Shown here: piece by piece, positions 1 through 64,000 of the stretch
How the letters are laid out: the number at the start of each line of letters is the position of its first letter
How positions within the stretch are numbered: position 1 is the first letter of the stretch
Assembly (NCBI GenBank): GCA_045121005.1
Contig: JBGVFJ010000065.1
Location: 29,776-93,775, forward strand
DNA length: 64,000 nt
DNA from: Acutalibacteraceae bacterium
GTDB taxonomy: Bacteria; Bacillota; Clostridia; Oscillospirales; Acutalibacteraceae
Reading direction: 5' to 3'
Notes under the pieces: generated by a model
Seen by the model: only the letters and a program-made list of their open reading frames with translations
What the model was told of the DNA's origin: nothing
Databases searched by the model: none
Position numbers and translations under genes: made by a program

Positions 1-5
1 GCTGT

Positions 6-2159
6 ATGGCTTGGGATCACGTATTCATCCGCTTTAACGGAAGCTACCGAAACAGTAAAAACTTTGAAGAAGCCGTTACCGCTGTTTTTGATTGCGATAA
101 CGATTTTACGGAAGATGCTGCGAGGTGGATCTCCCCGGAGGATATCGCACGGCTGTTTCCCGATGTTTCGTGTGTGGTCAGTACCAGCCGACACCATATG
201 AAACAGAAAGGAAGCAAATCACCACGCCCCAGATTTCACATTATCTTCGCAATCGAACCTATTACAGATCCTGCGGAATACACCGCTTTTATGAAGTTGG
301 TACAGCAGATGTATCCCTTTTTCGATGATAACGCTTTGGATGCTGCCAGGTTCTTCTTCGGCAATCCCGACAACGAGGTGACTTTCTTTGAAGGTAACAC
401 TACCTTAACCGCATTTATTGAAGAAGAGGTTGCGGAAAGGGCGTTTGCCGAGCTGGGTGAAACTATTACCGAAGGCAGCCGTAATAACACAATGTCCCTT
501 TTCGCAGGTAAGTTACTTAAACGGCTCGGAGATACGGATGAGGCTCATACGAAATTTCTTGAACGAGCCGAATCTTGCACCCCGCCTTTGGAGGATGGTG
601 AGCTTGAAACTATATGGCAGAGTGCCAGGAAGTTTTATAAAAAGGTATGCTCTCAACCGGGATACGTCGCTCCCGAGGAGTATAACGCTCCCTCACCGAT
701 AAAGTGGGAAATACCGATACCTTTTGAAAAAGCCAATCTGCCGACTTTCCCGACGGAATCTTTACCGAAGGTTGTCCGTGACTATGTTACGGCAGTAGCG
801 GAAAGCACACAGACTCCCGTGGATATGAGTGCCTCGGCGGCACTTGCCATTCTTGCACTGTGCGAACAAGGCAAATTCCGTATTCGTGGTAAAGCGGATT
901 GGACAGAACCGCTGAATCTGTTTGTGGTTGTGGTAGCGGAGCCTTCGGAAAGAAAGAGTGCCGTTATCAGTTTGATGACCCGTCCCGTGAATGCCTTTGA
1001 AGCGGATTACAACCGACAAAACGCAGCCGAACTTGAAACAAGCAAAATGAATAAGCGAATCTTGGAACGTCGGCAACGAGCCTTGGAGGATAAAGCCGCC
1101 AAAGGAAAAGTCGAGGACGGCGAACTGGAACAGTTGGCACAACAGCTTGCCTCATATAAAGAAAGGACACCCCTTCGATTATATGTGGATGACGTTACCA
1201 CGGAGAAGCTGACCGCTGTTTTGGCAGACGGTGGCGGTAAGGCAGCCATCGTATCAGCCGAGGGCGGTATCTTTGATATGCTCTCGGGTATTTACAGCAA
1301 AAATGTCAATATCGACGTTATGCTCAAAGGTCATTCCGGTGACAGTATCCGTGTGGACCGTATCGGCAGAAACAGCGAAAGTATTATGAATCCCGCACTG
1401 ACGGTTCTGCTTACGGTGCAGCCGAATGTGCTGTCGGGGATGATGCAAAACGGCACATTCCGCGGCAGAGGCCTTACAGCAAGATTTCTCTATTGTATGC
1501 CGAAATCCATAGTCGGTAATCGCAGATACAGAACCGAACCTATCCCTACCGATGTAGCAAGACAGTACGATCTGCTTGTTCAAAATCTCTTGGAAGAAGA
1601 ACAAGGTGAATTTCCCGAGGAGATTACCTTAACCCCGGAAGCGGATGAAATGCTTGAAGCCTTCTCTTATGAGATAGAAAGCAAGCTGAAGACCGAATAT
1701 GCGGATATGGCAGATTGGGCGGGCAAACTTGTGGGTGCAGTTCTTCGCATCGCAGGTGTTTTATGCCGTTCTTCGGTTTATCGCAATAACGGATTTCTGG
1801 AATCTGCCGAACCCTTGATGGTGGATGAGACCACAATGCAAAATGCTATCTCAATCGGCAGATATTATACCGAACACTCTGCGGCGGCATTCTCCCTTAT
1901 GGGAGCGGATGCCTTGGTGAAACAAAGTGAGTATATGCTGGATGCCATTTGCAAAAGCGGTCTTACAGAATTTACCCGCCGTGACATTATGCGACTCTGC
2001 CGCAGTTTCAAAACAGCCGATGAAGTACAACCGGTACTGAACCACTTGACCGAATACGGATACATTGCCCCCAAAACAAGCGATGTCCAATCCGGCAAAG
2101 GCAGACCTACGGGTCAAGCCTATCTTGTCAATCCTTATCTTTGTGAAAAGGCATCGTAA
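6..2159 (+). CDS. Replication protein of an integrative element: AEP-type primase-polymerase-like N-terminus, PriCT-1-like segment, DUF3987 (YfjI-like) C-terminal domain
   Basis: 717-aa ORF. Motifs seen: PRFHIIFAIEP (AEP-like), EGSRNNTMSLFAGKLL...PPLEDGELETIWQSARKFY (PriCT-1-like), LPKVVRDYVTAVAESTQTPVDMSASAALA... (DUF3987-like). The frame is open to the window edge, so the true start may lie upstream. Confidence 0.75.
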   Translation: MAWDHVFIRFNGSYRNSKNFEEAVTAVFDCDNDFTEDAARWISPEDIARLFPDVSCVVSTSRHHMKQKGSKSPRPRFHIIFAIEPITDPAEYTAFMKLVQQMYPFFDDNALDAARFFFGNPDNEVTFFEGNTTLTAFIEEEVAERAFAELGETITEGSRNNTMSLFAGKLLKRLGDTDEAHTKFLERAESCTPPLEDGELETIWQSARKFYKKVCSQPGYVAPEEYNAPSPIKWEIPIPFEKANLPTFPTESLPKVVRDYVTAVAESTQTPVDMSASAALAILALCEQGKFRIRGKADWTEPLNLFVVVVAEPSERKSAVISLMTRPVNAFEADYNRQNAAELETSKMNKRILERRQRALEDKAAKGKVEDGELEQLAQQLASYKERTPLRLYVDDVTTEKLTAVLADGGGKAAIVSAEGGIFDMLSGIYSKNVNIDVMLKGHSGDSIRVDRIGRNSESIMNPALTVLLTVQPNVLSGMMQNGTFRGRGLTARFLYCMPKSIVGNRRYRTEPIPTDVARQYDLLVQNLLEEEQGEFPEEITLTPEADEMLEAFSYEIESKLKTEYADMADWAGKLVGAVLRIAGVLCRSSVYRNNGFLESAEPLMVDETTMQNAISIGRYYTEHSAAAFSLMGADALVKQSEYMLDAICKSGLTEFTRRDIMRLCRSFKTADEVQPVLNHLTEYGYIAPKTSDVQSGKGRPTGQAYLVNPYLCEKAS

Positions 2160-2172
2160 ACGAGTTTTGTCC

Positions 2173-2308
2173 TTTATGTCCCTTTGTCCCCAAAGGTATG
2201 GGAATAAAGAAAAATATAGAAAAAGTAATCGTTAAACTACAGCTTTCTATATACGGATGTTTACCCACACTCCCACGCATACGGACAGCGTGACAAAAAG
2301 GACATAAA
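2173..2308. repeat. Imperfect ~17-bp inverted repeat bracketing the intergenic region after the primase gene, built from AAAGGACA-type units
   Basis: TTTATGTCCCTTTGTCC at 2173-2189 versus the reverse complement of GACAAAAAGGACATAAA at 2292-2308. A further forward copy, GTGACAAAAAAGGACA, lies at 2554-2569. Confidence 0.5.
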
Positions 2309-2328
2309 TATTGGAAGGAGAAAAGGAT

Positions 2329-2535
2329 ATGGCAGACATTGATGAAAAGCGGTACACCACAGTAAAGGTCATATCGCTGAAAGAAGGTAGTGTCACCGTA
2401 GCATACGGCAATTATCCCGCCGATCCAAGGTGGCATTTACTATATGAAAACCAAAGCAAAACATTCGACAACTTCAGCCGAATTTTCGAGTATTGCAACG
2501 CCCGTTTCAAGAACCCCTTCGGCGGGGTCTTATAG
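2329..2535 (+). CDS. Hypothetical small protein (element-borne)
   Basis: The ORF-track entry is 2311-2535. The internal ATG at 2329 is preceded by GGAAGGAGAAAAGGAT. No recognisable motif. Confidence 0.45.
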   Translation: MADIDEKRYTTVKVISLKEGSVTVAYGNYPADPRWHLLYENQSKTFDNFSRIFEYCNARFKNPFGGVL

Positions 2536-2600
2536 TGCGTTGTTCTGATATATGTGACAAAAAAGGACAAAAGGAAAAAACAACGGAAGGAGGTGTAAGT

Positions 2601-2945
2601 ATGTATAAAACCAAAAAGGATTATGCCCAGGATAAACTCTGCCGTGAAATCGGCAACGGGTGTCGTATTCTTCGCGTTGATGGAGAGCGATGCATTTATC
2701 GCGACTTCGGTAATGGATTTAATGTGGAAGTCAGCGGAACACACACCACAAGCAAGCGTAGAAAAGCTGTCATCTTTTTGTGGTACGGGAGTGCGTTCAC
2801 GGTTACGTGTATAAAGGAAGTGCCATTCGCGGAAATCGGTAATGTGATAAGCAGACTCTACGATTACACTTGTGAGCTTTGCCGCACCGGTGCCGCCACG
2901 GAAAAGAACCTCGGCGAACTCAGGTACGAACGTCCGCAGGTTTGA
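2601..2945 (+). CDS. Hypothetical protein (element-borne)
   Basis: The ORF-track entry is 2493-2945. The ATG at 2601 is preceded by GGAAGGAGGTGTAAGT. No recognisable motif. Confidence 0.5.
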   Translation: MYKTKKDYAQDKLCREIGNGCRILRVDGERCIYRDFGNGFNVEVSGTHTTSKRRKAVIFLWYGSAFTVTCIKEVPFAEIGNVISRLYDYTCELCRTGAATEKNLGELRYERPQV

Positions 2946-3179
2946 TGCAGATACCTTCGGGAGCTATTCCCTTTAAAACTTATGCGAATTTTTGCACACG
3001 ACCCCTGGGCCGTTGCCCGGAGTTATAGTCGTAGAGATTTAGCCCCCCTGGGGGGTATCGAAATCCCCACAGCTTTTTACTTATGCAACGGGCGTGGGGC
3101 GTCACGTAAAAAATCGCAAAATCAAACGGGGTATTAACCCCAACATCAACTAATCAAAAATAATGGAGGAATTAACCAT

Positions 3180-4196
3180 ATGAAAACAGCAAGAACCTAT
3201 GAAGAACTTAAATCCCGTCTGGACGAATTGTCCGGCAATACTGTTGAAAAGCAGACAAATAATACTGCCGAAGCCAAGAAAAAGGCCAAGGCATACAATA
3301 CCGCTTTCTGGGAAACCATGCACACCGGTATGCCCCAAAATACACTAAAGGAAGGTAGTGACGGCTCGGGCGGCTACCTTGTTCCCGATACTTATGACGA
3401 TAGGCTTGTGCAGGCATTAAAGCAAAAGAACGTCCTTCGTCAAATCGCCACCGTCATTCCCACAACGCAGAAACTGACCATTCCCGTTTCTTTAGGCGGT
3501 GAAAACGCAAGCTGGATGCCGGAAAACGAGCCATACACGTTTTGTGAAGCAGAATTCGGTGAAATCGAGATCGATGCGTATAAGCTCGGCAGCTCTATTC
3601 TCGTTTCTGATGAGCTGCTTGAGGACTGTGGCGTTGACCTTAAAAAATATATCGAGGAAGCCTTTGCTCACCGAATCGGCAATGCCGAGGAATCTGCCTT
3701 TATCCGAGGAGACGGAAACGGAAAGCCTCTCGGTATTATTCACCAGGCTTCTATTGGTAAGGTCACGGATGAGAAAGGCAAAATCAGTGCAGATGACTTG
3801 GTCGATATGGAGTTTTCTTTGGCAGAGCCTTATCGCAAAAATGCGGTGTGGGTTATGTCCAACGATGCATATTGCAGACTTGGACAGCTGCGCCATTATC
3901 GTGGTAATCCTATCTGGAGTAACGGACTTGAAGAGGAAATGCCTATGAAACTGTTCGGCTATCCCGTCTATATTTGTAACCATATGGATGACGTCACCCC
4001 CGGTAGCATTCCGGTAATGTTCGGTGACTTCAGTTACTACTGGATCGGTGACCGAGGCAAGAGAGTCATTAAACGCCTGGTAGAGCGTTACGCTGATCAC
4101 GGGCAGGTTGCATTTATCACCACCGAGCGCGTTGATGCAAAACTCGTTCTTCCCGAAGCAATAAAGATGCTTAAGGTCAAGAGTGACAAGGAATAA
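3180..4196 (+). CDS. Phage major capsid protein, HK97 family
   Basis: 338 aa with RBS GGAGGAATTAACCAT upstream of the ATG. It has a short coiled-coil-like N-terminus, then typical HK97-family stretches (GGYLVPDTYDDRLVQALKQKNVLRQIATVIPT..., ESAFIRGDGNGKPLGI..., FGDFSYYWIGDRG). Confidence 0.85.
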   Translation: MKTARTYEELKSRLDELSGNTVEKQTNNTAEAKKKAKAYNTAFWETMHTGMPQNTLKEGSDGSGGYLVPDTYDDRLVQALKQKNVLRQIATVIPTTQKLTIPVSLGGENASWMPENEPYTFCEAEFGEIEIDAYKLGSSILVSDELLEDCGVDLKKYIEEAFAHRIGNAEESAFIRGDGNGKPLGIIHQASIGKVTDEKGKISADDLVDMEFSLAEPYRKNAVWVMSNDAYCRLGQLRHYRGNPIWSNGLEEEMPMKLFGYPVYICNHMDDVTPGSIPVMFGDFSYYWIGDRGKRVIKRLVERYADHGQVAFITTERVDAKLVLPEAIKMLKVKSDKE

Positions 4197-4264
4197 GGTT
4201 GTGTGGGAGGGCGGCTTTCGGGTCGCTCTCCCTTACTCTTGTAGTCATAGGAAGGAGATATGCC

Positions 4265-4639
4265 ATGACACTACAAAACAAAATTGCCATTAACAATATG
4301 CGGCTTGAGGGGCATAGCCCTTCTGTGATTGCCGCCACTTTAGGTTTATCTGCCGGGACCGTCCGTGCTCACATTCACAGATACCCGGAGATACCGAACA
4401 CCAAGCTTTGCAAGAGCTGCGGTAAGCCCGTACTTCAAACAGAAAAACGCAGGGAGAAAAAGTTCTGTTCGGATGCTTGCCGAATGCTGTGGTGGAACTC
4501 CCACCGGGACTTGGTGAACCGCAAAGCCTATTACAATCTTACCTGCGAATACTGCGGAAAGGAGTTTGAGAGCTATGGCAACAAAAACCGAAAATACTGC
4601 AGCCGTGCCTGCTACGTTGCGTCAAGACAAGCAGGATAA
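4265..4639 (+). CDS. Sigma70-region-4/LuxR-type HTH protein with C-terminal double CxxC zinc-ribbon (putative element regulator)
   Basis: ATG at 4265 after GGAAGGAGATATGCC. HTH-like NMRLEGHSPSVIAATLGLSAGTVRAHIHR. Cysteine pairs CKSCGK...CSDAC and CEYCGK...CSRAC. Confidence 0.65.
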   Translation: MTLQNKIAINNMRLEGHSPSVIAATLGLSAGTVRAHIHRYPEIPNTKLCKSCGKPVLQTEKRREKKFCSDACRMLWWNSHRDLVNRKAYYNLTCEYCGKEFESYGNKNRKYCSRACYVASRQAG

Positions 4640-4802
4640 ATACGCAGCCGAAAATATAATGCTGTACCGAACCTCCCTGGCTCTGCTCAAAAGCCTTGCG
4701 GAAGACGGCACATTTACCGAAAAAGAGTATTGTAAGATATCGACAATGCTGTCCCGTAAATACGGTTTATCTTCGGGTAGTATATTTGCGGAATCTGCTT
4801 GA
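4575..4802 (+). CDS. Hypothetical small protein upstream of the recombinases (start uncertain: 4566 TTG, 4575 ATG or 4659 ATG)
   Basis: ORF-track entry 4566-4802. GGAAAGGAG lies 10 nt upstream of the ATG at 4575. It overlaps the end of the preceding gene in another frame. Confidence 0.35.
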   Translation: MATKTENTAAVPATLRQDKQDKYAAENIMLYRTSLALLKSLAEDGTFTEKEYCKISTMLSRKYGLSSGSIFAESA

Positions 4803-4863
4803 TATATCCGCCAGTTAGAGCGAATATGTAGTGACCTTAATTGATACAAAGGAGGTAAATGTA

Positions 4864-6144
4864 TTGGAAAGGATCGTTACACAGACTCGTTTTGCAAAAA
4901 CGGAATTGCCGAGAGCAAAACGGGTGGCGGCATACGCCAGAGTATCTTCCGGTAAGGATGCGATGCTCCACTCACTTTCCGCCCAGGTGAGTTATTACAG
5001 CAAATTGATACAGACCCACGGCGGATGGGAGTATGCAGGCGTATACGCCGATGAAGCTCTGACCGGGACAAAGGACAACCGAGAAAACTTTCAAAGGCTT
5101 CTTGCGGATTGCCGAAACGGAAAGGTGGATATGATTTTAACCAAGTCCGTTTCGCGCTTCGCAAGAAATACGCTGACCTTACTCGAAACCGTAAGGGAAC
5201 TAAAGGACCTGGGTGTAGATGTTTACTTTGAAGAGCAAAATATACATTCGGCAACCTCGGATGGTGAGTTGATGCTTACAATCCTCGCAAGCTATGCTCA
5301 AGAGGAAAGCCTCTCCGCCAGCGAGAATCAAAAGTGGAGGGTACGGCAACAGTTTCAAAACGGAAAACCCTGGCGCGGTTTTATGATGGGATACCGATAC
5401 GATGGTGAGAAATACGTCATCATTCCCGAGGAGGCAGAGGTGGTTCGTTCTATATTTCGTGACTACCTTGACGGCAAAGGTGTCGCCGCCATTATGAAAC
5501 GGCTCAACGAAGAAGGGATCCTCACGCAGCAAGGTTGCACCTGGCATCAAAGCGCCGTGAGCAGAATCCTTCGCAACTACGCCTATACAGGCAACCTTCT
5601 ACTTCAAACTAAATTCCGTGAAAATCACCTCACCAAACGCACACTGGTAAATCACGGAGAACTTCCGCAGTACCACGCAGAGAACACCCACGAGCCGATC
5701 ATTGATATCGGCACCTATAACTTGGTACAACTGGAGATGGCAAGGCGGGCGGAGCGTTTTGCAAAGCCACAAACGAAAACAGAATACCCTTTTACGGGAC
5801 TTATCACCTGCGCCGGGTGCGGAAAGCACTACCGCAGAAAGGTAACGAAAACGGGCCCCGTATGGATATGTGCCACCTACAATACCCTCGGCAAAAAAGT
5901 CTGCCCGTCAAAAGCCATCCCCGAACCGACTTTGATGGCACTTGCCGCCGAGATTGATGATTTCAGTAAAATAACGGCAATTACAGCCGACAAAGATAAC
6001 ACCTTGATATTCTCCCTTATAAACGGAGAAGCAATCGTTAAACGATGGAAAGACCGCTCACGCTCGGAAAGTTGGACTCCCGAGATGAGGGCAGCGGTCG
6101 GTAAAAAAACAAAAGAAAGGAGTAAGCAAAATGGCAACAGCTAA
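4864..6144 (+). CDS. Large serine recombinase (resolvase domain + recombinase domain + zinc ribbon)
   Basis: ORF-track entry 4831-6144. TTG at 4864 follows AAGGAGG by about 8 nt. Catalytic-serine motif RVAAYARVSSGKD, then ...SRFARNT..., and the C-terminal Cys cluster CAGCGKHY...CATYN...CPS. Confidence 0.9.
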   Translation: MERIVTQTRFAKTELPRAKRVAAYARVSSGKDAMLHSLSAQVSYYSKLIQTHGGWEYAGVYADEALTGTKDNRENFQRLLADCRNGKVDMILTKSVSRFARNTLTLLETVRELKDLGVDVYFEEQNIHSATSDGELMLTILASYAQEESLSASENQKWRVRQQFQNGKPWRGFMMGYRYDGEKYVIIPEEAEVVRSIFRDYLDGKGVAAIMKRLNEEGILTQQGCTWHQSAVSRILRNYAYTGNLLLQTKFRENHLTKRTLVNHGELPQYHAENTHEPIIDIGTYNLVQLEMARRAERFAKPQTKTEYPFTGLITCAGCGKHYRRKVTKTGPVWICATYNTLGKKVCPSKAIPEPTLMALAAEIDDFSKITAITADKDNTLIFSLINGEAIVKRWKDRSRSESWTPEMRAAVGKKTKERSKQNGNS

Positions 6145-7720
6145 AAATGTAACCGTAATACCCGCCACACGAAACTTGCACACGGGTATCCCCACCACCT
6201 CAAAGGCAAAACGCAAGGTCGCAGGTTACGCCCGTGTATCCACCGACAGCGATGAACAGTTCACAAGCTATGAGGCGCAGGTGGATTATTACACCAATTA
6301 CATCAAAAGCCGTCCCGAGTGGGAGTTTGTTGAAGTCTATACCGATGAAGGCATCTCCGCACTCAACACCAAAAAGCGTGATGGCTTTAACCGAATGATA
6401 GCAGACGCCCTTGGTGGCAAAATTGACCTCATCGTAACCAAAAGTGTAAGTCGCTTTGCCCGTAACACTGTGGACAGCCTCACCACCGTCCGCAAGCTGA
6501 AGGACAAGGGTGTTGAGGTGTATTTTGAAAAGGAAAATATATGGACGATGGACTCCAAGGGCGAGTTGCTTATCACGATCATGTCATCCCTTGCCCAGGA
6601 GGAGAGCCGTTCCATTTCCGAGAACGTAACCTGGGGGCAACGCAAACGATTTGCTGACGGCAAGGTCAATATGCCGTACAAACAGTTTCTCGGATACAGA
6701 AAAGGCGCAGACGGTCTGCCCGAGATCGTTCCCGAAGAAGCAGAAATCGTCCGCACCATTTACCGAATGTTTGTGGAAGGTATGTCCGCAGGCTCTATCG
6801 CAAAACACTTGACCGAAAACGGTGTTCCTACGCCATCCGGGAAAGCGGTATGGCAAAGACATACGATCGAGAGCATCCTTCAAAACGAGAAATACAAAGG
6901 CTCGGCACTTTTGCAGAAGAAATACACCGTGGATTTTCTGCAGAAAAAGATGAAGGTCAACGAGGGTGAAGTTCCGCAGTATTATGTGGAACACAGCCAT
7001 CCCGCCATCATCGCACCGGAAGAATGGGAACGGGTTCAGTTGGAACTGAAACGCAGAAAGGACAGCGGCAGACGCACCTTTTCCACCAGTCCCTTTGCCG
7101 GGAAACTCATCTGCGGAGATTGCGGTGAGATCTTCGGCTCAAAGGTATGGCACTCAAACAGCAAATACCGCCGAACCATATGGCAATGTAATGCAAAATT
7201 CAAGGGTGACACCATATGCACCACACCGCATTTATATGAGGATGACATCAAGGAGCTGTTCGTAGTAGCGCTAAGCAAGTTGCTTGCGGATCGTGAGGCG
7301 CTTCTTGAGGACGGCAGGCTCATCCGTCATGAGCTGTTGGATACCGCTGCGATCGATACAGAATGCGAGGAACTCCTCCAAGAGATGGATGTGGTCGCAG
7401 GCCTTATCCAAAAGTGCATCAACGAAAATGCCGTAAAAGCTATCGACCAAGATGAATATATCAGCCGATATAACTCCTTGGTGGAACGCCACGAAAAGGC
7501 TCAAAACCGCTATGACACTTTGCAGAAAAAGCGTGAACGCAGGCTCATCCAGGCGGATGTTATGAGCGGATTCCTTTTCGCCATCACCGAACTTGACAAC
7601 CTCCAACTTCAATTCAACCCGCCCCTCTGGCATACCACCGTCGACCACGTAACCGTGTACGCAGATGAGCGTTTGGTGTTTCATTTCAAAAATGGCAGCG
7701 AGGTTGAGGTTCAAATCTGA
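6131..7720 (+). CDS. Large serine recombinase (second copy, longer C-terminal coiled-coil/DUF4368-like tail)
   Basis: 529 aa. KVAGYARVSTDSDEQ catalytic motif, SRFARNT, Cys cluster CGDCGEIFG...CNAKF...C. Its start overlaps the stop of the upstream recombinase by 14 nt. Confidence 0.9.
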   Translation: MATAKNVTVIPATRNLHTGIPTTSKAKRKVAGYARVSTDSDEQFTSYEAQVDYYTNYIKSRPEWEFVEVYTDEGISALNTKKRDGFNRMIADALGGKIDLIVTKSVSRFARNTVDSLTTVRKLKDKGVEVYFEKENIWTMDSKGELLITIMSSLAQEESRSISENVTWGQRKRFADGKVNMPYKQFLGYRKGADGLPEIVPEEAEIVRTIYRMFVEGMSAGSIAKHLTENGVPTPSGKAVWQRHTIESILQNEKYKGSALLQKKYTVDFLQKKMKVNEGEVPQYYVEHSHPAIIAPEEWERVQLELKRRKDSGRRTFSTSPFAGKLICGDCGEIFGSKVWHSNSKYRRTIWQCNAKFKGDTICTTPHLYEDDIKELFVVALSKLLADREALLEDGRLIRHELLDTAAIDTECEELLQEMDVVAGLIQKCINENAVKAIDQDEYISRYNSLVERHEKAQNRYDTLQKKRERRLIQADVMSGFLFAITELDNLQLQFNPPLWHTTVDHVTVYADERLVFHFKNGSEVEVQI

Positions 7721-7765
7721 CTTGAGTATGTTATAATTTCATAACTATCACTTAGGAGGATGAAT

Positions 7766-7960
7766 ATGAAGAAAAACAAGGATATTTATATGGAACCGGA
7801 AGTGTATCGGCACAACAACTGCATCGTTAAGGTATACCGCCCGATTCTAACCGAAGAAGAACGTGCAAGACGGATGGAGGAAATCAAAAAAGCTGCGGTT
7901 GCCCTTATTATAGCGACAGAAAAAGCAAAGCAAAATAAGAATCGGTTGTTTAACGAATAG
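7766..7960 (+). CDS. Hypothetical small protein (last ORF of the element)
   Basis: ATG at 7766 lies 6 nt after AGGAGG. The product is a 64-aa basic/acidic helical-looking peptide. Confidence 0.45.
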   Translation: MKKNKDIYMEPEVYRHNNCIVKVYRPILTEEERARRMEEIKKAAVALIIATEKAKQNKNRLFNE

Positions 7961-8032
7961 CGGTAGTTTAACGATAGGTCGGTATGAATATTGGGTTGAG
8001 TCCCGGGGTGGGACTATAAAAACAATCAAAAA

Positions 8033-8082
8033 AGCGTTGCAGGATGGGTGGAATACTCCCAAAATGCAACGCTTGTTTTTAT
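8033..8082 (+). terminator. Rho-independent terminator after the element's last ORF
   Basis: Stem AGCGTTGCA (8033-8041) / TGCAACGCT (8065-8073), followed by TGTTTTTAT. Confidence 0.6.
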
Positions 8083-8121
8083 AAGTGCTTATTCTGCCTA
8101 TGTTTTTTGCGGTAAAATAAC

Positions 8122-8159
8122 GATACCGCTGTCGACACGATTGTATCAACAGCGGTATC
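8122..8159. terminator. Bidirectional hairpin terminator abutting the 3' end of tRNA-fMet
   Basis: 11-bp stem GATACCGCTGT / ACAGCGGTATC. A U-run follows on both strands (TGTTTTGG on +, GTTATTTTACC on -). Confidence 0.6.
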
Positions 8160-8164
8160 TGTTT

Positions 8165-8241
8165 TGGTTGCGGAGGTAGGATTTGAACCTACGGCCTCCG
8201 GGTTATGAGCCCGACGAGCTACCAAGCTGCTCTACTCCGCG
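8165..8241 (-). tRNA. Initiator tRNA-fMet (anticodon CAT), CCA encoded
   Basis: Reverse complement reads CGCGGAGTAGAGCAGCTTGGTAGCTCGTCGGGCTCATAACCCGGAGGCCGTAGGTTCAAATCCTACCTCCGCAACCA (77 nt). It shows a C1:A72 mismatch and GGG/CCC closing the anticodon stem, both typical of bacterial initiator tRNA. Confidence 0.9.
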
Positions 8242-8272
8242 ATATTCAGTTGCGCTCACAAGGAACTTTTAT

Positions 8273-8301
8273 ATTATACACATTAAGTATATGTTTGTCA
8301 A
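8273..8301 (-). promoter_or_regulatory. Consensus sigma-A promoter for tRNA-fMet
   Basis: On the minus strand: TTGACA (8296-8301), a 17-nt spacer, then TATAAT (8273-8278), about 30 nt upstream of the mature 5' end. Confidence 0.7.
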
Positions 8302-8487
8302 CACTTTTTTATACTTTTTTTAATTTTATTTTTATTTTGCATAAATCGGAAGCTGTTTTTTCGTCATAAAACACAAAGTTCTGAAAAAAATTTAAAAATT
8401 AAAAATGAGCTTTGTATATGAAAAAACGAGAAAAACGGAGAAAAATCGAGCATTGAAATTGTAAATTAAAATTTCAGAAAAAAGTTG

Positions 8488-8516
8488 TTGACATTGTCCC
8501 CTGCTTGTGGTAGTAT
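8488..8516 (+). promoter_or_regulatory. Sigma-A promoter of rplM-rpsI
   Basis: TTGACA (8488-8493), a 17-nt spacer, then TAGTAT (8511-8516) with TG two nt upstream. An AT-rich UP-like tract lies upstream. Confidence 0.65.
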
Positions 8517-8552
8517 ATTCGGGCAGTTAAAAATTATACGGAGGTTTGATTT

Positions 8553-8981
8553 ATGTCAACTTACATGCCTAAAGCTGGCGAGATTGCTCGCAAATGGTAT
8601 GTGCTCGACGCAGCAGGCAAGCCCATGGGCCGTGTTGCTGCTCAGGCCGCAGTTCTTCTCCGCGGTAAGCACAAGCCTACATTCGCTCCTCATGTTGATT
8701 GCGGTGATCACGTTATCATCATCAACGCTGAGAAAGCAGTTCTCACAGGTAACAAACTCAACCAGAAAATGTATTATCATCACACCGGCTACATCGGCAA
8801 CATGAAAGAGGTTAAGTACAGCACTCTTATGCGTACAAAGCCCGCATTTGCTATGCAGCTTGCTGTTAAGGGTATGATCCCCGACACAGTTATCGGTCGT
8901 GACGCTCTTTCAAGACTTCGCGTTTATGCAGGTGCTGACCACAAGCATGCTGCTCAGAAGCCCGAAGCTTGGGAATTATAA
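8553..8981 (+). CDS. rplM: 50S ribosomal protein L13
   Basis: 142 aa. KWYVLDAAGKPMGRVAAQAAVLLRGKHKPTFAPHVDCGDHVIIINAEK is typical L13. RBS GGAGG. Confidence 0.97.
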   Translation: MSTYMPKAGEIARKWYVLDAAGKPMGRVAAQAAVLLRGKHKPTFAPHVDCGDHVIIINAEKAVLTGNKLNQKMYYHHTGYIGNMKEVKYSTLMRTKPAFAMQLAVKGMIPDTVIGRDALSRLRVYAGADHKHAAQKPEAWEL

Positions 8982-8999
8982 TGAAGGGAGGCTATTATA

Positions 9000-9398
9000 A
9001 TGTACGATTCTAATCCTTATTTTTACGGTACAGGCCGCAGAAAGAAATCTGTAGCAAGAGTACGTGTTTACGCAGGTACAGGTAAAATCATCATCAACGA
9101 CAGAGAAATCGACGATTACTTCGGTCTTGATACACTTAAGCTCATCGTTCGTCAGCCTCTCGAGCTCACAGGCACAACTGAGAAGTTCGACATCGTTTGC
9201 CGTGTAGCAGGCGGTGGCGTTTCAGGCCAGGCCGGTGCTATCCGTCACGGTATTTCAAGAGCTCTTCTTCAGTATGACGATGCTCTTCGTTCAGCACTCA
9301 AGAAGGCAGGCTTCCTCACTCGTGACCCCAGAATGAAGGAAAGAAAGAAATACGGTCTCAAAGGCGCACGTCGTGCTCCCCAGTTCTCAAAGAGATAA
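9000..9398 (+). CDS. rpsI: 30S ribosomal protein S9
   Basis: 132 aa. [14 protein letters not shown]...[19 protein letters not shown]...[16 protein letters not shown] is typical S9. Confidence 0.97.
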
Positions 9399-9416
9399 AG
9401 TTTTCTCAAATCACAA

Positions 9417-9448
9417 GGTCTTGGAGATTTTCTCCGAGACCTTTTTTC
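9417..9448 (+). terminator. Rho-independent terminator of rplM-rpsI
   Basis: Stem GGTCTTGGAG / CTCCGAGACC (one G-U pair), then TTTTTT. Confidence 0.75.
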
Positions 9449-9455
9449 TTCGCTT

Positions 9456-9544
9456 GTGAAAGCATCTGAAAACACTTGATAAATCAATATTTTCTATAAA
9501 TAAAACTGTTCTGAAATTTTCTTTTTGTGAAAGCGACTGAATAC
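9456..9544 (+). repeat. Two direct copies of an 18-nt bipartite motif GTGAAAG-N4-TGAAWAC
   Basis: GTGAAAGCATCTGAAAAC at 9456-9473 and GTGAAAGCGACTGAATAC at 9527-9544. Confidence 0.6.
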
Positions 9545-9786
9545 ACATAAATGCATGTCACAATGTACCATTATGTGGACCAAAAAAGAAGCCGGAACAA
9601 ATCCGGCTTTTAAAATAGTTTTTATTATCATTTTAATTTGTTCAGTTCTTTCAAGGATAAGTGAAATCGTAATAAATAACTTAATATTTAATTAGTTATA
9701 GCAATACGGCTTGGTAATTATACTTGCTGTCGTGATGCTTTTGATGCATTACAGAAAGTCGTTAAAAATTAATTTAGATTTATATG

Positions 9787-9815
9787 TTGAAAATATATAA
9801 TGATTGTGCTATAAT
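9787..9815 (+). promoter_or_regulatory. Sigma-A promoter driving the cobalamin riboswitch
   Basis: TTGAAA (9787-9792), a 17-nt spacer, then TATAAT (9810-9815). Confidence 0.65.
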
Positions 9816-9840
9816 ATACAAAATTTAATACTGAAATAAA

Positions 9841-10013
9841 GAGATACGGTTTTGAAAAGTTGTAAGCTGAGTAGATTTAATAGGGAAATCAGGTTCGAAT
9901 CCTGAACAACCGCCATTACTGTGTAGGAATTGAAAATCAGATTAATGTCTGCATTTCTGCGGTTATAATCTGCTTTGATATCTGTTCCTTAAGTCAGAAC
10001 ACCTGCCGTGTCT
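9841..10013 (+). promoter_or_regulatory. Cobalamin (B12) riboswitch aptamer
   Basis: AATAGGGAAATCAGGTTCGAATCCTGAACAACCGCCATTACTGT core plus the B12-box-like AAGTCAGAACACCTGCC (9990-10006). Candidate P1 is 9842-9849 with 10005-10012. Recognised by eye and not scored with a covariance model. Confidence 0.8.
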
Positions 10014-10040
10014 TTTTAGGTTCAACACAACTTTGGTGAG

Positions 10041-10098
10041 AAGAGTGCAACCGATTTATCGTAGTATGGTAGATTTTGGATTGCGTTCTTTTTTATTT
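10041..10098 (+). terminator. Riboswitch expression-platform terminator; a second U-tract hairpin lies at 10141-10190
   Basis: Stem GAGTGCAACC / GGATTGCGTTC, followed by TTTTTTATTTT. A second 13-bp stem TACTCTTTTGACC / GGTTGAAAGGGTA is followed by TTTTTTATTTT. Confidence 0.5.
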
Positions 10099-10202
10099 TG
10101 TGCAGTCCGAAGTTATTGTTGTCGTACCGCGTTAATCTGTTGTACTCTTTTGACCTTTTTGGTTGAAAGGGTATTTTTTATTTTGTAAAGGAGGTTTGAC
10201 AA

Positions 10203-10502
10203 GTGACATCAGAAGAGAAAAAGTGCTGGGCGGCAGAACTTTTGAAAAGGAAAGCTGAGGAACTCGGAAGATTGCCCAAAAAGGATGATTTTGATGAACC
10301 CACACGGTCACGAATCAAAGCCTACCTCGGACCGTGGCCAAGGGCATTGGAAGCTGCCGGATTAAAAGAAGCAAAACCTGTTTCCCAAAAATCCAAAAAG
10401 AGAAAAAGGGCAACTATCAGGTCTAAAAACCAAACTGTTTCTGCAAGACAAAAGTTGGAGAAACACAGAGCCGAACCGAAAGAACAGGATACTTTCGGTT
10501 AA
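10203..10502 (+). CDS. Small cytoplasmic protein with one homing-endonuclease-associated (HNH-repeat-like) motif and a Lys/Arg-rich tail
   Basis: GTG start 8 nt after AAGGAGG. AEELGRLPKKDDFDEPTRSRIKAYLGPWPRALEAAGL resembles the HNH-associated repeat. The tail is KSKKRKRATIRSKN. No signal peptide. Confidence 0.55.
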   Translation: MTSEEKKCWAAELLKRKAEELGRLPKKDDFDEPTRSRIKAYLGPWPRALEAAGLKEAKPVSQKSKKRKRATIRSKNQTVSARQKLEKHRAEPKEQDTFG

Positions 10503-10534
10503 AACAAAATGAAAAATATCAAAAAGGAGAATCA

Positions 10535-13318
10535 ATGATGAAAAAAAGAATTTTAAGCGTTATTCTTTCCATCGCAATGCTGCTAACAGCAACACCCCTT
10601 ATGTCTGTTGCGTCAGAAAGCGAATATGTTTATATGTCTGTAAGCTATGATGACAAATATACCGATGACAAAAACGGCAATCCCATAGCTTATATTCCCG
10701 TATCCCTCGAAACACTTCAATCTGTTGATTTGAACGAATACAATCTTTCTGAATATCTTTATGACGAAGACGGTGACGGCAATTATGACATTACAGCATT
10801 ACAGCTTATCATCTATGCTCACGAAGAGCTTTATGGCGGTGATTGGAGCGAGGTAACTTTCACAGGTAGTCCCGGAAGTTCATATTTCGCAGGAGGTCTT
10901 TTCGGCAGAGATGAAAACCTCAACTATTATCTGAACGGTCAGTATCCTCTTGCAAGCGGAGGATGGGGTGCAACCTCTGACCAGATTGTTCTTGAAGCAG
11001 GCGACTTTATTGACCTTGCAGGCTTTACAAGCTGGGATTTCTATCAGGACTCGGCTTACGGTTTTCATTATTTTGCTGATGCAAACGGTGATGTAACACA
11101 TTCTTACACCACAGAAACAGCCAAAGCTTGCGACATCAAGCTTATTAAAGGCACAAAGGATTATGAATACAATTCCGTTTTCTTTGAAATACCTGATTAT
11201 GAAGTACATTACGGTAAAGCACTCTATAATGAAACAGGAAGTGTAACAACAGATGACAGCGGATGTGCATCTATCACTTTCCCATCTGCAGGAAAATGGT
11301 ATCTTTGGGTTGACGGAGGTTATGGTAACGAATATCCCGATTCTATAGTTTCTGCTCCCGGCTATGCAGAGGTAACAGTTACATCGGCGGATGCTCCCCG
11401 TGAGCCTCAGGATGTAAGCGCTGTGCTTAATGCTACAATGGCACAGCTTGCTGATACAGTACAAGAACCTGCTTTCGGTACAAACGCAGGTGAATGGACA
11501 GTGTTGAGTCTGGCACGCGGTGAATATTTTGAAAAGAACAGCACTTATTTTAATGATTACTACAACCGTATTGTTTCAACAGTAAATGAAACAGCTTCAT
11601 CGGTTAATATGAACGGTGCACTCCACAAAAACAAATCAACTGAAAATTCCCGTCTGATTGTTGCTCTTTCATCTATCGGTAAGGATGCAACTGCTGTTGG
11701 TGATTGGAATCTTGTTGAAGCATACAGCCTGAACGGTTTTGATTGGGTTAAAAAGCAGGGTCTTAACGGTACGATATGGGCACTTATCGCGTTGGATTCG
11801 GGCAACTATGAAACAAGCGATGAAACCATCCGTCAGCAGTGTATTGATTCCATCCTCTCACTTCAGCATGATGATGGCGGTTGGGCATTACAGGCAAACA
11901 AGACTTACGCATCTGACCCTGATGTTACGGGTATGGCGCTTCAGGCTTTGTATCCCTATCGCAATCAGACAGCTGTAGCTGAAGCTTGTGAAAAAGCATT
12001 TGATTGTCTTTCTGAAATCCAGCACGAAAACGGCACATTTGCATCAGGCGGAAGTGAATGCTCTGAAAGCTGTGCATGGGTAATCGTTGCCTGCACAACA
12101 TGGGGCATCAATCCTGATACCGACAGCCGTTTTGTAAAGAACGAAAAATCTGTTGTTGACGGACTTCTTCTCCATTATCTTGAAGATAAGGCGCAGTTTG
12201 AACATATTGCAGACGCAGGTGCAAACGGTATGGCTACTGACCAATCCTGCTACGCTCTTGTTGCCTACAAGCGTTTTATAAATAACAAAACAAATCTTTT
12301 TGATATGTCTGATGTTGCATTTGATGAAAATGTTGAAATCGTTCCCGGTAAGATGACAGCAACTCTCGGTCTTCCTGCTGAAATATCCGATGAGGTCGGC
12401 AAAACTTTCAACGCAACAATCAGCATCGACCAGTGGGATAACAACGCAGGCTACAAGCTTATTGATTTTATTATGAATGTTCCCGAAGGTCTTACAGTTA
12501 CGGCAGTTACAGCCGAAAGCCGTCTTTCGGGCGGAACGGTAAATTACAACGTTGAAGAAAGCACAGGCAAACTCCGTGCAGTTTACTTTGACGCTAACAA
12601 CCATAGCGATATCACAGTAAGCGGAACCACCTTCCCGGCACTTCTTTTCACAATTACTTTCCGTGTCGATTCCGTAACTGCAGGCAACAAGCTTGGCTTT
12701 AACATCAGCGGAATGTCCGTTAAACTCAATTCAGATTCTGCGGATGAAAACTCTATGATTATTGTTGACATTACGGATGCAAGCGGTACGGTAAATGTTG
12801 TAACAGGTGTTTCTTATAGCGCAATGTGTCTCTATGTTGGTGATAATGTTGACCTTATCCCCTCGGAGAAAATGGCCGTTGCAGTAGCAGTTGTCGGTGC
12901 AAAGGCAGGAGCAAAGCTCAGCTACAACGACGGCATCAACGGTTATGAATTCAAGTACAGCACAGAAATTTCTGATAAAACAGGTATTTCAACTTACGTT
13001 GCACTTGTTGATTCTTCAATTGATATGGCGAATTTTGTTGATAAGCAGAATTTTGTTCTCTCTGATGACAACGCTGATGAAATCACATTCGGTGATGCAA
13101 ACGGCGACGGAGTAATCAATGCACAGGATGCACTCGGTGCAGTTGATTCCTGGCTTCGTAAAACAGATGCACCGTCAGATGACAAGATTCTCGCCCTCAA
13201 TGTGAACAGTGACAGCAGAATCAATACATTTGATGCTCTCGGCATCGTTGAAGCGTTTGTAGACGGCAGTGAATACATTGTTGTTACAAAGGCAGCAACT
13301 ATTACAGCTAATAACTAA
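10535..13318 (+). CDS. Secreted multidomain protein: DUF4430-like N-domain, alpha/alpha-toroid (prenyltransferase/transcobalamin alpha-domain-like), cohesin-like module, C-terminal dockerin
   Basis: 927 aa. Signal peptide MMKKRILSVILSIAMLLTATPLMSVASE. NYYLNGQYP...DQIVLEAGDFIDL is DUF4430-like. The toroid repeats show LQHDDGGWALQ and IQHENGTFASGG. See the cohesin and dockerin sub-features. Confidence 0.75.
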   Translation: MMKKRILSVILSIAMLLTATPLMSVASESEYVYMSVSYDDKYTDDKNGNPIAYIPVSLETLQSVDLNEYNLSEYLYDEDGDGNYDITALQLIIYAHEELYGGDWSEVTFTGSPGSSYFAGGLFGRDENLNYYLNGQYPLASGGWGATSDQIVLEAGDFIDLAGFTSWDFYQDSAYGFHYFADANGDVTHSYTTETAKACDIKLIKGTKDYEYNSVFFEIPDYEVHYGKALYNETGSVTTDDSGCASITFPSAGKWYLWVDGGYGNEYPDSIVSAPGYAEVTVTSADAPREPQDVSAVLNATMAQLADTVQEPAFGTNAGEWTVLSLARGEYFEKNSTYFNDYYNRIVSTVNETASSVNMNGALHKNKSTENSRLIVALSSIGKDATAVGDWNLVEAYSLNGFDWVKKQGLNGTIWALIALDSGNYETSDETIRQQCIDSILSLQHDDGGWALQANKTYASDPDVTGMALQALYPYRNQTAVAEACEKAFDCLSEIQHENGTFASGGSECSESCAWVIVACTTWGINPDTDSRFVKNEKSVVDGLLLHYLEDKAQFEHIADAGANGMATDQSCYALVAYKRFINNKTNLFDMSDVAFDENVEIVPGKMTATLGLPAEISDEVGKTFNATISIDQWDNNAGYKLIDFIMNVPEGLTVTAVTAESRLSGGTVNYNVEESTGKLRAVYFDANNHSDITVSGTTFPALLFTITFRVDSVTAGNKLGFNISGMSVKLNSDSADENSMIIVDITDASGTVNVVTGVSYSAMCLYVGDNVDLIPSEKMAVAVAVVGAKAGAKLSYNDGINGYEFKYSTEISDKTGISTYVALVDSSIDMANFVDKQNFVLSDDNADEITFGDANGDGVINAQDALGAVDSWLRKTDAPSDDKILALNVNSDSRINTFDALGIVEAFVDGSEYIVVTKAATITANN
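12350..12805 (+). other. Cohesin-like module inside the 927-aa protein
   Basis: KMTATLGLPAEISDEVGKTFNATISIDQ...GYKLIDFIMNVPEGLTVTAVTA...GKLRAVYFDANN...ALLFTITFRVDSVTAGNKLGFNISGMSV has the alternating beta-strand pattern of type-I-like cohesins. Judged by eye. Confidence 0.55.
13082..13267 (+). other. Dockerin module (two calcium-binding F-hand loops)
   Basis: ITFGDANGDGVINAQDALGAVDSWL...LALNVNSDSRINTFDALGIVEAFVDG contains two DxNxDxxIxxxD-type loops about 34 aa apart. Confidence 0.8.
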
Positions 13319-13364
13319 CTGATTATTAAGGGGTGGGACTGACACTCCCACCCCTCTTGGGAGA

Positions 13365-13997
13365 ATGAATATGAGCAAAAGTAAATTGGAACCGAAAACA
13401 AAAAAGAGAATAAAAATTGGTATCTCAATCGGCGTTTTACTGCTTTTGTTGATACTGATTCTCCTTTTTTCATTCTGCGGTGAAAACCCGTTCGGCAAAC
13501 CTACACTTACAATAGAAACTCCGCAGAAAATCAGCCTTTCCGAAACAGATGAAATCACCCTCGATGTGACAATATCATCATTCGGTGAAGCTAAATATCC
13601 GGCTGCAAGTATGAGCATTGTATTTGACCCGTCAAAGCTTGAGTTTATAGGTATAGAAGAAGGTAACGTTTTTATCCGTAATGACGGCGAAGAGATTGAA
13701 CAAAGACTGCCGGACTGGAGCTGTAACCCGACACAATGCAACAAAACGGGTAAAATCAACATTATGTACCTTGACACAACAGGCGGAAAGAATGCGTTTG
13801 ACAAAGACTTGCTTGCAAAGGACGACAATGTTGTGCTTCGCCTGAAATTCCGTCTCAGAGGAAGTCTTCGCAAAGGCGATGTATGTGACCTTGTTTTCGA
13901 AGATGCTGTTTTTGCGGCATCAGACGAAACACAAAGTCTGGCAATGACAACCGGTACACTTAATGTCAGAAACGGTAAAATTGTTATAGGAGATTAA
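13365..13997 (+). CDS. N-terminally membrane-anchored cohesin-like protein
   Basis: 210 aa. Basic N-terminus plus TM segment IGISIGVLLLLLILILLFSF. Cohesin-like body: AASMSIVFDPSKLEFIGIEEGNVF...GKINIMYLDTTGG...VVLRLKFRLRGSLRKGDVCDLVFEDAVFA. Confidence 0.6.
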   Translation: MNMSKSKLEPKTKKRIKIGISIGVLLLLLILILLFSFCGENPFGKPTLTIETPQKISLSETDEITLDVTISSFGEAKYPAASMSIVFDPSKLEFIGIEEGNVFIRNDGEEIEQRLPDWSCNPTQCNKTGKINIMYLDTTGGKNAFDKDLLAKDDNVVLRLKFRLRGSLRKGDVCDLVFEDAVFAASDETQSLAMTTGTLNVRNGKIVIGD

Positions 13998-13998
13998 A

Positions 13999-15117
13999 AT
14001 GAAAAGAATAATATGTTTAATATTAGCCTTCGTGCTTCTTATGACAACTACAGCCTGCAGTGGTAATTTCACACAGGTTAACCTTAATGAACCCATAGCT
14101 ATTCCGGAAAACGGGATTGTTGAGAAAAGTGTTTTAGATAAAATCAGAAACGAGAACGCTATCGCCACATTCACAGGTTCATCAAATGATATTAAATACG
14201 AATGGACAGTTTTCGGCAGTGATATCAATGAGACAAAGGATGTAAATTTATCCGTTGTCCTGAACAAATCAGATAAGGGCATAAAGGTCAATTTTACCGA
14301 AACGAAGGATTTGGGCTTTCCTGCCCTGCTTTCTATTCATATCAACGAAAAATGGTCAGCAGACAGTGCAACTGCTTTTAACGGTGGCAAGGGTGTTTAT
14401 TCTGTTTCTGTAACAGGCAGTAAAACAAGTATTCTGAATATATCTGTAAACAAGATTGTTCCTGAAATTGAAATTCTGCCTGATAAAACAAATTATACAG
14501 AAGACACTACTGCAGAAAATACAAATCCGACAGAAAATAATTCTGTTTCAGGCGGAAAAGACAATTATCTTTCAGGTGTGCAGAGCTCTGGTGACAGAGT
14601 TTATTCTGACGGTACAGCAACAGAAAAAGATAAATATGAAACAGACCCCGTACCCGAAGGAAAACCTATGCCCGTTGAGCCTGAAAATCAGGAAATCAAC
14701 AACAAAAAGAAATACACCTGCACCTTTTCCATTGAATGCTCAACAATCCTGAATAACCTTTCTGACCTTGACCCTGATAAACGTCATCTGGTACCTTCAG
14801 ACGGTGTTATTTTACCGCCTACAAAGGTGACATTCTATGAAGGTGAATCAGTCTATGATGTGCTTCAGCGTGTTTGTAAGGAAAACAACATACATATGGA
14901 ATCCTCATGGACTCCTGTTTATAACAGTGCCTATATTGAAGGCATAAACAATCTTTATGAATTTGACTGCGGTGAGCTTTCAGGCTGGATGTACCGCGTT
15001 AACGGATGGTATCCAAATTACGGTTGCTCCCGTTATCAGCTTGCAGACGGCGAGGTTGTAGAATGGCGTTATACATGCGACCTCGGTAACGATGTCGGTC
15101 GTGAAGGAACTTGGTAA
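13999..15117 (+). CDS. Lipoprotein with C-terminal DUF4430 (transcobalamin beta-domain-like) domain
   Basis: Lipobox-like LLMTTTAC. Low-complexity linker. C-terminal CTFSIECSTILNN...VTFYEGESVYDVLQRVCKENNI...GWMYRVNGWYPNYGCSRYQLADGEVVEWRYTCDLG. Confidence 0.7.
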   Translation: MKRIICLILAFVLLMTTTACSGNFTQVNLNEPIAIPENGIVEKSVLDKIRNENAIATFTGSSNDIKYEWTVFGSDINETKDVNLSVVLNKSDKGIKVNFTETKDLGFPALLSIHINEKWSADSATAFNGGKGVYSVSVTGSKTSILNISVNKIVPEIEILPDKTNYTEDTTAENTNPTENNSVSGGKDNYLSGVQSSGDRVYSDGTATEKDKYETDPVPEGKPMPVEPENQEINNKKKYTCTFSIECSTILNNLSDLDPDKRHLVPSDGVILPPTKVTFYEGESVYDVLQRVCKENNIHMESSWTPVYNSAYIEGINNLYEFDCGELSGWMYRVNGWYPNYGCSRYQLADGEVVEWRYTCDLGNDVGREGTW

Positions 15118-15122
15118 AATTT

Positions 15123-16013
15123 ATGAGAGATTCATTTTCAGAATATCATCCCTTTATAAACCTAATATATTTTGCATTTACGATAAGCTTTTCTCTTGTG
15201 CTGACGCACCCATTGGCACAGGGGATTTCTCTCGTGTGTGCAATTATTTATGCAGTAAGTATAAACGGGAGGAAAAGCGTGATATTTCTCTTGAAATACT
15301 GTCTGCCGATGGTGCTTCTGACTGCATTTATCAACCCTGCGTTCAATCACGAGGGCTCAACAACTCTGCTGTATTTCCCGAATGGCAATCCTCTTACGCT
15401 TGAAAGTATTTTATACGGATTTTCTGCAGGTGTGATGATAATTACAACGCTGATGTGGTTTTCGTCGTTCAACTCAGTGATGACAACGGACAAGTTTATC
15501 TATCTTTTCGGCAAGGTTATTCCCGCTTTGTCACTTGTGCTGAGTATGTCTTTAAGATTTGTTCCTAAATTCAAATCGCAGATGCAGACGGTCACCGAAG
15601 CACAAAGAAGCATCGGCAGAGATGTGTCGAACGGAAGTCTGTTACAGAGAACAAAGACGGCAATTCACATCTTTTCAATTATGATAACCTGGTCACTCGA
15701 AAATGCCATTGAAACAGCTGACAGTATGAAAAGCCGCGGATACGGATTAAAAGGCAGAACTGCATTTTCAATTTATCGCTTTGATGAAAGAGATAAATAT
15801 ACACTTGCATGGCTTTCTTTCTGTGGATTGTTTCTTGTTGCAGGAACTATACTTAATGCTTTCGGGTTCAGATATTTCCCGGATATTCGTTATGCTGCAT
15901 TTGATATGACAACAATACCTTTCTACTGTGCGTACTCTGCACTTTGCATTACACCCGTGATATTAAACTTAAAGGAGGAGAGAAAATGGAAAACTTCAGT
16001 TTCAGGAATGTAA
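15123..16013 (+). CDS. ECF transporter transmembrane (T) component, EcfT/CbiQ family
   Basis: ORF-track entry 15111-16013; an ATG lies at 15123. Polytopic membrane protein with a conserved-looking ...AQRSIGRD... / ...SMKSRGY... region. The RBS is weak, so the start is uncertain. Confidence 0.75.
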   Translation: MRDSFSEYHPFINLIYFAFTISFSLVLTHPLAQGISLVCAIIYAVSINGRKSVIFLLKYCLPMVLLTAFINPAFNHEGSTTLLYFPNGNPLTLESILYGFSAGVMIITTLMWFSSFNSVMTTDKFIYLFGKVIPALSLVLSMSLRFVPKFKSQMQTVTEAQRSIGRDVSNGSLLQRTKTAIHIFSIMITWSLENAIETADSMKSRGYGLKGRTAFSIYRFDERDKYTLAWLSFCGLFLVAGTILNAFGFRYFPDIRYAAFDMTTIPFYCAYSALCITPVILNLKEERKWKTSVSGM

Positions 16014-18634
16014 GCTTCGCATATCCCGAGCAGGAAAACAAAGCTCTCCGTAATATCTCCTTTGAGGTAAATCAGGGTGAATTTCTGATTCTTTGCGGTC
16101 CGTCAGGCTGCGGCAAATCAACACTTCTGCGTCACCTCAAAACCTGCCTTACACCTCACGGTGTAGTTAACGGTGAAATTCTGTTTAACGGCAAACCGCT
16201 TAATGAGGTTAACGAAAGAACACAGGCACAGGAAATCGGCTTTGTGCTTCAGTCTCCCGAAAATCAGGTGGTAACCGATAAGGTATGGCACGAGCTTGCT
16301 TTCGGACTTGAAAGCCTTGGGCTTGATACGCCAACTATCCGCCGCCGTGTGGCAGAGGTTGCAGCATTCTTCGGTATTGAAAATTGGTTCTATAAGAATG
16401 TAACCGAGCTTTCAGGCGGTCAGAAACAGCTTCTCAGCCTTGCTTCGGTTATGTGTATGAATCCGAAAATACTTGTTCTCGATGAACCTACGGCACAGCT
16501 TGACCCTATTGCCGCTTCTGATTTCCTTGCTCTTCTCGGGAAAATCAACCGTGAGCTCGGTATAACGGTTATTCTTACCGAGCACAGACTTGAAGAAGCT
16601 TTTCCCTTTGCAACAAGAGTTATTGTTATGGAGAAAGGTGAAATTATCTGTGATGATTCTCCCGAAAAAGTTGGACTTCATCTTCGTCAAAAGGATAACG
16701 GAATGTTCCTTGCTATGCCTACAGCAATGAGAGTGTGGGCAGGTGTTGAAACGAAGCTTGACTGTCCGATTACCGTACGTGACGGTAGTGAGTTCCTGAC
16801 TGAAAGAAGCAAAGAAAAAGCACTTCTTCCCCTTGAAAGGGAAAAAGTGCATACATATACTGATGAAATAACTCTTGAGTGTAATGAAATATGGTTCAGA
16901 TACGAAAAAGACCTGCCTGATGTTATAAAAGGCTTTTCTCTCACTCTGCACAAGGGTGAATTTTATGCAATTCTCGGCGGTAACGGTGCAGGTAAAACAA
17001 CAACGTTGAAAGTAATTTCGGGACTTCGCAAGGCTTACCGAGGTAATGTAAAAGCGAACGGTAAGGTTGGAATGTTACCACAGAATCCGCAAGCGCTTTT
17101 TGTAAAAAGAACAGTGCGTGAGGATTTATATGAGGCTCTCAGTAATGTAAAAATCTCAAAGAAAGAAAAGGATGAGCAGGTTTCCCGTGTAGTTGGTCTT
17201 TGCTCGCTGACCGATTTTCTTGACCGACATCCATATGATATTTCAGGCGGTGAACAGCAAAGAACCGCACTTGCAAAGGTTCTTCTTACCGCACCCGATA
17301 TACTTCTTCTCGATGAGCCGACAAAAGGCTTTGATGCAGAATTCAAGGTAGTATTTGCGGATATTATCGGTAAACTAACAAATCAGGGCGTAACCGTGCT
17401 TATGGTCAGCCATGATGTGACCTTCTGTGCAGAGTATGCACACAGATGCGGTATGTTTTTTGACGGTAATATTGTTGCAGAGGGCACTCCCCGTGAGTTT
17501 TTCTCAGGCAATAGCTTCTACACAACATCTGCAAACCGTATGGTAAGGCACCTCATTCCCGATGCGGTAACGGTTGATGAAATCATTGCTTGCTGTGGCG
17601 GAGAAATCAAGAAAAAAGAAAGTACGGATGAAATAACACCTTTGCCTGAGCCTGCCCCGAGAAGTGTAAATTTCAAGCCTGAACCACTTAAACTATGGCG
17701 TAAAATTCTTGCTGCAGCATCAGGGCTTGTTTCATTGGCTGTATTTTTCTATGCAACGGGAATTACCGATTTATCAGCACTTATAAATTCTTCGGGAATA
17801 AGTGAAGCGGGTAAAAATCAATTATGGCTTTACGGGATTTTGTTTGTTGCTCTTACCGTGTTTATGATTGCAATCGGAAGACGGAGCGAACCACCGCTTA
17901 TAGTGCAGACGCCGAAAGAAAAACGGAATTTAAGCAAGCGGACAATTGTGGCATCTGTTGCTATATTGCTCTTTATTCCTCTGACCATATTTGCAGGAAT
18001 TTTCTATCTCGACAACCGACAGTATAACATTGTCGCACTGCTTGTGCTTTTAGAGTGTATGTTGCCGTTTATTCTCGTATTTGAGGGCAGAAAGCCTAAG
18101 GCAAGAGAGCTTGTGACAATTGCCGTGCTTTGTGCAATCGGAATAGCAGGCAGAAGTCTCTTTTTTATGCTACCTCAGTTCAAGCCTGTTCTTGCACTCA
18201 CAATAATCGCAGGTGTGGCTTTCGGCGGAGAAGCAGGATTCCTTGTAGGCGCCGTTACAATGCTTCTTTCAAATATGCTGTTCTCTCAAGGACCGTGGAC
18301 ACCGTGGCAGATGTTTGCAATGGGTATTATAGGTTTTCTTGCGGGTGTTCTTTTCAAAAAAGGATTGCTTCGCAGAACACGGGCATCACTTGCCGTTTTC
18401 GGTGCGTTTGCCGCTGTTGTTATTTACGGCGGAATAATGAACCCTGCATCAATGCTTATGTATTCGTCACAGACAATAACAGTTAAAGCCTTGATGGCAT
18501 ATTATATTTCAGGTCTTCCCATGGACTTGGTACACGGCTTCGGAACAGTTATATTCATTATGCTCGCTGCCGAACCAATGCTTGAAAAAATGGACCGTAT
18601 CAAGGTAAAATATGGGTTTTTAACTGATTGTTAA
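15986..18634 (+). CDS. Fusion protein: two ABC ATPase domains (EcfA-EcfA type) plus a C-terminal ECF S-component-like membrane domain
   Basis: ATG at 15986 after AAAGGAGGAGAGAAA. Walker A GPSGCGKST and GGNGAGKTT, signatures LSGGQKQ and ISGGEQQ. The C-terminal ~300 aa has about 6-7 hydrophobic helices. It overlaps the T-component gene by 28 nt. Confidence 0.8.
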   Translation: MENFSFRNVSFAYPEQENKALRNISFEVNQGEFLILCGPSGCGKSTLLRHLKTCLTPHGVVNGEILFNGKPLNEVNERTQAQEIGFVLQSPENQVVTDKVWHELAFGLESLGLDTPTIRRRVAEVAAFFGIENWFYKNVTELSGGQKQLLSLASVMCMNPKILVLDEPTAQLDPIAASDFLALLGKINRELGITVILTEHRLEEAFPFATRVIVMEKGEIICDDSPEKVGLHLRQKDNGMFLAMPTAMRVWAGVETKLDCPITVRDGSEFLTERSKEKALLPLEREKVHTYTDEITLECNEIWFRYEKDLPDVIKGFSLTLHKGEFYAILGGNGAGKTTTLKVISGLRKAYRGNVKANGKVGMLPQNPQALFVKRTVREDLYEALSNVKISKKEKDEQVSRVVGLCSLTDFLDRHPYDISGGEQQRTALAKVLLTAPDILLLDEPTKGFDAEFKVVFADIIGKLTNQGVTVLMVSHDVTFCAEYAHRCGMFFDGNIVAEGTPREFFSGNSFYTTSANRMVRHLIPDAVTVDEIIACCGGEIKKKESTDEITPLPEPAPRSVNFKPEPLKLWRKILAAASGLVSLAVFFYATGITDLSALINSSGISEAGKNQLWLYGILFVALTVFMIAIGRRSEPPLIVQTPKEKRNLSKRTIVASVAILLFIPLTIFAGIFYLDNRQYNIVALLVLLECMLPFILVFEGRKPKARELVTIAVLCAIGIAGRSLFFMLPQFKPVLALTIIAGVAFGGEAGFLVGAVTMLLSNMLFSQGPWTPWQMFAMGIIGFLAGVLFKKGLLRRTRASLAVFGAFAAVVIYGGIMNPASMLMYSSQTITVKALMAYYISGLPMDLVHGFGTVIFIMLAAEPMLEKMDRIKVKYGFLTDC

Positions 18635-18688
18635 ATCCTTTGGTTTGAAAAGCCATTTTTCGTATCAGACACAAGCACCCTTTCTTTT

Positions 18689-18706
18689 GTATTCACATAC
18701 TTTCAC
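18689..18706 (-). repeat. Third, inverted copy of the GTGAAAG-N4-TGAAWAC motif
   Basis: The reverse complement of 18689-18706 reads GTGAAAGTATGTGAATAC. Confidence 0.6.
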
Positions 18707-18890
18707 TTGAATAATTACTATCGCGCAGTGATTGATGAGACGGTAAAAAATCTAATAACTTTTGTGATTTTAGAGCTTAAAATTGCGTTAATCGGTACAA
18801 ATTAGACCACAAGTGGACCAAGGAAGCCTTGAAAGCCTTATATATAAACGAACCGCACTTTTCAAAGAGATATTTATTTCTTACAATTCA

Positions 18891-18920
18891 CAGCACTCAC
18901 TTCGGTGGGTGCTGTTTTTC
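18891..18920 (+). terminator. Rho-independent terminator about 260 nt after the ECF fusion gene
   Basis: Stem CAGCACTCAC / GTGGGTGCTG (one G-U pair), loop TTCG, then TTTTT. Confidence 0.7.
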
Positions 18921-18946
18921 TTTCATTTTTTCAGATGCGGAAAGGA

Positions 18947-18975
18947 TTGACTTGCTGGGGTTTTGGATTTATAAT
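18947..18975 (+). promoter_or_regulatory. Sigma-A promoter of the 19004 ORF
   Basis: TTGACT (18947-18952), a 17-nt spacer, then TATAAT (18970-18975). Confidence 0.6.
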
Positions 18976-19003
18976 ATAAAAAATACTTTCAGGAGATGAT
19001 TTT

Positions 19004-19852
19004 TTGGCTACCTTCGGCACAATTTATGTTATTTTTAAAAAAGTGATTTCTTTAATTTCGGCAATCGTTCTTATGGTGGTTGCGGCTGACGAAAAGAATT
19101 TGCCCTCCCCTGACGCTGAAATTGTTGACAAATATCAATATGTTCTTCTGGACTATCAGATGAGCTCACAGGGTGTTACAAATGACGGTGAATATTTTTA
19201 TTTCAGCGGCAATAAAAACCTCAGCAAGGCAAGCATGGAAACAGGAGAAATCTGCCGTGTTACTTCAAATGCCATTCCCAAAGAGCTTCAGGACAAGGGC
19301 TGCAACCACATCGGAGGATTAAGCTATTATAACGGCAAGATTTATGCCGCTGTTGAAGACGGACCTGAATATCTTAATTCATTTATCGTTTTGTATGATG
19401 CCGAAACATTGGAATACACCGGCACTTATTACGAACTCCCTCACGAGCTTCACATTGAAGGCGTGCCGTGGTGCGCAGTTGACGTTGAACGAAATTATCT
19501 TTACACCGCTGAATGGAGCAACGCTACTGTTCTGAATGTGTTTGACCTTGATACTCTTGAGCTTGTTAAAACCGTTCCCCTTTCTGAGCCCATTGACAGA
19601 ATTCAGGGCGCTGAAATGTTTGGCGGAAAGTTATATATGTCCTGCGATGAATTGAATGATATGAAGAGAATTTTTTCTCTTGACGTTGAAACAGGCAAGG
19701 TTGAAGTTGTTTTTGCCAGAAACATCGGTGAAGGCTTCGAGGCCGAGGGTATGACTGTTTATGCCGATGACGACGGTAAGCCCGTTTTCTGTGTACTTGA
19801 CAGAGGAGAAAGAAGAATCAGCACAAGCCTGACATTATACAAGCTTAAATAA
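19004..19852 (+). CDS. Hypothetical membrane-anchored/secreted protein, possibly beta-propeller-like
   Basis: 282 aa. TTG start 9 nt after AGGAG. N-terminal hydrophobic segment ISLISAIVLMVVAA. Repeated Y/F-rich strand pattern. No confident family assignment. Confidence 0.5.
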   Translation: MATFGTIYVIFKKVISLISAIVLMVVAADEKNLPSPDAEIVDKYQYVLLDYQMSSQGVTNDGEYFYFSGNKNLSKASMETGEICRVTSNAIPKELQDKGCNHIGGLSYYNGKIYAAVEDGPEYLNSFIVLYDAETLEYTGTYYELPHELHIEGVPWCAVDVERNYLYTAEWSNATVLNVFDLDTLELVKTVPLSEPIDRIQGAEMFGGKLYMSCDELNDMKRIFSLDVETGKVEVVFARNIGEGFEAEGMTVYADDDGKPVFCVLDRGERRISTSLTLYKLK

Positions 19853-19861
19853 TAAAAATTA

Positions 19862-19897
19862 AGACGGTTGAGTTAATCAACCGTCTGTTCTTTTTTT
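19862..19897. terminator. Bidirectional terminator between convergent genes
   Basis: Stem AGACGGTTGA / TCAACCGTCT, followed by GTTCTTTTTTT. It overlaps the stop of the eutH-like gene. Confidence 0.7.
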
Positions 19898-20955
19898 ATT
19901 AACTTTTTACTCATTGGGATTGCAACAAAAATTGCGCAAACCGCTGAAATGAGCTTACCTATGGTTACACTGAGAATATAATCGTCATTAAACGCCATTG
20001 TGAATGCGATATGGTCGGTGAAAGCAAAGGCGGCGGAAACCGCAAATGCAGAGTTGATTACAACTCCCCTTCTGTCCATATCCTTCATATCTTCAAAGGT
20101 TGTGGCGCTTGTGGCAAGGGTGGAAACGAGACCCTTGACCGAAGCGTCGTTGATGCCAAGCCTCTGACCCGCTTTGTTGAGGGGCTTGTTGAAAAGTTTT
20201 GCAAGAATATAAAGCAAAGGCAATGCACCCGTCATTACACAAGCGGCATTAAGCACAAGGCTCATAGCGTTTTCGATGGAATCAACATAAGGAAGGGGTT
20301 TGTATCCCGTGAGGAAAGTAAGAATCCCAACCACGAGACCCACGGTGATAATTGCTTTCATTATGTAGCCGAGGACACTGAAAATCCTGACACATACATT
20401 GGGAATGAGAAGCAAGCCCACTGCAATAATTGCCGAAAAAATAACCAACGGAATCATATTGATAATCAGCGTTTTAAAGGGAAGTTTGAGAATCAAGCCC
20501 GATACAATGCAACCAACGGGGATTGTTACAATTCCGCAGAGAAGACCCAGCAACGTATCGTGATGCTGTTCTTTTTTAACAACGCTCATTGCAAAGGGAA
20601 TTGTAAATGAAATTGTGCAACCCATCATAGAAGCCACCACAAGGCCGTTGAAATAACCCAGAGCTTCGTTGTTGGTCAGCTGAGCCGAAAGAGATGCACC
20701 GCCCTGGTCGTTGGCAAAAATTGAGCCTGTGATGATTGAGGGGTCAATGAAATCGGGAAGAATAGCTATCACCGGCTCAAGGTAGTGAGCTATCAGGGGT
20801 GACATAATTATCATACCCACCATTGAAATTGCCAAGGGCCCCAGCATATATATTCCCTTTTCAAATTCCTTGCCCAGACCCAGCTTGCTGCCGAAAATCC
20901 TGTCCAGCGCGGCAACAATGGCAAAGGCAACCATTACGTAAGAAAGTACATTCAT
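19873..20955 (-). CDS. eutH: EutH-family permease (ethanolamine-utilisation protein EutH-like)
   Basis: 360 aa polytopic protein. AALDRIFGSKLG..., FANDQGGASLS, GIVTIPVGCIVSGL and VINSAFAVSAAFAFTDHIAF closely resemble E. coli EutH as I recall it. Confidence 0.8.
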   Translation of the reverse strand: MNVLSYVMVAFAIVAALDRIFGSKLGLGKEFEKGIYMLGPLAISMVGMIIMSPLIAHYLEPVIAILPDFIDPSIITGSIFANDQGGASLSAQLTNNEALGYFNGLVVASMMGCTISFTIPFAMSVVKKEQHHDTLLGLLCGIVTIPVGCIVSGLILKLPFKTLIINMIPLVIFSAIIAVGLLLIPNVCVRIFSVLGYIMKAIITVGLVVGILTFLTGYKPLPYVDSIENAMSLVLNAACVMTGALPLLYILAKLFNKPLNKAGQRLGINDASVKGLVSTLATSATTFEDMKDMDRRGVVINSAFAVSAAFAFTDHIAFTMAFNDDYILSVTIGKLISAVCAIFVAIPMSKKLIKKEQTVD

Positions 20956-20968
20956 TTAATCACCCGAA

Positions 20969-21604
20969 TCACTGCATACGCTCCTGCTTAACCTTGTGGT
21001 CAACGATGTGGCGCTTTGCAAGCTCGGCAGTTACTTCATCAAGAGTGATACCGGCATCAATCATAAGCACGGTTACATGATAAAGAAGGTCGGCAATTTC
21101 ATAGATTGTTTCTTCCTTATCGTGAGCTTTGGCAGCGATGATAACCTCTGTGCATTCCTCGCCGACCTTTTTGAGAATTTTATCTGTTCCCTTTTCAAAG
21201 AGGTATGTTGTGTAGGAGCCCTCTTTCTTTTCAAGCTTTCTGCCGAGGAGCATTTTGTAAAGCCCCTCATAAGAAAATGCCTCATCGTCCTTTTCTTCAA
21301 TCACGTTGAAGAAGCAGCTTTCACTGCCTGTGTGGCAAGCGGGACCGTCCTTGATAACATCAACCAAAAGAGTGTCGCAGTCACAGTCTGTTCTGATTGA
21401 CATAATGTGCTGACGGTTGCCTGATGTTTCACCCTTGCGCCACAATTCCTGACGGCTGCGGGAATAGAAGCAGGTCATACCCTCTTCAAGGCTGATTTTA
21501 AGGCTTTCCTCGTTCATATAAGCGAGCATAAGCACCTTTTTGGTGTAGTGGTCCTGCACAATTGCAGGGATGAGTCCGTTTGCATCATATTTAAGTTCAA
21601 CCAT
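20969..21604 (-). CDS. hisI: Bifunctional phosphoribosyl-AMP cyclohydrolase / phosphoribosyl-ATP pyrophosphatase
   Basis: 211 aa. LIPAIVQD...MLAYMN...[17 protein letters not shown] (HisI) followed by a HisE-like C-terminus. Confidence 0.92.
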
Positions 21605-21606
21605 AA

Positions 21607-22362
21607 TTACACTCTCATTTCTATATTGTTTTCGTTAAGATACTGTTTCAAATCCTTGATATAAACTTCTTTAAAATGGAAAATTGAAGCGGCAAGACCT
21701 GCATCTGCAACCCCTGCGTTGAAAAGCTCAAGAAAATCTTCCTTTTTGCCTGCGCCGCCGCTTGCAATCACAGGCACGGAAACTCTTGACTGAATTTCGT
21801 GAAGCATTTCAATATCGAAGCCGTTTTTAACGCCATCGGTGTCAATGCTGTTAACAACAAGCTCACCTGCACCACGGTTCACACCGTCAACCGCCCACTG
21901 AACGGCATCGATGCCTGTGTCAATTCTTCCGCCCTTTGAAAAGAGGTGGAATTTGCCGTCAACACGCTTGATGTCCATTGAAAGCACGACACATTGGTCA
22001 CCGTATTTCTGAGCCCCGCGCTCAATGAGGGTCGGGTCCTTGATTGCACCGCTGTTGACAGAAACCTTATCGGCACCGCAGCCCAGCACTCTTTCAAAAT
22101 CTTCAAGAGTGTTGATACCGCCGCCTACCGTGAGGGGAATAAAAATTTCACTTGCAACCTCTTTGAGGGCGTCGGTAAAAAGTCCTCTGCCTTCAAAGGA
22201 AGCGGTTATATCATAAAAAACAAGCTCGTCTGCGCCGCTTTCATTGTAAAAGCGGGCAAGCTCAACGGGTGATGCAACATCCTGAATTCCTTCAAAATTG
22301 ACACCCTTTACTACCCTACCGTTGCGCACGTCAAGGCAAGGGATAATTCTGCGAGTAATCAT
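21607..22362 (-). CDS. hisF: Imidazole glycerol phosphate synthase cyclase subunit
   Basis: [19 protein letters not shown]...[11 protein letters not shown]...GGGI...ASGGAG. Confidence 0.95.
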
Positions 22363-23081
22363 TTGTTACCTCCTGCCAAGGCAAGCACTCTTTCAAGAGA
22401 GAGTTTGCCCGAATAAATTGCCTTGCCCACAATTGCGGCATAGGTGTTCATCGAAGCCAGCTGAGTGATTTCGTCTTCAAAGGTGATTCCGCCGGAAGCA
22501 ACAATGTCGAGACCCTCGATTTTGGCAAGCTCCTTGTAAATTTCAAGGTTAGTGCCGGTGAGATTTCCGTCTTTGGAAATGTCGGTGTAAATCACGGTTT
22601 TGACACCTGTTTCACGGAGCTTTTTGCAAAATTCAACCGAGTCAACATCGGTGACCTCAAGCCAACCGCTGACGGCTACCCTGCCGTCCTTAGCGTCAAC
22701 ACCGACAGCAACCGCATCACCGTAGAGGCGGACTGCTTCCTCAACAAAGGGGTAATTTTTGACAGCGGCTGTGCCGATGATTGTGCGGTCAACCCCCAAA
22801 TCAAGGTAAGCCTTGAGGCGGTCAATATTGCGGATTCCTCCGCCAACCTCGATAAAAAGCTCGTCGTATTTACAAAGTGCCTTAATTACTTCAAAGTTGG
22901 CTGTTGTACCGTCCTTGGCACCGTCAAGGTCAACAACGTGAAGATTGCGGGCACCCTTTGAGATGAACTCTTCAGCTATTTTTTCGGGTGAATCGCTGTA
23001 AACAGTCATTCTGTCATAATCGCCCTCGGTAAGGCGCACAACCTTACCTGAGCGGATATCTATTGCAGGAAAAATTTCCAT
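22359..23081 (-). CDS. hisA: ProFAR isomerase
   Basis: ATG at 23081 after AAGGAG (the track ORF extends to 23105). MEIFPAIDIRSGKVVRL...VVDLDGA...GGGIR...SGGI. Confidence 0.93.
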   Translation of the reverse strand: MEIFPAIDIRSGKVVRLTEGDYDRMTVYSDSPEKIAEEFISKGARNLHVVDLDGAKDGTTANFEVIKALCKYDELFIEVGGGIRNIDRLKAYLDLGVDRTIIGTAAVKNYPFVEEAVRLYGDAVAVGVDAKDGRVAVSGWLEVTDVDSVEFCKKLRETGVKTVIYTDISKDGNLTGTNLEIYKELAKIEGLDIVASGGITFEDEITQLASMNTYAAIVGKAIYSGKLSLERVLALAGGNK

Positions 23082-23091
23082 AACTATCTCC

Positions 23092-23703
23092 TTATAATTC
23101 AGCAAATGCTTTCAAAAGTGCAAGACCCTTTTCACCGCTTTTTTCGGGGTGGAACTGTGCACCGTAAACGTTGCCGTTTTTAACAACCGCAGGCACACTC
23201 ACACCGTATTCAGCGTCGGCAATTACACCTGCATCACAGTTTTTGCCGTAAAAAGAGTGGACAAAATACATATAGTCGCCTTGCTCAACGTATTTGAAAA
23301 TGGGGTCATCTGCTGATCTGATGTTAAGCTTGTTCCAGCCCATATGAGGGATTTTGAGGCTTTGATCAACATCACCCTCAAAGGGGCAGATTTCACCTTT
23401 GATGAAGCCGAGACCCTCGTGCTCGCCGTATTCAAAGCTTTTTTCAAAAAGCATCTGCATGCCGAGGCAGATACCAAAAATGCATTTACCCTGAGCAGCG
23501 CATTCTCTGATTAAATCAAAAAGACCTGTGTCGCGGAGCTTTTTAACGGCATCACCGAAAGCGCCTACACCGGGAAGAATTATTTTATCGGCTGAACGGA
23601 TTTCATCGGCATCACCTGTGATTTTGCAATCAAGACCGAGAAAATTCAATGAGCTCTTTAACGAAAAGAGGTTTCCGCAGCCGTAGTCAACTATTGCTAT
23701 CAT
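23092..23703 (-). CDS. hisH: Imidazole glycerol phosphate synthase glutamine amidotransferase subunit
   Basis: IAIVDYGCGNLFS...ILPGVGAF...GICLGMQ...FHPEKS. Confidence 0.95.
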   Translation of the reverse strand: MIAIVDYGCGNLFSLKSSLNFLGLDCKITGDADEIRSADKIILPGVGAFGDAVKKLRDTGLFDLIRECAAQGKCIFGICLGMQMLFEKSFEYGEHEGLGFIKGEICPFEGDVDQSLKIPHMGWNKLNIRSADDPIFKYVEQGDYMYFVHSFYGKNCDAGVIADAEYGVSVPAVVKNGNVYGAQFHPEKSGEKGLALLKAFAEL

Positions 23704-24290
23704 TATAAGACTCCTTTGCTGGAGGGAATTTCACCGCCGAGTGATGGGTCAACGCTGACGGCGGTTTTCATTGTGCGGGCAAATGATTTGAAGATGCCCT
23801 CAATGATATGGTGAGTGTTTTTGCCGTCGAGAAGCTTGATGTGAAGAGTGACATTGCAGTTTCTGATAAATGCCCAGAAGAACTCCTCAACAAGCTCTGT
23901 GTCCATATCCCCTACCTTCTGGCAAGGCATTGCGGCATCAAAATTGAGATAGGCTCTGCCGCTGATGTCAACAGCTGTGAGCACAAGAGTTTCATCCATA
24001 GGAAGAATCATACTGCCGTAACGGGTAATTCCGCGCTTGTCACCGAGAGCTTCACTGATTGCCTGACCCAGAACAATTCCCACATCCTCAACAGTGTGGT
24101 GAAAGTCAACCTCTGTGTCACCCTTACAGGTAACGTCAAGATCAATTCTTGAATGCTTTGAAAAAAGCTCAAGCATATGGTTTAAAAATCCGCAGTCTGT
24201 GTTGATATTGCACTTGCCTGTGCCGTCAAGGTCGAGACGAAGTGAAATATCAGTTTCTCTTGTTTTGCGGTGAATTTCTGAAACTCTCAT
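23703..24290 (-). CDS. hisB: Imidazoleglycerol-phosphate dehydratase
   Basis: RKTRETDISLRLDLDG...GFLNHML...DFHHTVEDVGIVLG. Confidence 0.95.
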   Translation of the reverse strand: MRVSEIHRKTRETDISLRLDLDGTGKCNINTDCGFLNHMLELFSKHSRIDLDVTCKGDTEVDFHHTVEDVGIVLGQAISEALGDKRGITRYGSMILPMDETLVLTAVDISGRAYLNFDAAMPCQKVGDMDTELVEEFFWAFIRNCNVTLHIKLLDGKNTHHIIEGIFKSFARTMKTAVSVDPSLGGEIPSSKGVL

Positions 24291-24291
24291 A

Positions 24292-25356
24292 TTAAAACTC
24301 CTTGGCTATGAGTGAAACGGCACTGACAAATTCTTCCATTTGCCAATCGTCACCAACGGTGATTCTCACATATTCACTGATTCTGGGTTTGTTGAAATAA
24401 CGGATTAAGATGCCCTTTTCTTTAAGCTTTAAATAAAGCTGTTCGGCAGGGATTTTGTTATGCTTTGCAAAAATGAAGTTTGACTGTGAGTCAAGACATT
24501 CAAAGCCGCACTCCTTGAGCATAAGCTTTGTTTTTTCACGGATTGCAACGGTTTTTCGGTTGCATTCACGGTAATATTCATCGTCCTCAATTGCGGCGGC
24601 ACCTGCTGTGACACCAAGAGTGTTGATGTTGTAGGGATTGAAGGAATACTTGATTTTTTCAAGGTCTTCAATCAGCTCCTCACTTGCAAGAGCAAAACCA
24701 AGACGCAAGCCTGCCAAAGAGCGGCTTTTGGAAAAGGTCTGGGTAACGATGAGATTGTTATATTTTTTGAGAAGTCCGACACATGTTTCTGAGCAGAAGT
24801 CAACATAAGCTTCATCAATAATTACCACATTGTCGGGGTTGGAGGCTACGATTTTTTCAACCTCATCAACATTTAAAACAAGACCTGTGGGGGCATTGGG
24901 ATTTGCGATGATAATGTTTTTGTTGATACCGATATAATCGTTGATATCAACGGTAAAATCATCCCTGAGGGGCTTCTGAATGAGATTCACCTTGAACAAA
25001 TCGCAGTAAACGGGATAGAAGCTGTATGTAATATCGGGGCAGCAAAGCTCACCGCCGCTTCCGCAGAAAGCCATAATAGAAAAGGCTATAACATCATCGG
25101 AACCGTTGCCGCAGAAAACATTTTCACGCTTCAGACCAAAGTGGTTTGCAACAGCATCCTTGAGTGCCTTGAGCTCGGGGTCAGAATACAGCTTGAGGTT
25201 GTCAATCACTTCACCGCTGAGAACCTCTTTAACCTTTGGTGAGGGCGGATATGGTGATTCATTGGTGTTGAGCTTGATGTATTTTTTGTCATTAAGCTGT
25301 TCACCGGGAGTATAGGGAACAAGAGAAGAATAACATTCTCTCATAAATCTGCTCAT
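24292..25356 (-). CDS. hisC: Histidinol-phosphate aminotransferase
   Basis: 354 aa. LNTNESPYPPS...GNGSDD...TFSKSRSLAGLRLG (PLP lysine motif). Confidence 0.92.
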   Translation of the reverse strand: MSRFMRECYSSLVPYTPGEQLNDKKYIKLNTNESPYPPSPKVKEVLSGEVIDNLKLYSDPELKALKDAVANHFGLKRENVFCGNGSDDVIAFSIMAFCGSGGELCCPDITYSFYPVYCDLFKVNLIQKPLRDDFTVDINDYIGINKNIIIANPNAPTGLVLNVDEVEKIVASNPDNVVIIDEAYVDFCSETCVGLLKKYNNLIVTQTFSKSRSLAGLRLGFALASEELIEDLEKIKYSFNPYNINTLGVTAGAAAIEDDEYYRECNRKTVAIREKTKLMLKECGFECLDSQSNFIFAKHNKIPAEQLYLKLKEKGILIRYFNKPRISEYVRITVGDDWQMEEFVSAVSLIAKEF

Positions 25357-26636
25357 TGCAATTTTTCCTTTCTTTTGCTGACTGCTCTGCCGTGAGCCTG
25401 AAGACCCTCTTTTTCTGCAAAGCGGACAACATCATCGGCAACATCAACCAATGCTTCGGCTGAATAATAAATGAATGATGACTTTTTGATGAAATCATCA
25501 ACGCTCAAGGGTGAGCTGAAACGGGCTGTGCCTGAGGTGGGAAGTGTGTGGTTGGGTCCGGCAAGATAGTCTCCCAAGGATTCGGGAACATTTTTGCCAA
25601 GGAAAATTGAGCCTGCGTGCTTGATTGAATTGAGAAGCAGGAAAGGCTCGTCAACGCACACCTCAAGATGCTCAGGAGCAATCATATTGCTGATTTCAAC
25701 AGCCTGCTGAAGATTATCCACAATAATGATTTTGCCGTTGGTGTCGATTGATGCTCTTGCAATTTCAGCTCTGGGAAGCTCGGGAATCTGCTTTTCAAGC
25801 TCGTCACTTACCTTCTGAGCAAGGTCCTCGCTGTCGGTAATAAGAACAGCGGAGGCAAGCTTGTCGTGTTCAGCCTGTGAAAGCAAATCTGCCGCAACAA
25901 GCTCGGGGTCACAGTTACCCTGAGCAATTACAAGAATTTCACTGGGTCCTGCAATCATATCGATATCCACAATGCCGTAGAGCATTCTTTTGGCTGTGGC
26001 AACAAAGACATTGCCGGGACCTACGACTTTATCTACCTTAGGAACAGATTCGGTTCCGTAGGCAAGAGCGGCAACAGCCTGGGCACCGCCTGTTTTAAAA
26101 ATTCGGTCAACACCTGCGATTCTTGCAGCAGCAAGAATGGGAGCAGGAACATTGCCGTCTTTATCGGGAGGAGTTACCATAACAATTTCTTCAACGCCTG
26201 CAATTTTGGCAGGAACTGCGTTCATAAGCACAGATGAGGGATATCTTGCCGTGCCGCCGGGGACATAAAGACCAACCTTGTCAATAGGTGTAATCTTCTG
26301 ACCGAGAATAACACCGTCTTTATCGTTGATGATAAAATTGTTTCTCACCTGATGTGAGTGGAAGTGGTGGATGTTATCTCTTGCTTTTTCAAGAGTTTTA
26401 ATATAATCCTTATCGGCTGTTTCAAAAGCCTCGTCAATTTCTTCTTTGGTTACTTCGAGGGCTGTGATGTTTGCGCCGTCAAACTTTGCGCCGTATTCAA
26501 CAAGAGCCTTGTCACCGTTTGACTTAACATTTTCGATAATATCGGAAACGATGTCTTCAACGCCGCTTTTGGTTTTGATGTCGCGGGTGAGAATATCTTC
26601 GGGCTTGGCATTGGCCGCAGAAATTATTTTAATCAT
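25353..26636 (-). CDS. hisD: Histidinol dehydrogenase
   Basis: 427 aa. ...LYVPGGTARYPSSVLMNAVPAKIAGV...AGPSE...QAEHD... Confidence 0.95.
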   Translation of the reverse strand: MIKIISAANAKPEDILTRDIKTKSGVEDIVSDIIENVKSNGDKALVEYGAKFDGANITALEVTKEEIDEAFETADKDYIKTLEKARDNIHHFHSHQVRNNFIINDKDGVILGQKITPIDKVGLYVPGGTARYPSSVLMNAVPAKIAGVEEIVMVTPPDKDGNVPAPILAAARIAGVDRIFKTGGAQAVAALAYGTESVPKVDKVVGPGNVFVATAKRMLYGIVDIDMIAGPSEILVIAQGNCDPELVAADLLSQAEHDKLASAVLITDSEDLAQKVSDELEKQIPELPRAEIARASIDTNGKIIIVDNLQQAVEISNMIAPEHLEVCVDEPFLLLNSIKHAGSIFLGKNVPESLGDYLAGPNHTLPTSGTARFSSPLSVDDFIKKSSFIYYSAEALVDVADDVVRFAEKEGLQAHGRAVSKRKEKLQ

Positions 26637-27268
26637 ATTTTGCCCTCCTTAACAAGCTGTTCACGAAGCTTGGATGTAATATCGTTAATCACATCGCCCT
26701 TAAAGCGGTATGATGATTTGTTGGCAATAAGTCTTGCACTGATGGGGAGAAACTTTTCGCGTACGCTGAGATTATTTTCTTTGAGAGTTGTGCCTGTTTC
26801 AACAATGTCAACAATTACATCGGAAAGGCCGAGCAACGGAGCAATTTCGATTGAGCCGTTGAGCTTGATGATATCGATTTCACGGTTGAATGAAGAATAA
26901 TATCTTTTGGCAATGTTGGGGAATTTGGTGGCAACTCTGATGGGTCGGTTGGGGTCTTCAACATAATCATTCTTAGCAGCAACACACATGTGGCAAGCAC
27001 CAAGGCGAAGGTCAAGAAGCTCATACAAATCGAAGTTGCCTTCATCAAGAATATCCTTGCCCACAATGCCGATATCTGCGGCACCGCGTGCAACGTAAAT
27101 TGCAACGTCGGAGGGCTTAACAAGAAGATAACGCACGTTATTTTCTTCACTTTCAAACACAAGCTTACGGTTGTCGGCATAAATCTCACTGCAATCATAG
27201 CCGATTGAAGCAAGGCGCTCGTAAACCTTGTCACCTAATCTGCCCTTCGGCAAAGCTATATTGAGCAT
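26633..27268 (-). CDS. hisG: ATP phosphoribosyltransferase, short form
   Basis: 211 aa. LNIALPKGRL...DIGIVGKD...DIVETGTTLKEN. Confidence 0.93.
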   Translation of the reverse strand: MLNIALPKGRLGDKVYERLASIGYDCSEIYADNRKLVFESEENNVRYLLVKPSDVAIYVARGAADIGIVGKDILDEGNFDLYELLDLRLGACHMCVAAKNDYVEDPNRPIRVATKFPNIAKRYYSSFNREIDIIKLNGSIEIAPLLGLSDVIVDIVETGTTLKENNLSVREKFLPISARLIANKSSYRFKGDVINDITSKLREQLVKEGKI

Positions 27269-28377
27269 TATTTAACCTCCTTACCGTCAAATGTATATGT
27301 TTTGCCCGATTTGAAATTTTCGGGAATTTCTTTTTCAACTCTGACTGAGTAGCCTTGAGAAACAAAGTCCTCAACAGCCTTCATAAGAGCAATGTCAGAC
27401 TTTTCACTCTTGTTGAGAATGAGAATGTCACAGTCTGTTTCCCCTGCAACAGGATAATGCAGATTGAGGTTATCAAGATAAACCGCAAAACCTACCGCAC
27501 CGATGCCCTTGCGGATTTTGGAAGCAAGGTTGTCGTAACGCCCGCCGGCAAGAACCGGAGTGGGAGAAGCCTTGACATAGCCTGAGAAAATTATTCCGTT
27601 GTAATATGACGAGGGATTTACAACTGACAAATCAAGCTGAACCTTGTTGCCCAGAGAAACTGCACAAAGAGTGTTATAAACCTCTTCAAGCTCGTCACAG
27701 GCGCTGTCGGTGGCGTCGTTCATTGAGATATAACGCAGGCCTTGAATAACCTCGTCAAAGCTGCCGTTCAATGAAGTGAGAGCTGTGAAATATTCAACAT
27801 ATTTTTCTTCAATTGCATACTGCTCACACACAGCCTTAAGGTCGTGAGCGTTTTTGTTGCGCTGGCAGAAAACAATCTGCTCCTTGGCAGAAGCAGGAAG
27901 CTTCATTTCGTCAAGCACGGCGCTGATAAATGCCATATGAGAAAGGCAAAGTACACAATCAGCGTCAATCTTCTCCAGGCTTTTGAGAGCAAGGGTAACA
28001 ATTTCACCGATTGAATAAGAATCGATGTTTCCCATAAGCTCAACGCCGGACTGTTTGATTTCTTTATAGTCGTTGGTTTCCTGGGAAATTCGGTAAACGT
28101 TTTCGTTGTAATAAGTTTTGGTGCAGGTGTTTTTGTCAATCCTTGCATTTTTAACGATTGAGAGAGTTATATCGGGCTTGAGAGCCATAAGGCGCCCGTC
28201 AGAGTTATTGAAGGCAATAACCCCCTCACCTGAAAGGAAATCACGGTTGTCACTGTAAAAGCTGTATTCCTCAAATTTTGCCATACAGAATTTGCGGTAG
28301 CCGTACTGTTCATATAACTTTGAAAGCTCGTAAACGAGCCTGTCTTCAGTTGGCATTGAGCCGAAAAAATCAAACAT
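27268..28377 (-). CDS. hisZ: ATP phosphoribosyltransferase regulatory subunit (HisRS paralogue)
   Basis: 369 aa with a class-II aaRS-like core, immediately upstream of and overlapping short-form hisG. Confidence 0.85.
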   Translation of the reverse strand: MFDFFGSMPTEDRLVYELSKLYEQYGYRKFCMAKFEEYSFYSDNRDFLSGEGVIAFNNSDGRLMALKPDITLSIVKNARIDKNTCTKTYYNENVYRISQETNDYKEIKQSGVELMGNIDSYSIGEIVTLALKSLEKIDADCVLCLSHMAFISAVLDEMKLPASAKEQIVFCQRNKNAHDLKAVCEQYAIEEKYVEYFTALTSLNGSFDEVIQGLRYISMNDATDSACDELEEVYNTLCAVSLGNKVQLDLSVVNPSSYYNGIIFSGYVKASPTPVLAGGRYDNLASKIRKGIGAVGFAVYLDNLNLHYPVAGETDCDILILNKSEKSDIALMKAVEDFVSQGYSVRVEKEIPENFKSGKTYTFDGKEVK

Positions 28378-28493
28378 TCTGAGAGTCCTCCGTCCTATTA
28401 CGGGATTTTATGTTGCTATTATACACTGCTTCAACGCTTTAGTCAATTAGCATATTACTACAATAAAATCGTATGTAGGCATTATTTCTGTTC

Positions 28494-28522
28494 ATTATAC
28501 CAAAAAAGTGCCGAAAAGTAAA
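28494..28522 (-). promoter_or_regulatory. Candidate sigma-A promoter of the his operon
   Basis: On the minus strand: TTTACT (28517-28522), a 17-nt spacer ending in TGG, then TATAAT (28494-28499). A second TATAAT-like box (GTGTATAAT) lies closer to hisZ. Confidence 0.5.
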
Positions 28523-28650
28523 CGAAAAACAGCAGAAAAATAGTTGATTTTTTGCATTATAATGATTAGTTGTTTGGTTAAAATGACAAGAAAAATAATT
28601 CGTAATTTGAAATGCGGAATTCGTAATATTGGCTGTGTTTTCAAGTTAGC

Positions 28651-28720
28651 TCGTAGGGGCGGCCATTGGCCGTCCGTTTTTACGCTTTATATTACGGACG
28701 CGCAATGCGCGCCCCTACGA
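28651..28720. repeat. GC-rich nested palindromic (REP-like) intergenic element
   Basis: Outer arms TCGTAGGGGCG / CGCCCCTACGA. Inner pairs are GGCCATTGGCC and CGTCCGT / ACGGACG, plus the near-palindrome CGCGCAATGCGCG. It is preceded by two AATTCGTAAT direct repeats (28597-28606 and 28618-28627). Confidence 0.6.
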
Positions 28721-28764
28721 CATTGAATCAGCAACATCTTACGGTCAACTCCTGAATTGACCCT

Positions 28765-28800
28765 ACAAAAAAGCCGACTGATTTCAAAAATCAGTCGGCT
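28765..28800 (-). terminator. Orphan minus-strand rho-independent terminator upstream of the his promoter
   Basis: Stem AGCCGACTGA / TCAGTCGGCT. The U-run occurs only on the minus strand (CTTTTTTG). Confidence 0.55.
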
Positions 28801-28915
28801 ATCTTAATCTGACTTTCTACCCTCTTATTAATCCTTACGGACAATGCCTCTTCAGCTTATAAATTGTGTGTGATAGATGTCTGGATTAAGACATTTATAA
28901 TAATATCACGATATC

Positions 28916-28979
28916 AATTTGATGTCAATATGAATTCTTTTGTTTTCGATTCGAAATGATATTATAGTGACATCAAATT
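28916..28979. promoter_or_regulatory. Perfect 12-bp inverted repeat flanking a promoter-like sequence upstream of the RHH gene (candidate operator)
   Basis: AATTTGATGTCA (28916-28927) and TGACATCAAATT (28968-28979). Between them lies TTGTTT, 17 nt, then TATAGT. Confidence 0.5.
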
Positions 28980-28994
28980 CGGGAGGTTATTCCT

Positions 28995-29168
28995 ATGGCA
29001 GGCAACTATTATCCGCCCTTTTCTTTGAGAGTTTCAGAAGATTTGCTTGATAAAGTCAAATATATTGCAGAGAATAACAAGCGTTCGGCCAATAAAGAAA
29101 TTGAATTTGCTTTAGAACAGTATGTAAAAACTTTTGAATCAGAAAACGGCAAAATAAATATCGAATAA
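28995..29168 (+). CDS. Ribbon-helix-helix (Arc/CopG-like) DNA-binding protein, 57 aa (below the ORF-track cutoff)
   Basis: ATG at 28995 after GGGAGG. Product MAGNYYPPFSLRVSEDLLDKVKYIAENNKRSANKEIEFALEQYVKTFESENGKINIE has an RHH-like strand-helix-helix pattern. A hairpin plus TTTTTATTTT follows at 29170-29200. Confidence 0.6.
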   Translation: MAGNYYPPFSLRVSEDLLDKVKYIAENNKRSANKEIEFALEQYVKTFESENGKINIE

Positions 29169-29258
29169 TTAAGTTCCTGCTTGATGCGGGAACTTTTTAT
29201 TTTATATTGAAATATCAGGAATAAAAGCATATAATATTTGTGAATCGGAGGTAATGTT

Positions 29259-30482
29259 ATGAAAAAAACGAGACTTAAACAATATGCTTCACTTATTGCA
29301 AACGTGGGCGCAAGAGTTCAAAAAGGTCAGGAGGTTATGATTTTTGCTGAGCTTGACCAGCCCGAGTTTGTGAAAATGGTGGTTGAAGAATGTTATAAAG
29401 CGGGCGCAAAGCGTGTTGATGTGGAATGGAGCTATCAGCCCCTGACAAAGCTTCACGTAAGGCACCGTTCACTCAAAACTCTGGGCACCGTGCTCGATTG
29501 GGAGGTTGAAAAGCTCAAGCGCAGGGTTGAGGTGTTGCCCGTTATGATTTATCTTCTTTCGGAAGATCCCGACGGTCTTAACGGCATCAATCAGAAAAAA
29601 TATTCAAAATCTTCTCAGGAACGCTACAAAATTATCAAGCCATTCAGAGACAAAATGGAAAACAAATATCAGTGGTGCATTGCCGCTGTGCCCGGTGTGA
29701 CATGGGCAAAAAAGGTGTTCCCTAACTGCCGCAAAAACGAGGCGGTTGAAAAGCTGTGGGAGGCAATTCTTCTCACCTCACGCTGCGGTGACGACCCCGT
29801 TGAGCAGTGGAACCAGCACAACGCCGACCTCAAAAGCAGATGCGATTATCTCAATTCTCTTAACATCGAGTCACTTCACTACACTTCATCAAACGGAACA
29901 GATTTTACCGTTGGTCTTATTGAAGGCTCACAGTTCCTCGGCGGCGGAGAATACACCCTTTCGGGCAATTACTACAACCCCAACATCCCCAGTGAAGAAG
30001 TGTTTATTTCACCCAAAAAAGGCGAAGCCGAAGGTGTTGTTTATTCCACCATGCCTCTCTCCTACCGCGGTGAATTGATTGAGAATTTTTATATCCGCTT
30101 TGAAAACGGCAAGGCTGTGGAGGCAAAGGCAGAGAAAAACGAAGAGCTTCTCAACGAACTTATCAATATGGACGAGGGCTCGGCATACCTTGGCGAATGC
30201 GCCCTTGTGCCTTATGATTCCCCTATCAGAAACAGCGGAATTCTGTTTTATAACACTCTTTTTGATGAGAATGCCGCCTGCCACCTTGCATTGGGTGAAG
30301 GCTTTTCATCAAGCATTGTGGGCAACGAAGAAATGACTCTTGAAGAATGCAGAGAAAAGGGCATCAACAAGTCAATCGTTCACGAAGACTTTATGATTGG
30401 CTCCGCTGACCTTGATATCACAGCGAAAACACGCGACGGAAAAACCGTGCAGATTTTCAAAAACGGAAACTGGGCGTTTTAA
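29259..30482 (+). CDS. Aminopeptidase, M29 family (PepS/AmpS-like)
   Basis: 407 aa. LKQYASLIANVGARVQKGQEV...AGAKRVDVEW...EVFISP...ALGEGF...HEDFMIG. A terminator hairpin lies at 30494-30519. Confidence 0.8.
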   Translation: MKKTRLKQYASLIANVGARVQKGQEVMIFAELDQPEFVKMVVEECYKAGAKRVDVEWSYQPLTKLHVRHRSLKTLGTVLDWEVEKLKRRVEVLPVMIYLLSEDPDGLNGINQKKYSKSSQERYKIIKPFRDKMENKYQWCIAAVPGVTWAKKVFPNCRKNEAVEKLWEAILLTSRCGDDPVEQWNQHNADLKSRCDYLNSLNIESLHYTSSNGTDFTVGLIEGSQFLGGGEYTLSGNYYNPNIPSEEVFISPKKGEAEGVVYSTMPLSYRGELIENFYIRFENGKAVEAKAEKNEELLNELINMDEGSAYLGECALVPYDSPIRNSGILFYNTLFDENAACHLALGEGFSSSIVGNEEMTLEECREKGINKSIVHEDFMIGSADLDITAKTRDGKTVQIFKNGNWAF

Positions 30483-30617
30483 ATTTAATTAAAAGCAGGG
30501 TTTACGCCCTGCTTTTTTTCTGCCGTTTGAGGCTTAAATTCTGCCGTTGGGTCAGATACTGATGCTTTTTTAAAATCAGACTGATATAATCCGAATATAA
30601 GCAAAAGGAGGATTGTT

Positions 30618-31343
30618 ATGCCAGCTATTAAAACGGTTAATCTTACAAAGAAATACAAAGATGTGGTTGCCGTGGACCGACTTAATCTGCAGATTGAAAA
30701 GGGCGAGTTGTTTGCCCTTCTGGGGATTAACGGTGCAGGGAAAACCACGGTGATAAAAATACTTTCCTGCCTCGCGACGCCCACAGAGGGTGAAGCTTTT
30801 GTGGGAGGAAGTAGCATAAAAGATGAAATGAATGTAAAGAGAATTATCGGTGTTTCACCACAGGAAACAGCAGTTGCGCCAAACCTGACGGTTAAAGAAA
30901 ATCTTGAGCTTATGTGCGGAATCCATAGCCTCGGAAAAGAAAAAAGCAAAACAAAAATTGACGAGCTTTCAGCTCAGCTTAACCTTGACAGCGTTATGAA
31001 AAGAAAGGCAGGCAAGCTTTCGGGCGGATGGCAACGGAGAGTGAGCATCGCTATGGCTCTAATCAGCGAGCCTGAAATTCTCTTTCTTGACGAGCCCACA
31101 TTGGGGCTTGACGTGATTGCACGAAGCGAGCTGTGGGACACAATCCGCTCTTTAAAAGGCAAGGTTACAATTGTTCTCACCACTCACTATATGGAAGAAG
31201 CAGAAGAGCTTTCTGAGCGCATCGGCATTATGAAAGACGGCAGGATGTTGATTGTTGGAACGGCACAGGAACTTATGAAAAAAGCTTCTGCCGACACTTT
31301 TGAAAAGGCTTTTATCGCCATTGTAAAGGGGGCGGAAATATGA
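30618..31343 (+). CDS. ABC transporter ATP-binding protein (ABC-2 type)
   Basis: Walker A GINGAGKTT, signature LSGGWQRR, Walker B ILFLDEPT. Confidence 0.9.
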   Translation: MPAIKTVNLTKKYKDVVAVDRLNLQIEKGELFALLGINGAGKTTVIKILSCLATPTEGEAFVGGSSIKDEMNVKRIIGVSPQETAVAPNLTVKENLELMCGIHSLGKEKSKTKIDELSAQLNLDSVMKRKAGKLSGGWQRRVSIAMALISEPEILFLDEPTLGLDVIARSELWDTIRSLKGKVTIVLTTHYMEEAEELSERIGIMKDGRMLIVGTAQELMKKASADTFEKAFIAIVKGAEI

Positions 31344-32071
31344 AAATGCTCACATTTGCCAAAAGATGCGGAAAAGAAATTCTCCGCGACCCGTTAAACC
31401 TTTGCTTCGGATTGGGCTTCCCCGTGGTGCTGTTGATTTTGCTGAGTATTATTCAGTCAAACGTACCTGTGAGCCTGTTTGAAATCGGACATCTTTCACC
31501 GGGAATCTCGGTGTTTGGCCTTTCTTTTATGACGCTTTTTTCCGCAACGCTGATTGCCAAGGACAGAGAAAGTTCATTTTTGCAAAGGCTTTACACCACA
31601 CCTTTGAAGCCCGTTGATTTTATTCTGGGTTATATACTCCCCTTTGTTCCCATCGCTGTGGCACAAAGTGTTGTATGCTTCGGGGTTGCGGTTATTCTCG
31701 GTTTGCCCGTTACGGTGAATATTCTGTATGCGGTGATTGGAATAATCCCGATTTCCGTTTTCTATATTTCGTTGGGGTTGTTATGCGGAAGTGTGCTAAG
31801 TTCAAAGCAGGCAGGTGGCATCTGCGGCGCGTTACTGACCAATTTATCCGCCTGGCTTTCGGGAATTTGGTTTGACATTGAGCTTGCAGGCAAAGGATTT
31901 GGCAAGTTTGCGGATTCGCTCCCGTTTGTGCACGCAGTTGAGCTTGAAAGAGCAATAATCAGCGGTAATTTTGTAGAGATTCTGCCCCATTTTTATGTTG
32001 TTGCAGGATATGCGACAGTTACAACAATCGAAGCAATTTTATTGTTTTTGAGGCAGATGAAAAGGCAGTAA
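31340..32071 (+). CDS. ABC-2 type transporter permease
   Basis: 243-aa six-helix membrane protein whose start overlaps the ATPase stop by 4 nt. A bidirectional terminator lies at 32075-32100. Confidence 0.8.
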   Translation: MKMLTFAKRCGKEILRDPLNLCFGLGFPVVLLILLSIIQSNVPVSLFEIGHLSPGISVFGLSFMTLFSATLIAKDRESSFLQRLYTTPLKPVDFILGYILPFVPIAVAQSVVCFGVAVILGLPVTVNILYAVIGIIPISVFYISLGLLCGSVLSSKQAGGICGALLTNLSAWLSGIWFDIELAGKGFGKFADSLPFVHAVELERAIISGNFVEILPHFYVVAGYATVTTIEAILLFLRQMKRQ

Positions 32072-32100
32072 AAAAGACAGGGTACGCACCCTGTCTTTTA

Positions 32101-33135
32101 TTATTCATCATATCCTACAAGCTCCTGGCGGGTTTTGAAGTAATAGCCGTTTCTTTCAAGAAGCTTGGGAGCTTTTAATATTTTGCCCATTCCCCTGATT
32201 ACGCAGGTCTGCGGGTCGTTGGCAATTCTTGTTTTGATGCCCGTTCTGAATTCAACAAAGCGGTCAATACCTGTGAGCAATGCACTTCCGCCTGTTATGG
32301 TGATGCCTGTTTTTGAAACGTCGGCAGTGAGCTCCGGCGGGGTGTTTTCAAGCACCTGACGGATTGCTTCAACAATCTGGTCAAGCTGTTCGTTGAAGCA
32401 GAGGAAAACATCCGCAGATGTAATTTCCGCCGACGAGGGCATATTTGTTACCGCATCCTTACCTACGGCTCGCACGGCAAGCTCGGCTTCAAGGAAGTTG
32501 GTACAGCCGATGTCTTTTTTGATAATTTCCGCAGTGGGAGTGCCGATGATAAGATTTTTTTCGCGCCTTGCGAAAGAAATTATGGCATCGTTAAAGCTGT
32601 TACCTGCAATTTTTACTGACTTTGACGAGCAGACCATACCTCTTGCAATAACTGCTATGTCGGTTGTGCCTGCGCCCATGTCCACAACCATCGTGCCGTG
32701 GTAGCTGTTGACATCAACCCCCGCACCGATTGCGGCGGCAAGAGGCTCCTCAACAAGGCAAGCCTTTGATGCACCTGCAGCCGTTGCCATTTCAAGCACG
32801 GAGCGTTTATCAACAGAGTTCATATCGCAGGGAATGCTGATAAGCACATTGGGCTTTAAAATTTTATTGCTGCACACCTTCTGCACAAAGTAGCCGATGA
32901 TGTTCTGCACAATCTGAAAATCAGCTATGCTACCCTCTTTCACGGGGCAGATTATATCAATCCAGTCGTGGGTTTTGCCCATCATTTCATAAGCTTTTTT
33001 GCCAAGGGCACTTATTCTTTCATTTTCGGCATCGTAAGCCACAACGCTTGGCTCGTTGGCAATTATACCCTTGCCCTGAACGAAAACCGACAGATAGCCT
33101 GTTCCCAGATCAAAGCATATATTGGTTCCTATCAT
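32101..33135 (-). CDS. MreB/Mbl-family actin-like protein
   Basis: 344 aa. DLGTGYLSVFV...NEPSVVAY...DMGAGTTDIAVI...ITGGSALL. Confidence 0.85.
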   Translation of the reverse strand: MIGTNICFDLGTGYLSVFVQGKGIIANEPSVVAYDAENERISALGKKAYEMMGKTHDWIDIICPVKEGSIADFQIVQNIIGYFVQKVCSNKILKPNVLISIPCDMNSVDKRSVLEMATAAGASKACLVEEPLAAAIGAGVDVNSYHGTMVVDMGAGTTDIAVIARGMVCSSKSVKIAGNSFNDAIISFARREKNLIIGTPTAEIIKKDIGCTNFLEAELAVRAVGKDAVTNMPSSAEITSADVFLCFNEQLDQIVEAIRQVLENTPPELTADVSKTGITITGGSALLTGIDRFVEFRTGIKTRIANDPQTCVIRGMGKILKAPKLLERNGYYFKTRQELVGYDE

Positions 33136-33851
33136 CAGTCTCGTCCTTTCTTTTTTAACTTAGTTACTGCCGCCGAAAGACAACAGATTTTATCCGCGCC
33201 TGCAAGAAAAAGCATTTTTCCGCATTCGCTGAGGGTTGAACCTGTGGTTTCAATATCGTCTATCAGAAGTATTTTCATACCGCTCAGTTCAACACCCTGA
33301 GTCACCTCAAAAACGCCTAACACATTTCCGAAGCGCTCAATGGGAGAAGTGCCAGACTGCTTTTCTGTGCGGTAGATTTTTCGGAGAACTCCGTCTTTGA
33401 ACGGGATTCCCGTTTTTTGCGAAAGATTTTCAGCAAGAAGACGGCTTTGGTTATATCCCCTGAGCTTCAGATCATCGGGATAAAGAGGAACACAAGTGAT
33501 AAAATCGAAGCTGTCTTCCTCATAGCGTTCACGAAAAGTGCTGAACATATATTCACTCAGAGGCTGAGCAAACTCTGTTCTGCCCCTGAATTTAAAATTA
33601 TGGATACACTTTTTGACACCGTTCTCAAAATAAAACGGAGCTGCAGCCTTGTCATAATAAAGAGTGGCTGATGAGCAGGTGCATTCGCTCCTTGCTCTAC
33701 CGCATTTTGAGCAGATTCTGCCATGAACATAAGGCAATGCATCACGACATCTGTCACAGGTAAAAAGCTCATTTTCAAAGCTTTCACCGCCGCAGAACAT
33801 GCACCGATGAGGCCAGATTACGGCTTTTATTGATTTGATTAAATCTGTCAT
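33135..33851 (-). CDS. comFC: ComF-family protein (ComFC-like phosphoribosyltransferase-domain protein)
   Basis: N-terminal Cys-rich zinc finger (CMFCGG...CDRCRD...CSKCGR). C-terminal PRT motif ILLIDDIETTGSTL. Confidence 0.8.
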   Translation of the reverse strand: MTDLIKSIKAVIWPHRCMFCGGESFENELFTCDRCRDALPYVHGRICSKCGRARSECTCSSATLYYDKAAAPFYFENGVKKCIHNFKFRGRTEFAQPLSEYMFSTFRERYEEDSFDFITCVPLYPDDLKLRGYNQSRLLAENLSQKTGIPFKDGVLRKIYRTEKQSGTSPIERFGNVLGVFEVTQGVELSGMKILLIDDIETTGSTLSECGKMLFLAGADKICCLSAAVTKLKKKGRD

Positions 33852-36055
33852 TATTCTTCACCCTCACACAAAAAGTGTTTAAGCGCGGAATAACGCCTTG
33901 TTCGGGTGTTGTTATTGACCATTTCTTCAATCTGAGCCTCACTGCCCACCATAATCATCAGCTTTTTGGCTCGGGTTACGGCGGTATAAAGCAAATTGCG
34001 GTAGCAAAGCTGAGGCACAACACCCATCACGGGGATAACTACCGCCGGGAATTCGTTGCCCTGGCTTTTGTGCACAGTCATAGCATAAGCGTGTTCAAGC
34101 TCACCGAGGCTTTCAAGGCTGTAGACCGCCTCTTTGTCATCATACCACACAGCAAGGCAGGCATTGACCTTGTCAATTTTTCTGATAATGCCGATGTCAC
34201 CGTTAAAAATTCCCGTACCTTCCTCGGCATCCTTTGTCCAGATAATGTTATAGTTATTTTTAATCTGCATCACCTTGTCTCCCTCACGGAAAATGCGGGA
34301 CCCTGAGGTGATTTCATTTTTATTTTTATCGGCAGGATTGATTAAATTCTGCAGAATTTTGTTGAGATTAACTGAGCCCGTTTCACCCTTGCGGGATGGG
34401 CAAAGCACCTGAATGTCATTGAGAGATGAAAAGCCGTAAGCCTTGGGCAGACGATTGACACACAAATCCGCAACCGTTCCGGCGGTTTCATAAGCAGAAG
34501 CGCGCTTCATAAAGAAAAAGTCGTTGTCTTTATCGTACAATTCAGGCATCTGACCCGACACGATTTTGTGAGCGTTGGTGATAATTCGGCTTTCCATCGC
34601 CTGACGGAAAACCTCCTTGAGAGCAACCACGGGCATAACGCCTGAGTCAATCAGATCGTGAAGAACATTGCCTGCACCAACGGCGGGAAGCTGGTCGGAG
34701 TCACCAACCATAATCAGCCTGCAGCCCAAGGGAAGCGCATCAAGAAGCGAAGCAAAAAGAGAAATATCCACCATTGAAAGCTCGTCCACAATAACCGCAC
34801 CTGCAGAAATGGAGTTTCGGGCATTGCGGGCAAAATAAGGTCTGTCGTGCTTGTCCCACTCCACCTCAAGAAGGCGGTGGATTGTTTTGGCTTCCTTGCC
34901 CGTGATTTCACTCATACGCTTGGCGGCTCTGCCTGTGGGGGCAGCAAGAGCAACATCAACACCGTCCATTTCAAACAGCTTCAGAATGCCGTTGAGGGTA
35001 GTGGTTTTGCCTGTGCCGGGACCGCCGGTGAGAATGAGCATACCCTTGTTCACAGCGGTCATAATAGCCTGACGCTGCTTTTCCTCATAGGAGATGTTCT
35101 CCTGCTTTTCTATTTTCTGAATATCCGCCTCAACCGTTGGTCTGCCCGCAGGGGGGAATTTGTTCATTATTGAAATCCGCCTTGCGGCAAGCTTTTCGGC
35201 AGCATATATATGGGGTAAAAACAAAAACTCCTTGCCGTCGATTGTTTCACTCATAAGCTTTCCGCTTTCAAGAAGTGAATCAACGGCAATATCAATTGTG
35301 TCTTCATTTGTTTCAAGAAGCCCTGAGCTGGGGGCAAGAAGCTTTGCCCTGGGCACGCAGGTGTGACCGTTGTTGAGATTGTGGCGCACAACGTGAACAA
35401 TGCCTGCGGCAATTCTGAAATCATTGTCCGGAGGCTGAGGCAAAGAAGCGGCAATAGCATCCGCACGTTCAAAACCGATGCCTATCCCCTCGCCGCAGAG
35501 AATATAGGGATTAACACAAATCAAGTCAACTGCATTTGCGCCGAAAATCCTGAAAGCTTCAAGACATTCGTTGGGAGTCATACCGAAGCGTTCAAGGCTG
35601 ATCATAACCTGCCTTACAGCAAACTGTTCATTGAAAATTTTCGATATATCCTGTGCCTTTTTAAGGGAAATTCCTTTTATTTCAGCAAGCCGTTCCGGCT
35701 GATTTTCAAGCACATCAAAGGCTGAATCGCCGAAACGGTCAATAATTTTGCGCGCTGTTGCAGGGCCGATACCCTTGACGGCGCCTGCGCTGAGATAACG
35801 GAGCAAATCAGCCGAGGTTGACGGCATACTCCGCTCACATAACTTTGCTTTGAACTGCCTGCCAAAGGTGGAATGATAACTCCACTCGCCGCGAAGGCGC
35901 AGACTTTCACCCTCAGTTACCTCGGGCAGAACACCCACAACGGTGAAATATTCTTCATCTGTGTAAAAATCAATAACGGTAAAACCGTTTTCTTCGTTGC
36001 GGTATGTAATTTCATCAACAACGCCGCTGATTTCTACAAGTTGTTCGTCCATCAT
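33851..36055 (-). CDS. recD2: RecD2-like SF1B ATP-dependent DNA helicase
   Basis: ATG at 36055 (the track ORF extends to 36079). GGPGTGKTT Walker A, ...IVDELSMVD..., ...VGDSDQLP..., ...MTVHKSQGNEF...YTAVTRAKK. Confidence 0.88.
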   Translation of the reverse strand: MMDEQLVEISGVVDEITYRNEENGFTVIDFYTDEEYFTVVGVLPEVTEGESLRLRGEWSYHSTFGRQFKAKLCERSMPSTSADLLRYLSAGAVKGIGPATARKIIDRFGDSAFDVLENQPERLAEIKGISLKKAQDISKIFNEQFAVRQVMISLERFGMTPNECLEAFRIFGANAVDLICVNPYILCGEGIGIGFERADAIAASLPQPPDNDFRIAAGIVHVVRHNLNNGHTCVPRAKLLAPSSGLLETNEDTIDIAVDSLLESGKLMSETIDGKEFLFLPHIYAAEKLAARRISIMNKFPPAGRPTVEADIQKIEKQENISYEEKQRQAIMTAVNKGMLILTGGPGTGKTTTLNGILKLFEMDGVDVALAAPTGRAAKRMSEITGKEAKTIHRLLEVEWDKHDRPYFARNARNSISAGAVIVDELSMVDISLFASLLDALPLGCRLIMVGDSDQLPAVGAGNVLHDLIDSGVMPVVALKEVFRQAMESRIITNAHKIVSGQMPELYDKDNDFFFMKRASAYETAGTVADLCVNRLPKAYGFSSLNDIQVLCPSRKGETGSVNLNKILQNLINPADKNKNEITSGSRIFREGDKVMQIKNNYNIIWTKDAEEGTGIFNGDIGIIRKIDKVNACLAVWYDDKEAVYSLESLGELEHAYAMTVHKSQGNEFPAVVIPVMGVVPQLCYRNLLYTAVTRAKKLMIMVGSEAQIEEMVNNNTRTRRYSALKHFLCEGEE

Positions 36056-36399
36056 TTTTCCTTTCCGATAATCGTGCAAAGCAAATCATCGGGAGCGCAA
36101 AGCTCCATATTATCAAAATCATTCATTATGTTTTTACACAAGGTTTTCTGCTTTTGGGTCATACCGTTGTCAACAATCACAATTCTGTTTTGGCGGCAAT
36201 CCCCTGTTAATGCAAAGCGGAGATGAAGGCTGTATAGCAAAGCGCTCACATCGTCATCACCCATACCCGAAGAAATTACCACAACGCAGTGGGACAGGGT
36301 ATCAATTTTAAAAATCCGTAAAATTATAAAGCACGAAGTTGCAACCACTCCGATAAAAATGAAAGCAGCCGCTATTCCGTACCATAAACCTTCAAGCAT
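36052..36399 (-). CDS. Hypothetical small membrane protein
   Basis: 115 aa with one N-terminal TM helix, RBS GAGGTGA, and its stop overlapping the recD2 start. No family recognised. Confidence 0.5.
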   Translation of the reverse strand: MLEGLWYGIAAAFIFIGVVATSCFIILRIFKIDTLSHCVVVISSGMGDDDVSALLYSLHLRFALTGDCRQNRIVIVDNGMTQKQKTLCKNIMNDFDNMELCAPDDLLCTIIGKEK

Positions 36400-36439
36400 A
36401 TTATCACCTCGTTATATTATATGCACAAGGTGATTAAAT

Positions 36440-36780
36440 GTGTGGGCAGGTCTGTAAGCCGTGTTCTGTCATTTAAGGCAATTATCTGTCTTGGCCTTGC
36501 GTTGCCACAAGGCTCACGCCACCCGTTGAAACGCGCCGAGCAAGCGATAGTTTCGGTCGGTGTTGCTTCGGATAGGGTTTACAGGGTCTGCGCGGTTCCC
36601 CGCCGACCGGTGAGCTCTTACCTCGCCTTTCCACCCTTACCTCACAGGGCGGTTGCCCCATGTGGCGGTATATCTCTGTTGCACTGTCCCTAAGGTTACC
36701 CTCGGCGGCCGTTAGCCGTTATCCTGCTCTGTGAAGCACGGACTTTCCTCACACCTGAATAGGTGCGCAACTGCCCAACC
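36440..36780 (-). ncRNA. rnpB: RNase P RNA, bacterial type A
   Basis: The minus strand contains GAGGAAAGTCCG (+ strand CGGACTTTCCTC at about 36739-36750) and GGTAAGGGTGGAAAGGCGAGGTAAGAGCTCACCGG. P1 is TGGGCAG (36771-36777) with CTGCCCA (36443-36449). Ends are approximate. Confidence 0.9.
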
Positions 36781-36794
36781 TACCCACGATATAT

Positions 36795-36823
36795 ATTTTA
36801 GTTTAAAACGCAAAAACTGTCAA
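36795..36823 (-). promoter_or_regulatory. Sigma-A promoter of rnpB
   Basis: On the minus strand: TTGACA (36818-36823), a 17-nt spacer, then TAAAAT (36795-36800). Confidence 0.6.
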
Positions 36824-37148
36824 CCGTTTGGGGAAAAATAAAGAGAGAAGTTTTACGCCGACCACTCGTAAGGAAGTTTTTGTTTCTCGTTGAAAATCCC
36901 CTGTATTTTTGCCAAAAGCCTCGCAAGGCGACAGCCTTGCTGTGTTTTATGGCTTCAATACAGGAAAATTTCTCATCTTACGAAACTGCGAAACACTTTA
37001 AAATATGAATTTTGGATACAAGAAAAGGCAAACCCACCCGATAATGCTGGCGCATATCGGGTGGGTTTAACGAATTATTGTGCTAAAAGTTCATATTTTA
37101 AAGAAAAACTGCCTTATGAGCGGGCGACGTAAGCTTCTCTCTTGGCTT

Positions 37149-38000
37149 TTATTCCCATCTGAGCTCGGCTATTGAAACAGATCCCTTATTGGGATTAGGT
37201 TTATCAAGCCAACCGCAGGTTGTGATATAAAACTTTCCGTTTTCCTGCAAAATTTCAGGTGCGTGAGCCTGCAAAACAGTAACGGGCTGTGCGCCCTCAC
37301 AATTACCGTTATAAACACCAAAGCTCAGTGGATTTTCTGAACAGAATACAAGGGTATCGTTATAAGTTTCATCAGAACAGTCGGTATAAGTTACAAACAG
37401 ATAGTAAAGTCCGTCTTTTTTAATAACAAAAGGAGATTCCATTGCACCCCAGCCGGGATTTATCGGTGCATCTTCACCGGAAGTGAGCGCAAAGCCTTCA
37501 AAATTCCACTCCAATAAATCCTCGGAAGAAAAGCAGGAAATTGCACCCTTTTTGTTATGAATTCCTGAAACATACATCAGATATCGGTTATCATCAGTTT
37601 TCAACACAAAATGGTCTCTGTGCGCAGCCATAAGCGGTTCATTGTTCAACACCACCTTGTGGCCAAACCACTCATTCATATCAAAAGAAACTGCAAGAGA
37701 TGTTGGTGAAGGCCCGTAAAACATATAATAATTTTCGTCCTTTTCAATTACACAAGGGGCCCAGGCAAGCGTACCTTTGTCGATCACACGCCCGACTTCT
37801 TCAAAAGAATTACTCAAATTCTCGCCTTTACCGTGAACAAAATACCGTTCTTCATAGGAATGACCGTTCATACTTGTTATACCGTATAAATGCCATTTGC
37901 CGTCAGAACCTTTTACTATGGTGTGATCATTGACATAATTACCGTTTGTCTGCGGTTTAAAAAGGACTTTCCAATCTCCGTAAATGTATGGAATCTTCAT
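37149..38000 (-). CDS. Five-bladed beta-propeller glycoside-hydrolase-like protein (GH43/GH32-clan-like)
   Basis: 283 aa, no signal peptide. WAPCVIEKD, RDHFVLK and ESPFVIKKDGLYYLFVTY resemble the blade motifs of GH43-like enzymes. Family assignment is tentative. A minus-strand terminator hairpin lies at 37031-37067. Confidence 0.5.
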   Translation of the reverse strand: MKIPYIYGDWKVLFKPQTNGNYVNDHTIVKGSDGKWHLYGITSMNGHSYEERYFVHGKGENLSNSFEEVGRVIDKGTLAWAPCVIEKDENYYMFYGPSPTSLAVSFDMNEWFGHKVVLNNEPLMAAHRDHFVLKTDDNRYLMYVSGIHNKKGAISCFSSEDLLEWNFEGFALTSGEDAPINPGWGAMESPFVIKKDGLYYLFVTYTDCSDETYNDTLVFCSENPLSFGVYNGNCEGAQPVTVLQAHAPEILQENGKFYITTCGWLDKPNPNKGSVSIAELRWE

Positions 38001-38074
38001 TTTATCCTCCGTTTGTGCCGTTTTACCAACGGTTTTTCGACATATTTGCAGCCACTACAGTTTTATCTTTCTTT

Positions 38075-38250
38075 TCGGTAGGGAACAACCCGTGTGTTGT
38101 TCCGTTAAGCAGTAAGAGTGAGTCACAGTTTCCCACCCAAAAAGACAATCCCTCAGGGTCTTCGACCCAGCTCCCTTTACACAAGGGAGCCTGAGAGGTG
38201 CGTCGAAAATCGCCGCACCCTACAACAGCAGGAGCAAGTCCCCTGCCCTA
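38075..38250. repeat. GC-rich multi-hairpin intergenic element (REP-like or structured RNA)
   Basis: Consecutive stems GGAACAAC/GTTGTTCC (38082-38103), GCTCCCTT/AAGGGAGC (38170-38190) and GGTGCG/CGCACC (38197-38219), flanked by GTAGGG...CCCTAC words like the element at 28651. Confidence 0.5.
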
Positions 38251-38255
38251 CTTGG

Positions 38256-38681
38256 CTAATCAATCTTTTCAACTTTTACTATTGTATCTGTCTGTTCTTC
38301 ATAATAAATCCTGTATCTAGCGTTCTTTTCAAAATCAGCATTATAGACTTTCTTTTTAGAAATAACATCAAGATAAAACAGAGGTTTAATTTCTTCTCCG
38401 TTTGAAAAGCAATATTCCATTCTTAATAAGTACGGGCTTTCACGATGCTCTTCCACAAACGAACCTTCATAAACAGAAATTTCTGCATTACTAATGTTAT
38501 AAGCGTAATATCCAAGTGTACAAACACACAAAATGCAACTAACTATGCCTATAATCAAATCCTTTTTATTTTTCTTTTGTGAATTCCAGAAACGACTGCA
38601 TATCAAGAATATCAGACCAACTACGCCGAAAGCTGAACCGGTAACAATCATCTGATAGTATAAGCCACTTAAATCGTACAT
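38256..38681 (-). CDS. Hypothetical membrane protein (two TM helices + soluble C-terminal domain)
   Basis: 141 aa; hydrophobic segments GSAFGVVGLIFLICS and LIIGIVSCILCVCTLGYYAY. Confidence 0.5.
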   Translation of the reverse strand: MYDLSGLYYQMIVTGSAFGVVGLIFLICSRFWNSQKKNKKDLIIGIVSCILCVCTLGYYAYNISNAEISVYEGSFVEEHRESPYLLRMEYCFSNGEEIKPLFYLDVISKKKVYNADFEKNARYRIYYEEQTDTIVKVEKID

Positions 38682-38697
38682 TTCACCCTCCCGAGGC

Positions 38698-39792
38698 TTA
38701 CCATCTGTTTTCTACATATTCGCAGAAGGTGAAAAGGTCTTTGATTTCCAGCTTTGTACCGTCGTCGAGAGTGACATCGCCGTGCCAGTTGCCGAAAATC
38801 TGGTGGCAGTTCATTCTGCCGATTTTGAAGTCAACATCGGAATGGTTATCAAGAGTGGGGGTCATTGTCATATTGAAGCGTCCGTCCTCAGAAATGAACT
38901 TCCATTCCTCAAGGAATCTGTCTTTGGGGAATTTTTCAACGTCAACGGCACCGATTTTGTGCACCTTGCCGTCGTAAAAAATGCAGGTTTCGGTGGCATT
39001 GCTTTCATTACCGATTGCCCAGGTGATTTCAAAACCAAAGAGGTGCTCTTTGCCGTTTTCGTCGGTTATGTACTGATTGCCGCTGCCCCAATACCATACC
39101 ATTTTGTGAACGGTGTTTACTCTGCCCCAGTCCATTGTGCAGAAGCCTGCGGGCTTTGAAAATTCATAGGTATAGTCACCCCAAACAAACTTACCCTCAC
39201 AGGGCATACACATCTGCTTGGTGGTCATAAAGTATTTTGTGGGGTCTTCATCAAAGGGGAAAACCGTGGTGATGTTTTCAAGCCCCTCGGGAATATCCAT
39301 CTGAACGGTAACTTCAACAGGCTTACCCTTGTATGAGCCTTTATACCAAAGAGTTCTTTCATTTTCTTTGGTGTTAAAATCAAACTCGGTTTTGCCGATT
39401 TTATCTTTATATCTGTTGGGAACATCGCCCTTTGCAGGGGGAACATGCTTGTTGGCACCGAGGAAATAAGCGATTGAATCCACCACTACCTCCCCTGTTT
39501 TGAGGTTGACAAGCTTTGCGCCCACGTAGCCGCCCATATTGATATTTGCGAAGCTGACAAGAATTTGAAATTCACCGTCGCAGATGTTATAAAAATCCCA
39601 TTCCTTGCGGCTCATTATGCCTGTCTTGACATAATCGCGGTTATAGGTGAAAACATTTTTTCTTGCCCAACCCTTGGCAAGGAGTGTGCCGTCGGGAGCA
39701 AGCAATGGTGTTTCTTCTGTGTATTCAAACTGCTTTGATTTTTCCTTCCAATCCTTAAAAGGAACATAGGTACGGGGAAGCTCTCTGCTCAT
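38698..39792 (-). CDS. DUF2804-like protein
   Basis: 364 aa. RKEWDFYNI..., ...DWGRVNTVHKMVWYWGSG... resemble DUF2804 as I recall it. Unverified. Confidence 0.45.
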   Translation of the reverse strand: MSRELPRTYVPFKDWKEKSKQFEYTEETPLLAPDGTLLAKGWARKNVFTYNRDYVKTGIMSRKEWDFYNICDGEFQILVSFANINMGGYVGAKLVNLKTGEVVVDSIAYFLGANKHVPPAKGDVPNRYKDKIGKTEFDFNTKENERTLWYKGSYKGKPVEVTVQMDIPEGLENITTVFPFDEDPTKYFMTTKQMCMPCEGKFVWGDYTYEFSKPAGFCTMDWGRVNTVHKMVWYWGSGNQYITDENGKEHLFGFEITWAIGNESNATETCIFYDGKVHKIGAVDVEKFPKDRFLEEWKFISEDGRFNMTMTPTLDNHSDVDFKIGRMNCHQIFGNWHGDVTLDDGTKLEIKDLFTFCEYVENRW

Positions 39793-39847
39793 AAAATTAC
39801 CTCCAAAAAATAAAAGTGGTACAAGCTGATTGTACCACTAAATTCTT

Positions 39848-40528
39848 TTATTGACAATAGTTTTGCCGTTTTTTCATTTTGCGCCAGTTCAAAAAGCCGT
39901 AAATATCATTAACAAAGAACACAGCAAAGCAGATTATAACAGAAAGGTAGCTGATATCCTCCAGCGTTGCCATTATCCACAAAACAATGAGAACAAGGTC
40001 ATTGAGAGCATAAGCAAGAGCAAAATACTGGCTGCGCCTGAAGGTGAGATATGCCGCAGCAAAGCTTGTGGTGACGGACAAGGTGCTGGCGATGAGATTT
40101 GCCGTGCCGAAATATCTGAGCGCAAAATAAAACACAACCGTCACAACGGCTGTCAGAAGAAGCATGAACGGCACTTCCTTTTTGGTGACGGTGTTTATCT
40201 CCACCTCAGACTTTTTGCCTTTATACGGATTTCTGAGCCACGACACAAGGGAGAACGCTGACATCGGCAAGGTCATACCCATATAGGTTGCGACCTCACC
40301 GTAATAAGCAAAGGTAAAGGATATGTAGCCATAAATGAGGCTGAAGATTATCATCAGCACATTGCCTATCGGATTACCCTTGGCAAAGAAAATAAGCGAT
40401 GTTACACCTATGAGTGATGCAGCAAGAGTGAGATAGCTTGACCTGTCAAAGGCAAAAAAGGATGCAATAATAATCACCATTGAAGAAGCCCACAGAGCAA
40501 TGTCTTTTTTTGAAAAGTAGTTGAGCAT
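39848..40528 (-). CDS. pnuC: Nicotinamide riboside/mononucleotide transporter PnuC family
   Basis: 226 aa with about 7 TM helices. ...FFAKGNPIGNVLMIIFSLIYGYISF...SWLRNPYKG... is typical PnuC. Confidence 0.8.
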   Translation of the reverse strand: MLNYFSKKDIALWASSMVIIIASFFAFDRSSYLTLAASLIGVTSLIFFAKGNPIGNVLMIIFSLIYGYISFTFAYYGEVATYMGMTLPMSAFSLVSWLRNPYKGKKSEVEINTVTKKEVPFMLLLTAVVTVVFYFALRYFGTANLIASTLSVTTSFAAAYLTFRRSQYFALAYALNDLVLIVLWIMATLEDISYLSVIICFAVFFVNDIYGFLNWRKMKKRQNYCQ

Positions 40529-40529
40529 A

Positions 40530-41726
40530 TTATTCTTCTACAATGACAGGTGTTGTCTGCTCTCTGCCGCAAGGAAGGATTACGGGAGTAGCCAGAGAAT
40601 AAACGTCGGTGCACATTCCTTCAAGGGAATAAACCTCCTTGGCTCTGTCATCAAGTTCGTCCACATCGGAAGCCTTGGTGATGATGGGAAGTGTTGCGGT
40701 TTCTTTGGCTTTTTTGAGAATTTCCTTGCCCTTTTCATTCATTGCAAGAACCTTGATATACGGAGGCAAGCCCTCACTCTGCTCCTTGGTGAAGCCAAGG
40801 AAGGAGGCAAGCACGATTCTTCTGATTCGTGCGTGGGAATAGCGTCTTGTTTTGGCAAGGGAGAAAAGCTCTTCAAGGCTTTTTGCTTTGAGGGCGGCGT
40901 CGTGAATTCTGTTTTCTATGCCTTCACTCACATCGGGAGATTCGGCAATATCCTCTACTCTGAGCTGACGCATGCAGCAAAGGATACTGAACTCAAGCTT
41001 TGAGTAAGGGGTAGGGCCCGTCTGAGCCTCAACCTCCTGCTTGAAGATTTCGACCACATTCTGGGGAACATATCTGTACCAGGCATCACCCTCAAGCATC
41101 ATATTGCGGATATCTGATGCGCTTGCGAAGTTTTCGCTTCTCATAATGCTGTCGTGAGCCACACCCTTGCGGGCAACGGTTACCATTTCGGCTCTCGGCT
41201 CTGACTCGTTGTTTGCTATAATATATTCAATACCGAGGGTGTTGTTGGGCTCGTTGAGAATTGAAAAGAAATCGTCACCGTGATATGTTCTCACGGCCTC
41301 AGCCCTTGCGCCGGCATAGCTCATACCGATTTCAAGATTTTTCTTCATTCTTTCAATTACAAAGGGATCACTGATGGCCTCTGCGGTTTCGGTGAGCTTT
41401 TCGATATCTCCGCATTCACTGCCGAAGCTGATTGCATCAACACAGCCCAGACCCTTGAGCACGCCAACAGCACCCTGAGCGAAGCTCTGAGCCCTTGCAA
41501 TGCTCCACAAGGTGGGAAGTTCAACCACAAGGTCAACCCCGTTTTCAAGGGCAGCCTTTGCTCTTGCCCACTTGGAAAGAATTGCGGTTTCACCTCGCTG
41601 AACGAAGTTGCCGCTCATTACGGCAACAACTGCATCGGCACCTGTTACTTCCTTGGTTTTTTCAATGTGATATTTATGCCCGTTATGAAAGGGATTATAT
41701 TCTGCAACAATTCCTGCTATTTTCAT
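40530..41726 (-). CDS. tmcAL: tRNA(Met) cytidine acetate ligase (TmcAL / YlbM, UPF0348 nucleotidyltransferase)
   Basis: ATG at 41726 after GGAGG. MKIAGIVAEYNPFHNGHKYHI...VAVMSGNFVQRGE. Confidence 0.85.
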   Translation of the reverse strand: MKIAGIVAEYNPFHNGHKYHIEKTKEVTGADAVVAVMSGNFVQRGETAILSKWARAKAALENGVDLVVELPTLWSIARAQSFAQGAVGVLKGLGCVDAISFGSECGDIEKLTETAEAISDPFVIERMKKNLEIGMSYAGARAEAVRTYHGDDFFSILNEPNNTLGIEYIIANNESEPRAEMVTVARKGVAHDSIMRSENFASASDIRNMMLEGDAWYRYVPQNVVEIFKQEVEAQTGPTPYSKLEFSILCCMRQLRVEDIAESPDVSEGIENRIHDAALKAKSLEELFSLAKTRRYSHARIRRIVLASFLGFTKEQSEGLPPYIKVLAMNEKGKEILKKAKETATLPIITKASDVDELDDRAKEVYSLEGMCTDVYSLATPVILPCGREQTTPVIVEE

Positions 41727-41839
41727 TTTTACCTCCAAAAAGTTCAAAAACCTATTGAAAAATATATTCTATGAATATATAATATAACAGTTAGGGACAA
41801 TATACAAGTCAAATTTGATTATTTTTAGGAGGAATTGTA

Positions 41840-43045
41840 ATGAAAATTCTTGTTATTAATGCAGGCAGCTCTTCTCTTAAATATCAGCTTATTGATATGG
41901 AGAACGAAACCGTACTTGCAAAAGGTAACTGCGAGCAGATTGGTCTCAAGAGCACATTCACTCACAAGGTTCCCGCTGATGAAAGCAAAAACATCAAAAG
42001 CCTTCCTTGTGAAATGCCCGACCACGCTTCAGCTATTCAGATTGTTATCAACGCTCTCACAAGCGAAGAAAACGGCGTAATCGCATCTATGGATGAAATC
42101 GATGCAGTTGGTCACCGCGTTGTTCACGGCGCTGAATATTTCAGCACTTCTGTTCTTGTTAATGAAGAGGTTGAAAAAGCTATTGAAGCTTGCTTCGAAT
42201 GGGGTCCCCTTCACAACCCCGCAAACCTCACAGGTATCAAGGCTTGCCAGGCAATTATGAAAGACGTTCCTCAGGTTGCAGTGTTTGACACAGGCTTCCA
42301 CCAGACAATGCCCGATTATGCATATATGTATGCTCTCCCCTATGAATATTACGAAAACTACGGTATCCGCCGTTACGGCTTCCACGGCACATCACACCGT
42401 TTTGTAAGCGCAAAGGCAACAGAGCTTCTCGGCAACCCCGAGCACAGCAAGGTTGTTACCTGCCACCTCGGCAACGGCTCATCAATTTCTGCTGTTGTTG
42501 ACGGCAAGTGCTTTGACACAACAATGGGTGTTACTCCCCTTGAAGGCATCATGATGGGCACACGCTGCGGTTCAATCGACCCCGCTATTGTTCCCATTAT
42601 CATGAAAAAAGAAGGCCTCACAGCTGACCAGATGGACGCTGTTATGAACAAAAAATCCGGTATGCTCGGCGTTTGCGGCACAAGCGACAACAGAGAAATT
42701 GAAGCAAGAGCAAAAGACGGCGACGAAAGAGCAAAGCTTGTTGAATCAATGCTCTGCCACCAGCTCACAAAATACATCGGCGGCTATGCTGCTGCTATGG
42801 GCGGCCTTGACGCTGTTGTTTTCACAGGCGGTATCGGTGAAAACAATCCTCAGTACAGAGACCGTGTTTGCGACAAGCTTGCATTTATGGGCGTTAAGAT
42901 TAACTATGATGTTAACAACGAGCTCAAGAGAGGCAAGGAAGGCGAAATTTCAACACCCGACTCAGCAGTCAAGGTTTTCGTTGTTTGCACAGACGAGGAG
43001 CTTATGATTGCAAGAGACACAAAAGCTATTGTTGAAGCTCTTTAA
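41840..43045 (+). CDS. ackA: Acetate kinase
   Basis: MKILVINAGSSSLKYQL...GHRVVHGG-like...HLGNGSS...FTGGIGEN. A terminator lies at 43068-43096. Confidence 0.97.
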   Translation: MKILVINAGSSSLKYQLIDMENETVLAKGNCEQIGLKSTFTHKVPADESKNIKSLPCEMPDHASAIQIVINALTSEENGVIASMDEIDAVGHRVVHGAEYFSTSVLVNEEVEKAIEACFEWGPLHNPANLTGIKACQAIMKDVPQVAVFDTGFHQTMPDYAYMYALPYEYYENYGIRRYGFHGTSHRFVSAKATELLGNPEHSKVVTCHLGNGSSISAVVDGKCFDTTMGVTPLEGIMMGTRCGSIDPAIVPIIMKKEGLTADQMDAVMNKKSGMLGVCGTSDNREIEARAKDGDERAKLVESMLCHQLTKYIGGYAAAMGGLDAVVFTGGIGENNPQYRDRVCDKLAFMGVKINYDVNNELKRGKEGEISTPDSAVKVFVVCTDEELMIARDTKAIVEAL

Positions 43046-43172
43046 TTCCTGAATGAAATAATAACCAGAGGACGGAAAAAATCCGTCCTCTTTTTTCGAC
43101 AATTTTGGGGATTCGTCTGTTGACCCACGAACTTTTAAGTGGTAAAATATCAAACATAGGTGGTGTTTTAAA

Positions 43173-43907
43173 ATGAAAAAAATTATCAGCATTATTTTAA
43201 CCGTGTTGCTTCTGGCAGCTCCATTCACAATGAACATTTCTGCCGAGGAAGCAACCACAAAAACAGAAGCTTTAATCAAACAGATTGAAGAAACACAGAC
43301 AGTCAACATCAAGGTAAGCGACAGCGTTGTTGCAAACGATTTTGTTAAAATCACCGATTTTAATGTAATGTTTAAAATCAAGGATACTGACAATGTGCTT
43401 TCAGACCTCAAGTTTGCCGCAACAGCAAAGGTAGCAGGCCTTAAGGCAAGAGCAATTTTCGGTGAAGAAAACCTTGTGTATGCTCCCGGACTTCGTTGCT
43501 ATGTTGACCTCAACGAGTTTATGGAAATTGAAACCTTTGACTTTAAGCTCATTGCAACAGGTCTTGACGTGCTTCTGGGCTATCTTTCAAGCAAAACCTT
43601 TGAAGCACTTCCTCTCACTTCTGCTGAAATGAGAAATGTTAACGGCTACGGTGAGGTATATGTTGAGCGCTTCGGAGGAGTTTCTGAATTTTATTACGAC
43701 GGTGATTTGCTCGTAGGCTTCAGATTCCTTGACCTCGACAATGACAATTCTATTGTTACGGTTGATATAAAGGATATTCTTCCCACATTCATTGAGGGTA
43801 TCTCTTCAGGTGTTGACAGTTCCCTTTTTGAAAAGCCCACAGGATTCTATATCAACCTCACTCCCATTATCAAGTTCCTTTACGACATTTCAATGAGCCT
43901 CAGATAA
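43173..43907 (+). CDS. Hypothetical secreted protein
   Basis: Signal peptide MKKIISIILTVLLLAAPFTMNISAEE. No family recognised. A bidirectional terminator lies at about 43917-43947. Confidence 0.55.
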   Translation: MKKIISIILTVLLLAAPFTMNISAEEATTKTEALIKQIEETQTVNIKVSDSVVANDFVKITDFNVMFKIKDTDNVLSDLKFAATAKVAGLKARAIFGEENLVYAPGLRCYVDLNEFMEIETFDFKLIATGLDVLLGYLSSKTFEALPLTSAEMRNVNGYGEVYVERFGGVSEFYYDGDLLVGFRFLDLDNDNSIVTVDIKDILPTFIEGISSGVDSSLFEKPTGFYINLTPIIKFLYDISMSLR

Positions 43908-43952
43908 GAAAAAAACAAGCGAAGAGATTGCAACAATCTCTTCGCTTTAATT

Positions 43953-44720
43953 TTATCTTCTTAACAGATTCAGTTTTGCAACCACACCGTTGGGCTGTTC
44001 TTCACCGTAGAGCATTCCCTGATAGCAATGGCTGTATTCAAGAGGTTCAACAAGATAATTTGAAAGAATATTACCGCACATATTGAACTTGGGAAACTCG
44101 GGAATATAGTTATAAACCGCTTCGGGAATAATCTTTTCAAAGGCCTGTGGCGTTGGCTGAGTTTTTTCGGCAATAACGCTCACATCTCTGAGCACACCTG
44201 CAGTGAGGGTGCGGTAATTGACAGCACCTTTGAGCATATTAAACTCACCCGTGCACACAACCGGCACATAATATTTGGATGCAACATTCATAAGCATCGG
44301 AATGCTCTGAGCTTTGACGAGAGGATTTTTGTCAAATGCGGTGTTGAGCATCATAAAGCGGGTACCGCACTCCTTGCGCTCAAAGGCTGCCCAGGAGCAT
44401 GATGAATAGTTGGTTGCAGTTTCAAATTTTGAAAGCTTTTCGGGAGTTTCGGAATACCAGAAGCTTCCGCTTTCAAGGAGTGTAAGCTCAAAGTGGTTGT
44501 AGAAAATGGGGTTGTGAACATTGCCCTCAACATAGGAATAAAGTTCACCGATATGAGCCTGGGCAAAAGCGGCAAGACCCTCCCCTGCCTGCTGAATTCC
44601 CACACAGTCCGGCAGAGTGTCGAGAACGGTTTCTGCCATAATCTGAGCCTGCATCTGCCATTCAAGAGGATTCTCACTCGGTGTTGTTATTTTATAAGAT
44701 AAAACTGAGATTTCCTGCAT
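43953..44720 (-). CDS. Endonuclease/exonuclease/phosphatase (EEP)-family-like protein
   Basis: ATG at 44720 after AAGGAG (the track ORF extends to 44777). The N-terminus ISVLSYKI resembles the EEP first strand. Weak assignment. Confidence 0.4.
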   Translation of the reverse strand: MQEISVLSYKITTPSENPLEWQMQAQIMAETVLDTLPDCVGIQQAGEGLAAFAQAHIGELYSYVEGNVHNPIFYNHFELTLLESGSFWYSETPEKLSKFETATNYSSCSWAAFERKECGTRFMMLNTAFDKNPLVKAQSIPMLMNVASKYYVPVVCTGEFNMLKGAVNYRTLTAGVLRDVSVIAEKTQPTPQAFEKIIPEAVYNYIPEFPKFNMCGNILSNYLVEPLEYSHCYQGMLYGEEQPNGVVAKLNLLRR

Positions 44721-44880
44721 TTGTTTTCTCCTTAGATAAGATATTATGATTATATCATAAATAATTCTTATGCACAACCAAAAAAGTGTTATTATTTAAC
44801 AAAAAAGTATTGAATTCAACTTATTAAAGTGTTAAAATTAAAAAGGTTATATACCAATTTCCCTATTGGAGGTAGATTAA

Positions 44881-45714
44881 ATGAGTTTTCCTGTTGCTGT
44901 TCAGCTGTATTCAGTAAGAGACAATATGGCTGAAGATTTTGAAGGCACAATCAAAAAAGTTAAGGAAATGGGCTATGACGGCGTTGAGTTTGCAGGTCTT
45001 TTCGGCAATGCACCCGAAAAGGTTAAGGCTATCTGCGAAGAAAACGGCCTTGTTCCCGTTTCTGCACACGTAAGCTTTGAAGAGCTTGCCGCTGACCCCG
45101 AAAAAGTTATCGGTGATTATGCAACCATCGGTGTTAAATACATAGCTATCCCCTATGCTGTTGAAGAACGCCGCCCCGGAGCAGAGCTTTTTGAAGACAC
45201 TGTTGAAGGCATCCGCAAATTTGCAGGTATTGCAAAAAAATACGGCATCACAATGCTTTATCATAACCACGATTTTGAATTCAAAAAGGTTGACGGTGTT
45301 TATGGTCTTGACCTTCTTTATTCCACCCTTTCAGCAGACGAGCTTCAGACAGAGCTTGACACCTGCTGGGTAAACGTTGGCGGTGAAAACCCCGCTGACT
45401 ACGTGGTTAAATATTCAGGCAGAGCTCCTGTTGTTCACCTTAAGGACTTTGTTATGAGCGGAAAAGATAAACCTGCAAAGATGTATGCACTCATCGGCAT
45501 TGATGACGGCGCACAGGCAGACGAGGATGAAGGCGAGGATTTTGCATTCAGACCCGTTGGCTACGGTGTTCAGGACTTCCCTGCTATTTTTGAAGCCTGC
45601 AAAAAAGCCGGCACAAATTGGGTTGTTGTTGAGCAGGACAGCCCCTCAATGGGCAAAACTCCTCTTGAAAGCATCAAGATGAGCATTGACTATATTAAAA
45701 CTATCAACAAATAA
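44881..45714 (+). CDS. Sugar phosphate isomerase/epimerase (xylose-isomerase-like TIM barrel)
   Basis: 277 aa. VQLYSVRD...GYDGVEFAG...YHNHDFEF...VHLKD.... Confidence 0.8.
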   Translation: MSFPVAVQLYSVRDNMAEDFEGTIKKVKEMGYDGVEFAGLFGNAPEKVKAICEENGLVPVSAHVSFEELAADPEKVIGDYATIGVKYIAIPYAVEERRPGAELFEDTVEGIRKFAGIAKKYGITMLYHNHDFEFKKVDGVYGLDLLYSTLSADELQTELDTCWVNVGGENPADYVVKYSGRAPVVHLKDFVMSGKDKPAKMYALIGIDDGAQADEDEGEDFAFRPVGYGVQDFPAIFEACKKAGTNWVVVEQDSPSMGKTPLESIKMSIDYIKTINK

Positions 45715-45729
45715 TCGGAGGAATATAAA

Positions 45730-46875
45730 ATGTCAGACGCAGTTCTCAATCAGTTTACACAGACCGTTGAAGAAGAAAAGAAAGTTAGCGATAAAAAATT
45801 CAGAATCGGTATTATCGGCACAGGCTGGATTGCTGAAGCTCATATTGAAAGCTATCTTCAGATGGAAGATTGCGAAATCGTTGCAGCAGCAGACCTTATC
45901 CCCGGCAGAGCTGAAAAGTTTATGGAGAGATACGGAGTTACAGGTGTTAACTTCTACCCCAGCCACAAGGAAATGCTCGACAGCGAAGAACTTGACGCAG
46001 TAAGCGTTTGTACCTACAACAAAACACACGCTGAATGTACAATTTACGCTCTTAACAAGGGTGTTAACGTTCTTCTTGAAAAGCCTATGTGCGTTACCAC
46101 AGAAGAAGCTGTTGAAATTATGAAAGCTGAAAAAGCAAGCGGAAAGCTTCTTTCAATCGGCTTCCAGCCCCGCGGCGACGAAAACATGAAGATGATTAAA
46201 AAGATTGTTCAGTCAGGCGAGCTTGGTGACATCTACTACATTCAGACAGGCGGCGGACGCAGACGCGGTATCCCCAACAGCACATTCATTGAAGAAAAAA
46301 CTGCCGGTATCGGCGCCATGGGTGACATCGGCTGTTACTCACTTGATATGGTACTCAACGCTATAGGCTATCCCAAGCCCCTTACAGTAAGCGGTTACAC
46401 ATCAGCCTTCTTCGGGCCTAACCCCATGTATAACAACCCCGCTGACGCCGCAAGATTCAATGTTGAAGACTTTGCAGCAGCTTTTGTTCGCCTTGAAGGC
46501 GGCATTATCCTTGACTTCCGTATTGCATGGGCAATGCACGCCGACACTCCCGGTGACACAATCATCTTCGGCACAAAGGGTGCTCTCCGCATTCCTTCAA
46601 CAGAATGCTGGAATGGTTCAACAGGCGGCCCGATGACAATCTATCACGACGTTGCAGGCGAAAGAGTTGAAACAATTATCCCTGAAATCGAAGCTCCCGC
46701 TAATGACAAGGGTCTCTTCTACAAGAAGGTTCGCTCCTTCCTCGATGCCATTGCAGAGGGCGGCGAAGCTCCTGTTCCGTCAAAAGAAATTCTTTACAAC
46801 CAGGCAATTATCGACCATATTGTTAAGTCATCAAAGCTTGGCAAAGAAATCGAAGTTGTTATTCCCGAAATCTGA
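45730..46875 (+). CDS. Gfo/Idh/MocA-family NAD(P)-dependent oxidoreductase
   Basis: FRIGIIGTGWIAEAHIESY Rossmann N-terminus and EKPMCVT motif. A bidirectional terminator lies at about 46890-46925. Confidence 0.85.
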   Translation: MSDAVLNQFTQTVEEEKKVSDKKFRIGIIGTGWIAEAHIESYLQMEDCEIVAAADLIPGRAEKFMERYGVTGVNFYPSHKEMLDSEELDAVSVCTYNKTHAECTIYALNKGVNVLLEKPMCVTTEEAVEIMKAEKASGKLLSIGFQPRGDENMKMIKKIVQSGELGDIYYIQTGGGRRRGIPNSTFIEEKTAGIGAMGDIGCYSLDMVLNAIGYPKPLTVSGYTSAFFGPNPMYNNPADAARFNVEDFAAAFVRLEGGIILDFRIAWAMHADTPGDTIIFGTKGALRIPSTECWNGSTGGPMTIYHDVAGERVETIIPEIEAPANDKGLFYKKVRSFLDAIAEGGEAPVPSKEILYNQAIIDHIVKSSKLGKEIEVVIPEI

Positions 46876-46921
46876 TCCGAACATAAAGAAAGAGGAGAGT
46901 TTCAAACTCTCCTCTTATTTT

Positions 46922-47851
46922 TTATATTTCCTCCTGCTGAGCTTCAAGCTCTGCGAGGGCTTTCATTTCCTCCAACTCAGCCTGATTGGGCTTGGGTGGG
47001 GGAAATTTCTTTTTCATTTTTTTGCAGTAAGCAAGTGTGCCGAGAAGGCAGATTCCCTGAATAAGAATCCAGCGGATATAGTCTGCATAATTGACAAATT
47101 CCGTTCCGCCAAGACCTACGATAACAACGTTATAGGTAAAGAAATTAAACAGGAACGTTGTGAGCACGCAAGGCCAGATTGTTCCGCAAACCAGTCGGAG
47201 ATAACCCTGACGGAATGCAAAAAGGAACTGAGCCACAACAAAAAGCAAGAACAGAACAACAGTCTTGCCTTTGTCTTCGCTGAGCATCAGCGACCTTACG
47301 GGGCCGACGAAGAAGAACATTGTGTAAAACAAAGCCTGAACTGCATTGCAGACATAGAAGCCTGTCTTTTTGCGAAGAACGCCGAAAGCGAAGCCTCTGA
47401 AGAAAACCTCGAGGAACAACGCTCTGAAGGCACAAATCAATGCACCCATAATTGTCCAGGTGACGAGTATTGTGTTGTCAGACTTAGAGAGAATCAAATC
47501 AACATGCTGATTGAAGCAAATCAGGTCAAAATAAGACTCCTCTGCCCCACCGAGGGTGCAGATAAGATATTCGGGAACAATGATGATTGCCAACGAACCA
47601 AGCCAAATAAGTGCGGGAAGAATAACCTCCCAGAACGAGTGGTTAATTACACCCTGAATACCGAAATCGCTGAGTGACCAGCAATGCTTACGGTTGAAAA
47701 GTAAAATGAGCAGAATGCCTGCCGCATAAGAAATGAAAGAAAGCGTGGGGCGACCGATGTCGCTCAAAAAGAATTCATACACTTTCACGAACATAAGACC
47801 AATGAAAATACTGACCATATTTCGCAATTCCGTGCGTTGTTGCTCTTCCAT
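46922..47851 (-). CDS. CPBP (CAAX protease/Abi)-like polytopic membrane protein, apparently lacking the two catalytic His motifs
   Basis: ATG at 47851 after AAAGGAG (the track ORF extends to 47908). Motif-1-like LEVFFRGFAFG. No His residue anywhere downstream of it. Charged C-terminal tail KKMKKKFPPPKPNQAELEEMKALAELEAQQEEI. Confidence 0.5.
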   Translation of the reverse strand: MEEQQRTELRNMVSIFIGLMFVKVYEFFLSDIGRPTLSFISYAAGILLILLFNRKHCWSLSDFGIQGVINHSFWEVILPALIWLGSLAIIIVPEYLICTLGGAEESYFDLICFNQHVDLILSKSDNTILVTWTIMGALICAFRALFLEVFFRGFAFGVLRKKTGFYVCNAVQALFYTMFFFVGPVRSLMLSEDKGKTVVLFLLFVVAQFLFAFRQGYLRLVCGTIWPCVLTTFLFNFFTYNVVIVGLGGTEFVNYADYIRWILIQGICLLGTLAYCKKMKKKFPPPKPNQAELEEMKALAELEAQQEEI

Positions 47852-47915
47852 ACGTACTCCTTTCTTTACAATACGGCAGCCCTGAATTGACAAGGCTGCC
47901 GTTTGCAATTAGAAA

Positions 47916-48101
47916 TTAAAGGTTAAACCAAGCATCAGTACCGCTTGAGGCATCGAATCCCCAAAAGTCGTTTCCGTTACCGGTAAAGTCATGTTCAAGA
48001 TCGCCTTCGCTGTCTGAAGTGCCGCTTAATACATCTTCATCTGCAAGGAAGGATTCAGTATAGAATTTTTTGAAAGTAATTTCAGGTTTTATATATTCCA
48101 T
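47916..48101 (-). CDS. 61-aa highly acidic, Trp/Phe-containing peptide
   Basis: AAAAGGAGGATAAT lies upstream of the ATG and starts immediately after the stop of the giant gene. 14 Asp/Glu versus 3 Lys, no Cys, no signal peptide or TM. C-terminus DFWGFDASSGTDAWFNL. Confidence 0.55.
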   Translation of the reverse strand: MEYIKPEITFKKFYTESFLADEDVLSGTSDSEGDLEHDFTGNGNDFWGFDASSGTDAWFNL

Positions 48102-48113
48102 ATTATCCTCCTT

Positions 48114-51100
48114 TTAGATTGATTTTAATGTTTTGGCACTGTTAACGAGGCTGTTAATACCATCTGTGAATGATGAAACATCACTGTAAACAGTTTTGTT
48201 GTTGCCGCTGGCATCTCTGTATATGATGTAAGAGCGTGCATAGAGCCTGTCGCAGCCCTTGTAAGGTGTTTTAGCATCTGACTCAAGACCGCCGATTGAA
48301 AGTGTGTAAACACCTGAACGGCTTGTGCTGCTTGCTGTTGAAGCATAAACACCGGTTGTGCCGAGAACGAAGCTTTCTGCATCTTCGATAATTGTTTCAT
48401 CGTCAGTGAACAAAATACCATGCTGAATAACGGTGTATGCTGAATCAACACTTCTTTCTGCATAGAAGGAAATCCATCTGTGTTCTTCGTTGTATTCAGC
48501 CTTGGTGATACGGGTTGTAACCTTGTCAACTGATTCGGTTGCTCCGTAAACGGCTACAAGGCTTGTGTTAGCGTGAGCCTTGAAGCTGAATGACTGATAG
48601 TAGCTTACGATAGTGTCTGTGGGGTTGCCCTTTTCATCTGCAACAGCCCAATAGCTGAATGCCTGGCTATCTGATGTTGCTGCAGCAGTTACCTTAACCG
48701 TTGAATACTGGGAATAGCTTGTTGTTTTTGAGCTACCGTTAACCCAGACAGTAATATTGTAATTATCAGGTCCGACATCGTATGTTGAATAAACATGTAC
48801 ATCCTCTGTACTGCTCAGAACTGAAGTATCATCAAGGTTTACTGACCAGCCTTTGAACTGATAGCCGATAACTACCTGAGGTTTAACAATTGAGGGCTTG
48901 GAACCAATCTGAGCCTCAACTACACCGAGAAGCTGGTTATTGAAGCCATAGTAGTAGAACTTATGGGTTTCTGCAGTGTTCTTTTCCCACTGAGCTGTAT
49001 AGTGCTTATCGCCTGTTGTTCCTTTGCTGATTGTAACAGTCTTCCACAATTCATTATTGTCATCAAGCCAGCCTGTGAAGGTGTAGCCCTGTCTTACAGG
49101 AATAGGCAATGAGAATGTAGGTGTGTCGATTGTGAAATATGCGGGAACAGTTGCTGAACCAAATGAAGCATCTTCCCCAAGAACGAGTGTGAGATAATAC
49201 CTCTCGACTCTCCAGTTAGCTGTGTAAACACGGTTACCTGTTGAGCCTGTTGCAATAACAACATCCTTTGTAACGCCTGAAAGCTCTGTTCCTGTCCAGC
49301 CGTAGAAGATGTAACCTGTTTTTGTGGGGTTCTGCAGCTTGAATGTTTCTGTCTCAGCAGTGTAAGTTTCGCGGTTTGTTCCGGCAACTGTACCACCGTT
49401 AAGGTTGTAGGTAATGGTGAATTCCTGAGTGTTCCACTTTGCTGCAAGGTCAATGTTACCCATGCTACCATGAGGAATTTCAACTGACATAACATCGTTT
49501 GCGACAATTGTGATTGCGGCAAGCTCTGTTTCAGATTTTTCACCTGTTACAACAACTGAGCAGAAGCAATTTTCGGTTGCTGTGTATGTGCCGGTTTCAA
49601 GACCAAGGAATGTGTCGTCAGCTTTATAAACAGCAAGTGCAACGCCGTCAGGAATGATGTAGGTTTCACCGCTTGCGAGTGAAACAGGCATTGACCAATA
49701 ACCTGAGCCACTTACATACGCACCGGTTGAATCAATTGTGCCGTTCATCCAGATGAAGTTGTTCAATGTCTTGGTCCAGCCGCCGAAGGTGTAACCGGGA
49801 CGACCGGGGTTAAGAATTGAGATATCTGCTGATTCAACAGTGTAGACTGAGGGGTTAACACCTGATACACGGCCTGAGTTGAGGTCGTAATTGAGTGAAT
49901 ACTCAATAGCCTCCCACTCTGCTGTGTAAACTCTGTTACCTACTGAACCTTTTTCAATTACAACATCAGTTGCAACACCTTTAATACCTGTACCTGACCA
50001 GCCTTTGAAGATGTATCCAATCTTGGAAGGATTCGGAATTACAACTTCCTCGGTTGCAGTGTAGGTTGTGGGGGCATCTGTGAAGAATGCGCCATCAACG
50101 CCAAGATATTTGATTGAATAACTATTGATTGAATAGTTAGCAGTGTAGCTTCTGTTGCCTGTTGAGCCCTTTTCAACTACAACTGTCATTGCTGTGCCGT
50201 CAATACCTGTACCCGACCAGCCGGTGAAGGTATAACCGGGAAGTGTGGGGTTGTTGAGGGCAAATGTGGGTGTGGTATAAGAGTACTCACCCGGGTTACC
50301 AACATCAACAGAGCCGTCGCCGTAGTCGTAAGAAATTTTATAAACTGTTTCTTTCCAAACTGCGGTGTATGATCTTACGCCTGTTGAGCCCTTAAGAACT
50401 GTTACAGAAGGCTGAACACCGTCAAGAGCTGTACCCGTCCAACCTTCGAAGGTGTAACCTGTTCTAACCGGGTTATTGAGGGTGAACTGATCTTCAACAG
50501 TGTAGCTCGTTTTGTTGGTAGCTGTACCGCCATTCAATGTATAGCTGATTCTGTAGCTTGTTATTTTCCAGTTGGCAGTAAACTCAAGAGCACCGCCGTC
50601 TGATGTGTTGATTTCAACAACAACTTCCGGATCAGTACCATTGCTGCCGGTCCAACCTACAAAACGATAACCGCTTCTTGTGGGAGCGTTAAGTGAAAGA
50701 TAACCTGAGTTTGTTTTGTAGCTTGTGGGGTTATTTGAAGCAATCAATTCACTTTCAGTAAGGCCATGATAGGTGATTATATTTTCACTCTCGGACCAGT
50801 GAGCAGTGTAAGTTCTGTCACCTGAAGAACCAGAAGGAATCACAATATCGGTTGCTGTTCCGCTGATTCCGGTTCCTACCCAACCAACAAATGTGAAGCC
50901 TGCTCTTACAGGATTCGGTACAATAATTTCGTCCTTATATTCGTAAGTTAAGGGAGGAACAAAATCGGTCCACTCACCACCTTCAAGGTTGAAAGTAAGG
51001 TTGTAAACACCCTTTTGCCAAACAGCCTTATAAGACTTATCGCCTGTGGAGTTTGAGGGAATAACCATAGTCTGTACCGGTGTTGTATCTTCACTGAGAA

Positions 51101-54100
51101 GATCCACCCAACCTAAGAAAATGTAGCCTTCCTTTTCGGGGTTATGAAGTGTGATATTTGCAGTGTTAAATGTGTACTTAACAGGGTTTTTGATAGTTTC
51201 TGAACCGCCGTCAAGGTCATAAGAAATTGAGTATTCAACAACCTTCCAGTTAGCAGTATAAGTTCTGTTACCTGATGAACCTGTGGGAATTGTAACTTCT
51301 GTTGCAAAACCAGAACCTGTAATGCCTGTACCTGACCAAGCTACGAATTCATAACCTGTTCTTGTGGGAGCTCTGAGGGTGAATGTGGGTGAGTTAACCG
51401 TATACTTTGTCGGGTTGCCATCCGCCTCACCGCCATTGAGAACATAAGTGATATGATACTCTTCAAGAGTCCAGTTTGCTTTATAAGACCTTGTACCGAT
51501 TGAACCCTTATAAACAGTAACTGTCTGTGTGGGTGTTGCTACGTTTGTTCCTGTCCAACCCTGGAAAACATAACCTGATCTTACAGGATTGTTAAGGGTG
51601 AATGTTGAGGTCTCAATTGTGTAGGTTGTGGGGTTAGCAACAGCAACCTGAGCACCTGAATGAAGAGTGTAGCTAATGGTGTAGCTTACGGGGGTCCATA
51701 CTGCGGTATAAATTCTGTTGCCTGTTGAGCCCTTGGAAATTGTTACGTATTTGGTTACATCGTTAAGGTCTGTTCCTGTCCATCCTTCAAAGGTGTAACC
51801 TGTTCTGCTGGGATGTTCAAGAGTGAAGCTCGGAGTATCAACAGTGTAAACATTCGGGTTGTCTGCGCTGTTTATACCGCCTGTAAGGTTATAAGAAATG
51901 TTGTAATTAGAAACAACCCATGTAGCTTCATAAGCTCTGTTGCCCGATGAGCCCTTGTGGATGGTAACAGTTGCTGTTGCACTTTCAAGGTCAGTACCGG
52001 TCCAACCTGCAAAAGCAGCACCTGCTTTTGTCGGCTGAGCAAGGGTGAATGTTTCTGTTTCATAAGTGTAAGTGTTGGGGTTTGTCGGCGCATTAACACC
52101 GCCGTTCATTGTGTAGGAGATATTATATGTGTTGGGGGTCCATGTTGCAGTATATTCTCTGTTACCTGATGATCCCTTGGGAATTACAACTTCAAAGGAT
52201 GCACCGCTGATACCTGTTCCGGACCAACCGCCGAAGGTGTAACCCTCCCTGGTGGGGTTATTGAGGGTGAAAGTCTCTGTTGAATAGTAGTAGTTTTCAC
52301 GGTTATTTTCAGAAACCACACCACCGCCGAGATTGTATTTGATTGAATACATTGTCTCTGCCCAGAGAGCCTTATAGTCGCGTGAACCGCTTGAACCCTG
52401 CTTGATGATAATCGAGGGGTATCTTACGCCATCGCATTCCCATGCAAGGAATGTGTAACCGTCCTTAACGGGATTCTGAATAAGAATTTCACCGCTGTCA
52501 ACATTGAATGTTGTGGGGTTGGGATTGTAGCCCGGTATAAGATTTCCGTTATCATCGTACTTCTTGTAATAACCTCCATCAAGGTCATAAGTGAGGTTAT
52601 AGGTTTCAACATTCCAGCTTGCAACAAGCTTCATGTTACCTGTGCTGCCTTTTGGAATGATAACTGTTTGCTGCTTACCTGTTGAAGCAAGAGGATCGTT
52701 ATCATTAACAACAGAGATACTTATTGATTCGCGGAAAGCTGCCTCAGTAAATACTTCAGAAACAACGAAGTAAACGAAGTATCTGTCTTTGGTGAGACCG
52801 TTTACGCTTGACGGAAGCTTAAGAGTTTCTGCAGTGTCAACATCAACCTTGGTTACAAATTTTCTGTCAGAATCGAAGAAATAAGCGTCGATATACTGAG
52901 AATAACCGTTTGAATTGATTGTATAAGTGTGGCCTGTTCTTACAAGAATGGGGCTTGAAAGATAATGCTCAGTACAAATTTTGTAATCACCCTGTGCATC
53001 AAGCTCACCGGGCTTCCAGGTGAAGTTCTGGATTGTCTGAGTCCATCCTGCAAATGAATAACCTGCTCTGACGGGTGGGTTAATTGTATGAGTGTCGGTA
53101 TTCATTGTGTAAGAAAGGATATGAGATGCATCAGATGCGCCGCCTGCATAATCATAAGTGATTGTGTATGTAGCATAGTTCCAGGTTGCCTCATATCCAC
53201 GGTGACCCGTTGAGCCCTTCTGAATGGTTACATTTTTAGATGTACCTGAAATACCTGTACCCGTCCAACCTGCGAAGATGTAGCCTTCCTTAACCGGATT
53301 GATAAGGGTAAAGGTTTCGGTTTCTGCAGAATATGTTACCGGGTTTGCAGATTTGCTGCTCTCATACTTACCACCGTCAAGGTTGTAAGAAACGGTATAG
53401 TCAGTCGCACTCCACATTGCAGTGAAAATGATTGTACCGGTGTCTGTGGGATTGATACCGATATCTGTACCGGTTTCGGTTTTGTTTTCGTTAACAATAA
53501 GCTTGTTCCAACCGAGGAAGGTATAACCTGCTCTTGTGGGATTGGTGAGTGTAAAGCTGTCACCTGTCTGATATTTGTCGGGGTTTTTACCAACAACTTT
53601 ACCACCGTTAAGGTTATAGATGATTTCGCCTTCTATACCGCTCCAAACAGCAACAAGCTCAAAGTTGCCGTAAGTACCGGCAGGACGGGAAAGATTCTTT
53701 TCGATACCATCGAAAGAGTAGCTCTGCCAGCCCTGGAAATCATAACCGTCTTTAACAGGGTCGCTTACAGTGAAGCCCTCTTCAATTGTGTAGGTTGAGG
53801 GATGGCTTGCATTTGTTTCAAAATCACCGCCGTTAGTGTTATAGGTAATTGAATAGTTAACAATATGCCAATTAGCTGTTAAAGAAAGGTTTTCGGCACG
53901 AGTGCCTGCAGAAATTGTGATTGTGTTAACATTAGTATATCCGCTACCGCTCCAGCCTGCGAATTCATAACCCGCTCTTGTGGGAGGCAAAATGGTAACA
54001 TCATCATTTATTGTGTAGCTTGTGGGGTTGTTTGCAATAGTGGGTTCGCTTGCTGTGCCTTCAGCATAGTTCAGGTCATAACTGATTTCATAAACAACAG

Positions 54101-57100
54101 CTTTCCAGTTGGCTTTATACTCTCTGTTACCTGTTGAACCCTTGGGGATTGTTACGTCCTTGGTGTAGGATGTATTGCTGAGATCTGTACCCAACCAACC
54201 AACAAATTCATAACCTGTTTTGGTAGGATTATTGAGTTTAATCGGATCAGATTCAACAGTATATGATGTGGGGTTATAGCTTGTTTCTTTACCACCGTCA
54301 AGATTATAGCTAATGGTGTAAGTTATAGGTGTCCACCTTGCCCAAAGCTCGTGGTCATCCGGAATCTTAACGATTGTTTCAGCTGTTACAAGAGCATTTT
54401 CGGGGAAATCGGGCCCCGGATTTGCATACCACTCATAAGTATAACCTGTGCGATGTGCTGCCGGAATAGTTCCGTAAGGCATATCGTAATAAACAGCAAC
54501 GGATGACTGGTCTACTGTTGCATCAGCGGCATTGGGGGTAAGCTTAACATTGTAAGCTATATTTGACCACTGAGCCTCAAGAGTGCCGTTTGCCGCAAAG
54601 TCCCATGTGAACTGACCGCCGGAGGTGTAGGTTTCACCGCCGTTGACCTTCCAACCGATGAAGTTGTAGCCTTCTCTTTCGGGAACTAAGGTTGTGATTG
54701 TGTATGTATTATCATACTCAGCAGTAAGCTCTTCGTTTGCGGGTTTCTTGCCGTCCGCAAACTCACCGCCGTTTAAATCGTAAGTTACAGAGTATGTGCG
54801 GGGTTCCCACTTGGCGATGAACTGACCGTTTTCAAGGTAATTATACTCAATAGTCTCACCTGATGAACGAACCGTATATGTTGGATCAAGATCCAAATAC
54901 CAACCGGCAAAAGTGTAACCGGCTCTTTGGGGTGAGTTTGTTGTGATTGTGTAATCCTGACGATAACGAGCAAAACCGCCGGAACCACCGGTAGGTTCAA
55001 AACCTAACACTCCTGTATTATATGTTACTTTATATGAAACAGGATTGTAATAAAAGATCCACTCGTAATTGTCTTCAGCAGCAGTTATCGATTCATAAAC
55101 TGCATCACCTGTCTTCTTTACTACACCATCAACTTTGCGCTCATATTTTCCGGCGTAACTGTAACCATCGATTTTAATTGAGTTTGCAACAAGAGTATTG
55201 CTGAAAGTGTAAGAATATGGCTCCTCTGACTGAATCTCACCTGATTGATTATCTTCAAGCCAATAGTGTTTAACCACAGCAGTACCGTTTTTAAGCTGTG
55301 CATTGTTTACAGTACTATTGAGATTATTATTTGCTTCTGTAATATCTTCCGGAGTTGCAGCAGGATTACCGAGAACCTTAAAAGCTGCGATAATTGCCTG
55401 TCTGTATGTATTATACTCTTCTTCAGAACTGAACCAGTCAGACTGATAAGAATTAGAAATGACTTTGTTCAAGCTCTCACGAAGAGGTCCTTTGTTAGTT
55501 CTGATAACAGTAATGTAAATAGTAACCTTTGAAGTTGCAGCTGAATCATATTTAGACAGCGAAATATCGGTGATTTCTTTAGTACCAACCGCTTCACCGT
55601 GAACAATATATTTTGTCTCATCTTCATCCGACATAGCATAATTAAGAGCAGTGGCTGAAGAGCTATTATCTGAAAAATAAACACGCTTACCAGTATTTTT
55701 ATTCAAAGCCGTTCCGCTCATTGATGCAAGAACATTGCTTGTATCACCAAAATATACCAGATATCTCGCAGCTTTTTCACCGCTACTTACACGATCCGCT
55801 TCACTAGCGTTATTGATATCGTAACCAATTTGAAGCATTGGAACCTGATTGAAATTGGTTATACGGCTCTTGTCAGCGTAGATGTATCCGTTATCACCTG
55901 ACTCAGCTGATGCTGTCCCTGAACTACCGCTCGTTTTATTAGGTGTTCCCCATGTAAAGCCACTACCCGAAACATAAGGGTCATTATCTCCTCCGTTAAG
56001 ACTATTGTAATACGGTGCATATTTATAACCTTTAGTCTGAGAAGAGTCAATTTTATGAAGACCATAAGCAAAAACAGTAGAGGTGCTATAGAATGCACTG
56101 TTATATGGACCTTTAATTTCCATTCTTGCACCAGCTGAAAGAGTTGAAGAAGCTCCTGTGGGGGTAGGATAAACATAAGAATATGCATAACTGTAGCAAG
56201 TCTCACCATCATAGGTATATTTTGCCTGCCACCTGATAAGTACAAAGCTGTTTCCTGAGATTGATTCATCAAGAGAGCCTGCCTTGATATGAGTCGCAAG
56301 TCGACTACCTGTAGCTTTATTTGTTTCAAGAGTGTAGCTACCAATGTTTGAACCACCCTCCTGGAAACTTGCAGACACTTCAATATTAGATGCACCTTCA
56401 CGGTGGAAATAAATATTACCTGTGGTTTTGCTTGCATCCGTACTCAATGCACCATCATCTTTGTTTTCTCTGTCAACATAATATAAAAATGTCTTGTTAT
56501 CGGAAGGATTAAGATAGATTGTTTCCGGTACATAGAAAAATGTGAAATTAACATTTTTATCTTTTGAAAGGGTAACTTCTATAACTTTTTTTGTTTTTGA
56601 GTCAACTTCAGCCTGAGTTACCGTGAACTTTTCTTCTTTGGTTATATAACCTGCACGTGACGCAACATACTTATATTCACCTGCAGAGAGAACATAAATA
56701 TTCTCCGTATACTTATCTTCTATAAGTTCACCGCTAACATCATTATAAACAGCAAGAGTTGTGTCCTTTGAAGGAAGAACAAACTGAACATATGACTGCT
56801 TGTTTTCGCTCTTTGAAAGGAGGATGGGCTGAAGGTATGTGATACCGCCCTTGCCTGTCATATAGATACGGATATAGCTGTTAATCTGTGTTTCATAAGC
56901 GTTAAGGTCGAAGGTTATTACTGTTTCATCAGCCTTCTCGGAAAGAGTCTTGGTTGCGATGATGTTACCGTCAGCAACAAGACGAACCTTAGATGAGTTT
57001 GTAACCTTAAGAGTAACCTGATCTGTTTTTTCGTCTATATTAAAGTATCTGAGTGCAGGGTATGCGCCTGATGCAACGAAACCGTCACCAAGCTCGTAGG

Positions 57101-58331
57101 AGTTTTTGGAGTTTACCGAGCAAGCATAGAACTCGCCGTTGGTCATACTTCTTGTGATATCACCTGTGTAACCAACCCAAGGGTCGAGACCATTTCTCTG
57201 GTCATAGTGCGCATCATAGTATGTTTTATCTTCCTCTGACCAGGCTGTGCCGTCATTTACAAGGAAGTACTGAGCGTTTTTGTTAACGTCAGACTCTTCA
57301 TGGGAGTCGTCTTCGCAGAAGCCGTACATATTGATGCCCTGAGGAGCAAGAACCATAAGACTCTTGTCATAAACATAGAAACGGTCGTTACGGGTACGGT
57401 TATCGGAGGTGTTAACAAGCTCGATACCGATAACACCTTTTTTAACTTTCTGTCCTGTAACATTGGTAGTGTTCCAATTTTCATTTTCAGGTGTGTATAC
57501 ACCCCTATAAGTACTCTCAGGAGCACCCTCTCTGTTAGGGCAATAGTCTATGAAAATCTGTGTAAAACGCTGAATCCAGTCGTCATTATAAACACCGGGG
57601 TCACCGTTACCGTCGGTCCATTCACCAACGTGGTTGATACGTGAGTAAGCACCGCTATTATAAGACTCTGCAACAGTAGTATCCGGCCATGAGGGCGAAC
57701 GATTTGCACCGTGACCAAATGATACATTATAGGTATTGACATGGCACTTGTTACTTGAAGCTTCGTTAACCTCGTTACCAAGTGGCAGGTTGAACATACC
57801 TTTGCCGGCTGTTACAAGGTCTGCAGGTCTGCCGTGGCTTTCTTCACCCTTGATAATAAGATAATAATCTGATTCAGTGATTTCATCGATATTACCGTGA
57901 ACGAAAGACTGGTATGCATAAAGGGCGCACCTGTCCTGATTCTCTGTCCAACCGCAGGACCAACCGTTTTCATAACGGGCGCCTGTGTTTTTGCCGCTTT
58001 TTTCATCGTTGATTTTAACGCCGTTAACGGTACCGTGGTCGGTAAGGCAGAGAACCTCGTAGCCTTTCATATAATGATCCCAGATAGTGTCATTAAGCTC
58101 AATATCTGCGTCGCTTCGTACGGTATGGGCATGAGTAGATGCCTTAAACGCATGAAGATTGGGATTCTTTTCGTACCAAACGATGTTCTCATAAGGGTTA
58201 TCTACAACTGTGAAGTCGTACTCACCCAACACGTCGGATGGTTCTGCATACGCAGTGAGACCAACTGCTCCGACGCTGCCGAGCATAACAACCGCTACGA
58301 GCATCGAGAGGATTTTTACGAATGTTTTCAT
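48114..58331 (-). CDS. Giant (3405 aa) secreted protein: signal peptide, PHP-like metal-dependent phosphoesterase domain, uncharacterised beta-rich region, about 25 Listeria-Bacteroides (Flg_new) repeats, unassigned C-terminal domains
   Basis: RBS AGGAGGAATGATTTTTA. Signal peptide MKTFVKILSMLVAVVMLGSVGAVGLTAYAE. PHP-like motifs STHAHTVRSDA, LCLTDHG and EDDSHE. Recurrent Y.I.Y.LNGG...NP..YT.E...F.L.NP.R.GY.F.GW.G....V.I.KGS.GN..Y.A.W units. No LPXTG, SLH, dockerin or choline-binding anchor seen. Confidence 0.85.
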   Translation of the reverse strand: MKTFVKILSMLVAVVMLGSVGAVGLTAYAEPSDVLGEYDFTVVDNPYENIVWYEKNPNLHAFKASTHAHTVRSDADIELNDTIWDHYMKGYEVLCLTDHGTVNGVKINDEKSGKNTGARYENGWSCGWTENQDRCALYAYQSFVHGNIDEITESDYYLIIKGEESHGRPADLVTAGKGMFNLPLGNEVNEASSNKCHVNTYNVSFGHGANRSPSWPDTTVAESYNSGAYSRINHVGEWTDGNGDPGVYNDDWIQRFTQIFIDYCPNREGAPESTYRGVYTPENENWNTTNVTGQKVKKGVIGIELVNTSDNRTRNDRFYVYDKSLMVLAPQGINMYGFCEDDSHEESDVNKNAQYFLVNDGTAWSEEDKTYYDAHYDQRNGLDPWVGYTGDITRSMTNGEFYACSVNSKNSYELGDGFVASGAYPALRYFNIDEKTDQVTLKVTNSSKVRLVADGNIIATKTLSEKADETVITFDLNAYETQINSYIRIYMTGKGGITYLQPILLSKSENKQSYVQFVLPSKDTTLAVYNDVSGELIEDKYTENIYVLSAGEYKYVASRAGYITKEEKFTVTQAEVDSKTKKVIEVTLSKDKNVNFTFFYVPETIYLNPSDNKTFLYYVDRENKDDGALSTDASKTTGNIYFHREGASNIEVSASFQEGGSNIGSYTLETNKATGSRLATHIKAGSLDESISGNSFVLIRWQAKYTYDGETCYSYAYSYVYPTPTGASSTLSAGARMEIKGPYNSAFYSTSTVFAYGLHKIDSSQTKGYKYAPYYNSLNGGDNDPYVSGSGFTWGTPNKTSGSSGTASAESGDNGYIYADKSRITNFNQVPMLQIGYDINNASEADRVSSGEKAARYLVYFGDTSNVLASMSGTALNKNTGKRVYFSDNSSSATALNYAMSDEDETKYIVHGEAVGTKEITDISLSKYDSAATSKVTIYITVIRTNKGPLRESLNKVISNSYQSDWFSSEEEYNTYRQAIIAAFKVLGNPAATPEDITEANNNLNSTVNNAQLKNGTAVVKHYWLEDNQSGEIQSEEPYSYTFSNTLVANSIKIDGYSYAGKYERKVDGVVKKTGDAVYESITAAEDNYEWIFYYNPVSYKVTYNTGVLGFEPTGGSGGFARYRQDYTITTNSPQRAGYTFAGWYLDLDPTYTVRSSGETIEYNYLENGQFIAKWEPRTYSVTYDLNGGEFADGKKPANEELTAEYDNTYTITTLVPEREGYNFIGWKVNGGETYTSGGQFTWDFAANGTLEAQWSNIAYNVKLTPNAADATVDQSSVAVYYDMPYGTIPAAHRTGYTYEWYANPGPDFPENALVTAETIVKIPDDHELWARWTPITYTISYNLDGGKETSYNPTSYTVESDPIKLNNPTKTGYEFVGWLGTDLSNTSYTKDVTIPKGSTGNREYKANWKAVVYEISYDLNYAEGTASEPTIANNPTSYTINDDVTILPPTRAGYEFAGWSGSGYTNVNTITISAGTRAENLSLTANWHIVNYSITYNTNGGDFETNASHPSTYTIEEGFTVSDPVKDGYDFQGWQSYSFDGIEKNLSRPAGTYGNFELVAVWSGIEGEIIYNLNGGKVVGKNPDKYQTGDSFTLTNPTRAGYTFLGWNKLIVNENKTETGTDIGINPTDTGTIIFTAMWSATDYTVSYNLDGGKYESSKSANPVTYSAETETFTLINPVKEGYIFAGWTGTGISGTSKNVTIQKGSTGHRGYEATWNYATYTITYDYAGGASDASHILSYTMNTDTHTINPPVRAGYSFAGWTQTIQNFTWKPGELDAQGDYKICTEHYLSSPILVRTGHTYTINSNGYSQYIDAYFFDSDRKFVTKVDVDTAETLKLPSSVNGLTKDRYFVYFVVSEVFTEAAFRESISISVVNDNDPLASTGKQQTVIIPKGSTGNMKLVASWNVETYNLTYDLDGGYYKKYDDNGNLIPGYNPNPTTFNVDSGEILIQNPVKDGYTFLAWECDGVRYPSIIIKQGSSGSRDYKALWAETMYSIKYNLGGGVVSENNRENYYYSTETFTLNNPTREGYTFGGWSGTGISGASFEVVIPKGSSGNREYTATWTPNTYNISYTMNGGVNAPTNPNTYTYETETFTLAQPTKAGAAFAGWTGTDLESATATVTIHKGSSGNRAYEATWVVSNYNISYNLTGGINSADNPNVYTVDTPSFTLEHPSRTGYTFEGWTGTDLNDVTKYVTISKGSTGNRIYTAVWTPVSYTISYTLHSGAQVAVANPTTYTIETSTFTLNNPVRSGYVFQGWTGTNVATPTQTVTVYKGSIGTRSYKANWTLEEYHITYVLNGGEADGNPTKYTVNSPTFTLRAPTRTGYEFVAWSGTGITGSGFATEVTIPTGSSGNRTYTANWKVVEYSISYDLDGGSETIKNPVKYTFNTANITLHNPEKEGYIFLGWVDLLSEDTTPVQTMVIPSNSTGDKSYKAVWQKGVYNLTFNLEGGEWTDFVPPLTYEYKDEIIVPNPVRAGFTFVGWVGTGISGTATDIVIPSGSSGDRTYTAHWSESENIITYHGLTESELIASNNPTSYKTNSGYLSLNAPTRSGYRFVGWTGSNGTDPEVVVEINTSDGGALEFTANWKITSYRISYTLNGGTATNKTSYTVEDQFTLNNPVRTGYTFEGWTGTALDGVQPSVTVLKGSTGVRSYTAVWKETVYKISYDYGDGSVDVGNPGEYSYTTPTFALNNPTLPGYTFTGWSGTGIDGTAMTVVVEKGSTGNRSYTANYSINSYSIKYLGVDGAFFTDAPTTYTATEEVVIPNPSKIGYIFKGWSGTGIKGVATDVVIEKGSVGNRVYTAEWEAIEYSLNYDLNSGRVSGVNPSVYTVESADISILNPGRPGYTFGGWTKTLNNFIWMNGTIDSTGAYVSGSGYWSMPVSLASGETYIIPDGVALAVYKADDTFLGLETGTYTATENCFCSVVVTGEKSETELAAITIVANDVMSVEIPHGSMGNIDLAAKWNTQEFTITYNLNGGTVAGTNRETYTAETETFKLQNPTKTGYIFYGWTGTELSGVTKDVVIATGSTGNRVYTANWRVERYYLTLVLGEDASFGSATVPAYFTIDTPTFSLPIPVRQGYTFTGWLDDNNELWKTVTISKGTTGDKHYTAQWEKNTAETHKFYYYGFNNQLLGVVEAQIGSKPSIVKPQVVIGYQFKGWSVNLDDTSVLSSTEDVHVYSTYDVGPDNYNITVWVNGSSKTTSYSQYSTVKVTAAATSDSQAFSYWAVADEKGNPTDTIVSYYQSFSFKAHANTSLVAVYGATESVDKVTTRITKAEYNEEHRWISFYAERSVDSAYTVIQHGILFTDDETIIEDAESFVLGTTGVYASTASSTSRSGVYTLSIGGLESDAKTPYKGCDRLYARSYIIYRDASGNNKTVYSDVSSFTDGINSLVNSAKTLKSI
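48840..55030 (-). repeat. Coding array of about 25 diverged ~70-75-aa Listeria-Bacteroides repeat domains (~210-225-nt period)
   Basis: I counted 25 GY.F.GW-type cores, from AGYTFAGWYLD (about 54890-54925) to IGYQFKGWSVN (about 48843-48870). DNA-level identity between units is low. Confidence 0.8.
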
Positions 58332-58380
58332 TAAAAATCATTCCTCCTATACCTATAAAACTCCAATTATAGTTGTAATA

Positions 58381-58409
58381 ATTATATACCCTTATATGCA
58401 AAAAAGCAA
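58381..58409 (-). promoter_or_regulatory. Candidate sigma-A promoter of the giant gene
   Basis: On the minus strand: TTGCTT (58404-58409), a 17-nt spacer, then TATAAT (58381-58386). A minus-strand terminator hairpin from the upstream ydjC-like gene lies at about 58449-58474. Confidence 0.4.
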
Positions 58410-58495
58410 GAGAAAAAGTGCATTTTTTTAACGAAATTTAAACAAAAAATCCCCACTTTTAAAGTGAGGATTTTGGTTGATATTCTGATGTGAAA

Positions 58496-59380
58496 TTACT
58501 TTCTCATTTTAGCAAGGTCACGGTAATTTATGAGCTTGATTCCGAGAGAATCAATGTGCTGTTTTGTCTTGGGATCGGAGAAAAGCTTGTATTCCCAAAC
58601 TCTTCTTTCCCAAGCGCCTGCGATACCCTTGAGCTCTTCTGTTTCATAAGCAGGGTGAATGTAGGTTTCGGTTACGCCGGGCTCAAATGTGCGGTAAAGC
58701 TCATAGATATATTCGCGATAGTTTTCGTAGCTTTCACGCTGGGGGCCTGCCCAGTCACCGGGAAGAAGGAAATCGGGCATTGCAACGCCGAGAGCCTGTC
58801 CCATCTGAGCAAAGCCGCCGATGAACTGCTGAACCATTTCTTTGTCGATATGGATGGCAAGCATATCATTATTGAACTGAGCATCTGTGAACTGCATGGG
58901 GAAACGGAAAGGAAGACCGTATTTAGCGGCAGTTTCGATAGCAAGCTTTGCCATCTCTACCCTGCCGGTTTCAATGCCGTAAAGTGAGCCCATGTGGTTA
59001 TCAAGATGAGAGGGATTGAGTCCGAGGTTTTTGAGATGCTCAACCTGAGCGGTGATTTCTGCTGCAGTTTCTTCAAGATCGGCTGCCTTTTCAAATTCAT
59101 CGCTTTCGTGGTGCATAAAGCCCTCACTGTCAAGAAGGCTCTTGCCGCCTGTGAGAGGACGCCAGCGGTACTGACCCCATTCACTTGTGGTGGTGAGGTG
59201 AACGCCTACTGCGAACTCCGGATTTGCTTTTGCAAAATTAACAGCTTCATACGCCCAGGCACAGGGAGCCATAATTGTGGCAGAGGTGATGCCGCCTGAT
59301 TTGAACAAATCGGCAACGGCAAGGTTGGCAGAGTGGCACATACCAAAGTCATCTGCATTTATGATTAAATACTTATCCAT
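58496..59380 (-). CDS. YdjC/ChbG-family carbohydrate deacetylase
   Basis: ATG at 59380 after AAGGAG. MDKYLIINADDFGMCHSANLAV...SATIMAPC...GVHLT. Confidence 0.8.
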   Translation of the reverse strand: MDKYLIINADDFGMCHSANLAVADLFKSGGITSATIMAPCAWAYEAVNFAKANPEFAVGVHLTTTSEWGQYRWRPLTGGKSLLDSEGFMHHESDEFEKAADLEETAAEITAQVEHLKNLGLNPSHLDNHMGSLYGIETGRVEMAKLAIETAAKYGLPFRFPMQFTDAQFNNDMLAIHIDKEMVQQFIGGFAQMGQALGVAMPDFLLPGDWAGPQRESYENYREYIYELYRTFEPGVTETYIHPAYETEELKGIAGAWERRVWEYKLFSDPKTKQHIDSLGIKLINYRDLAKMRK

Positions 59381-59442
59381 AGAAAACACTCCTTTTTAAA
59401 TGTACTTTAATTATATTGTAAATGTTGGTTGCGGTCAATATT

Positions 59443-60228
59443 TTATATTTTAGAAAATTCAGAGAAAAAACTGTTCACTTTGCCAAAATATTCCTCAACC
59501 ATTTCGTCTGTGCAACCGTGAAGCTGATGTTCAAGCTCGTTGAAGGTAACAAGCTCACAGGGTACATTGCTTGCCTTAAGAGCGGAATACATATCCTGTG
59601 CGATTGTGTAGCCCACCATATAATCCATTGTTCCGTGAAGCAGAAGCGTAGGCGGTGTGCCGGGCGTGATGTGATATCTTGGTGAAAGCTCTTTCATTTC
59701 ATCAACGTTTTCTGCCCAGTTGTTGCGGGTGATTCTGTGGCCGAGAATGTTGGAAAGGCCTCGCAGAATGAAACCCTGAGCCGGACCTGCCAACGGAGTT
59801 GAAAGGTCTGACGGTGCAGATTCCCCTATTACAAATGTTACGGGAAGCGCACAAGACGAAAGCTTTTCGTAAGCATAGCTCATTGCAATGTGGGCGCCTG
59901 CGGAAAAACCGCGGAGAATGCATCGGTTGAAATCACATCCGAACTGCTTTGCATAGTCAACAATAAAATTAGTTGCAAGCTCCACATCCTCCGTCATTTC
60001 GGGAAGAAGTGCGGGAGTCATACGGTAATTCATATTAACTGTGGGCACATTCAGGCGCTTTGCAAATTCCTCGGTTTCGCGGGAATATTCGGATTTATCA
60101 CCCATTGACCAGCTTCCGCCGTGTAGTGAAATGAGAACAATGTCGTAGTTTTCATCACTTTCGGGCAGATAGAAGTCGAGAATTTGTGCTTCATCATCAC
60201 CGTAGCTTATGTTTTCAATCAGTTTCAT
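59443..60228 (-). CDS. Alpha/beta hydrolase (esterase/lipase-type)
   Basis: HGGSW oxyanion motif, GFSAGAH nucleophile elbow, and ...LLLHGTMDYMV. Confidence 0.8.
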   Translation of the reverse strand: MKLIENISYGDDEAQILDFYLPESDENYDIVLISLHGGSWSMGDKSEYSRETEEFAKRLNVPTVNMNYRMTPALLPEMTEDVELATNFIVDYAKQFGCDFNRCILRGFSAGAHIAMSYAYEKLSSCALPVTFVIGESAPSDLSTPLAGPAQGFILRGLSNILGHRITRNNWAENVDEMKELSPRYHITPGTPPTLLLHGTMDYMVGYTIAQDMYSALKASNVPCELVTFNELEHQLHGCTDEMVEEYFGKVNSFFSEFSKI

Positions 60229-61160
60229 TTTTTCAGTTCCTTAAATATAATTTTTATGTTATCAGCCGAATACTCAACCTCTTTTGAAAAAAGATGAGCA
60301 ATGTCGGCAATTGTTGCTTCATCGGAATAAGCGTTGATTACAACACAAGCAAGCACACAAAGACGCACCTTTGAAAGAATATCAGAATCAAAAACTCCTC
60401 TGAGAAAATAGCGGTAAATATAATACCACGCAATATTCTGCAATTGGTACACATTGTGTGAAAATTCTTTTTCTTCGGGGATTGCGGAAATCAATTCTTT
60501 CCAGCGTTGAGTGAGAATATCAAGCTTTCTGAGTTTGTTGACACATTCTTCCGTTGTGGGTAAAGCAGGATTGTTCTCCCCTGCCAATTCAAGAATTTTC
60601 AGAAGGCGGTTTTCAAAAGCCGTTGAATCATCGTCGATAACTGCAAAAATCTTTTTGCGCAAGGACACAAGCTCAAAATACCGCTCGGGATCAATGTCAT
60701 TGGGCAACGGCAGTTCACTGTTGAATTCAAAAAGTAGCTCCCTTTCCTGCGTATCGTTCACAATCAGCCTTGCGGCTTCGGGGCAAGCAAGACCGAGACC
60801 TGTTTCACAGGTACCGCCGTAATCCTCCACAAAGCGAGGAAACATTGTGCAGGTGTGGCACAGAGCCTTTTCACCCAAGGCAGAATAAATATCACAAAGA
60901 TTATAATTGTTGAGAAATGGGCATCTGCCGTTATTTAGCGAAAAGATGATATCACCGTCAGAATCGATTTTCATTTCTCGTCGGAGTCGGTCACCGATTT
61001 CATCCTGAACGGTTTTGTAATAATCGGCTGAATCGGAGTCAACAACAATCTCCCATCCTGCACAGCAGGTATCTTCGCACTGTGAAGCAATACATTTGAA
61101 TTCTTTATAATATTTCGGATAAACGAGTTTCATTTCTTTCACCGAGAGAAAATTATACAC
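60225..61160 (-). CDS. FliB-like (flagellin lysine-N-methylase family, CxxCxxCC-type) protein; start uncertain (GTG 61160 or ATG 61133)
   Basis: FKCIASQCEDTCCAGWEI...GRCPFLNNYNLCDIYSALGEKALCHTCTMFPRF matches the Cys pattern of FliB/YkgJ-type proteins. Confidence 0.6.
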   Translation of the reverse strand: MYNFLSVKEMKLVYPKYYKEFKCIASQCEDTCCAGWEIVVDSDSADYYKTVQDEIGDRLRREMKIDSDGDIIFSLNNGRCPFLNNYNLCDIYSALGEKALCHTCTMFPRFVEDYGGTCETGLGLACPEAARLIVNDTQERELLFEFNSELPLPNDIDPERYFELVSLRKKIFAVIDDDSTAFENRLLKILELAGENNPALPTTEECVNKLRKLDILTQRWKELISAIPEEKEFSHNVYQLQNIAWYYIYRYFLRGVFDSDILSKVRLCVLACVVINAYSDEATIADIAHLFSKEVEYSADNIKIIFKELKK

Positions 61161-61181
61161 TCTTACAATAATAAAGTCAAA

Positions 61182-61802
61182 TTATGACTTAACTTTGCTT
61201 TTTAAATATTCCTTTGTCTTTTTGTTTGAAGCAAGGTGCTTTTTATACATAGCAAATATAAGAACTTGTACCAATAACATAGCACTTGCTATAATCCATA
61301 TACCTTTCACCGCTGATATAACAGCAAGCAAAATTAAAACAAACTCAGGCAGAAAAAGCGGTGTAATCAGATTAAAATAATACTCCTTGATTTTTGCATT
61401 AAGCTCTGTTTCTGATAATTCAAGTTCCCCGTCGATTGTTTTTCCGTTTAAAATCATTGAACAGGACACAAAATCAAGATAGGGGTTTCCAATAATTATT
61501 GTATTATCTGCAGTCATGTCAGAAAGCTTGAATTTTGTTGGGAGTTTAACACTCTTTCGCATTGACAACGCTTCGTCCGACAGGTCAAATAAACCAAGGA
61601 CAGCACCGACAACAAAATTGACAATAACATTCCAAAAGCTTTGTTTGATTTCAAAAATCTTTATTGAGTCTGTATCATCTGAAACATTAACTTTCACTTC
61701 TTGCTTCGGAGTCAGATTTGTCGCTTGTCCGTTTATTTCTACAGTCAAATTTGATTTGCTTTGATTGATAATTGAAAGTTCCGTATTTATCCCCCATTTC
61801 AC
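61182..61802 (-). CDS. Hypothetical membrane protein
   Basis: 206 aa. GTG start without a clear RBS. TM segments near VIVNFVVGAVLGLF and FVLILLAVISAVKGIWIIASAMLLVQVLIFAM. Confidence 0.35.
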   Translation of the reverse strand: MKWGINTELSIINQSKSNLTVEINGQATNLTPKQEVKVNVSDDTDSIKIFEIKQSFWNVIVNFVVGAVLGLFDLSDEALSMRKSVKLPTKFKLSDMTADNTIIIGNPYLDFVSCSMILNGKTIDGELELSETELNAKIKEYYFNLITPLFLPEFVLILLAVISAVKGIWIIASAMLLVQVLIFAMYKKHLASNKKTKEYLKSKVKS

Positions 61803-61846
61803 AATAAAGCGGTGCCGTTTCCGACACCGCTTTGATTATATATGTA

Positions 61847-63889
61847 TTAGTCTTCTTCGTCAACCTTTGCTTCTGCAATAACTTTTTCTGCAACGGGAGC
61901 AGGTGCATCTTCGTATCTTGCAAATTCAAGGAAGTAGTAGCCTCTGCCTGCTGTTACCGAACGGAGAACTGTGGCAAAATCGCCCATTTCTGCCATGGGA
62001 ACTTCAGCAACGAGCTCCTGCATCTTGCGCTCTTCTGCAGGACCCATACCGAGAACGCGACCGCGGCGCTTTGTAACGTCACCCATAATATCACCGAGAT
62101 GATCTTCGGGCATATATGCCTTGAGAGTGCCTACGGGTTCAAGGATAACAGGGCTTGCCTGAGGAATACCGCTCTTGAATGCCAATGAAGCGGCAGTTTT
62201 GAATGCCATTTCAGAGGAGTCAACAGGATGGTAAGAACCGTCATAAAGAACAGCCTTGAGACCAACCATGGGATAGCCTGCCATAACACCCTTCTTCATA
62301 CAATCGCGAAGACCCTTTTCAACTGCGGGGAAGAAGTTCTTGGGAACTGAACCGCCGACAACCTCTGACTCAAAGATAAGGTCATCACCGTCATGGGGTT
62401 CAAAACGAATCCAAACGTCACCGAACTGACCGTGACCGCCGGACTGCTTCTTATGGCGACCCTGAACCTGAACTGTTTTACGGATAGCTTCTCTGTAAGC
62501 AACTCTGGGAACTGTCAAATCAACCTCAACGCCGAACTTTGTCTTAAGCTTGGAAGCGATGATGTCAAGATGCTGTTCACCCATACCGTAAAGAACCTGT
62601 TCACGGGTTTCTTTATTGATTTCAAATCTGATTGTGGGGTCTTCTTCAACAAGACGGTGAATACCTGCAACAACCTTTTCTTCCTCACCCTTTTTGCGAA
62701 CCTTAACTGCCATAGCAAGGTTGGGTGTGGGGAAGTCTACGCCGTCGAGCTCAACAACATTTTTGGGGTCACACATTGTGTCGCCTGTTTTGAAGCCGGA
62801 AAGCTTTGTAACAACACCGATGTCACCTGCGGGGATGCAGGTCGCATCCTCCTGCTTGCCGCCGCGTACGGTGATGATTTTACCCATTCTTTCGGTTTCG
62901 CCTGTGCGAACGTTATAAGCAGCAGAGTCAGCCTTAATCTTACCTCTTACTACCTTCATAAATGACATTTTACCAACGAAGGGGTCGGCAACGGTCTTGA
63001 AGCAGATAGCTGCAAGAGGTCCGTTTTCGTCACATTCAACATCACCCTCACCTGCTTTTTCGCCTGCGATGGGAGCTGAGAAAGCAATTTCATCAAGGAG
63101 CATATCAACAGCGTCACCTGTGTAGCCGGCGCAAGCATAAACGGGATATACGTTACCTTCGCTAACGCCCTTGTTGAGTGCGCCTGCGATTTCTTTGCGG
63201 GTGAAGGTTTCGCCCTCAAAGAATTTATCCATCAAATCTTCATCAGAAGTTGCAACTGTTTCTGTGAGGATGTCGAGCATCTCAGAAATTCTTGCATCCT
63301 CGGGCATGGGAACCTCTGTGGGCTTGCCGTCTTTATATTCATAAGCTTTTCTTGCGGCGAGGTTAACATAGCTCTTAACCTTACCGTCAACAACATAAGG
63401 AACAACAACGGGGCAAACAGAGCTCTTGTGTTCTTCTTTGATTGCCTCAAAAGTTTTGTAGAAGTCAGCGTTTTCACCGTCACAACGTGTAACGGCAAAC
63501 ATTCTTGCGATGCCTCTCTTCTTGGCAGCTTTGTATGCCTTTTCTGCGCCTACATCATAGCCTGAGCCTGCAGATGTAACGATGAGTGCACATTCAGCGG
63601 CACGGATACCTTCACTCATACCGCCTGCGAAGTCGAAAAGACCGGGAGTGTCGATTATATTAATTTTGCAATCTTTCCACTCGATGGGAGCAACTGCACT
63701 TGAAACTGAAGTTTTACGACGCTTTTCTTCTGCGTCAAAGTCGAGAACTGTGTTACCGTCGGCAACTCTGCCCATACGGTCTGTGAGACCTGCCCAATAA
63801 AGCATAGCCTCTGCAAGAGTTGTTTTACCTCTTGAGCCGTGTCCTGCGATTACGATATTGCGGATGTCATTAGCATTATAAGTTTTCAA
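61847..63889 (-). CDS. Elongation factor G paralogue (EF-G-like translational GTPase)
   Basis: 680 aa. TTG start 8 nt after GGAGG. G1 AGHGSRGKTT, G3 DTPG, and EF-G domain IV/V-like C-terminus. An extended -10 TGCTATAAT lies upstream at about 63953-63965. Confidence 0.85.
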   Translation of the reverse strand: MKTYNANDIRNIVIAGHGSRGKTTLAEAMLYWAGLTDRMGRVADGNTVLDFDAEEKRRKTSVSSAVAPIEWKDCKINIIDTPGLFDFAGGMSEGIRAAECALIVTSAGSGYDVGAEKAYKAAKKRGIARMFAVTRCDGENADFYKTFEAIKEEHKSSVCPVVVPYVVDGKVKSYVNLAARKAYEYKDGKPTEVPMPEDARISEMLDILTETVATSDEDLMDKFFEGETFTRKEIAGALNKGVSEGNVYPVYACAGYTGDAVDMLLDEIAFSAPIAGEKAGEGDVECDENGPLAAICFKTVADPFVGKMSFMKVVRGKIKADSAAYNVRTGETERMGKIITVRGGKQEDATCIPAGDIGVVTKLSGFKTGDTMCDPKNVVELDGVDFPTPNLAMAVKVRKKGEEEKVVAGIHRLVEEDPTIRFEINKETREQVLYGMGEQHLDIIASKLKTKFGVEVDLTVPRVAYREAIRKTVQVQGRHKKQSGGHGQFGDVWIRFEPHDGDDLIFESEVVGGSVPKNFFPAVEKGLRDCMKKGVMAGYPMVGLKAVLYDGSYHPVDSSEMAFKTAASLAFKSGIPQASPVILEPVGTLKAYMPEDHLGDIMGDVTKRRGRVLGMGPAEERKMQELVAEVPMAEMGDFATVLRSVTAGRGYYFLEFARYEDAPAPVAEKVIAEAKVDEED

Positions 63890-64000
63890 TGATGTTTCCT
63901 CCTTCGCCGCGGTGAAGCGGCTTTACCTACCGTCGGAAACCCGACGATAGACTCATTATAGCACCAGAAAACATCATTTTCAAGCATTTTACATAAAAAT

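Follow-up and report, generated by a model that had tools for sequence, protein, structure and literature searches.

The window analyzed here, 64,000 nucleotides of a gut Clostridia genome (Acutalibacteraceae; contig JBGVFJ010000065.1, hereafter C65), begins within a mobile island of 24,790 bp whose ends are CCA junctions, the right-hand one at the 3′-end of a tRNA-fMet gene. The window carries the right-hand third of the island, and the remaining 16.6 kb lie to its left. A first-pass annotation of this DNA had described, from the 8 kb visible in the window, an integrative element in which a lone HK97 capsid gene, a primase-type replicase, and two serine recombinases abut a tRNA gene. Each of those features is present where it was placed, and the integrative element at a tRNA stands; it spans 24.8 kb rather than 8 kb and consists mostly of defense cargo.

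An excisionase-like HTH_17 gene just outside the window (C65:29491-29673) precedes a plus-strand primase/helicase of 753 aa (1..2159), which starts 102 nt left of the window (window −102, C65:29673), contains AEP-like DxD and His motifs together with PriCT and DUF3987 domains, and is 51% identical to a gene of the full prophage G296. Two plus-strand ORFs of unassigned function follow, a conserved 74-aa ORF (2311..2535) with homologues at the same place in relatives (orf80) and a 114-aa ORF (2601..2945) that is 96% identical in L003 and L004, matched nothing in Pfam or PHROG, and has only hypothetical clusters in the Atlas. After a 234-nt gap comes the capsid gene (3180..4196, plus strand), which is followed on the same strand by a terminator-like hairpin (4205..4232; a pattern match only), an HTH and double zinc-ribbon gene (phrog_2308; 4262..4639) that also stands ahead of the recombinases in full prophages, and a small SHOCT_2 protein gene of the recombination module (4566..4802). 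Candidate regulators are the HTH_17 gene, a divergent 291-aa gene lacking a Pfam match, and, further left, an HTH_26 gene; beside xis, no match to AlpA, MerR, or Stl was obtained. Defense cargo, comprising an LlaJI-type restriction-modification system and an Stk2 kinase, lies in the 16.6 kb outside the window. Core genes depart from the genome in the direction that had been noticed by eye, with a GC3 of 0.524 vs. 0.445, an NCG/NCN ratio of 0.208 vs. 0.102, and a CGN share of Arg codons of 0.70 vs. 0.52.

Portal, terminase, protease, and tail genes had been reported missing from the visible 8 kb, and they are missing from the 16.6 kb to the left as well. A search of the element for TerS, TerL, portal, connector, and tail markers returned nothing, and no head or tail gene was recognized among the ORFs of C65 1-39,000. 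The upstream head-tail module that would make this an ordinary prophage is not there, and the element contains neither the head-tail morphogenesis nor the lysis modules of a complete prophage.

Insertion at the CCA end of tRNA genes

Both large serine recombinases are complete. The first (4831..6144, plus strand), with resolvase, recombinase, and Zn-ribbon domains, is 44% identical to its homologue in phage NatCom_11578, and the second (6131..7720, plus strand), which overlaps it, is 60% identical. The adjoining tRNA-Met(CAT) gene (8165..8241, minus strand) has a C1:A72 pair and a GGG/CCC anticodon stem and is thus an initiator tRNA, and we infer that its terminal CCA (8167-8165) is the crossover core. 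The tRNA-proximal att arm (8122..8164, minus strand) contains the 9-bp motif TTGATACAA (8149-8141), 15 nt from the CCA, within a hairpin able to substitute for the tRNA terminator. This motif follows the tRNA in 11 capsid-element loci and is absent after the other 41 tRNAs of the genome. Joining the right end to the distal CCA junction (C65:13147-13149, window −16628 to −16626) rebuilds a serine-integrase attP with symmetric arms at about positions 16-24, similar to the placement of the arms in the attP of LI integrase (PMC3783163). The joined pattern occurred 30 times in viral contigs, compared to twice for a control core; 19 of these occurrences had a spacing of 15/16, and 20 lay beside homologous recombinases. 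Among relatives, the CCA in use belongs to Met, Ser, Leu, or Arg tRNAs. Judged from sequence, the target of the recombinase pair appears to be the CCA end itself. The adjacency that the first-pass annotation had found surprising for serine recombinases is real, but the tRNA is apparently their target rather than a chance neighbor.

BLAST and a k-mer scan did not reveal an att repeat of the conventional kind, one that copies the 3′-end of the tRNA, and no repeated tRNA fragment of at least 12 nt was found leftwards. The exact attP of this copy was not found in viral contigs, and the empty site proposed as a check, its attB, was not found in 57 genomes of the genus. A right boundary at ~7948, read from the segment 7942-8164 shared separately with G002 and L005, was dropped given the arm motif and the distal CCA junctions. 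Contig L410 was considered as an excised circle and set aside; its two ends are only 92% identical and thus indicate a tandem or mixed assembly and provide no proof of excision.

A lone capsid gene beside a putative cos region

The 338-aa capsid protein matches PF05065 (E 1.3e-70) and TIGR01554 (304 bits). A structure predicted from 96 sequences (pLDDT 84.5) has the HK97 fold on which the earlier reading depended, and its top 50 structural matches are phage, GTA, or cf-PICI capsids. None of these is an encapsulin and the only Pfam family is Phage_capsid, so that the protein does not qualify as a Linocin_M18-type encapsulin shell with a cargo enzyme gene. The size of HK97 capsids has long been thought to be set by the length of the delta domain. 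In this protein, the delta region is about half as long as in full phages, with 63 rather than 123 residues before the GGYLVP motif, a difference of ~60 at the N terminus, and the predicted structure retains a helical delta region of ~55 residues. Conservation extends over the entire HK97 body and takes in the surroundings of the presumed maturation site, and dN/dS values of 0.08-0.19 in 11 pairs indicate purifying selection. In cos-type SaPIs, too, the HK97-type capsid homologue, Ccm, has a shorter delta domain than the helper protein, by 44 residues (PMC5052747). Lone capsids cluster together in a quick, unrooted tree (SH-aLRT 100), with delta-less capsids of 299-314 aa as the sister group, and the capsid of L305, a decayed copy, falls among phage capsids in that tree.

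The retained helical delta, which the sister group lacks, might indicate that the satellite protein builds an entire small shell and depends on the helper for nothing but portal, protease, terminase, and tail, placing it halfway to a cf-PICI. The ranking of the cf-PICI EcCI2 capsid among the top structural matches agrees with this, as does the 42-45% identity to helper capsids, which is closer than the Ccm/CP pair appears. Nevertheless, Ccm by itself makes no capsids (PMC8569155), and a portal or protease gene occurs in no member of the family, and we regard an autonomous shell as improbable.

The gap between the 114-aa ORF and the capsid gene (2946-3179) matched no Rfam family and no sigma-70 promoter. 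It contains a plus-strand motif (3051..3144; 59.3 bits, E 6.9e-16) that Φ1207.3-type prophages also have, immediately downstream of their HNH gene; this is the best match in the genome, and shuffled sequences reached at most 10.3 bits. A second, inverted copy lies on the minus strand (2985..3048; 27.2 bits, E 6.6e-6). The HMM was trained solely on prophage HNH-terS junctions, and of the 13 prophage loci that could be scored, some of them training rows, 12 have the motif behind HNH; it is also present in phage NatCom_11578 (32 bits). The position right after the HNH gene is the usual location of cos. We thus assign 3051..3144 and 2985..3048 as putative cos sites, by position rather than by a mapped cut. 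Two cos sites are likewise present in EcCICFT073 and SaPIbov4 (PMC6092414). One contig, L195, ends within the cos-like motif, a single instance and too few for mapping a cut.

Motif, TerS, and capsid remain adjacent across the clade in phage order. Six of 17 relatives retain the terminase small subunit, which then separates the motif from the capsid gene; the window's element has none. TerL, portal, or ClpP lies near none of the 17 distinct capsids at ≥50% identity, compared to 173 of 175 at 40-46%, and the portal, TerL, protease, and head-tail proteins that a cf-PICI would encode for itself are found in 0 of the 17. Variants include L391, with TerS and no capsid, and G212, with an att arm and no capsid match. 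The primase is of the DUF3987, DUF927, or NrS-1/D5 type and is absent from several relatives, so the earlier identification of a prim-pol/DUF3987 replicase is right for this copy but does not describe a fixed core of the family.

Full prophages such as G296 have a counterpart of every core gene, with the gene order preserved, which raises the question of whether the island is a prophage that decayed by deletion of its head and tail genes; single decayed copies, such as L305, do exist. The elements, however, make up a single diverged clade that shares one deletion. Their reading frames are intact, dN/dS is near 0.1, replicases have been swapped, and the tRNA sites in use number at least four. 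Decay is largely refuted as an account of what the island is now, and we see next to no chance of it; as the origin of the lineage it is likely.

The tandem serine recombinases, the Stk2 and restriction-modification cargo, and the DUF927/DUF3987 replicases recall SCCmec, with which the family also shares tandem accretion at one site (PMC11470126). An SCC-like defense cassette or integrative element could move without hijacking virions, its capsid gene and motif serving otherwise, for example as a regulatory or sensing protein and a promoter region, and the putative nature of the cos function speaks for this. The conserved adjacency of motif, TerS, and capsid in phage order and the lack of a sigma-70 or Rfam match in the gap argue against it, and no relaxase or conjugation gene was seen. 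Moreover, the recombinases score far below the NCBIfam CcrA/B/C cutoffs (138 vs. 900 bits), and SCC inserts at rlmH, whereas the element sits at a tRNA and carries a capsid gene and cos-like site. We give this explanation very little credence.

A proposed satellite of Φ1207.3-type phages

The closest capsids (44-45%) are those of Φ1207.3/Φm46.1-type prophages and the Acutalibacteraceae phage NatCom_11578 (PMC4260502), which have the same post-HNH motif and a TerS that is 51-56% identical; their right end likewise carries the HTH-Zn gene and the two recombinases, and their left arm a third recombinase. These phages differ from the element in being 52-59 kb long (52.5 kb for Φ1207.3) and in encoding TerL, portal, ClpP, tail, and lysis proteins. 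They are candidate helpers, and probable ancestors, of the family. No helper of the Φ1207.3 family was assembled in the source genome, which is 94% complete.

The satellite or capsid-remodeling reading put forward by the first-pass annotation is the best supported, with remodeling itself being what we infer. We consider it reasonably probable that the element is a cos-type satellite of Φ1207.3/Φm46.1-like temperate siphophages of Bacillota with a Ccm-like capsid protein, analogous to SaPIbov5, and that it most likely spreads by hijacking particles of related phages. Once a helper is active, the recombinase pair would excise the element at its CCA junctions, and the primase would amplify it, a role that helper replication proteins may take in copies without a primase. 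Helper terminase and HNH would then cut and package from the cos-like site, assisted in some relatives by their own TerS. The short-delta capsid protein would co-assemble with the helper capsid protein, portal, and protease, biasing assembly toward smaller heads with room for 20-25 kb but not for a helper genome of 52-59 kb, in the manner of Ccm with SaPIbov5. The particle would carry the restriction-modification and Stk2 defense genes to a new tRNA end. Weighing against this reading are the missing helper, the positional basis of the cos assignment, the failure to find this copy's exact attP and empty attB, the uneven element sizes, and the relatives that lack a primase.

Size may also be read differently. 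Four measured elements are 19.8 (L281), 24.6, 24.8, and 25.4 kb long despite differing cargo, and L279, if a single element, would reach at least 27.5 kb; for L277, G162, and G269, a distal end was sought and not found. L281 and L279 weaken a strict 25-kb rule that we had entertained, and a guess of 12.4 kb for L277 is unsupported given its missing distal end. Element length is 0.42-0.47 of the helper genome, above the usual one third. Twice 24.6-25.4 kb approaches the Φ1207.3 genome. The satellite could instead travel in helper heads of normal size, with packaging begun at the cos-like site and possibly in the form of ~50-kb dimers; its capsid homologue would then inhibit helper assembly in a dominant-negative way and count as a defense or interference gene. 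The remaining cargo is indeed defense, and capsid-less variants (L391 with TerS, G212 with an att arm) exist. PICI capsid genes, too, need not give interference or small heads, as EcCICFT073 is packaged in full-size heads despite its capsid gene (PMC6092414). However, the conserved HK97 body and presumed maturation-site region suggest productive assembly, and 19.8 kb fits a dimer less well. On balance, packaging without size redirection seems unlikely.

Relation to known satellites

The combination of cos with a capsid homologue is a principle already known from SaPIbov5. Like the cos-type SaPIs with Ccm (SaPIbov5 and SaPIbov4, helper φ12; PMC5052747, PMC8569155), the element has a helper-like cos region, an HK97-fold capsid homologue with a shortened delta, a primase, and an excisionase, and lacks portal, protease, and TerL. 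Those SaPIs are about 14 kb long and carry a tyrosine integrase beside the repressor, whereas the family measures 20-25 kb, sits at tRNA CCA ends, has its large serine recombinases in tandem on the capsid side, and features an optional full-length TerS and a primase that is swappable or missing. The SaPI helper head is prolate; that of the candidate helper is icosahedral and 62 nm (PMC9927172). Capsid-bearing PICIs (EcCICFT073, PmCI172; SatelliteFinder PICI model; PMC6092414, PMC10085698) share the integrase, primase, capsid gene, optional TerS, two cos-like sites, accessory cargo, and lack of tail or lysis genes, but differ in gene order and recombinase type, and the element's core genes resemble those of the candidate helper family (44-60% identity).

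In line with PICIs, the element has an integrase with defined att sites and a primase-replicase module and no portal, tail, or lysis genes; the capsid homologue and cos-like motif would be its capsid-morphogenesis and packaging functions, with TerS absent here. In the canonical PICI order, int lies left of a divergent repressor, followed by xis, pri-rep, interference genes, and terS. The order xis-primase-cos-capsid conforms, but the recombinases are downstream of the capsid gene. The element is not a canonical PICI.

In the literature searched, mainly papers outside subscription journals, we found no description of the family. It is possible, although we advance this more tentatively than the satellite assignment, that the family is an undescribed lineage of satellites that arose from the phage family of its own helpers, in which a two-subunit serine integrase targets the universal CCA of several tRNAs without duplicating the tRNA and a half-delta capsid protein shrinks an icosahedral helper head to a size suited to defense islands of 20-25 kb. 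Alongside sister elements that have no delta and relatives that encode a head but no tail, it would then belong to a natural series relating delta length to capsid size. If so, very common temperate phages of the gut, kin of the resistance-carrying streptococcal Φ1207.3, have satellites that PICI models based on known gene order may overlook and that shuttle restriction and abortive-infection systems among Clostridia. Full delta in the helper, half in the element, and none in the sister elements would make the link between delta length and capsid size directly testable, and a serine integrase pair accepting the CCA of several tRNAs would be a potential genetic tool for Clostridia.

PICI-like tycheposons and marine VEIMEs (10.1101/2020.12.28.424599; PMC9618062) are also small and tRNA-targeted and carry an MCP or TerS, some VEIMEs with serine recombinases. 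In tycheposons, the integrase is mostly of the tyrosine type, a portion of the tRNA is duplicated, and PICI-like forms have no cargo, while VEIMEs have no capsid genes; the element, for its part, has neither a tRNA-specific tyrosine integrase nor, to its left, a tRNA-fragment repeat of ≥12 nt.

Gene content and boundaries of the element

Within the window, the ORF map, tRNA scan and family scans bore out all the features that the first-pass annotation had read from the sequence. A DUF3987/PriCT primase ending at 2159 is followed by small ORFs (2311-2535 and 2601-2945), a 234-nt gap and the capsid gene (3180-4196), beyond which lie an HTH/zinc-ribbon gene (4262-4639), a SHOCT_2 gene, two full large serine recombinases (4831-6144 and 6131-7720) and, on the minus strand, a tRNA-Met (8165-8241) with the initiator features C1:A72 and a GGG/CCC anticodon stem. 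The divergent codon usage noticed by eye holds up in numbers: GC3 is 0.524 in core genes vs 0.445 in the genome, NCG use 0.208 vs 0.102, and CGN makes up 0.70 vs 0.52 of arginine codons. In the AT-rich cargo, GC3 is 0.337. Directly 3′ of the primase stop, inverted repeats rich in A/T and GTCC (2165-2307) are a candidate origin. A 66-aa ORF (7760-7960) sits between the second recombinase and the att arm, its sole Pfam match being a weak one to an Acb2/Tad1 hairpin (E 0.02).

The window spans C65:29776-93775. Annotation was extended leftward from it, as had been proposed, and turned up no recognisable terminase, portal, protease, tail or lysis gene. This part carries an excisionase-like HTH_17 gene, a divergent 291-aa gene, a kinase (Stk2 match at 734 bits), DUF4314 and HTH_26 genes, a LlaJI-type restriction-modification cluster (three C5 methyltransferases, a McrB-like AAA protein and the LlaJI nuclease), two more cargo genes and then DUF6809. 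Just inside the distal end, a third large serine recombinase is paired with a SHOCT gene of its own (C65:13354-15116; L001:3579-5341); it is found in the related genome G224 and missing from G210, and the left arm of phage Φ1207.3 likewise contains a third resolvase.

The CCA of tRNA-Met is succeeded by 15 nt and TTGATACAA; this arm follows none of the 41 other tRNAs of this genome and recurs in capsid-bearing relatives 3′ of tRNAs for Met, Ser, Leu and Arg. At the distal end (C65:13147-13149) the motif is inverted and followed by 15 nt, CCA and a terminator nearly identical to one 3′ of tRNA-Gly on contig C42. Given CCA junctions at both ends, the element is therefore 24,790 bp long. Matching distal ends in G210, G224 and locus L281 give sizes of about 24.6, 25.4 and 19.8 kb, respectively. 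The rule of a CCA-adjacent arm is not universal, because a relative at tRNA-Pro (L006-L007) is reversed and has a variant motif.

Joining the ends yields an attP with inverted 9-bp motifs ~16-24 bp from its centre; the zinc-ribbon domain of LI integrase binds at ~16-24 bp from the attP centre (PMC3783163). IMG/VR contigs contain the joined pattern 30 times, vs 2 for a control core; 19 of the 30 are spaced 15/16, 20 adjoin homologous recombinases, and they occur in prophages as well as satellites. Such junctions may represent circles or tandem insertions. Beyond the distal end (C65:11730-12259; L001:1955-2484), the 15-nt motif ATCTAAATCGGTGCA has two copies, each just 3′ of a small gene and unique to these sites within the genome. 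Related sequence lies directly 3′ of tRNA-Met in G013, G011 and G015, and the region has the appearance of another, cassette-like system building up at this tRNA.

A capsid lineage with a short delta region

Capsid homologues fall into two groups by identity and neighbourhood. The 17 distinct proteins of at least 50% identity (329-343 aa) have TerL, portal or ClpP nearby in no case, and their genes are followed by the HTH/zinc-ribbon gene and recombinases in 16 and directly preceded by a P27-type TerS in 6. Among proteins at 40-46% identity, 173 of 175 are encoded in ordinary prophages, downstream of portal or ClpP. The close relatives form one branch in a quick tree (SH-aLRT 100); they constitute a dedicated lineage that includes the capsid of the element. 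Capsid dN/dS is 0.08-0.19; we regard it as hardly credible that the element is a decayed prophage.

Measured as the residues before the GGYLVP motif, the delta region of the close relatives has a median length of 63, vs 123 in phages; in the alignment the first ~50 residues are missing, and the second helix and presumed maturation region are retained. A structure model built from 96 sequences (pLDDT 84.5) resembles the RcGTA, Mycofy1, cf-PICI EcCI2, T5 and HK97 capsids, with encapsulin absent among its top 50 structural matches.

Around the capsid, the replicase of relatives varies (DUF3987, DUF927, NrS-1/D5 or none), and an ArpU/RinA-like or sigma-region-4 gene, possibly a late-gene regulator, replaces xis ahead of the primase in some (L277:5513-5914). 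Their cargo consists mainly of restriction or abortive-infection genes, different in every copy.

Putative cos site and candidate helper phages

The 234-nt gap matches the region directly 3′ of HNH, usually ahead of terS, in full prophages. With an HMM trained on ten prophage junctions only, the top-scoring site genome-wide is 3051-3144 (59.3 bits, E 6.9e-16), and a second copy, in inverted orientation, scores 27.2 bits at 3048-2985; shuffled sequence reached up to 10.3 bits. Of 13 prophage loci that could be scored, 12 have the motif directly 3′ of HNH; some of these loci are HMM training rows. In such phages, cos is located between HNH and terS. The HNH protein gp74 of HK97 stimulates cos cleavage (PMC11331095). 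The cos site of the element is accordingly a putative one, assigned by position.

Capsid identity of 44-45% makes Acutalibacteraceae phage NatCom_11578 (58.7 kb) and the Φ1207.3 group (52.5 kb) the closest phages in GenBank. They share TerS, the HTH/zinc-ribbon gene and the recombinase pair with the element's family; NatCom_11578 also carries the motif (32 bits), which in Φ1207.3 is visible by eye 3′ of HNH and scores weakly. Beside a tRNA-Ala, G296 contains a full prophage in which the primase (51%), motif, TerS, HTH/zinc-ribbon gene and recombinase pair follow the same order. Phages of this type are candidate helpers. A genome-wide search of the host found neither a second capsid of this family nor a PF03354 TerL. 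At the end of a contig (C11:60933-65351), genes for a terminase, a portal, a protease and a capsid-like protein form an unrelated cluster that shares no homology with the candidate helper markers.

Φ1207.3 particles are siphoviruses with a 62-nm icosahedral head (PMC9927172). If that head were T=7, we estimate by geometry that a T=4 head would hold ~0.43 of the DNA, or 22-25 kb, which matches three of four measured element sizes; a dimer in a full head matches equally well. Interference with the helper without any change in head size is an unlikely account.

Relation to known satellites

SaPIbov5 combines the helper cos with a capsid homologue of shorter delta domain, which occupies pentamers of small heads and does not assemble on its own (PMC5052747, PMC8569155). 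The element likewise pairs a cos-like site with a shortened-delta capsid homologue, and it is probably a SaPIbov5-like, cos-type satellite. That the protein builds a shell by itself is improbable, and an SCC-like cassette is a very improbable reading of the element. Its mode of working would resemble that of cos PICIs, but its gene order departs from the canonical one of PICIs (PMC6092414, PMC10085698); nor is it to be classed with cf-PICIs, SCC cassettes, tycheposons or encapsulins. The lone-capsid element first noticed is real, and it is a variant of the known principle of cos plus capsid homologue, not a new category. We found no description of this family in the literature, of which our coverage was incomplete. 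New here are a clade of half-delta capsids, both copies of the motif, the exact ends, CCA targeting at several tRNAs and the attP-type junctions.

Sister lone-capsid elements (L410:2873-14133, L322-L324 and L149) have capsids of 299-328 aa at ~30-45% identity, and the cos-like motif is present in most; L410 shows the same attP-type junction and is a tandem of ~12.9-kb units 92% identical. Locus L391:4603-9945 has the motif, TerS, HTH/zinc-ribbon gene and recombinase pair and lacks the capsid gene. Prophage-like loci (L023, L125, L265; also L026, L027, L201, L217, L218) carry TerS, TerL, portal, ClpP, capsid, head-tail genes, holin and serine recombinases; they have no tail tube or tape-measure gene 3′ of the capsid and are possibly head-only, cf-PICI-like relatives. 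In L395, L414 and L396, two recombinase pairs in opposed orientation across or near a single att junction suggest tandem or head-to-head insertions.

Elsewhere in the window are a 927-aa dockerin-like protein with an ECF-type transporter operon (10535-18634) and a 3405-aa secreted-looking protein (48114-58331, minus strand).

Follow-up and report, generated by a model that had tools for sequence, protein, structure and literature searches.

A putative corrinoid uptake operon with cohesin and dockerin modules in an uncultured Oscillospirales bacterium

Organisation and conservation of the operon

In the window, by which is meant the whole 64-kb stretch of DNA that was analysed, a promoter and a structured leader precede six co-directional open reading frames, g1 to g6, which are closed by an intrinsic terminator (Table 1). 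The genes are tightly packed (intergenic distances, -7 to 46 nt), as described in an earlier note made from the sequence alone, and all of the sequence features which that note listed are present at their respective positions. The promoter, judged there to be a good one feeding the leader, matches 11 of the 12 consensus positions. The leader was thought to have the hallmarks of a cobalamin riboswitch: it does contain the core strings AGGGAAATCAGGTTCGAATCC...GCCATTACTGT and the B12 box AAGTCAGAACACCTGCC, and the covariance model RF00174 identifies it as such with a score of 50.8 bits (gathering score 31.5; E=1e-9; full model, 1-189). Equivalent aptamers lie 5' of the orthologous operon, reaching the gathering score at 13 of 14 loci, with a weak match in the fourteenth. 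A terminator scan also recovered the U-tract hairpin expected after the riboswitch, in the form of a terminator-like stem followed by a T-tract; in RNA folding this stem is enclosed by a long hairpin of -58.4 kcal/mol (z=-5.7 relative to shuffled sequences), and the switching mechanism of this expression platform is likely to be of the termination type. The next gene beyond the closing terminator, g7, has a promoter-like site of its own and was not found in the related loci compared.

At least 80 species, including many gut and rumen Clostridia, have the operon as a conserved unit: the order g1-g2-g3-g4-g5-g6 is kept in 80 of 80 species-representative loci, as far as their contigs reach, with conservation extending down to about 50% identity. 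The closest genomes are metagenome-assembled genomes (MAGs) of Acutalibacteraceae and 'Candidatus Fimenecus', and orthologues also occur in the genus Ruminococcus, one of them in an R. flavefaciens MAG. The best-conserved modules, by mean identity to the window protein, are the DUF4430 domain of g4 (84%), the S-component of g6 (79%) and the dockerin of g2 (79%), which fits with ligand binding and a fixed protein-protein contact. The small basic protein encoded by the first gene, g1, has an HNH_repeat motif (49.4 bits; Pfam cutoff 26), and in about 60 of the 80 related loci tblastn places it just 5' of the g2 orthologue.

The last two genes encode an ECF-type importer, previously read as EcfT followed by an EcfA-EcfA-S fusion, and all of the ECF parts score above curated thresholds. 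g5 matches CbiQ/EcfT at 31.7 bits (Pfam cutoff 25) and has multiple transmembrane segments; g6 matches TIGR04520 at 348 bits (NCBIfam cutoff 315) and has two ABC_tran domains, with Pfam matches to ECF-ribofla_trS (42.8 bits) and ECF_trnsprt (40.9 bits), the fusion of ATPases to S-component running through about four extra transmembrane segments. The only significant relative of the S-domain in the PDB is chain A of 6FNP (E=6e-8, residues 10-178 of 182), which from its length we take to be CbrT. That entry is the structure of ECF-CbrT, a vitamin B12 transporter from Lactobacillus delbrueckii (Santos et al. 2018, PMC5997447); both cobalamin and cobinamide are transported by CbrT, with no competition from hemin (PMC5997447). 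The cobalt components CbiM and CbiN were not found among the ORFs of the operon, either in the ORF list or by Pfam. Translation of g6 probably begins not at the TTG at 15944 but at the ATG at 15986, which follows AAAGGAGG.

Table 1. Features of the operon and its flanking signals (nucleotide positions in the window)
Feature	Position	Strand	Basis
Promoter, sigma-70-type: TTGAAA, 17-nt spacer, TG-extended TATAAT	9787-9815	+	Best site in scanned region
Cobalamin riboswitch aptamer (RF00174), including B12 box AAGTCAGAACACCTGCC	9830-10024	+	Rfam
Expression platform: long stable hairpin ending in terminator stem (10142-10174), then U-tract	10021-10185	+	
g1: 99 aa, small basic cytoplasmic protein, HNH_repeat (PF18780) motif	10203-10502	+	Pfam
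g2: 927 aa, secreted multidomain protein	10535-13318	+	AlphaFold2, Pfam, Foldseek
g2 N-terminal beta-grasp (SLBB/DUF4430-like) domain	10622-11029	+	Model, Ruminococcus orthologues
g2 alpha/alpha toroid	11417-12319	+	Model, family profile, sub-threshold Pfam
g2 internal cohesin-like beta-sandwich	12350-12805	+	Foldseek, hhalign
g2 type-I-like dockerin, two Ca-binding loops (GDANGDGVINAQDAL and NVNSDSRINTFDAL)	13082-13270	+	Pfam
g3: Lys-rich cytoplasmic tail, one transmembrane helix, linker of ~8 aa, cohesin	13365-13997	+	
g3 cohesin domain, aa 46-210	13500-13994	+	Pfam
g4: lipoprotein; beta-sandwich N-domain (aa 30-163), low-complexity linker, C-terminal DUF4430/SLBB	13999-15117	+	
g4 DUF4430/SLBB domain, aa 282-359	14842-15075	+	Pfam
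g5: EcfT (CbiQ family) transmembrane coupling subunit	15111-16013	+	Pfam
g6: EcfA-EcfA' tandem ATPase fused to CbrT-like S-component	15986-18634	+	
g6 S-component	about 18104-18619	+	PDB sequence match
Intrinsic terminator closing the operon	18890-18915	+	11-bp stem, 6 GC pairs, then T-tract

Domain composition of the extracytoplasmic proteins

The largest gene product, g2, belongs to a family of 5487 clusters at 50% identity (E<=1e-3). AlphaFold2 gave a confident model (mean pLDDT 87.5), from which the domain boundaries were taken and in which the domains follow the predicted order: a signal peptide (aa 1-27), a beta-grasp/DUF4430-like domain (aa 30-165), a beta-sandwich (aa 175-285), an alpha/alpha toroid (aa 295-595), a cohesin-like module (aa 606-757), a second beta-sandwich (aa 760-846) and a dockerin (aa 850-912) followed by a conserved tail. 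All four of the modules named in the earlier note, the DUF4430-like domain, toroid, cohesin-like module and dockerin, are therefore represented. The first has a beta-grasp-type pattern of secondary structure in the model; it has no Pfam match in the window protein, and at the equivalent N-terminal position of two Ruminococcus orthologues (L065 and L067) DUF4430 scores 32.1 and 25.1 bits (cutoff 23.8). Alignment of this domain with the DUF4430 of g4 using hhalign gave a weak match in register (E=0.067).

The toroid is helical in the model, with pLDDT above 90, and among the large domains of g2 it shows the highest conservation, having a mean identity of 69% to the window protein. It matches Prenyltrans in Pfam at 21.5 bits, below the cutoff of 26.5, and its family profile matches squalene-hopene cyclase (5e-7) and alpha-2-macroglobulin (0.09). 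The top fold matches of g2 in Foldseek are the thioester-domain proteins C3, TEP1, CD109 and alpha-2-macroglobulin; transcobalamin is absent from the best 50 fold matches and from all PDB sequence searches. The proposal that the toroid and DUF4430 domains represent the two folds of transcobalamin consequently stands in part: because no direct structural similarity between the toroid and transcobalamin was obtained, the term 'transcobalamin-like' rests on the DUF4430/SLBB link and the literature.

In Foldseek, the model of the complete g2 protein matches many solved cohesins at target-normalised TM-scores of 0.6-0.75 (2vo8, 0.75; 2xdh, 0.72; 1g1k, 0.72; 5nrk, 0.71), matches which presumably arise from aa 606-757. 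This internal module aligns with the g3 cohesin family over 122 columns (hhalign, E=2.5e-4), and is under the Pfam threshold in every g2 protein scanned, as in one orthologue (L070) with a sub-threshold Cohesin score of 17.9 bits. At the C terminus, Dockerin_1 scores 22.5 bits in the window protein, just below the cutoff of 22.9; of seven orthologues scanned, five score 25.6-33.2 bits. Dockerins are also the sole PDB matches of g2 by sequence, although weak ones (E 0.07-0.6). The 79% mean identity of the dockerin was calculated over 64 divergent loci. Relatives outside the g2 clade carry the toroid and DUF4430 in one chain and have SLH anchors in place of the dockerin; hence the dockerin of g2 fills the slot of a cell-surface anchor.

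The two smaller proteins are a membrane-anchored cohesin protein and a lipoprotein ending in a DUF4430 domain, as had been anticipated. In g3 the Cohesin domain scores 38.9 bits (Pfam cutoff 24.1), a hydropathy scan found the N-terminal transmembrane segment, and an alignment of orthologues (n=31) has 35 invariant columns. The N-terminus of g4 is of the lipoprotein type, and its N-domain gave a confident structure model, for which a structure search found no significant neighbour. The g4 DUF4430 domain scores 65.1 bits (cutoff 23.8) and has 50 invariant columns, and no other element of the operon is as strongly conserved; DUF4430 is the C-terminal, B12-contacting beta-domain of transcobalamins (PMC4350170; PMC1796856).

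A predicted corrinoid catcher on a proposed cohesin-dockerin tether

We favour, with moderate confidence, the reading that this is a dedicated operon for the uptake of corrinoids (vitamin B12 or cobinamide), in which a binder is tethered by contact between the g2 dockerin and the g3 cohesin. The riboswitch, the domain identities, the homology to CbrT and the conservation of both operon and riboswitch are shown by the analysis; binding of corrinoid by g2 and g4, the contact of the dockerin with the g3 cohesin and the transfer of ligand to the S-component are inferred. At high intracellular adenosylcobalamin the leader would favour the terminator, and at low levels the operon would be transcribed. 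g5 and g6 would constitute a group-I ECF importer, composed of EcfT, the paired ATPases EcfA-EcfA' and, fused to this pair, an S-component of the CbrT type. Outside the membrane, scarce corrinoid may be caught both by secreted g2, through its beta-grasp/SLBB-like domain and toroid, and by the DUF4430/SLBB domain of lipoprotein g4. Lacking an anchor of its own, g2 would be held by its C-terminal dockerin on the membrane-anchored cohesin of g3, which would place the binder beside the transporter, and the ligand could be passed to the S-component by g4 or by the SLBB domain of g2. As the binder carries a dockerin and the adjoining gene encodes a membrane-anchored cohesin, it seems that assembly 'glue' of the cellulosome type has here been put to another use, that of keeping a vitamin catcher on the cell surface.

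The partner of the dockerin is nevertheless ambiguous, because g2 holds a cohesin-like module itself. With the same uptake role, the dockerin might bind the internal module of another g2, forming head-to-tail chains, or the cohesins of general scaffoldins, and g3 might recruit some other dockerin protein. The internal module does resemble solved cohesins by fold and the g3 family by profile, and there is precedent in R. flavefaciens FD-1, where the dockerin of the scaffoldin ScaH recognises its own cohesin and where ScaA and ScaB act as docking sites for Coh-Doc proteins (PMC5301203). Orthologues of the operon occur in Ruminococcus, the R. flavefaciens MAG among them, and in cellulosome-bearing members of this genus the g2 dockerin could bind other scaffoldins. 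However, wherever a related locus reaches that far, g3 lies directly 3' of the dockerin gene. Its cohesin is the better conserved of the two (identity to the window protein of 68%, versus 57% for the internal module) and passes the Pfam threshold, beneath which the internal module falls in every protein scanned. Furthermore, the 64-kb window contains no dockerin motif other than that of g2. These alternative partners are accordingly considered unlikely.

Less likely still is that g2 to g4 are envelope proteins (adhesins, or thioester-domain-like or terpenoid-cyclase-like proteins) or a corrinoid-remodelling enzyme merely sharing the transcript, with cohesin- and dockerin-like modules that are purely structural. 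The thioester-domain proteins nearest to g2 in fold, the squalene-hopene cyclases nearest to the toroid in sequence, the lack of a transcobalamin match in the fold and PDB sequence searches of g2, and the g4 N-domain without an informative structural neighbour are all congruent with such functions. Against this, the strict linkage to the ECF genes and the riboswitch in at least 80 species makes a shared function hard to avoid, the element most conserved in the operon is the domain that contacts B12 in transcobalamins, and relatives join toroid and DUF4430 in one chain, as transcobalamin does. Import of another tetrapyrrole such as heme, or of cobalt, is very improbable: an ECF operon of similar make-up, Lactobacillus sakei lsa1836-1840, was linked to heme uptake (bioRxiv 10.1101/864751), g5 bears the Pfam label 'cobalt transport protein' and several NCBIfam matches are cobalt ATPases, but the riboswitch conserved 5' of the operon is of the cobalamin class, hemin did not compete with cobalamin for the homologous CbrT (PMC5997447), and the operon has neither CbiM nor CbiN.

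Comparison with known systems

Relative to the importer ECF-CbrT (6FNP), the present operon shares the ECF type and the homologous S-domain, and the substrates expected are cobalamin and cobinamide. CbrT is a solitary S-component using a shared ECF module, with no extracellular partner (PMC5997447), whereas that of g6 is fused to EcfA-EcfA' and encoded with its own EcfT and three extracytoplasmic proteins. A closer parallel in gene content is the L. sakei operon, which combines ECF S, AA' and T genes with split, secreted transcobalamin alpha-like (toroid-like) and beta-like proteins in one transcription unit and was assigned to heme uptake; the idea of extracellular binders feeding an ECF transporter is common to both. 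The passages of the preprint that were consulted report no cohesin or dockerin, and the present operon has a cobalamin riboswitch and a CbrT-like S-domain. With eukaryotic transcobalamin, intrinsic factor and haptocorrin, g2 has in common the fold classes of alpha/alpha toroid and DUF4430/SLBB beta-domain, albeit with no direct match to a solved transcobalamin in the PDB sequence searches or the best 50 fold matches; unlike these proteins, it has the reversed domain order and additional beta-sandwich, cohesin-like and dockerin modules.

As in the cohesin-dockerin pairs of cellulosomes and amylosomes (ScaE-type, Ruminococcus flavefaciens, PMC5301203), the secreted protein carries a dockerin of ~60 aa with two Ca-binding loops, and the cell-bound one a cohesin of ~150 aa. 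Non-cellulosomal cohesins, from C. perfringens GH84C and GH33 and from A. fulgidus (PDB 2w1n, 2vo8, 2xdh), are among the fold matches of g2. In contrast to cellulosomes, the operon encodes neither a carbohydrate-active enzyme nor a scaffoldin with multiple cohesins, g3 is anchored by a single transmembrane helix instead of by sortase or SLH attachment, and the cargo is a predicted vitamin binder whose genes lie in a riboswitch-controlled transporter operon.

The earlier note regarded vitamin scavenging by cellulosome-style assembly as undescribed. Its capture complex over an ECF importer agrees with the riboswitch, the cohesin, the dockerin, the CbrT-like S-component and the conserved operon; its claim to novelty was too broad, as the basic idea, that surface toroid/SLBB proteins with CbiO/CbiQ scavenge B12, had been put forward before. 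Burroughs, Balaji, Iyer and Aravind (2007, PMC1796856) predicted that surface proteins with a toroid and SLBB(DUF4430), encoded in operons with a second SLBB paralogue and CbiO/CbiQ, are B12 scavengers of Gram-positive bacteria, and suggested that these extracellular proteins assemble into complexes at the surface. The secreted toroid and SLBB(DUF4430), the second SLBB paralogue and the ECF-type ATPase and T genes are all shared with the present operon, as is the predicted role in scavenging extracellular B12. Attachment in those systems is by a Gram-positive (LPXTG-type) motif, with tethering proposed through Ig-like, FIVAR, fasciclin and beta-propeller domains (PMC1796856); the words cohesin, dockerin and riboswitch do not occur in that paper. 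The cohesin-dockerin tether, of which no description was found in the literature, appears to be the new part of the scheme: here the anchor consists of a dockerin on the binder and a dedicated gene for a membrane-anchored cohesin.

Operon structure, regulation and distribution

A cobalamin riboswitch lies between the promoter and g1, the first of six forward-strand genes (g1-g6) with intergenic gaps of -7 to 46 nt. The promoter, U-tract hairpin and co-directional genes described in the earlier note were all found within the operon interval tabulated below. The leader motifs that it had read as a cobalamin riboswitch are present in the window sequence, and the covariance model scores this region above the Rfam gathering score, with the match spanning the full model (positions 1-189). 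The segment from 10020 to 10205 is predicted to form one long hairpin of unusual stability (-58.4 kcal/mol; z=-5.7 relative to shuffled sequences). The arrangement of a riboswitch with a terminator hairpin and U-tract behind it recurs in orthologous loci, with cobalamin riboswitches detected upstream of 12 out of 14 diverse examples using standard Rfam settings. When permissive filters were used, one locus (L081) had a weak match of 20.6 bits at the expected place, and another (L042) had two copies scoring 32.4 and 30.0 bits. Such elements occur in L042 at 7350-7484 and 8515-8661, one preceding g1 and the other g2. Judged from its sequence, the leader combines a riboswitch for B12-related genes and an expression platform, and is predicted to switch in a ligand-dependent manner.

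Features of the operon and of other parts of the window (positions of g2 domains are in amino acids)
Feature	Position	Strand	Evidence or description
DUF3987 primase/helicase-like protein	6-2159		mobile element
Two large serine recombinases	4831-6144 and 6131-7720		mobile element
tRNA gene	8168-8241	-	adjoins mobile element
Operon	9787-18920	+	
Promoter	9787-9815	+	sequence scan; near-consensus TTGAAA-17-TATAAT, extended TG
Cobalamin riboswitch (RF00174)	9830-10024	+	Rfam, 50.8 bits (gathering score 31.5), E=1e-9
Terminator stem, then T-run	10142-10174	+	terminator scan
g1	10203-10502	+	99 aa, basic; HNH_repeat (Pfam PF18780, 49 bits)
g2	10535-13318	+	927 aa
g2 beta-grasp-type domain	aa 30-165		AlphaFold2 model
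g2 first beta-sandwich	aa 175-285		AlphaFold2 model
g2 all-helical toroid	aa 295-595		AlphaFold2 model, pLDDT above 90
g2 second beta-sandwich, cohesin-like	aa 606-757		AlphaFold2 model
g2 third beta-sandwich	aa 760-846		AlphaFold2 model
g2 helical dockerin	aa 850-920		AlphaFold2 model
g3	13365-13997	+	210 aa
g4	13999-15117	+	372 aa
g5	15111-16013	+	EcfT/CbiQ
g6	15986-18634	+	tandem ECF ATPase and S-component
Clean terminator, operon end	18890-18915	+	terminator scan
g7 promoter-like site	18947-18975		
g7	19004-19852		282 aa, membrane-anchored; weak DUF6923 beta-propeller-like match
Bacterial RNase P class A RNA	36439-36786	-	259.6 bits
Giant ORF	48114-58331	-	3405 aa; at least 12 Listeria-Bacteroides (Flg_new) repeats, weak FIVAR match

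The gene neighbourhood singled out in this one genome proved to be a recurrent one. More than 2000 g2 homologues were found at E<=1e-5 among 8000 candidates scored, and the family comprises 5487 clusters at 50% identity (E<=1e-3). Scanning one genome per GTDB species identified at least 594 relatives, the best 80 of which were fetched; at least 80 species-representative genomes have the operon. The nearest among these best 80, at 96-99% identity, come from Acutalibacteraceae, 'Candidatus Fimenecus' and ruminant-gut Clostridia MAGs, and the more distant are labelled Faecousia, Ruminococcus (including an R. flavefaciens MAG) and Oscillospiraceae. Using tblastn, the order g1-g2-g3-g4-g5-g6 was recovered in essentially every fetched locus with sufficient contig, down to around 50% identity, and the cohesin gene always directly follows the dockerin gene in those loci that reach that far.

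The product of g1, which lacks a signal peptide, matches a family described as a 'homing endonuclease associated repeat', and could be a regulator. It is the first gene after the riboswitch, and in about 60 of the 80 related loci tblastn places it directly 5' of the g2 orthologue. Downstream of the operon, g7 has its own promoter-like site, and is considered to be outside the operon because it is absent from all the related loci examined. An EutH-family permease also flanks the operon, at 19873-20955 in the window and at 7854-8942 in the closest MAG (L001); these are on opposite sides and in opposite orientations, implying an inversion or relocation of the segment carrying the operon between near-identical strains. 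In the window, a complete his operon rather than eut genes comes after EutH. A link to B12-dependent ethanolamine utilisation was therefore dropped, this being a lone EutH adjoining a histidine biosynthesis operon, with no eutBC. Elsewhere, positions 6-8241 appear to constitute an integrated mobile element, and the giant ORF probably encodes a cell-surface protein.

Domain architecture of the extracellular proteins

The g2 protein starts with a Sec signal peptide and has no anchor of its own, whether a transmembrane anchor or an SLH or sortase motif. The AlphaFold2 model, built from 54 homologues, is confident (mean pLDDT of 87.5), and its pTM of 0.46 is as expected for domains arranged as beads on a string. 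When the whole model was compared to the PDB using Foldseek, two classes of match filled the top 50: thioester-domain proteins (C3, TEP1, CD109 and alpha-2-macroglobulin), which pair a toroid with beta-sandwiches, and solved cohesins (2vo8, 2xdh, 1g1k, 5nrk, 3ul4 and others), with target-normalised TM scores of 0.6-0.75. Foldseek output gives no query coordinates; we infer that the cohesin matches belong to the second beta-sandwich. The profile of this internal module aligns with that of the g3 cohesin family over 122 columns (hhalign, E=2.5e-4), hence it is a genuine cohesin-like module, and a divergent paralogue of g3.

The remaining domain calls made for g2 in the earlier note were supported, some of them through orthologues. 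The Pfam Prenyltrans match to the toroid is below threshold (21.5 against 26.5), and a search of the PDB with the profile of this domain matched squalene-hopene cyclase at 5e-7. The N-terminal domain of the window protein has no Pfam match, and aligns weakly, but in register, with the DUF4430 domain of g4 (hhalign, E=0.067). The call is supported by two Ruminococcus orthologues (L065 and L067), in which DUF4430 scores above threshold at the same position and a Cadherin-like sandwich comes next; the dockerins of these orthologues score 29-33 bits. One homologue of 1347 aa (P0010) has a tandem duplication of the N-terminal beta-grasp and sandwich unit, and an extra insert before the toroid.

The predicted dockerin, likewise, misses the Pfam threshold in the window protein by 0.4 bits (Dockerin_1, PF00404; 22.5 against 22.9), but exceeds it in five of the seven orthologues scanned (25.6-33.2 bits). 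Alignment of the orthologues reveals two canonical, non-symmetrical Ca-binding loops, DxNxDGxIxxxD and NxNxDxxIxxxD, followed by a conserved tail of around 15 aa. The cohesin anticipated in g3 was recovered directly by profile search (PF00963; 38.9 bits against a cutoff of 24.1), in a protein that also has a Lys-rich tail and one transmembrane helix. The alignment of g3 orthologues contains 35 invariant columns, and the linker between helix and cohesin is so short that the cohesin must rest on the membrane surface.

The g4 protein has a lipoprotein-type N terminus and a C-terminal DUF4430 domain (Pfam, 65.1 bits against a cutoff of 23.8). Its AlphaFold2 model is confident for the N-domain only, with the DUF4430 part at a pLDDT of 20-40, probably owing to a shallow alignment in which all rows are at least 73% identical; Foldseek returned no match to this model at E<=0.001. 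Over 69 divergent loci, identity to the window protein is 84% for the g4 DUF4430 domain, 79% for both the S-component and the dockerin, 78% for EcfA1, 69% for the toroid, 68% for the g3 cohesin, 57% for the internal cohesin-like module and 54% for the g4 N-domain.

A dedicated importer and its putative surface partners

The reading of g5 and g6 as an EcfT and an EcfA-EcfA-S fusion was substantiated by matches above the cutoffs throughout: g5 matches CbiQ (Pfam, 31.7 bits against 25), whilst g6 has a tandem ECF ATPase (NCBIfam TIGR04520, 348 bits against 315) with two ABC_tran stretches, fused to an ECF S-component (Pfam PF07155, 42.8 bits, and PF12822, 40.9 bits). Translation of g6 most likely starts from the ATG at 15986, behind AAAGGAGG, rather than from the TTG at 15944. 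The presence of EcfA, EcfA' and S on one chain is unusual, and approximately four extra hydrophobic segments are found between the second ATPase and the S-domain (17700-18100, or aa ~587-716 in 896-aa numbering); the topology would remain consistent given helices that are even in number.

The sole significant solved match to the membrane part of g6 is chain A of 6FNP (E=6e-8, residues 10-178 of 182), a crystal structure of the L. delbrueckii ECF-CbrT (PMC5997447); its length of 182 aa suggests this chain to be CbrT itself, the S-component. Cobalamin and cobinamide are both transported by ECF-CbrT, with hemin not competing (PMC5997447). Having an EcfT, two EcfA-type ATPases and a CbrT-like S-component, g5 and g6 together make up a group I (dedicated module) CbrT-type ECF system, predicted to perform ATP-dependent corrinoid transport. 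The riboswitch and the CbrT homology of g6 are the strongest argument for this putative substrate.

It is on balance probable that the operon encodes a riboswitch-controlled ECF-CbrT-type importer with corrinoid capture by g2 and g4, and a tether formed between the dockerin and g3. Low B12 would cause the riboswitch to let transcription through into the operon, and g5 and g6 would form the dedicated importer. The g2 and g4 proteins would provide the pair of folds between which transcobalamin holds B12, capturing corrinoid outside the membrane and handing it over to the S-component. The anchoring role would be taken by the g2 dockerin, with the adjacent g3 the obvious receptor: relatives outside the clade, which have a toroid and DUF4430, end in SLH domains where g2 has its dockerin, which thus appears to fill the anchor slot. 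The component parts and their context, comprising the regulation, domain identities, CbrT homology and linkage, give this interpretation good support.

Conserved adjacency and the high conservation of the dockerin suggest that it binds the g3 cohesin. Alternatively, it may bind the internal cohesin-like module of another g2 molecule, or, in cellulosomal species, the general scaffoldins. Such self-recognition is documented for ScaH of R. flavefaciens FD-1 (PMC5301203); however, the strict adjacency of g2 and g3, and the greater conservation of the g3 cohesin relative to the internal module, favour g3 as the partner and make this alternative unlikely. Rate covariation, calculated as the partial Spearman correlation of per-domain identity controlling for toroid divergence, was dropped as a test of partnership, as the dockerin correlates similarly with several modules (0.73 with the internal module, 0.62 with EcfT, 0.61 with the g4 N-domain and 0.60 with the g3 cohesin), a signal of phylogeny and not of partner identity.

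Since a cohesin-type module and a dockerin occur together in g2, and g3 offers a membrane-rooted cohesin, self-assembly into chains is possible. Head-to-tail g3-(g2)n chains might span the thick Gram-positive wall as a multi-site corrinoid relay feeding the ECF transporter, although we consider this quite unlikely. If true, these chains would be a non-glycan 'cellulosome', and the relay a clear case of an ECF importer dependent on extracytoplasmic binding proteins. Identification of the system itself as a cellulosome or amylosome was rejected, there being no CAZyme domain in the operon and no multi-cohesin scaffoldin: g3 has one cohesin, and g2 one cohesin-like module.

It could be argued that the extracellular proteins serve another purpose than corrinoid capture, since the nearest solved relatives of the g2 toroid are squalene-hopene cyclases and the top fold matches are thioester-domain proteins. 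No transcobalamin, intrinsic factor or haptocorrin was matched in PDB searches with g2, g4 or the toroid, N-terminal and DUF4430 profiles, nor was a transcobalamin among the top 50 Foldseek matches to the whole g2 model. Such a purpose is made improbable by linkage within the operon and by the extremely strong conservation of DUF4430. That heme or cobalt is imported, heme being the assignment in a study of an analogous L. sakei operon (bioRxiv 10.1101/864751), is highly improbable in view of the cobalamin riboswitch and CbrT homology.

Relation to known systems

The system is widespread and unannotated, with g2 and g3 recorded as 'hypothetical protein' at NCBI. B12 is a scarce and contested resource in gut and rumen communities, and far more is understood of the Bacteroides BtuG/BtuB or E. 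coli BtuBFCD systems than of its capture by Gram-positive anaerobes. If the capture and tethering model is right, it offers a concrete mechanism for high-affinity corrinoid scavenging by Oscillospirales, in which ECF importers work with extracellular binders, against the usual definition of these transporters, and cohesin-dockerin assembly takes in micronutrient uptake as well as polysaccharide degradation. Given its high conservation, the dockerin-cohesin pair could also be put to use as an orthogonal module for surface display.

Searches of the literature, covering 7.7 million PMC papers and a collection of bioRxiv preprints, found no link of cohesin-dockerin modules to B12, riboswitches or ECF transporters, and no functional study of bacterial DUF4430; nor were dockerins or cohesins linked to prenyltransferase or squalene, some matches being chance co-mentions. 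Non-cellulosomal cohesins are known, with structures from C. perfringens and A. fulgidus among the g2 fold matches. Surveys of R. flavefaciens FD-1 list divergent putative cohesins (ScaK, L, M, N and P) and Coh-Doc proteins (ScaM and ScaO), and these ruminococcal 'putative cohesins' might include orthologues of the genes described here.

The novelty is narrower than was claimed in the earlier note: it appears to hold for the tether, but the core B12-scavenging scheme was predicted in 2007. Burroughs, Balaji, Iyer and Aravind then reported fusions of alpha/alpha toroids with bacterial SLBB domains of the transcobalamin clade, in proteins with signal peptides and cell-surface anchors, often encoded in operons with a second SLBB paralogue, CbiO and CbiQ; found in organisms without B12 synthesis, these were predicted to be B12 scavengers, possibly acting as surface complexes (PMC1796856). 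In Pfam, the C-terminal domain of transcobalamins goes by the name DUF4430 (PMC4350170), and the L. sakei preprint deals with an ECF operon whose alpha-like and beta-like proteins are split (bioRxiv 10.1101/864751). The present operon resembles the 2007 scheme: g2 contains an alpha/alpha toroid, g4 is a secreted protein with a transcobalamin-clade SLBB domain, and g5 and g6 supply CbiQ-like and CbiO-like partners that are kept in related loci. What is new is the putative cohesin-dockerin tethering and the AA'S fusion, within a predicted kind of B12-scavenging system; conceptually, this builds on what was known and is no surprise, and it touches two fields.
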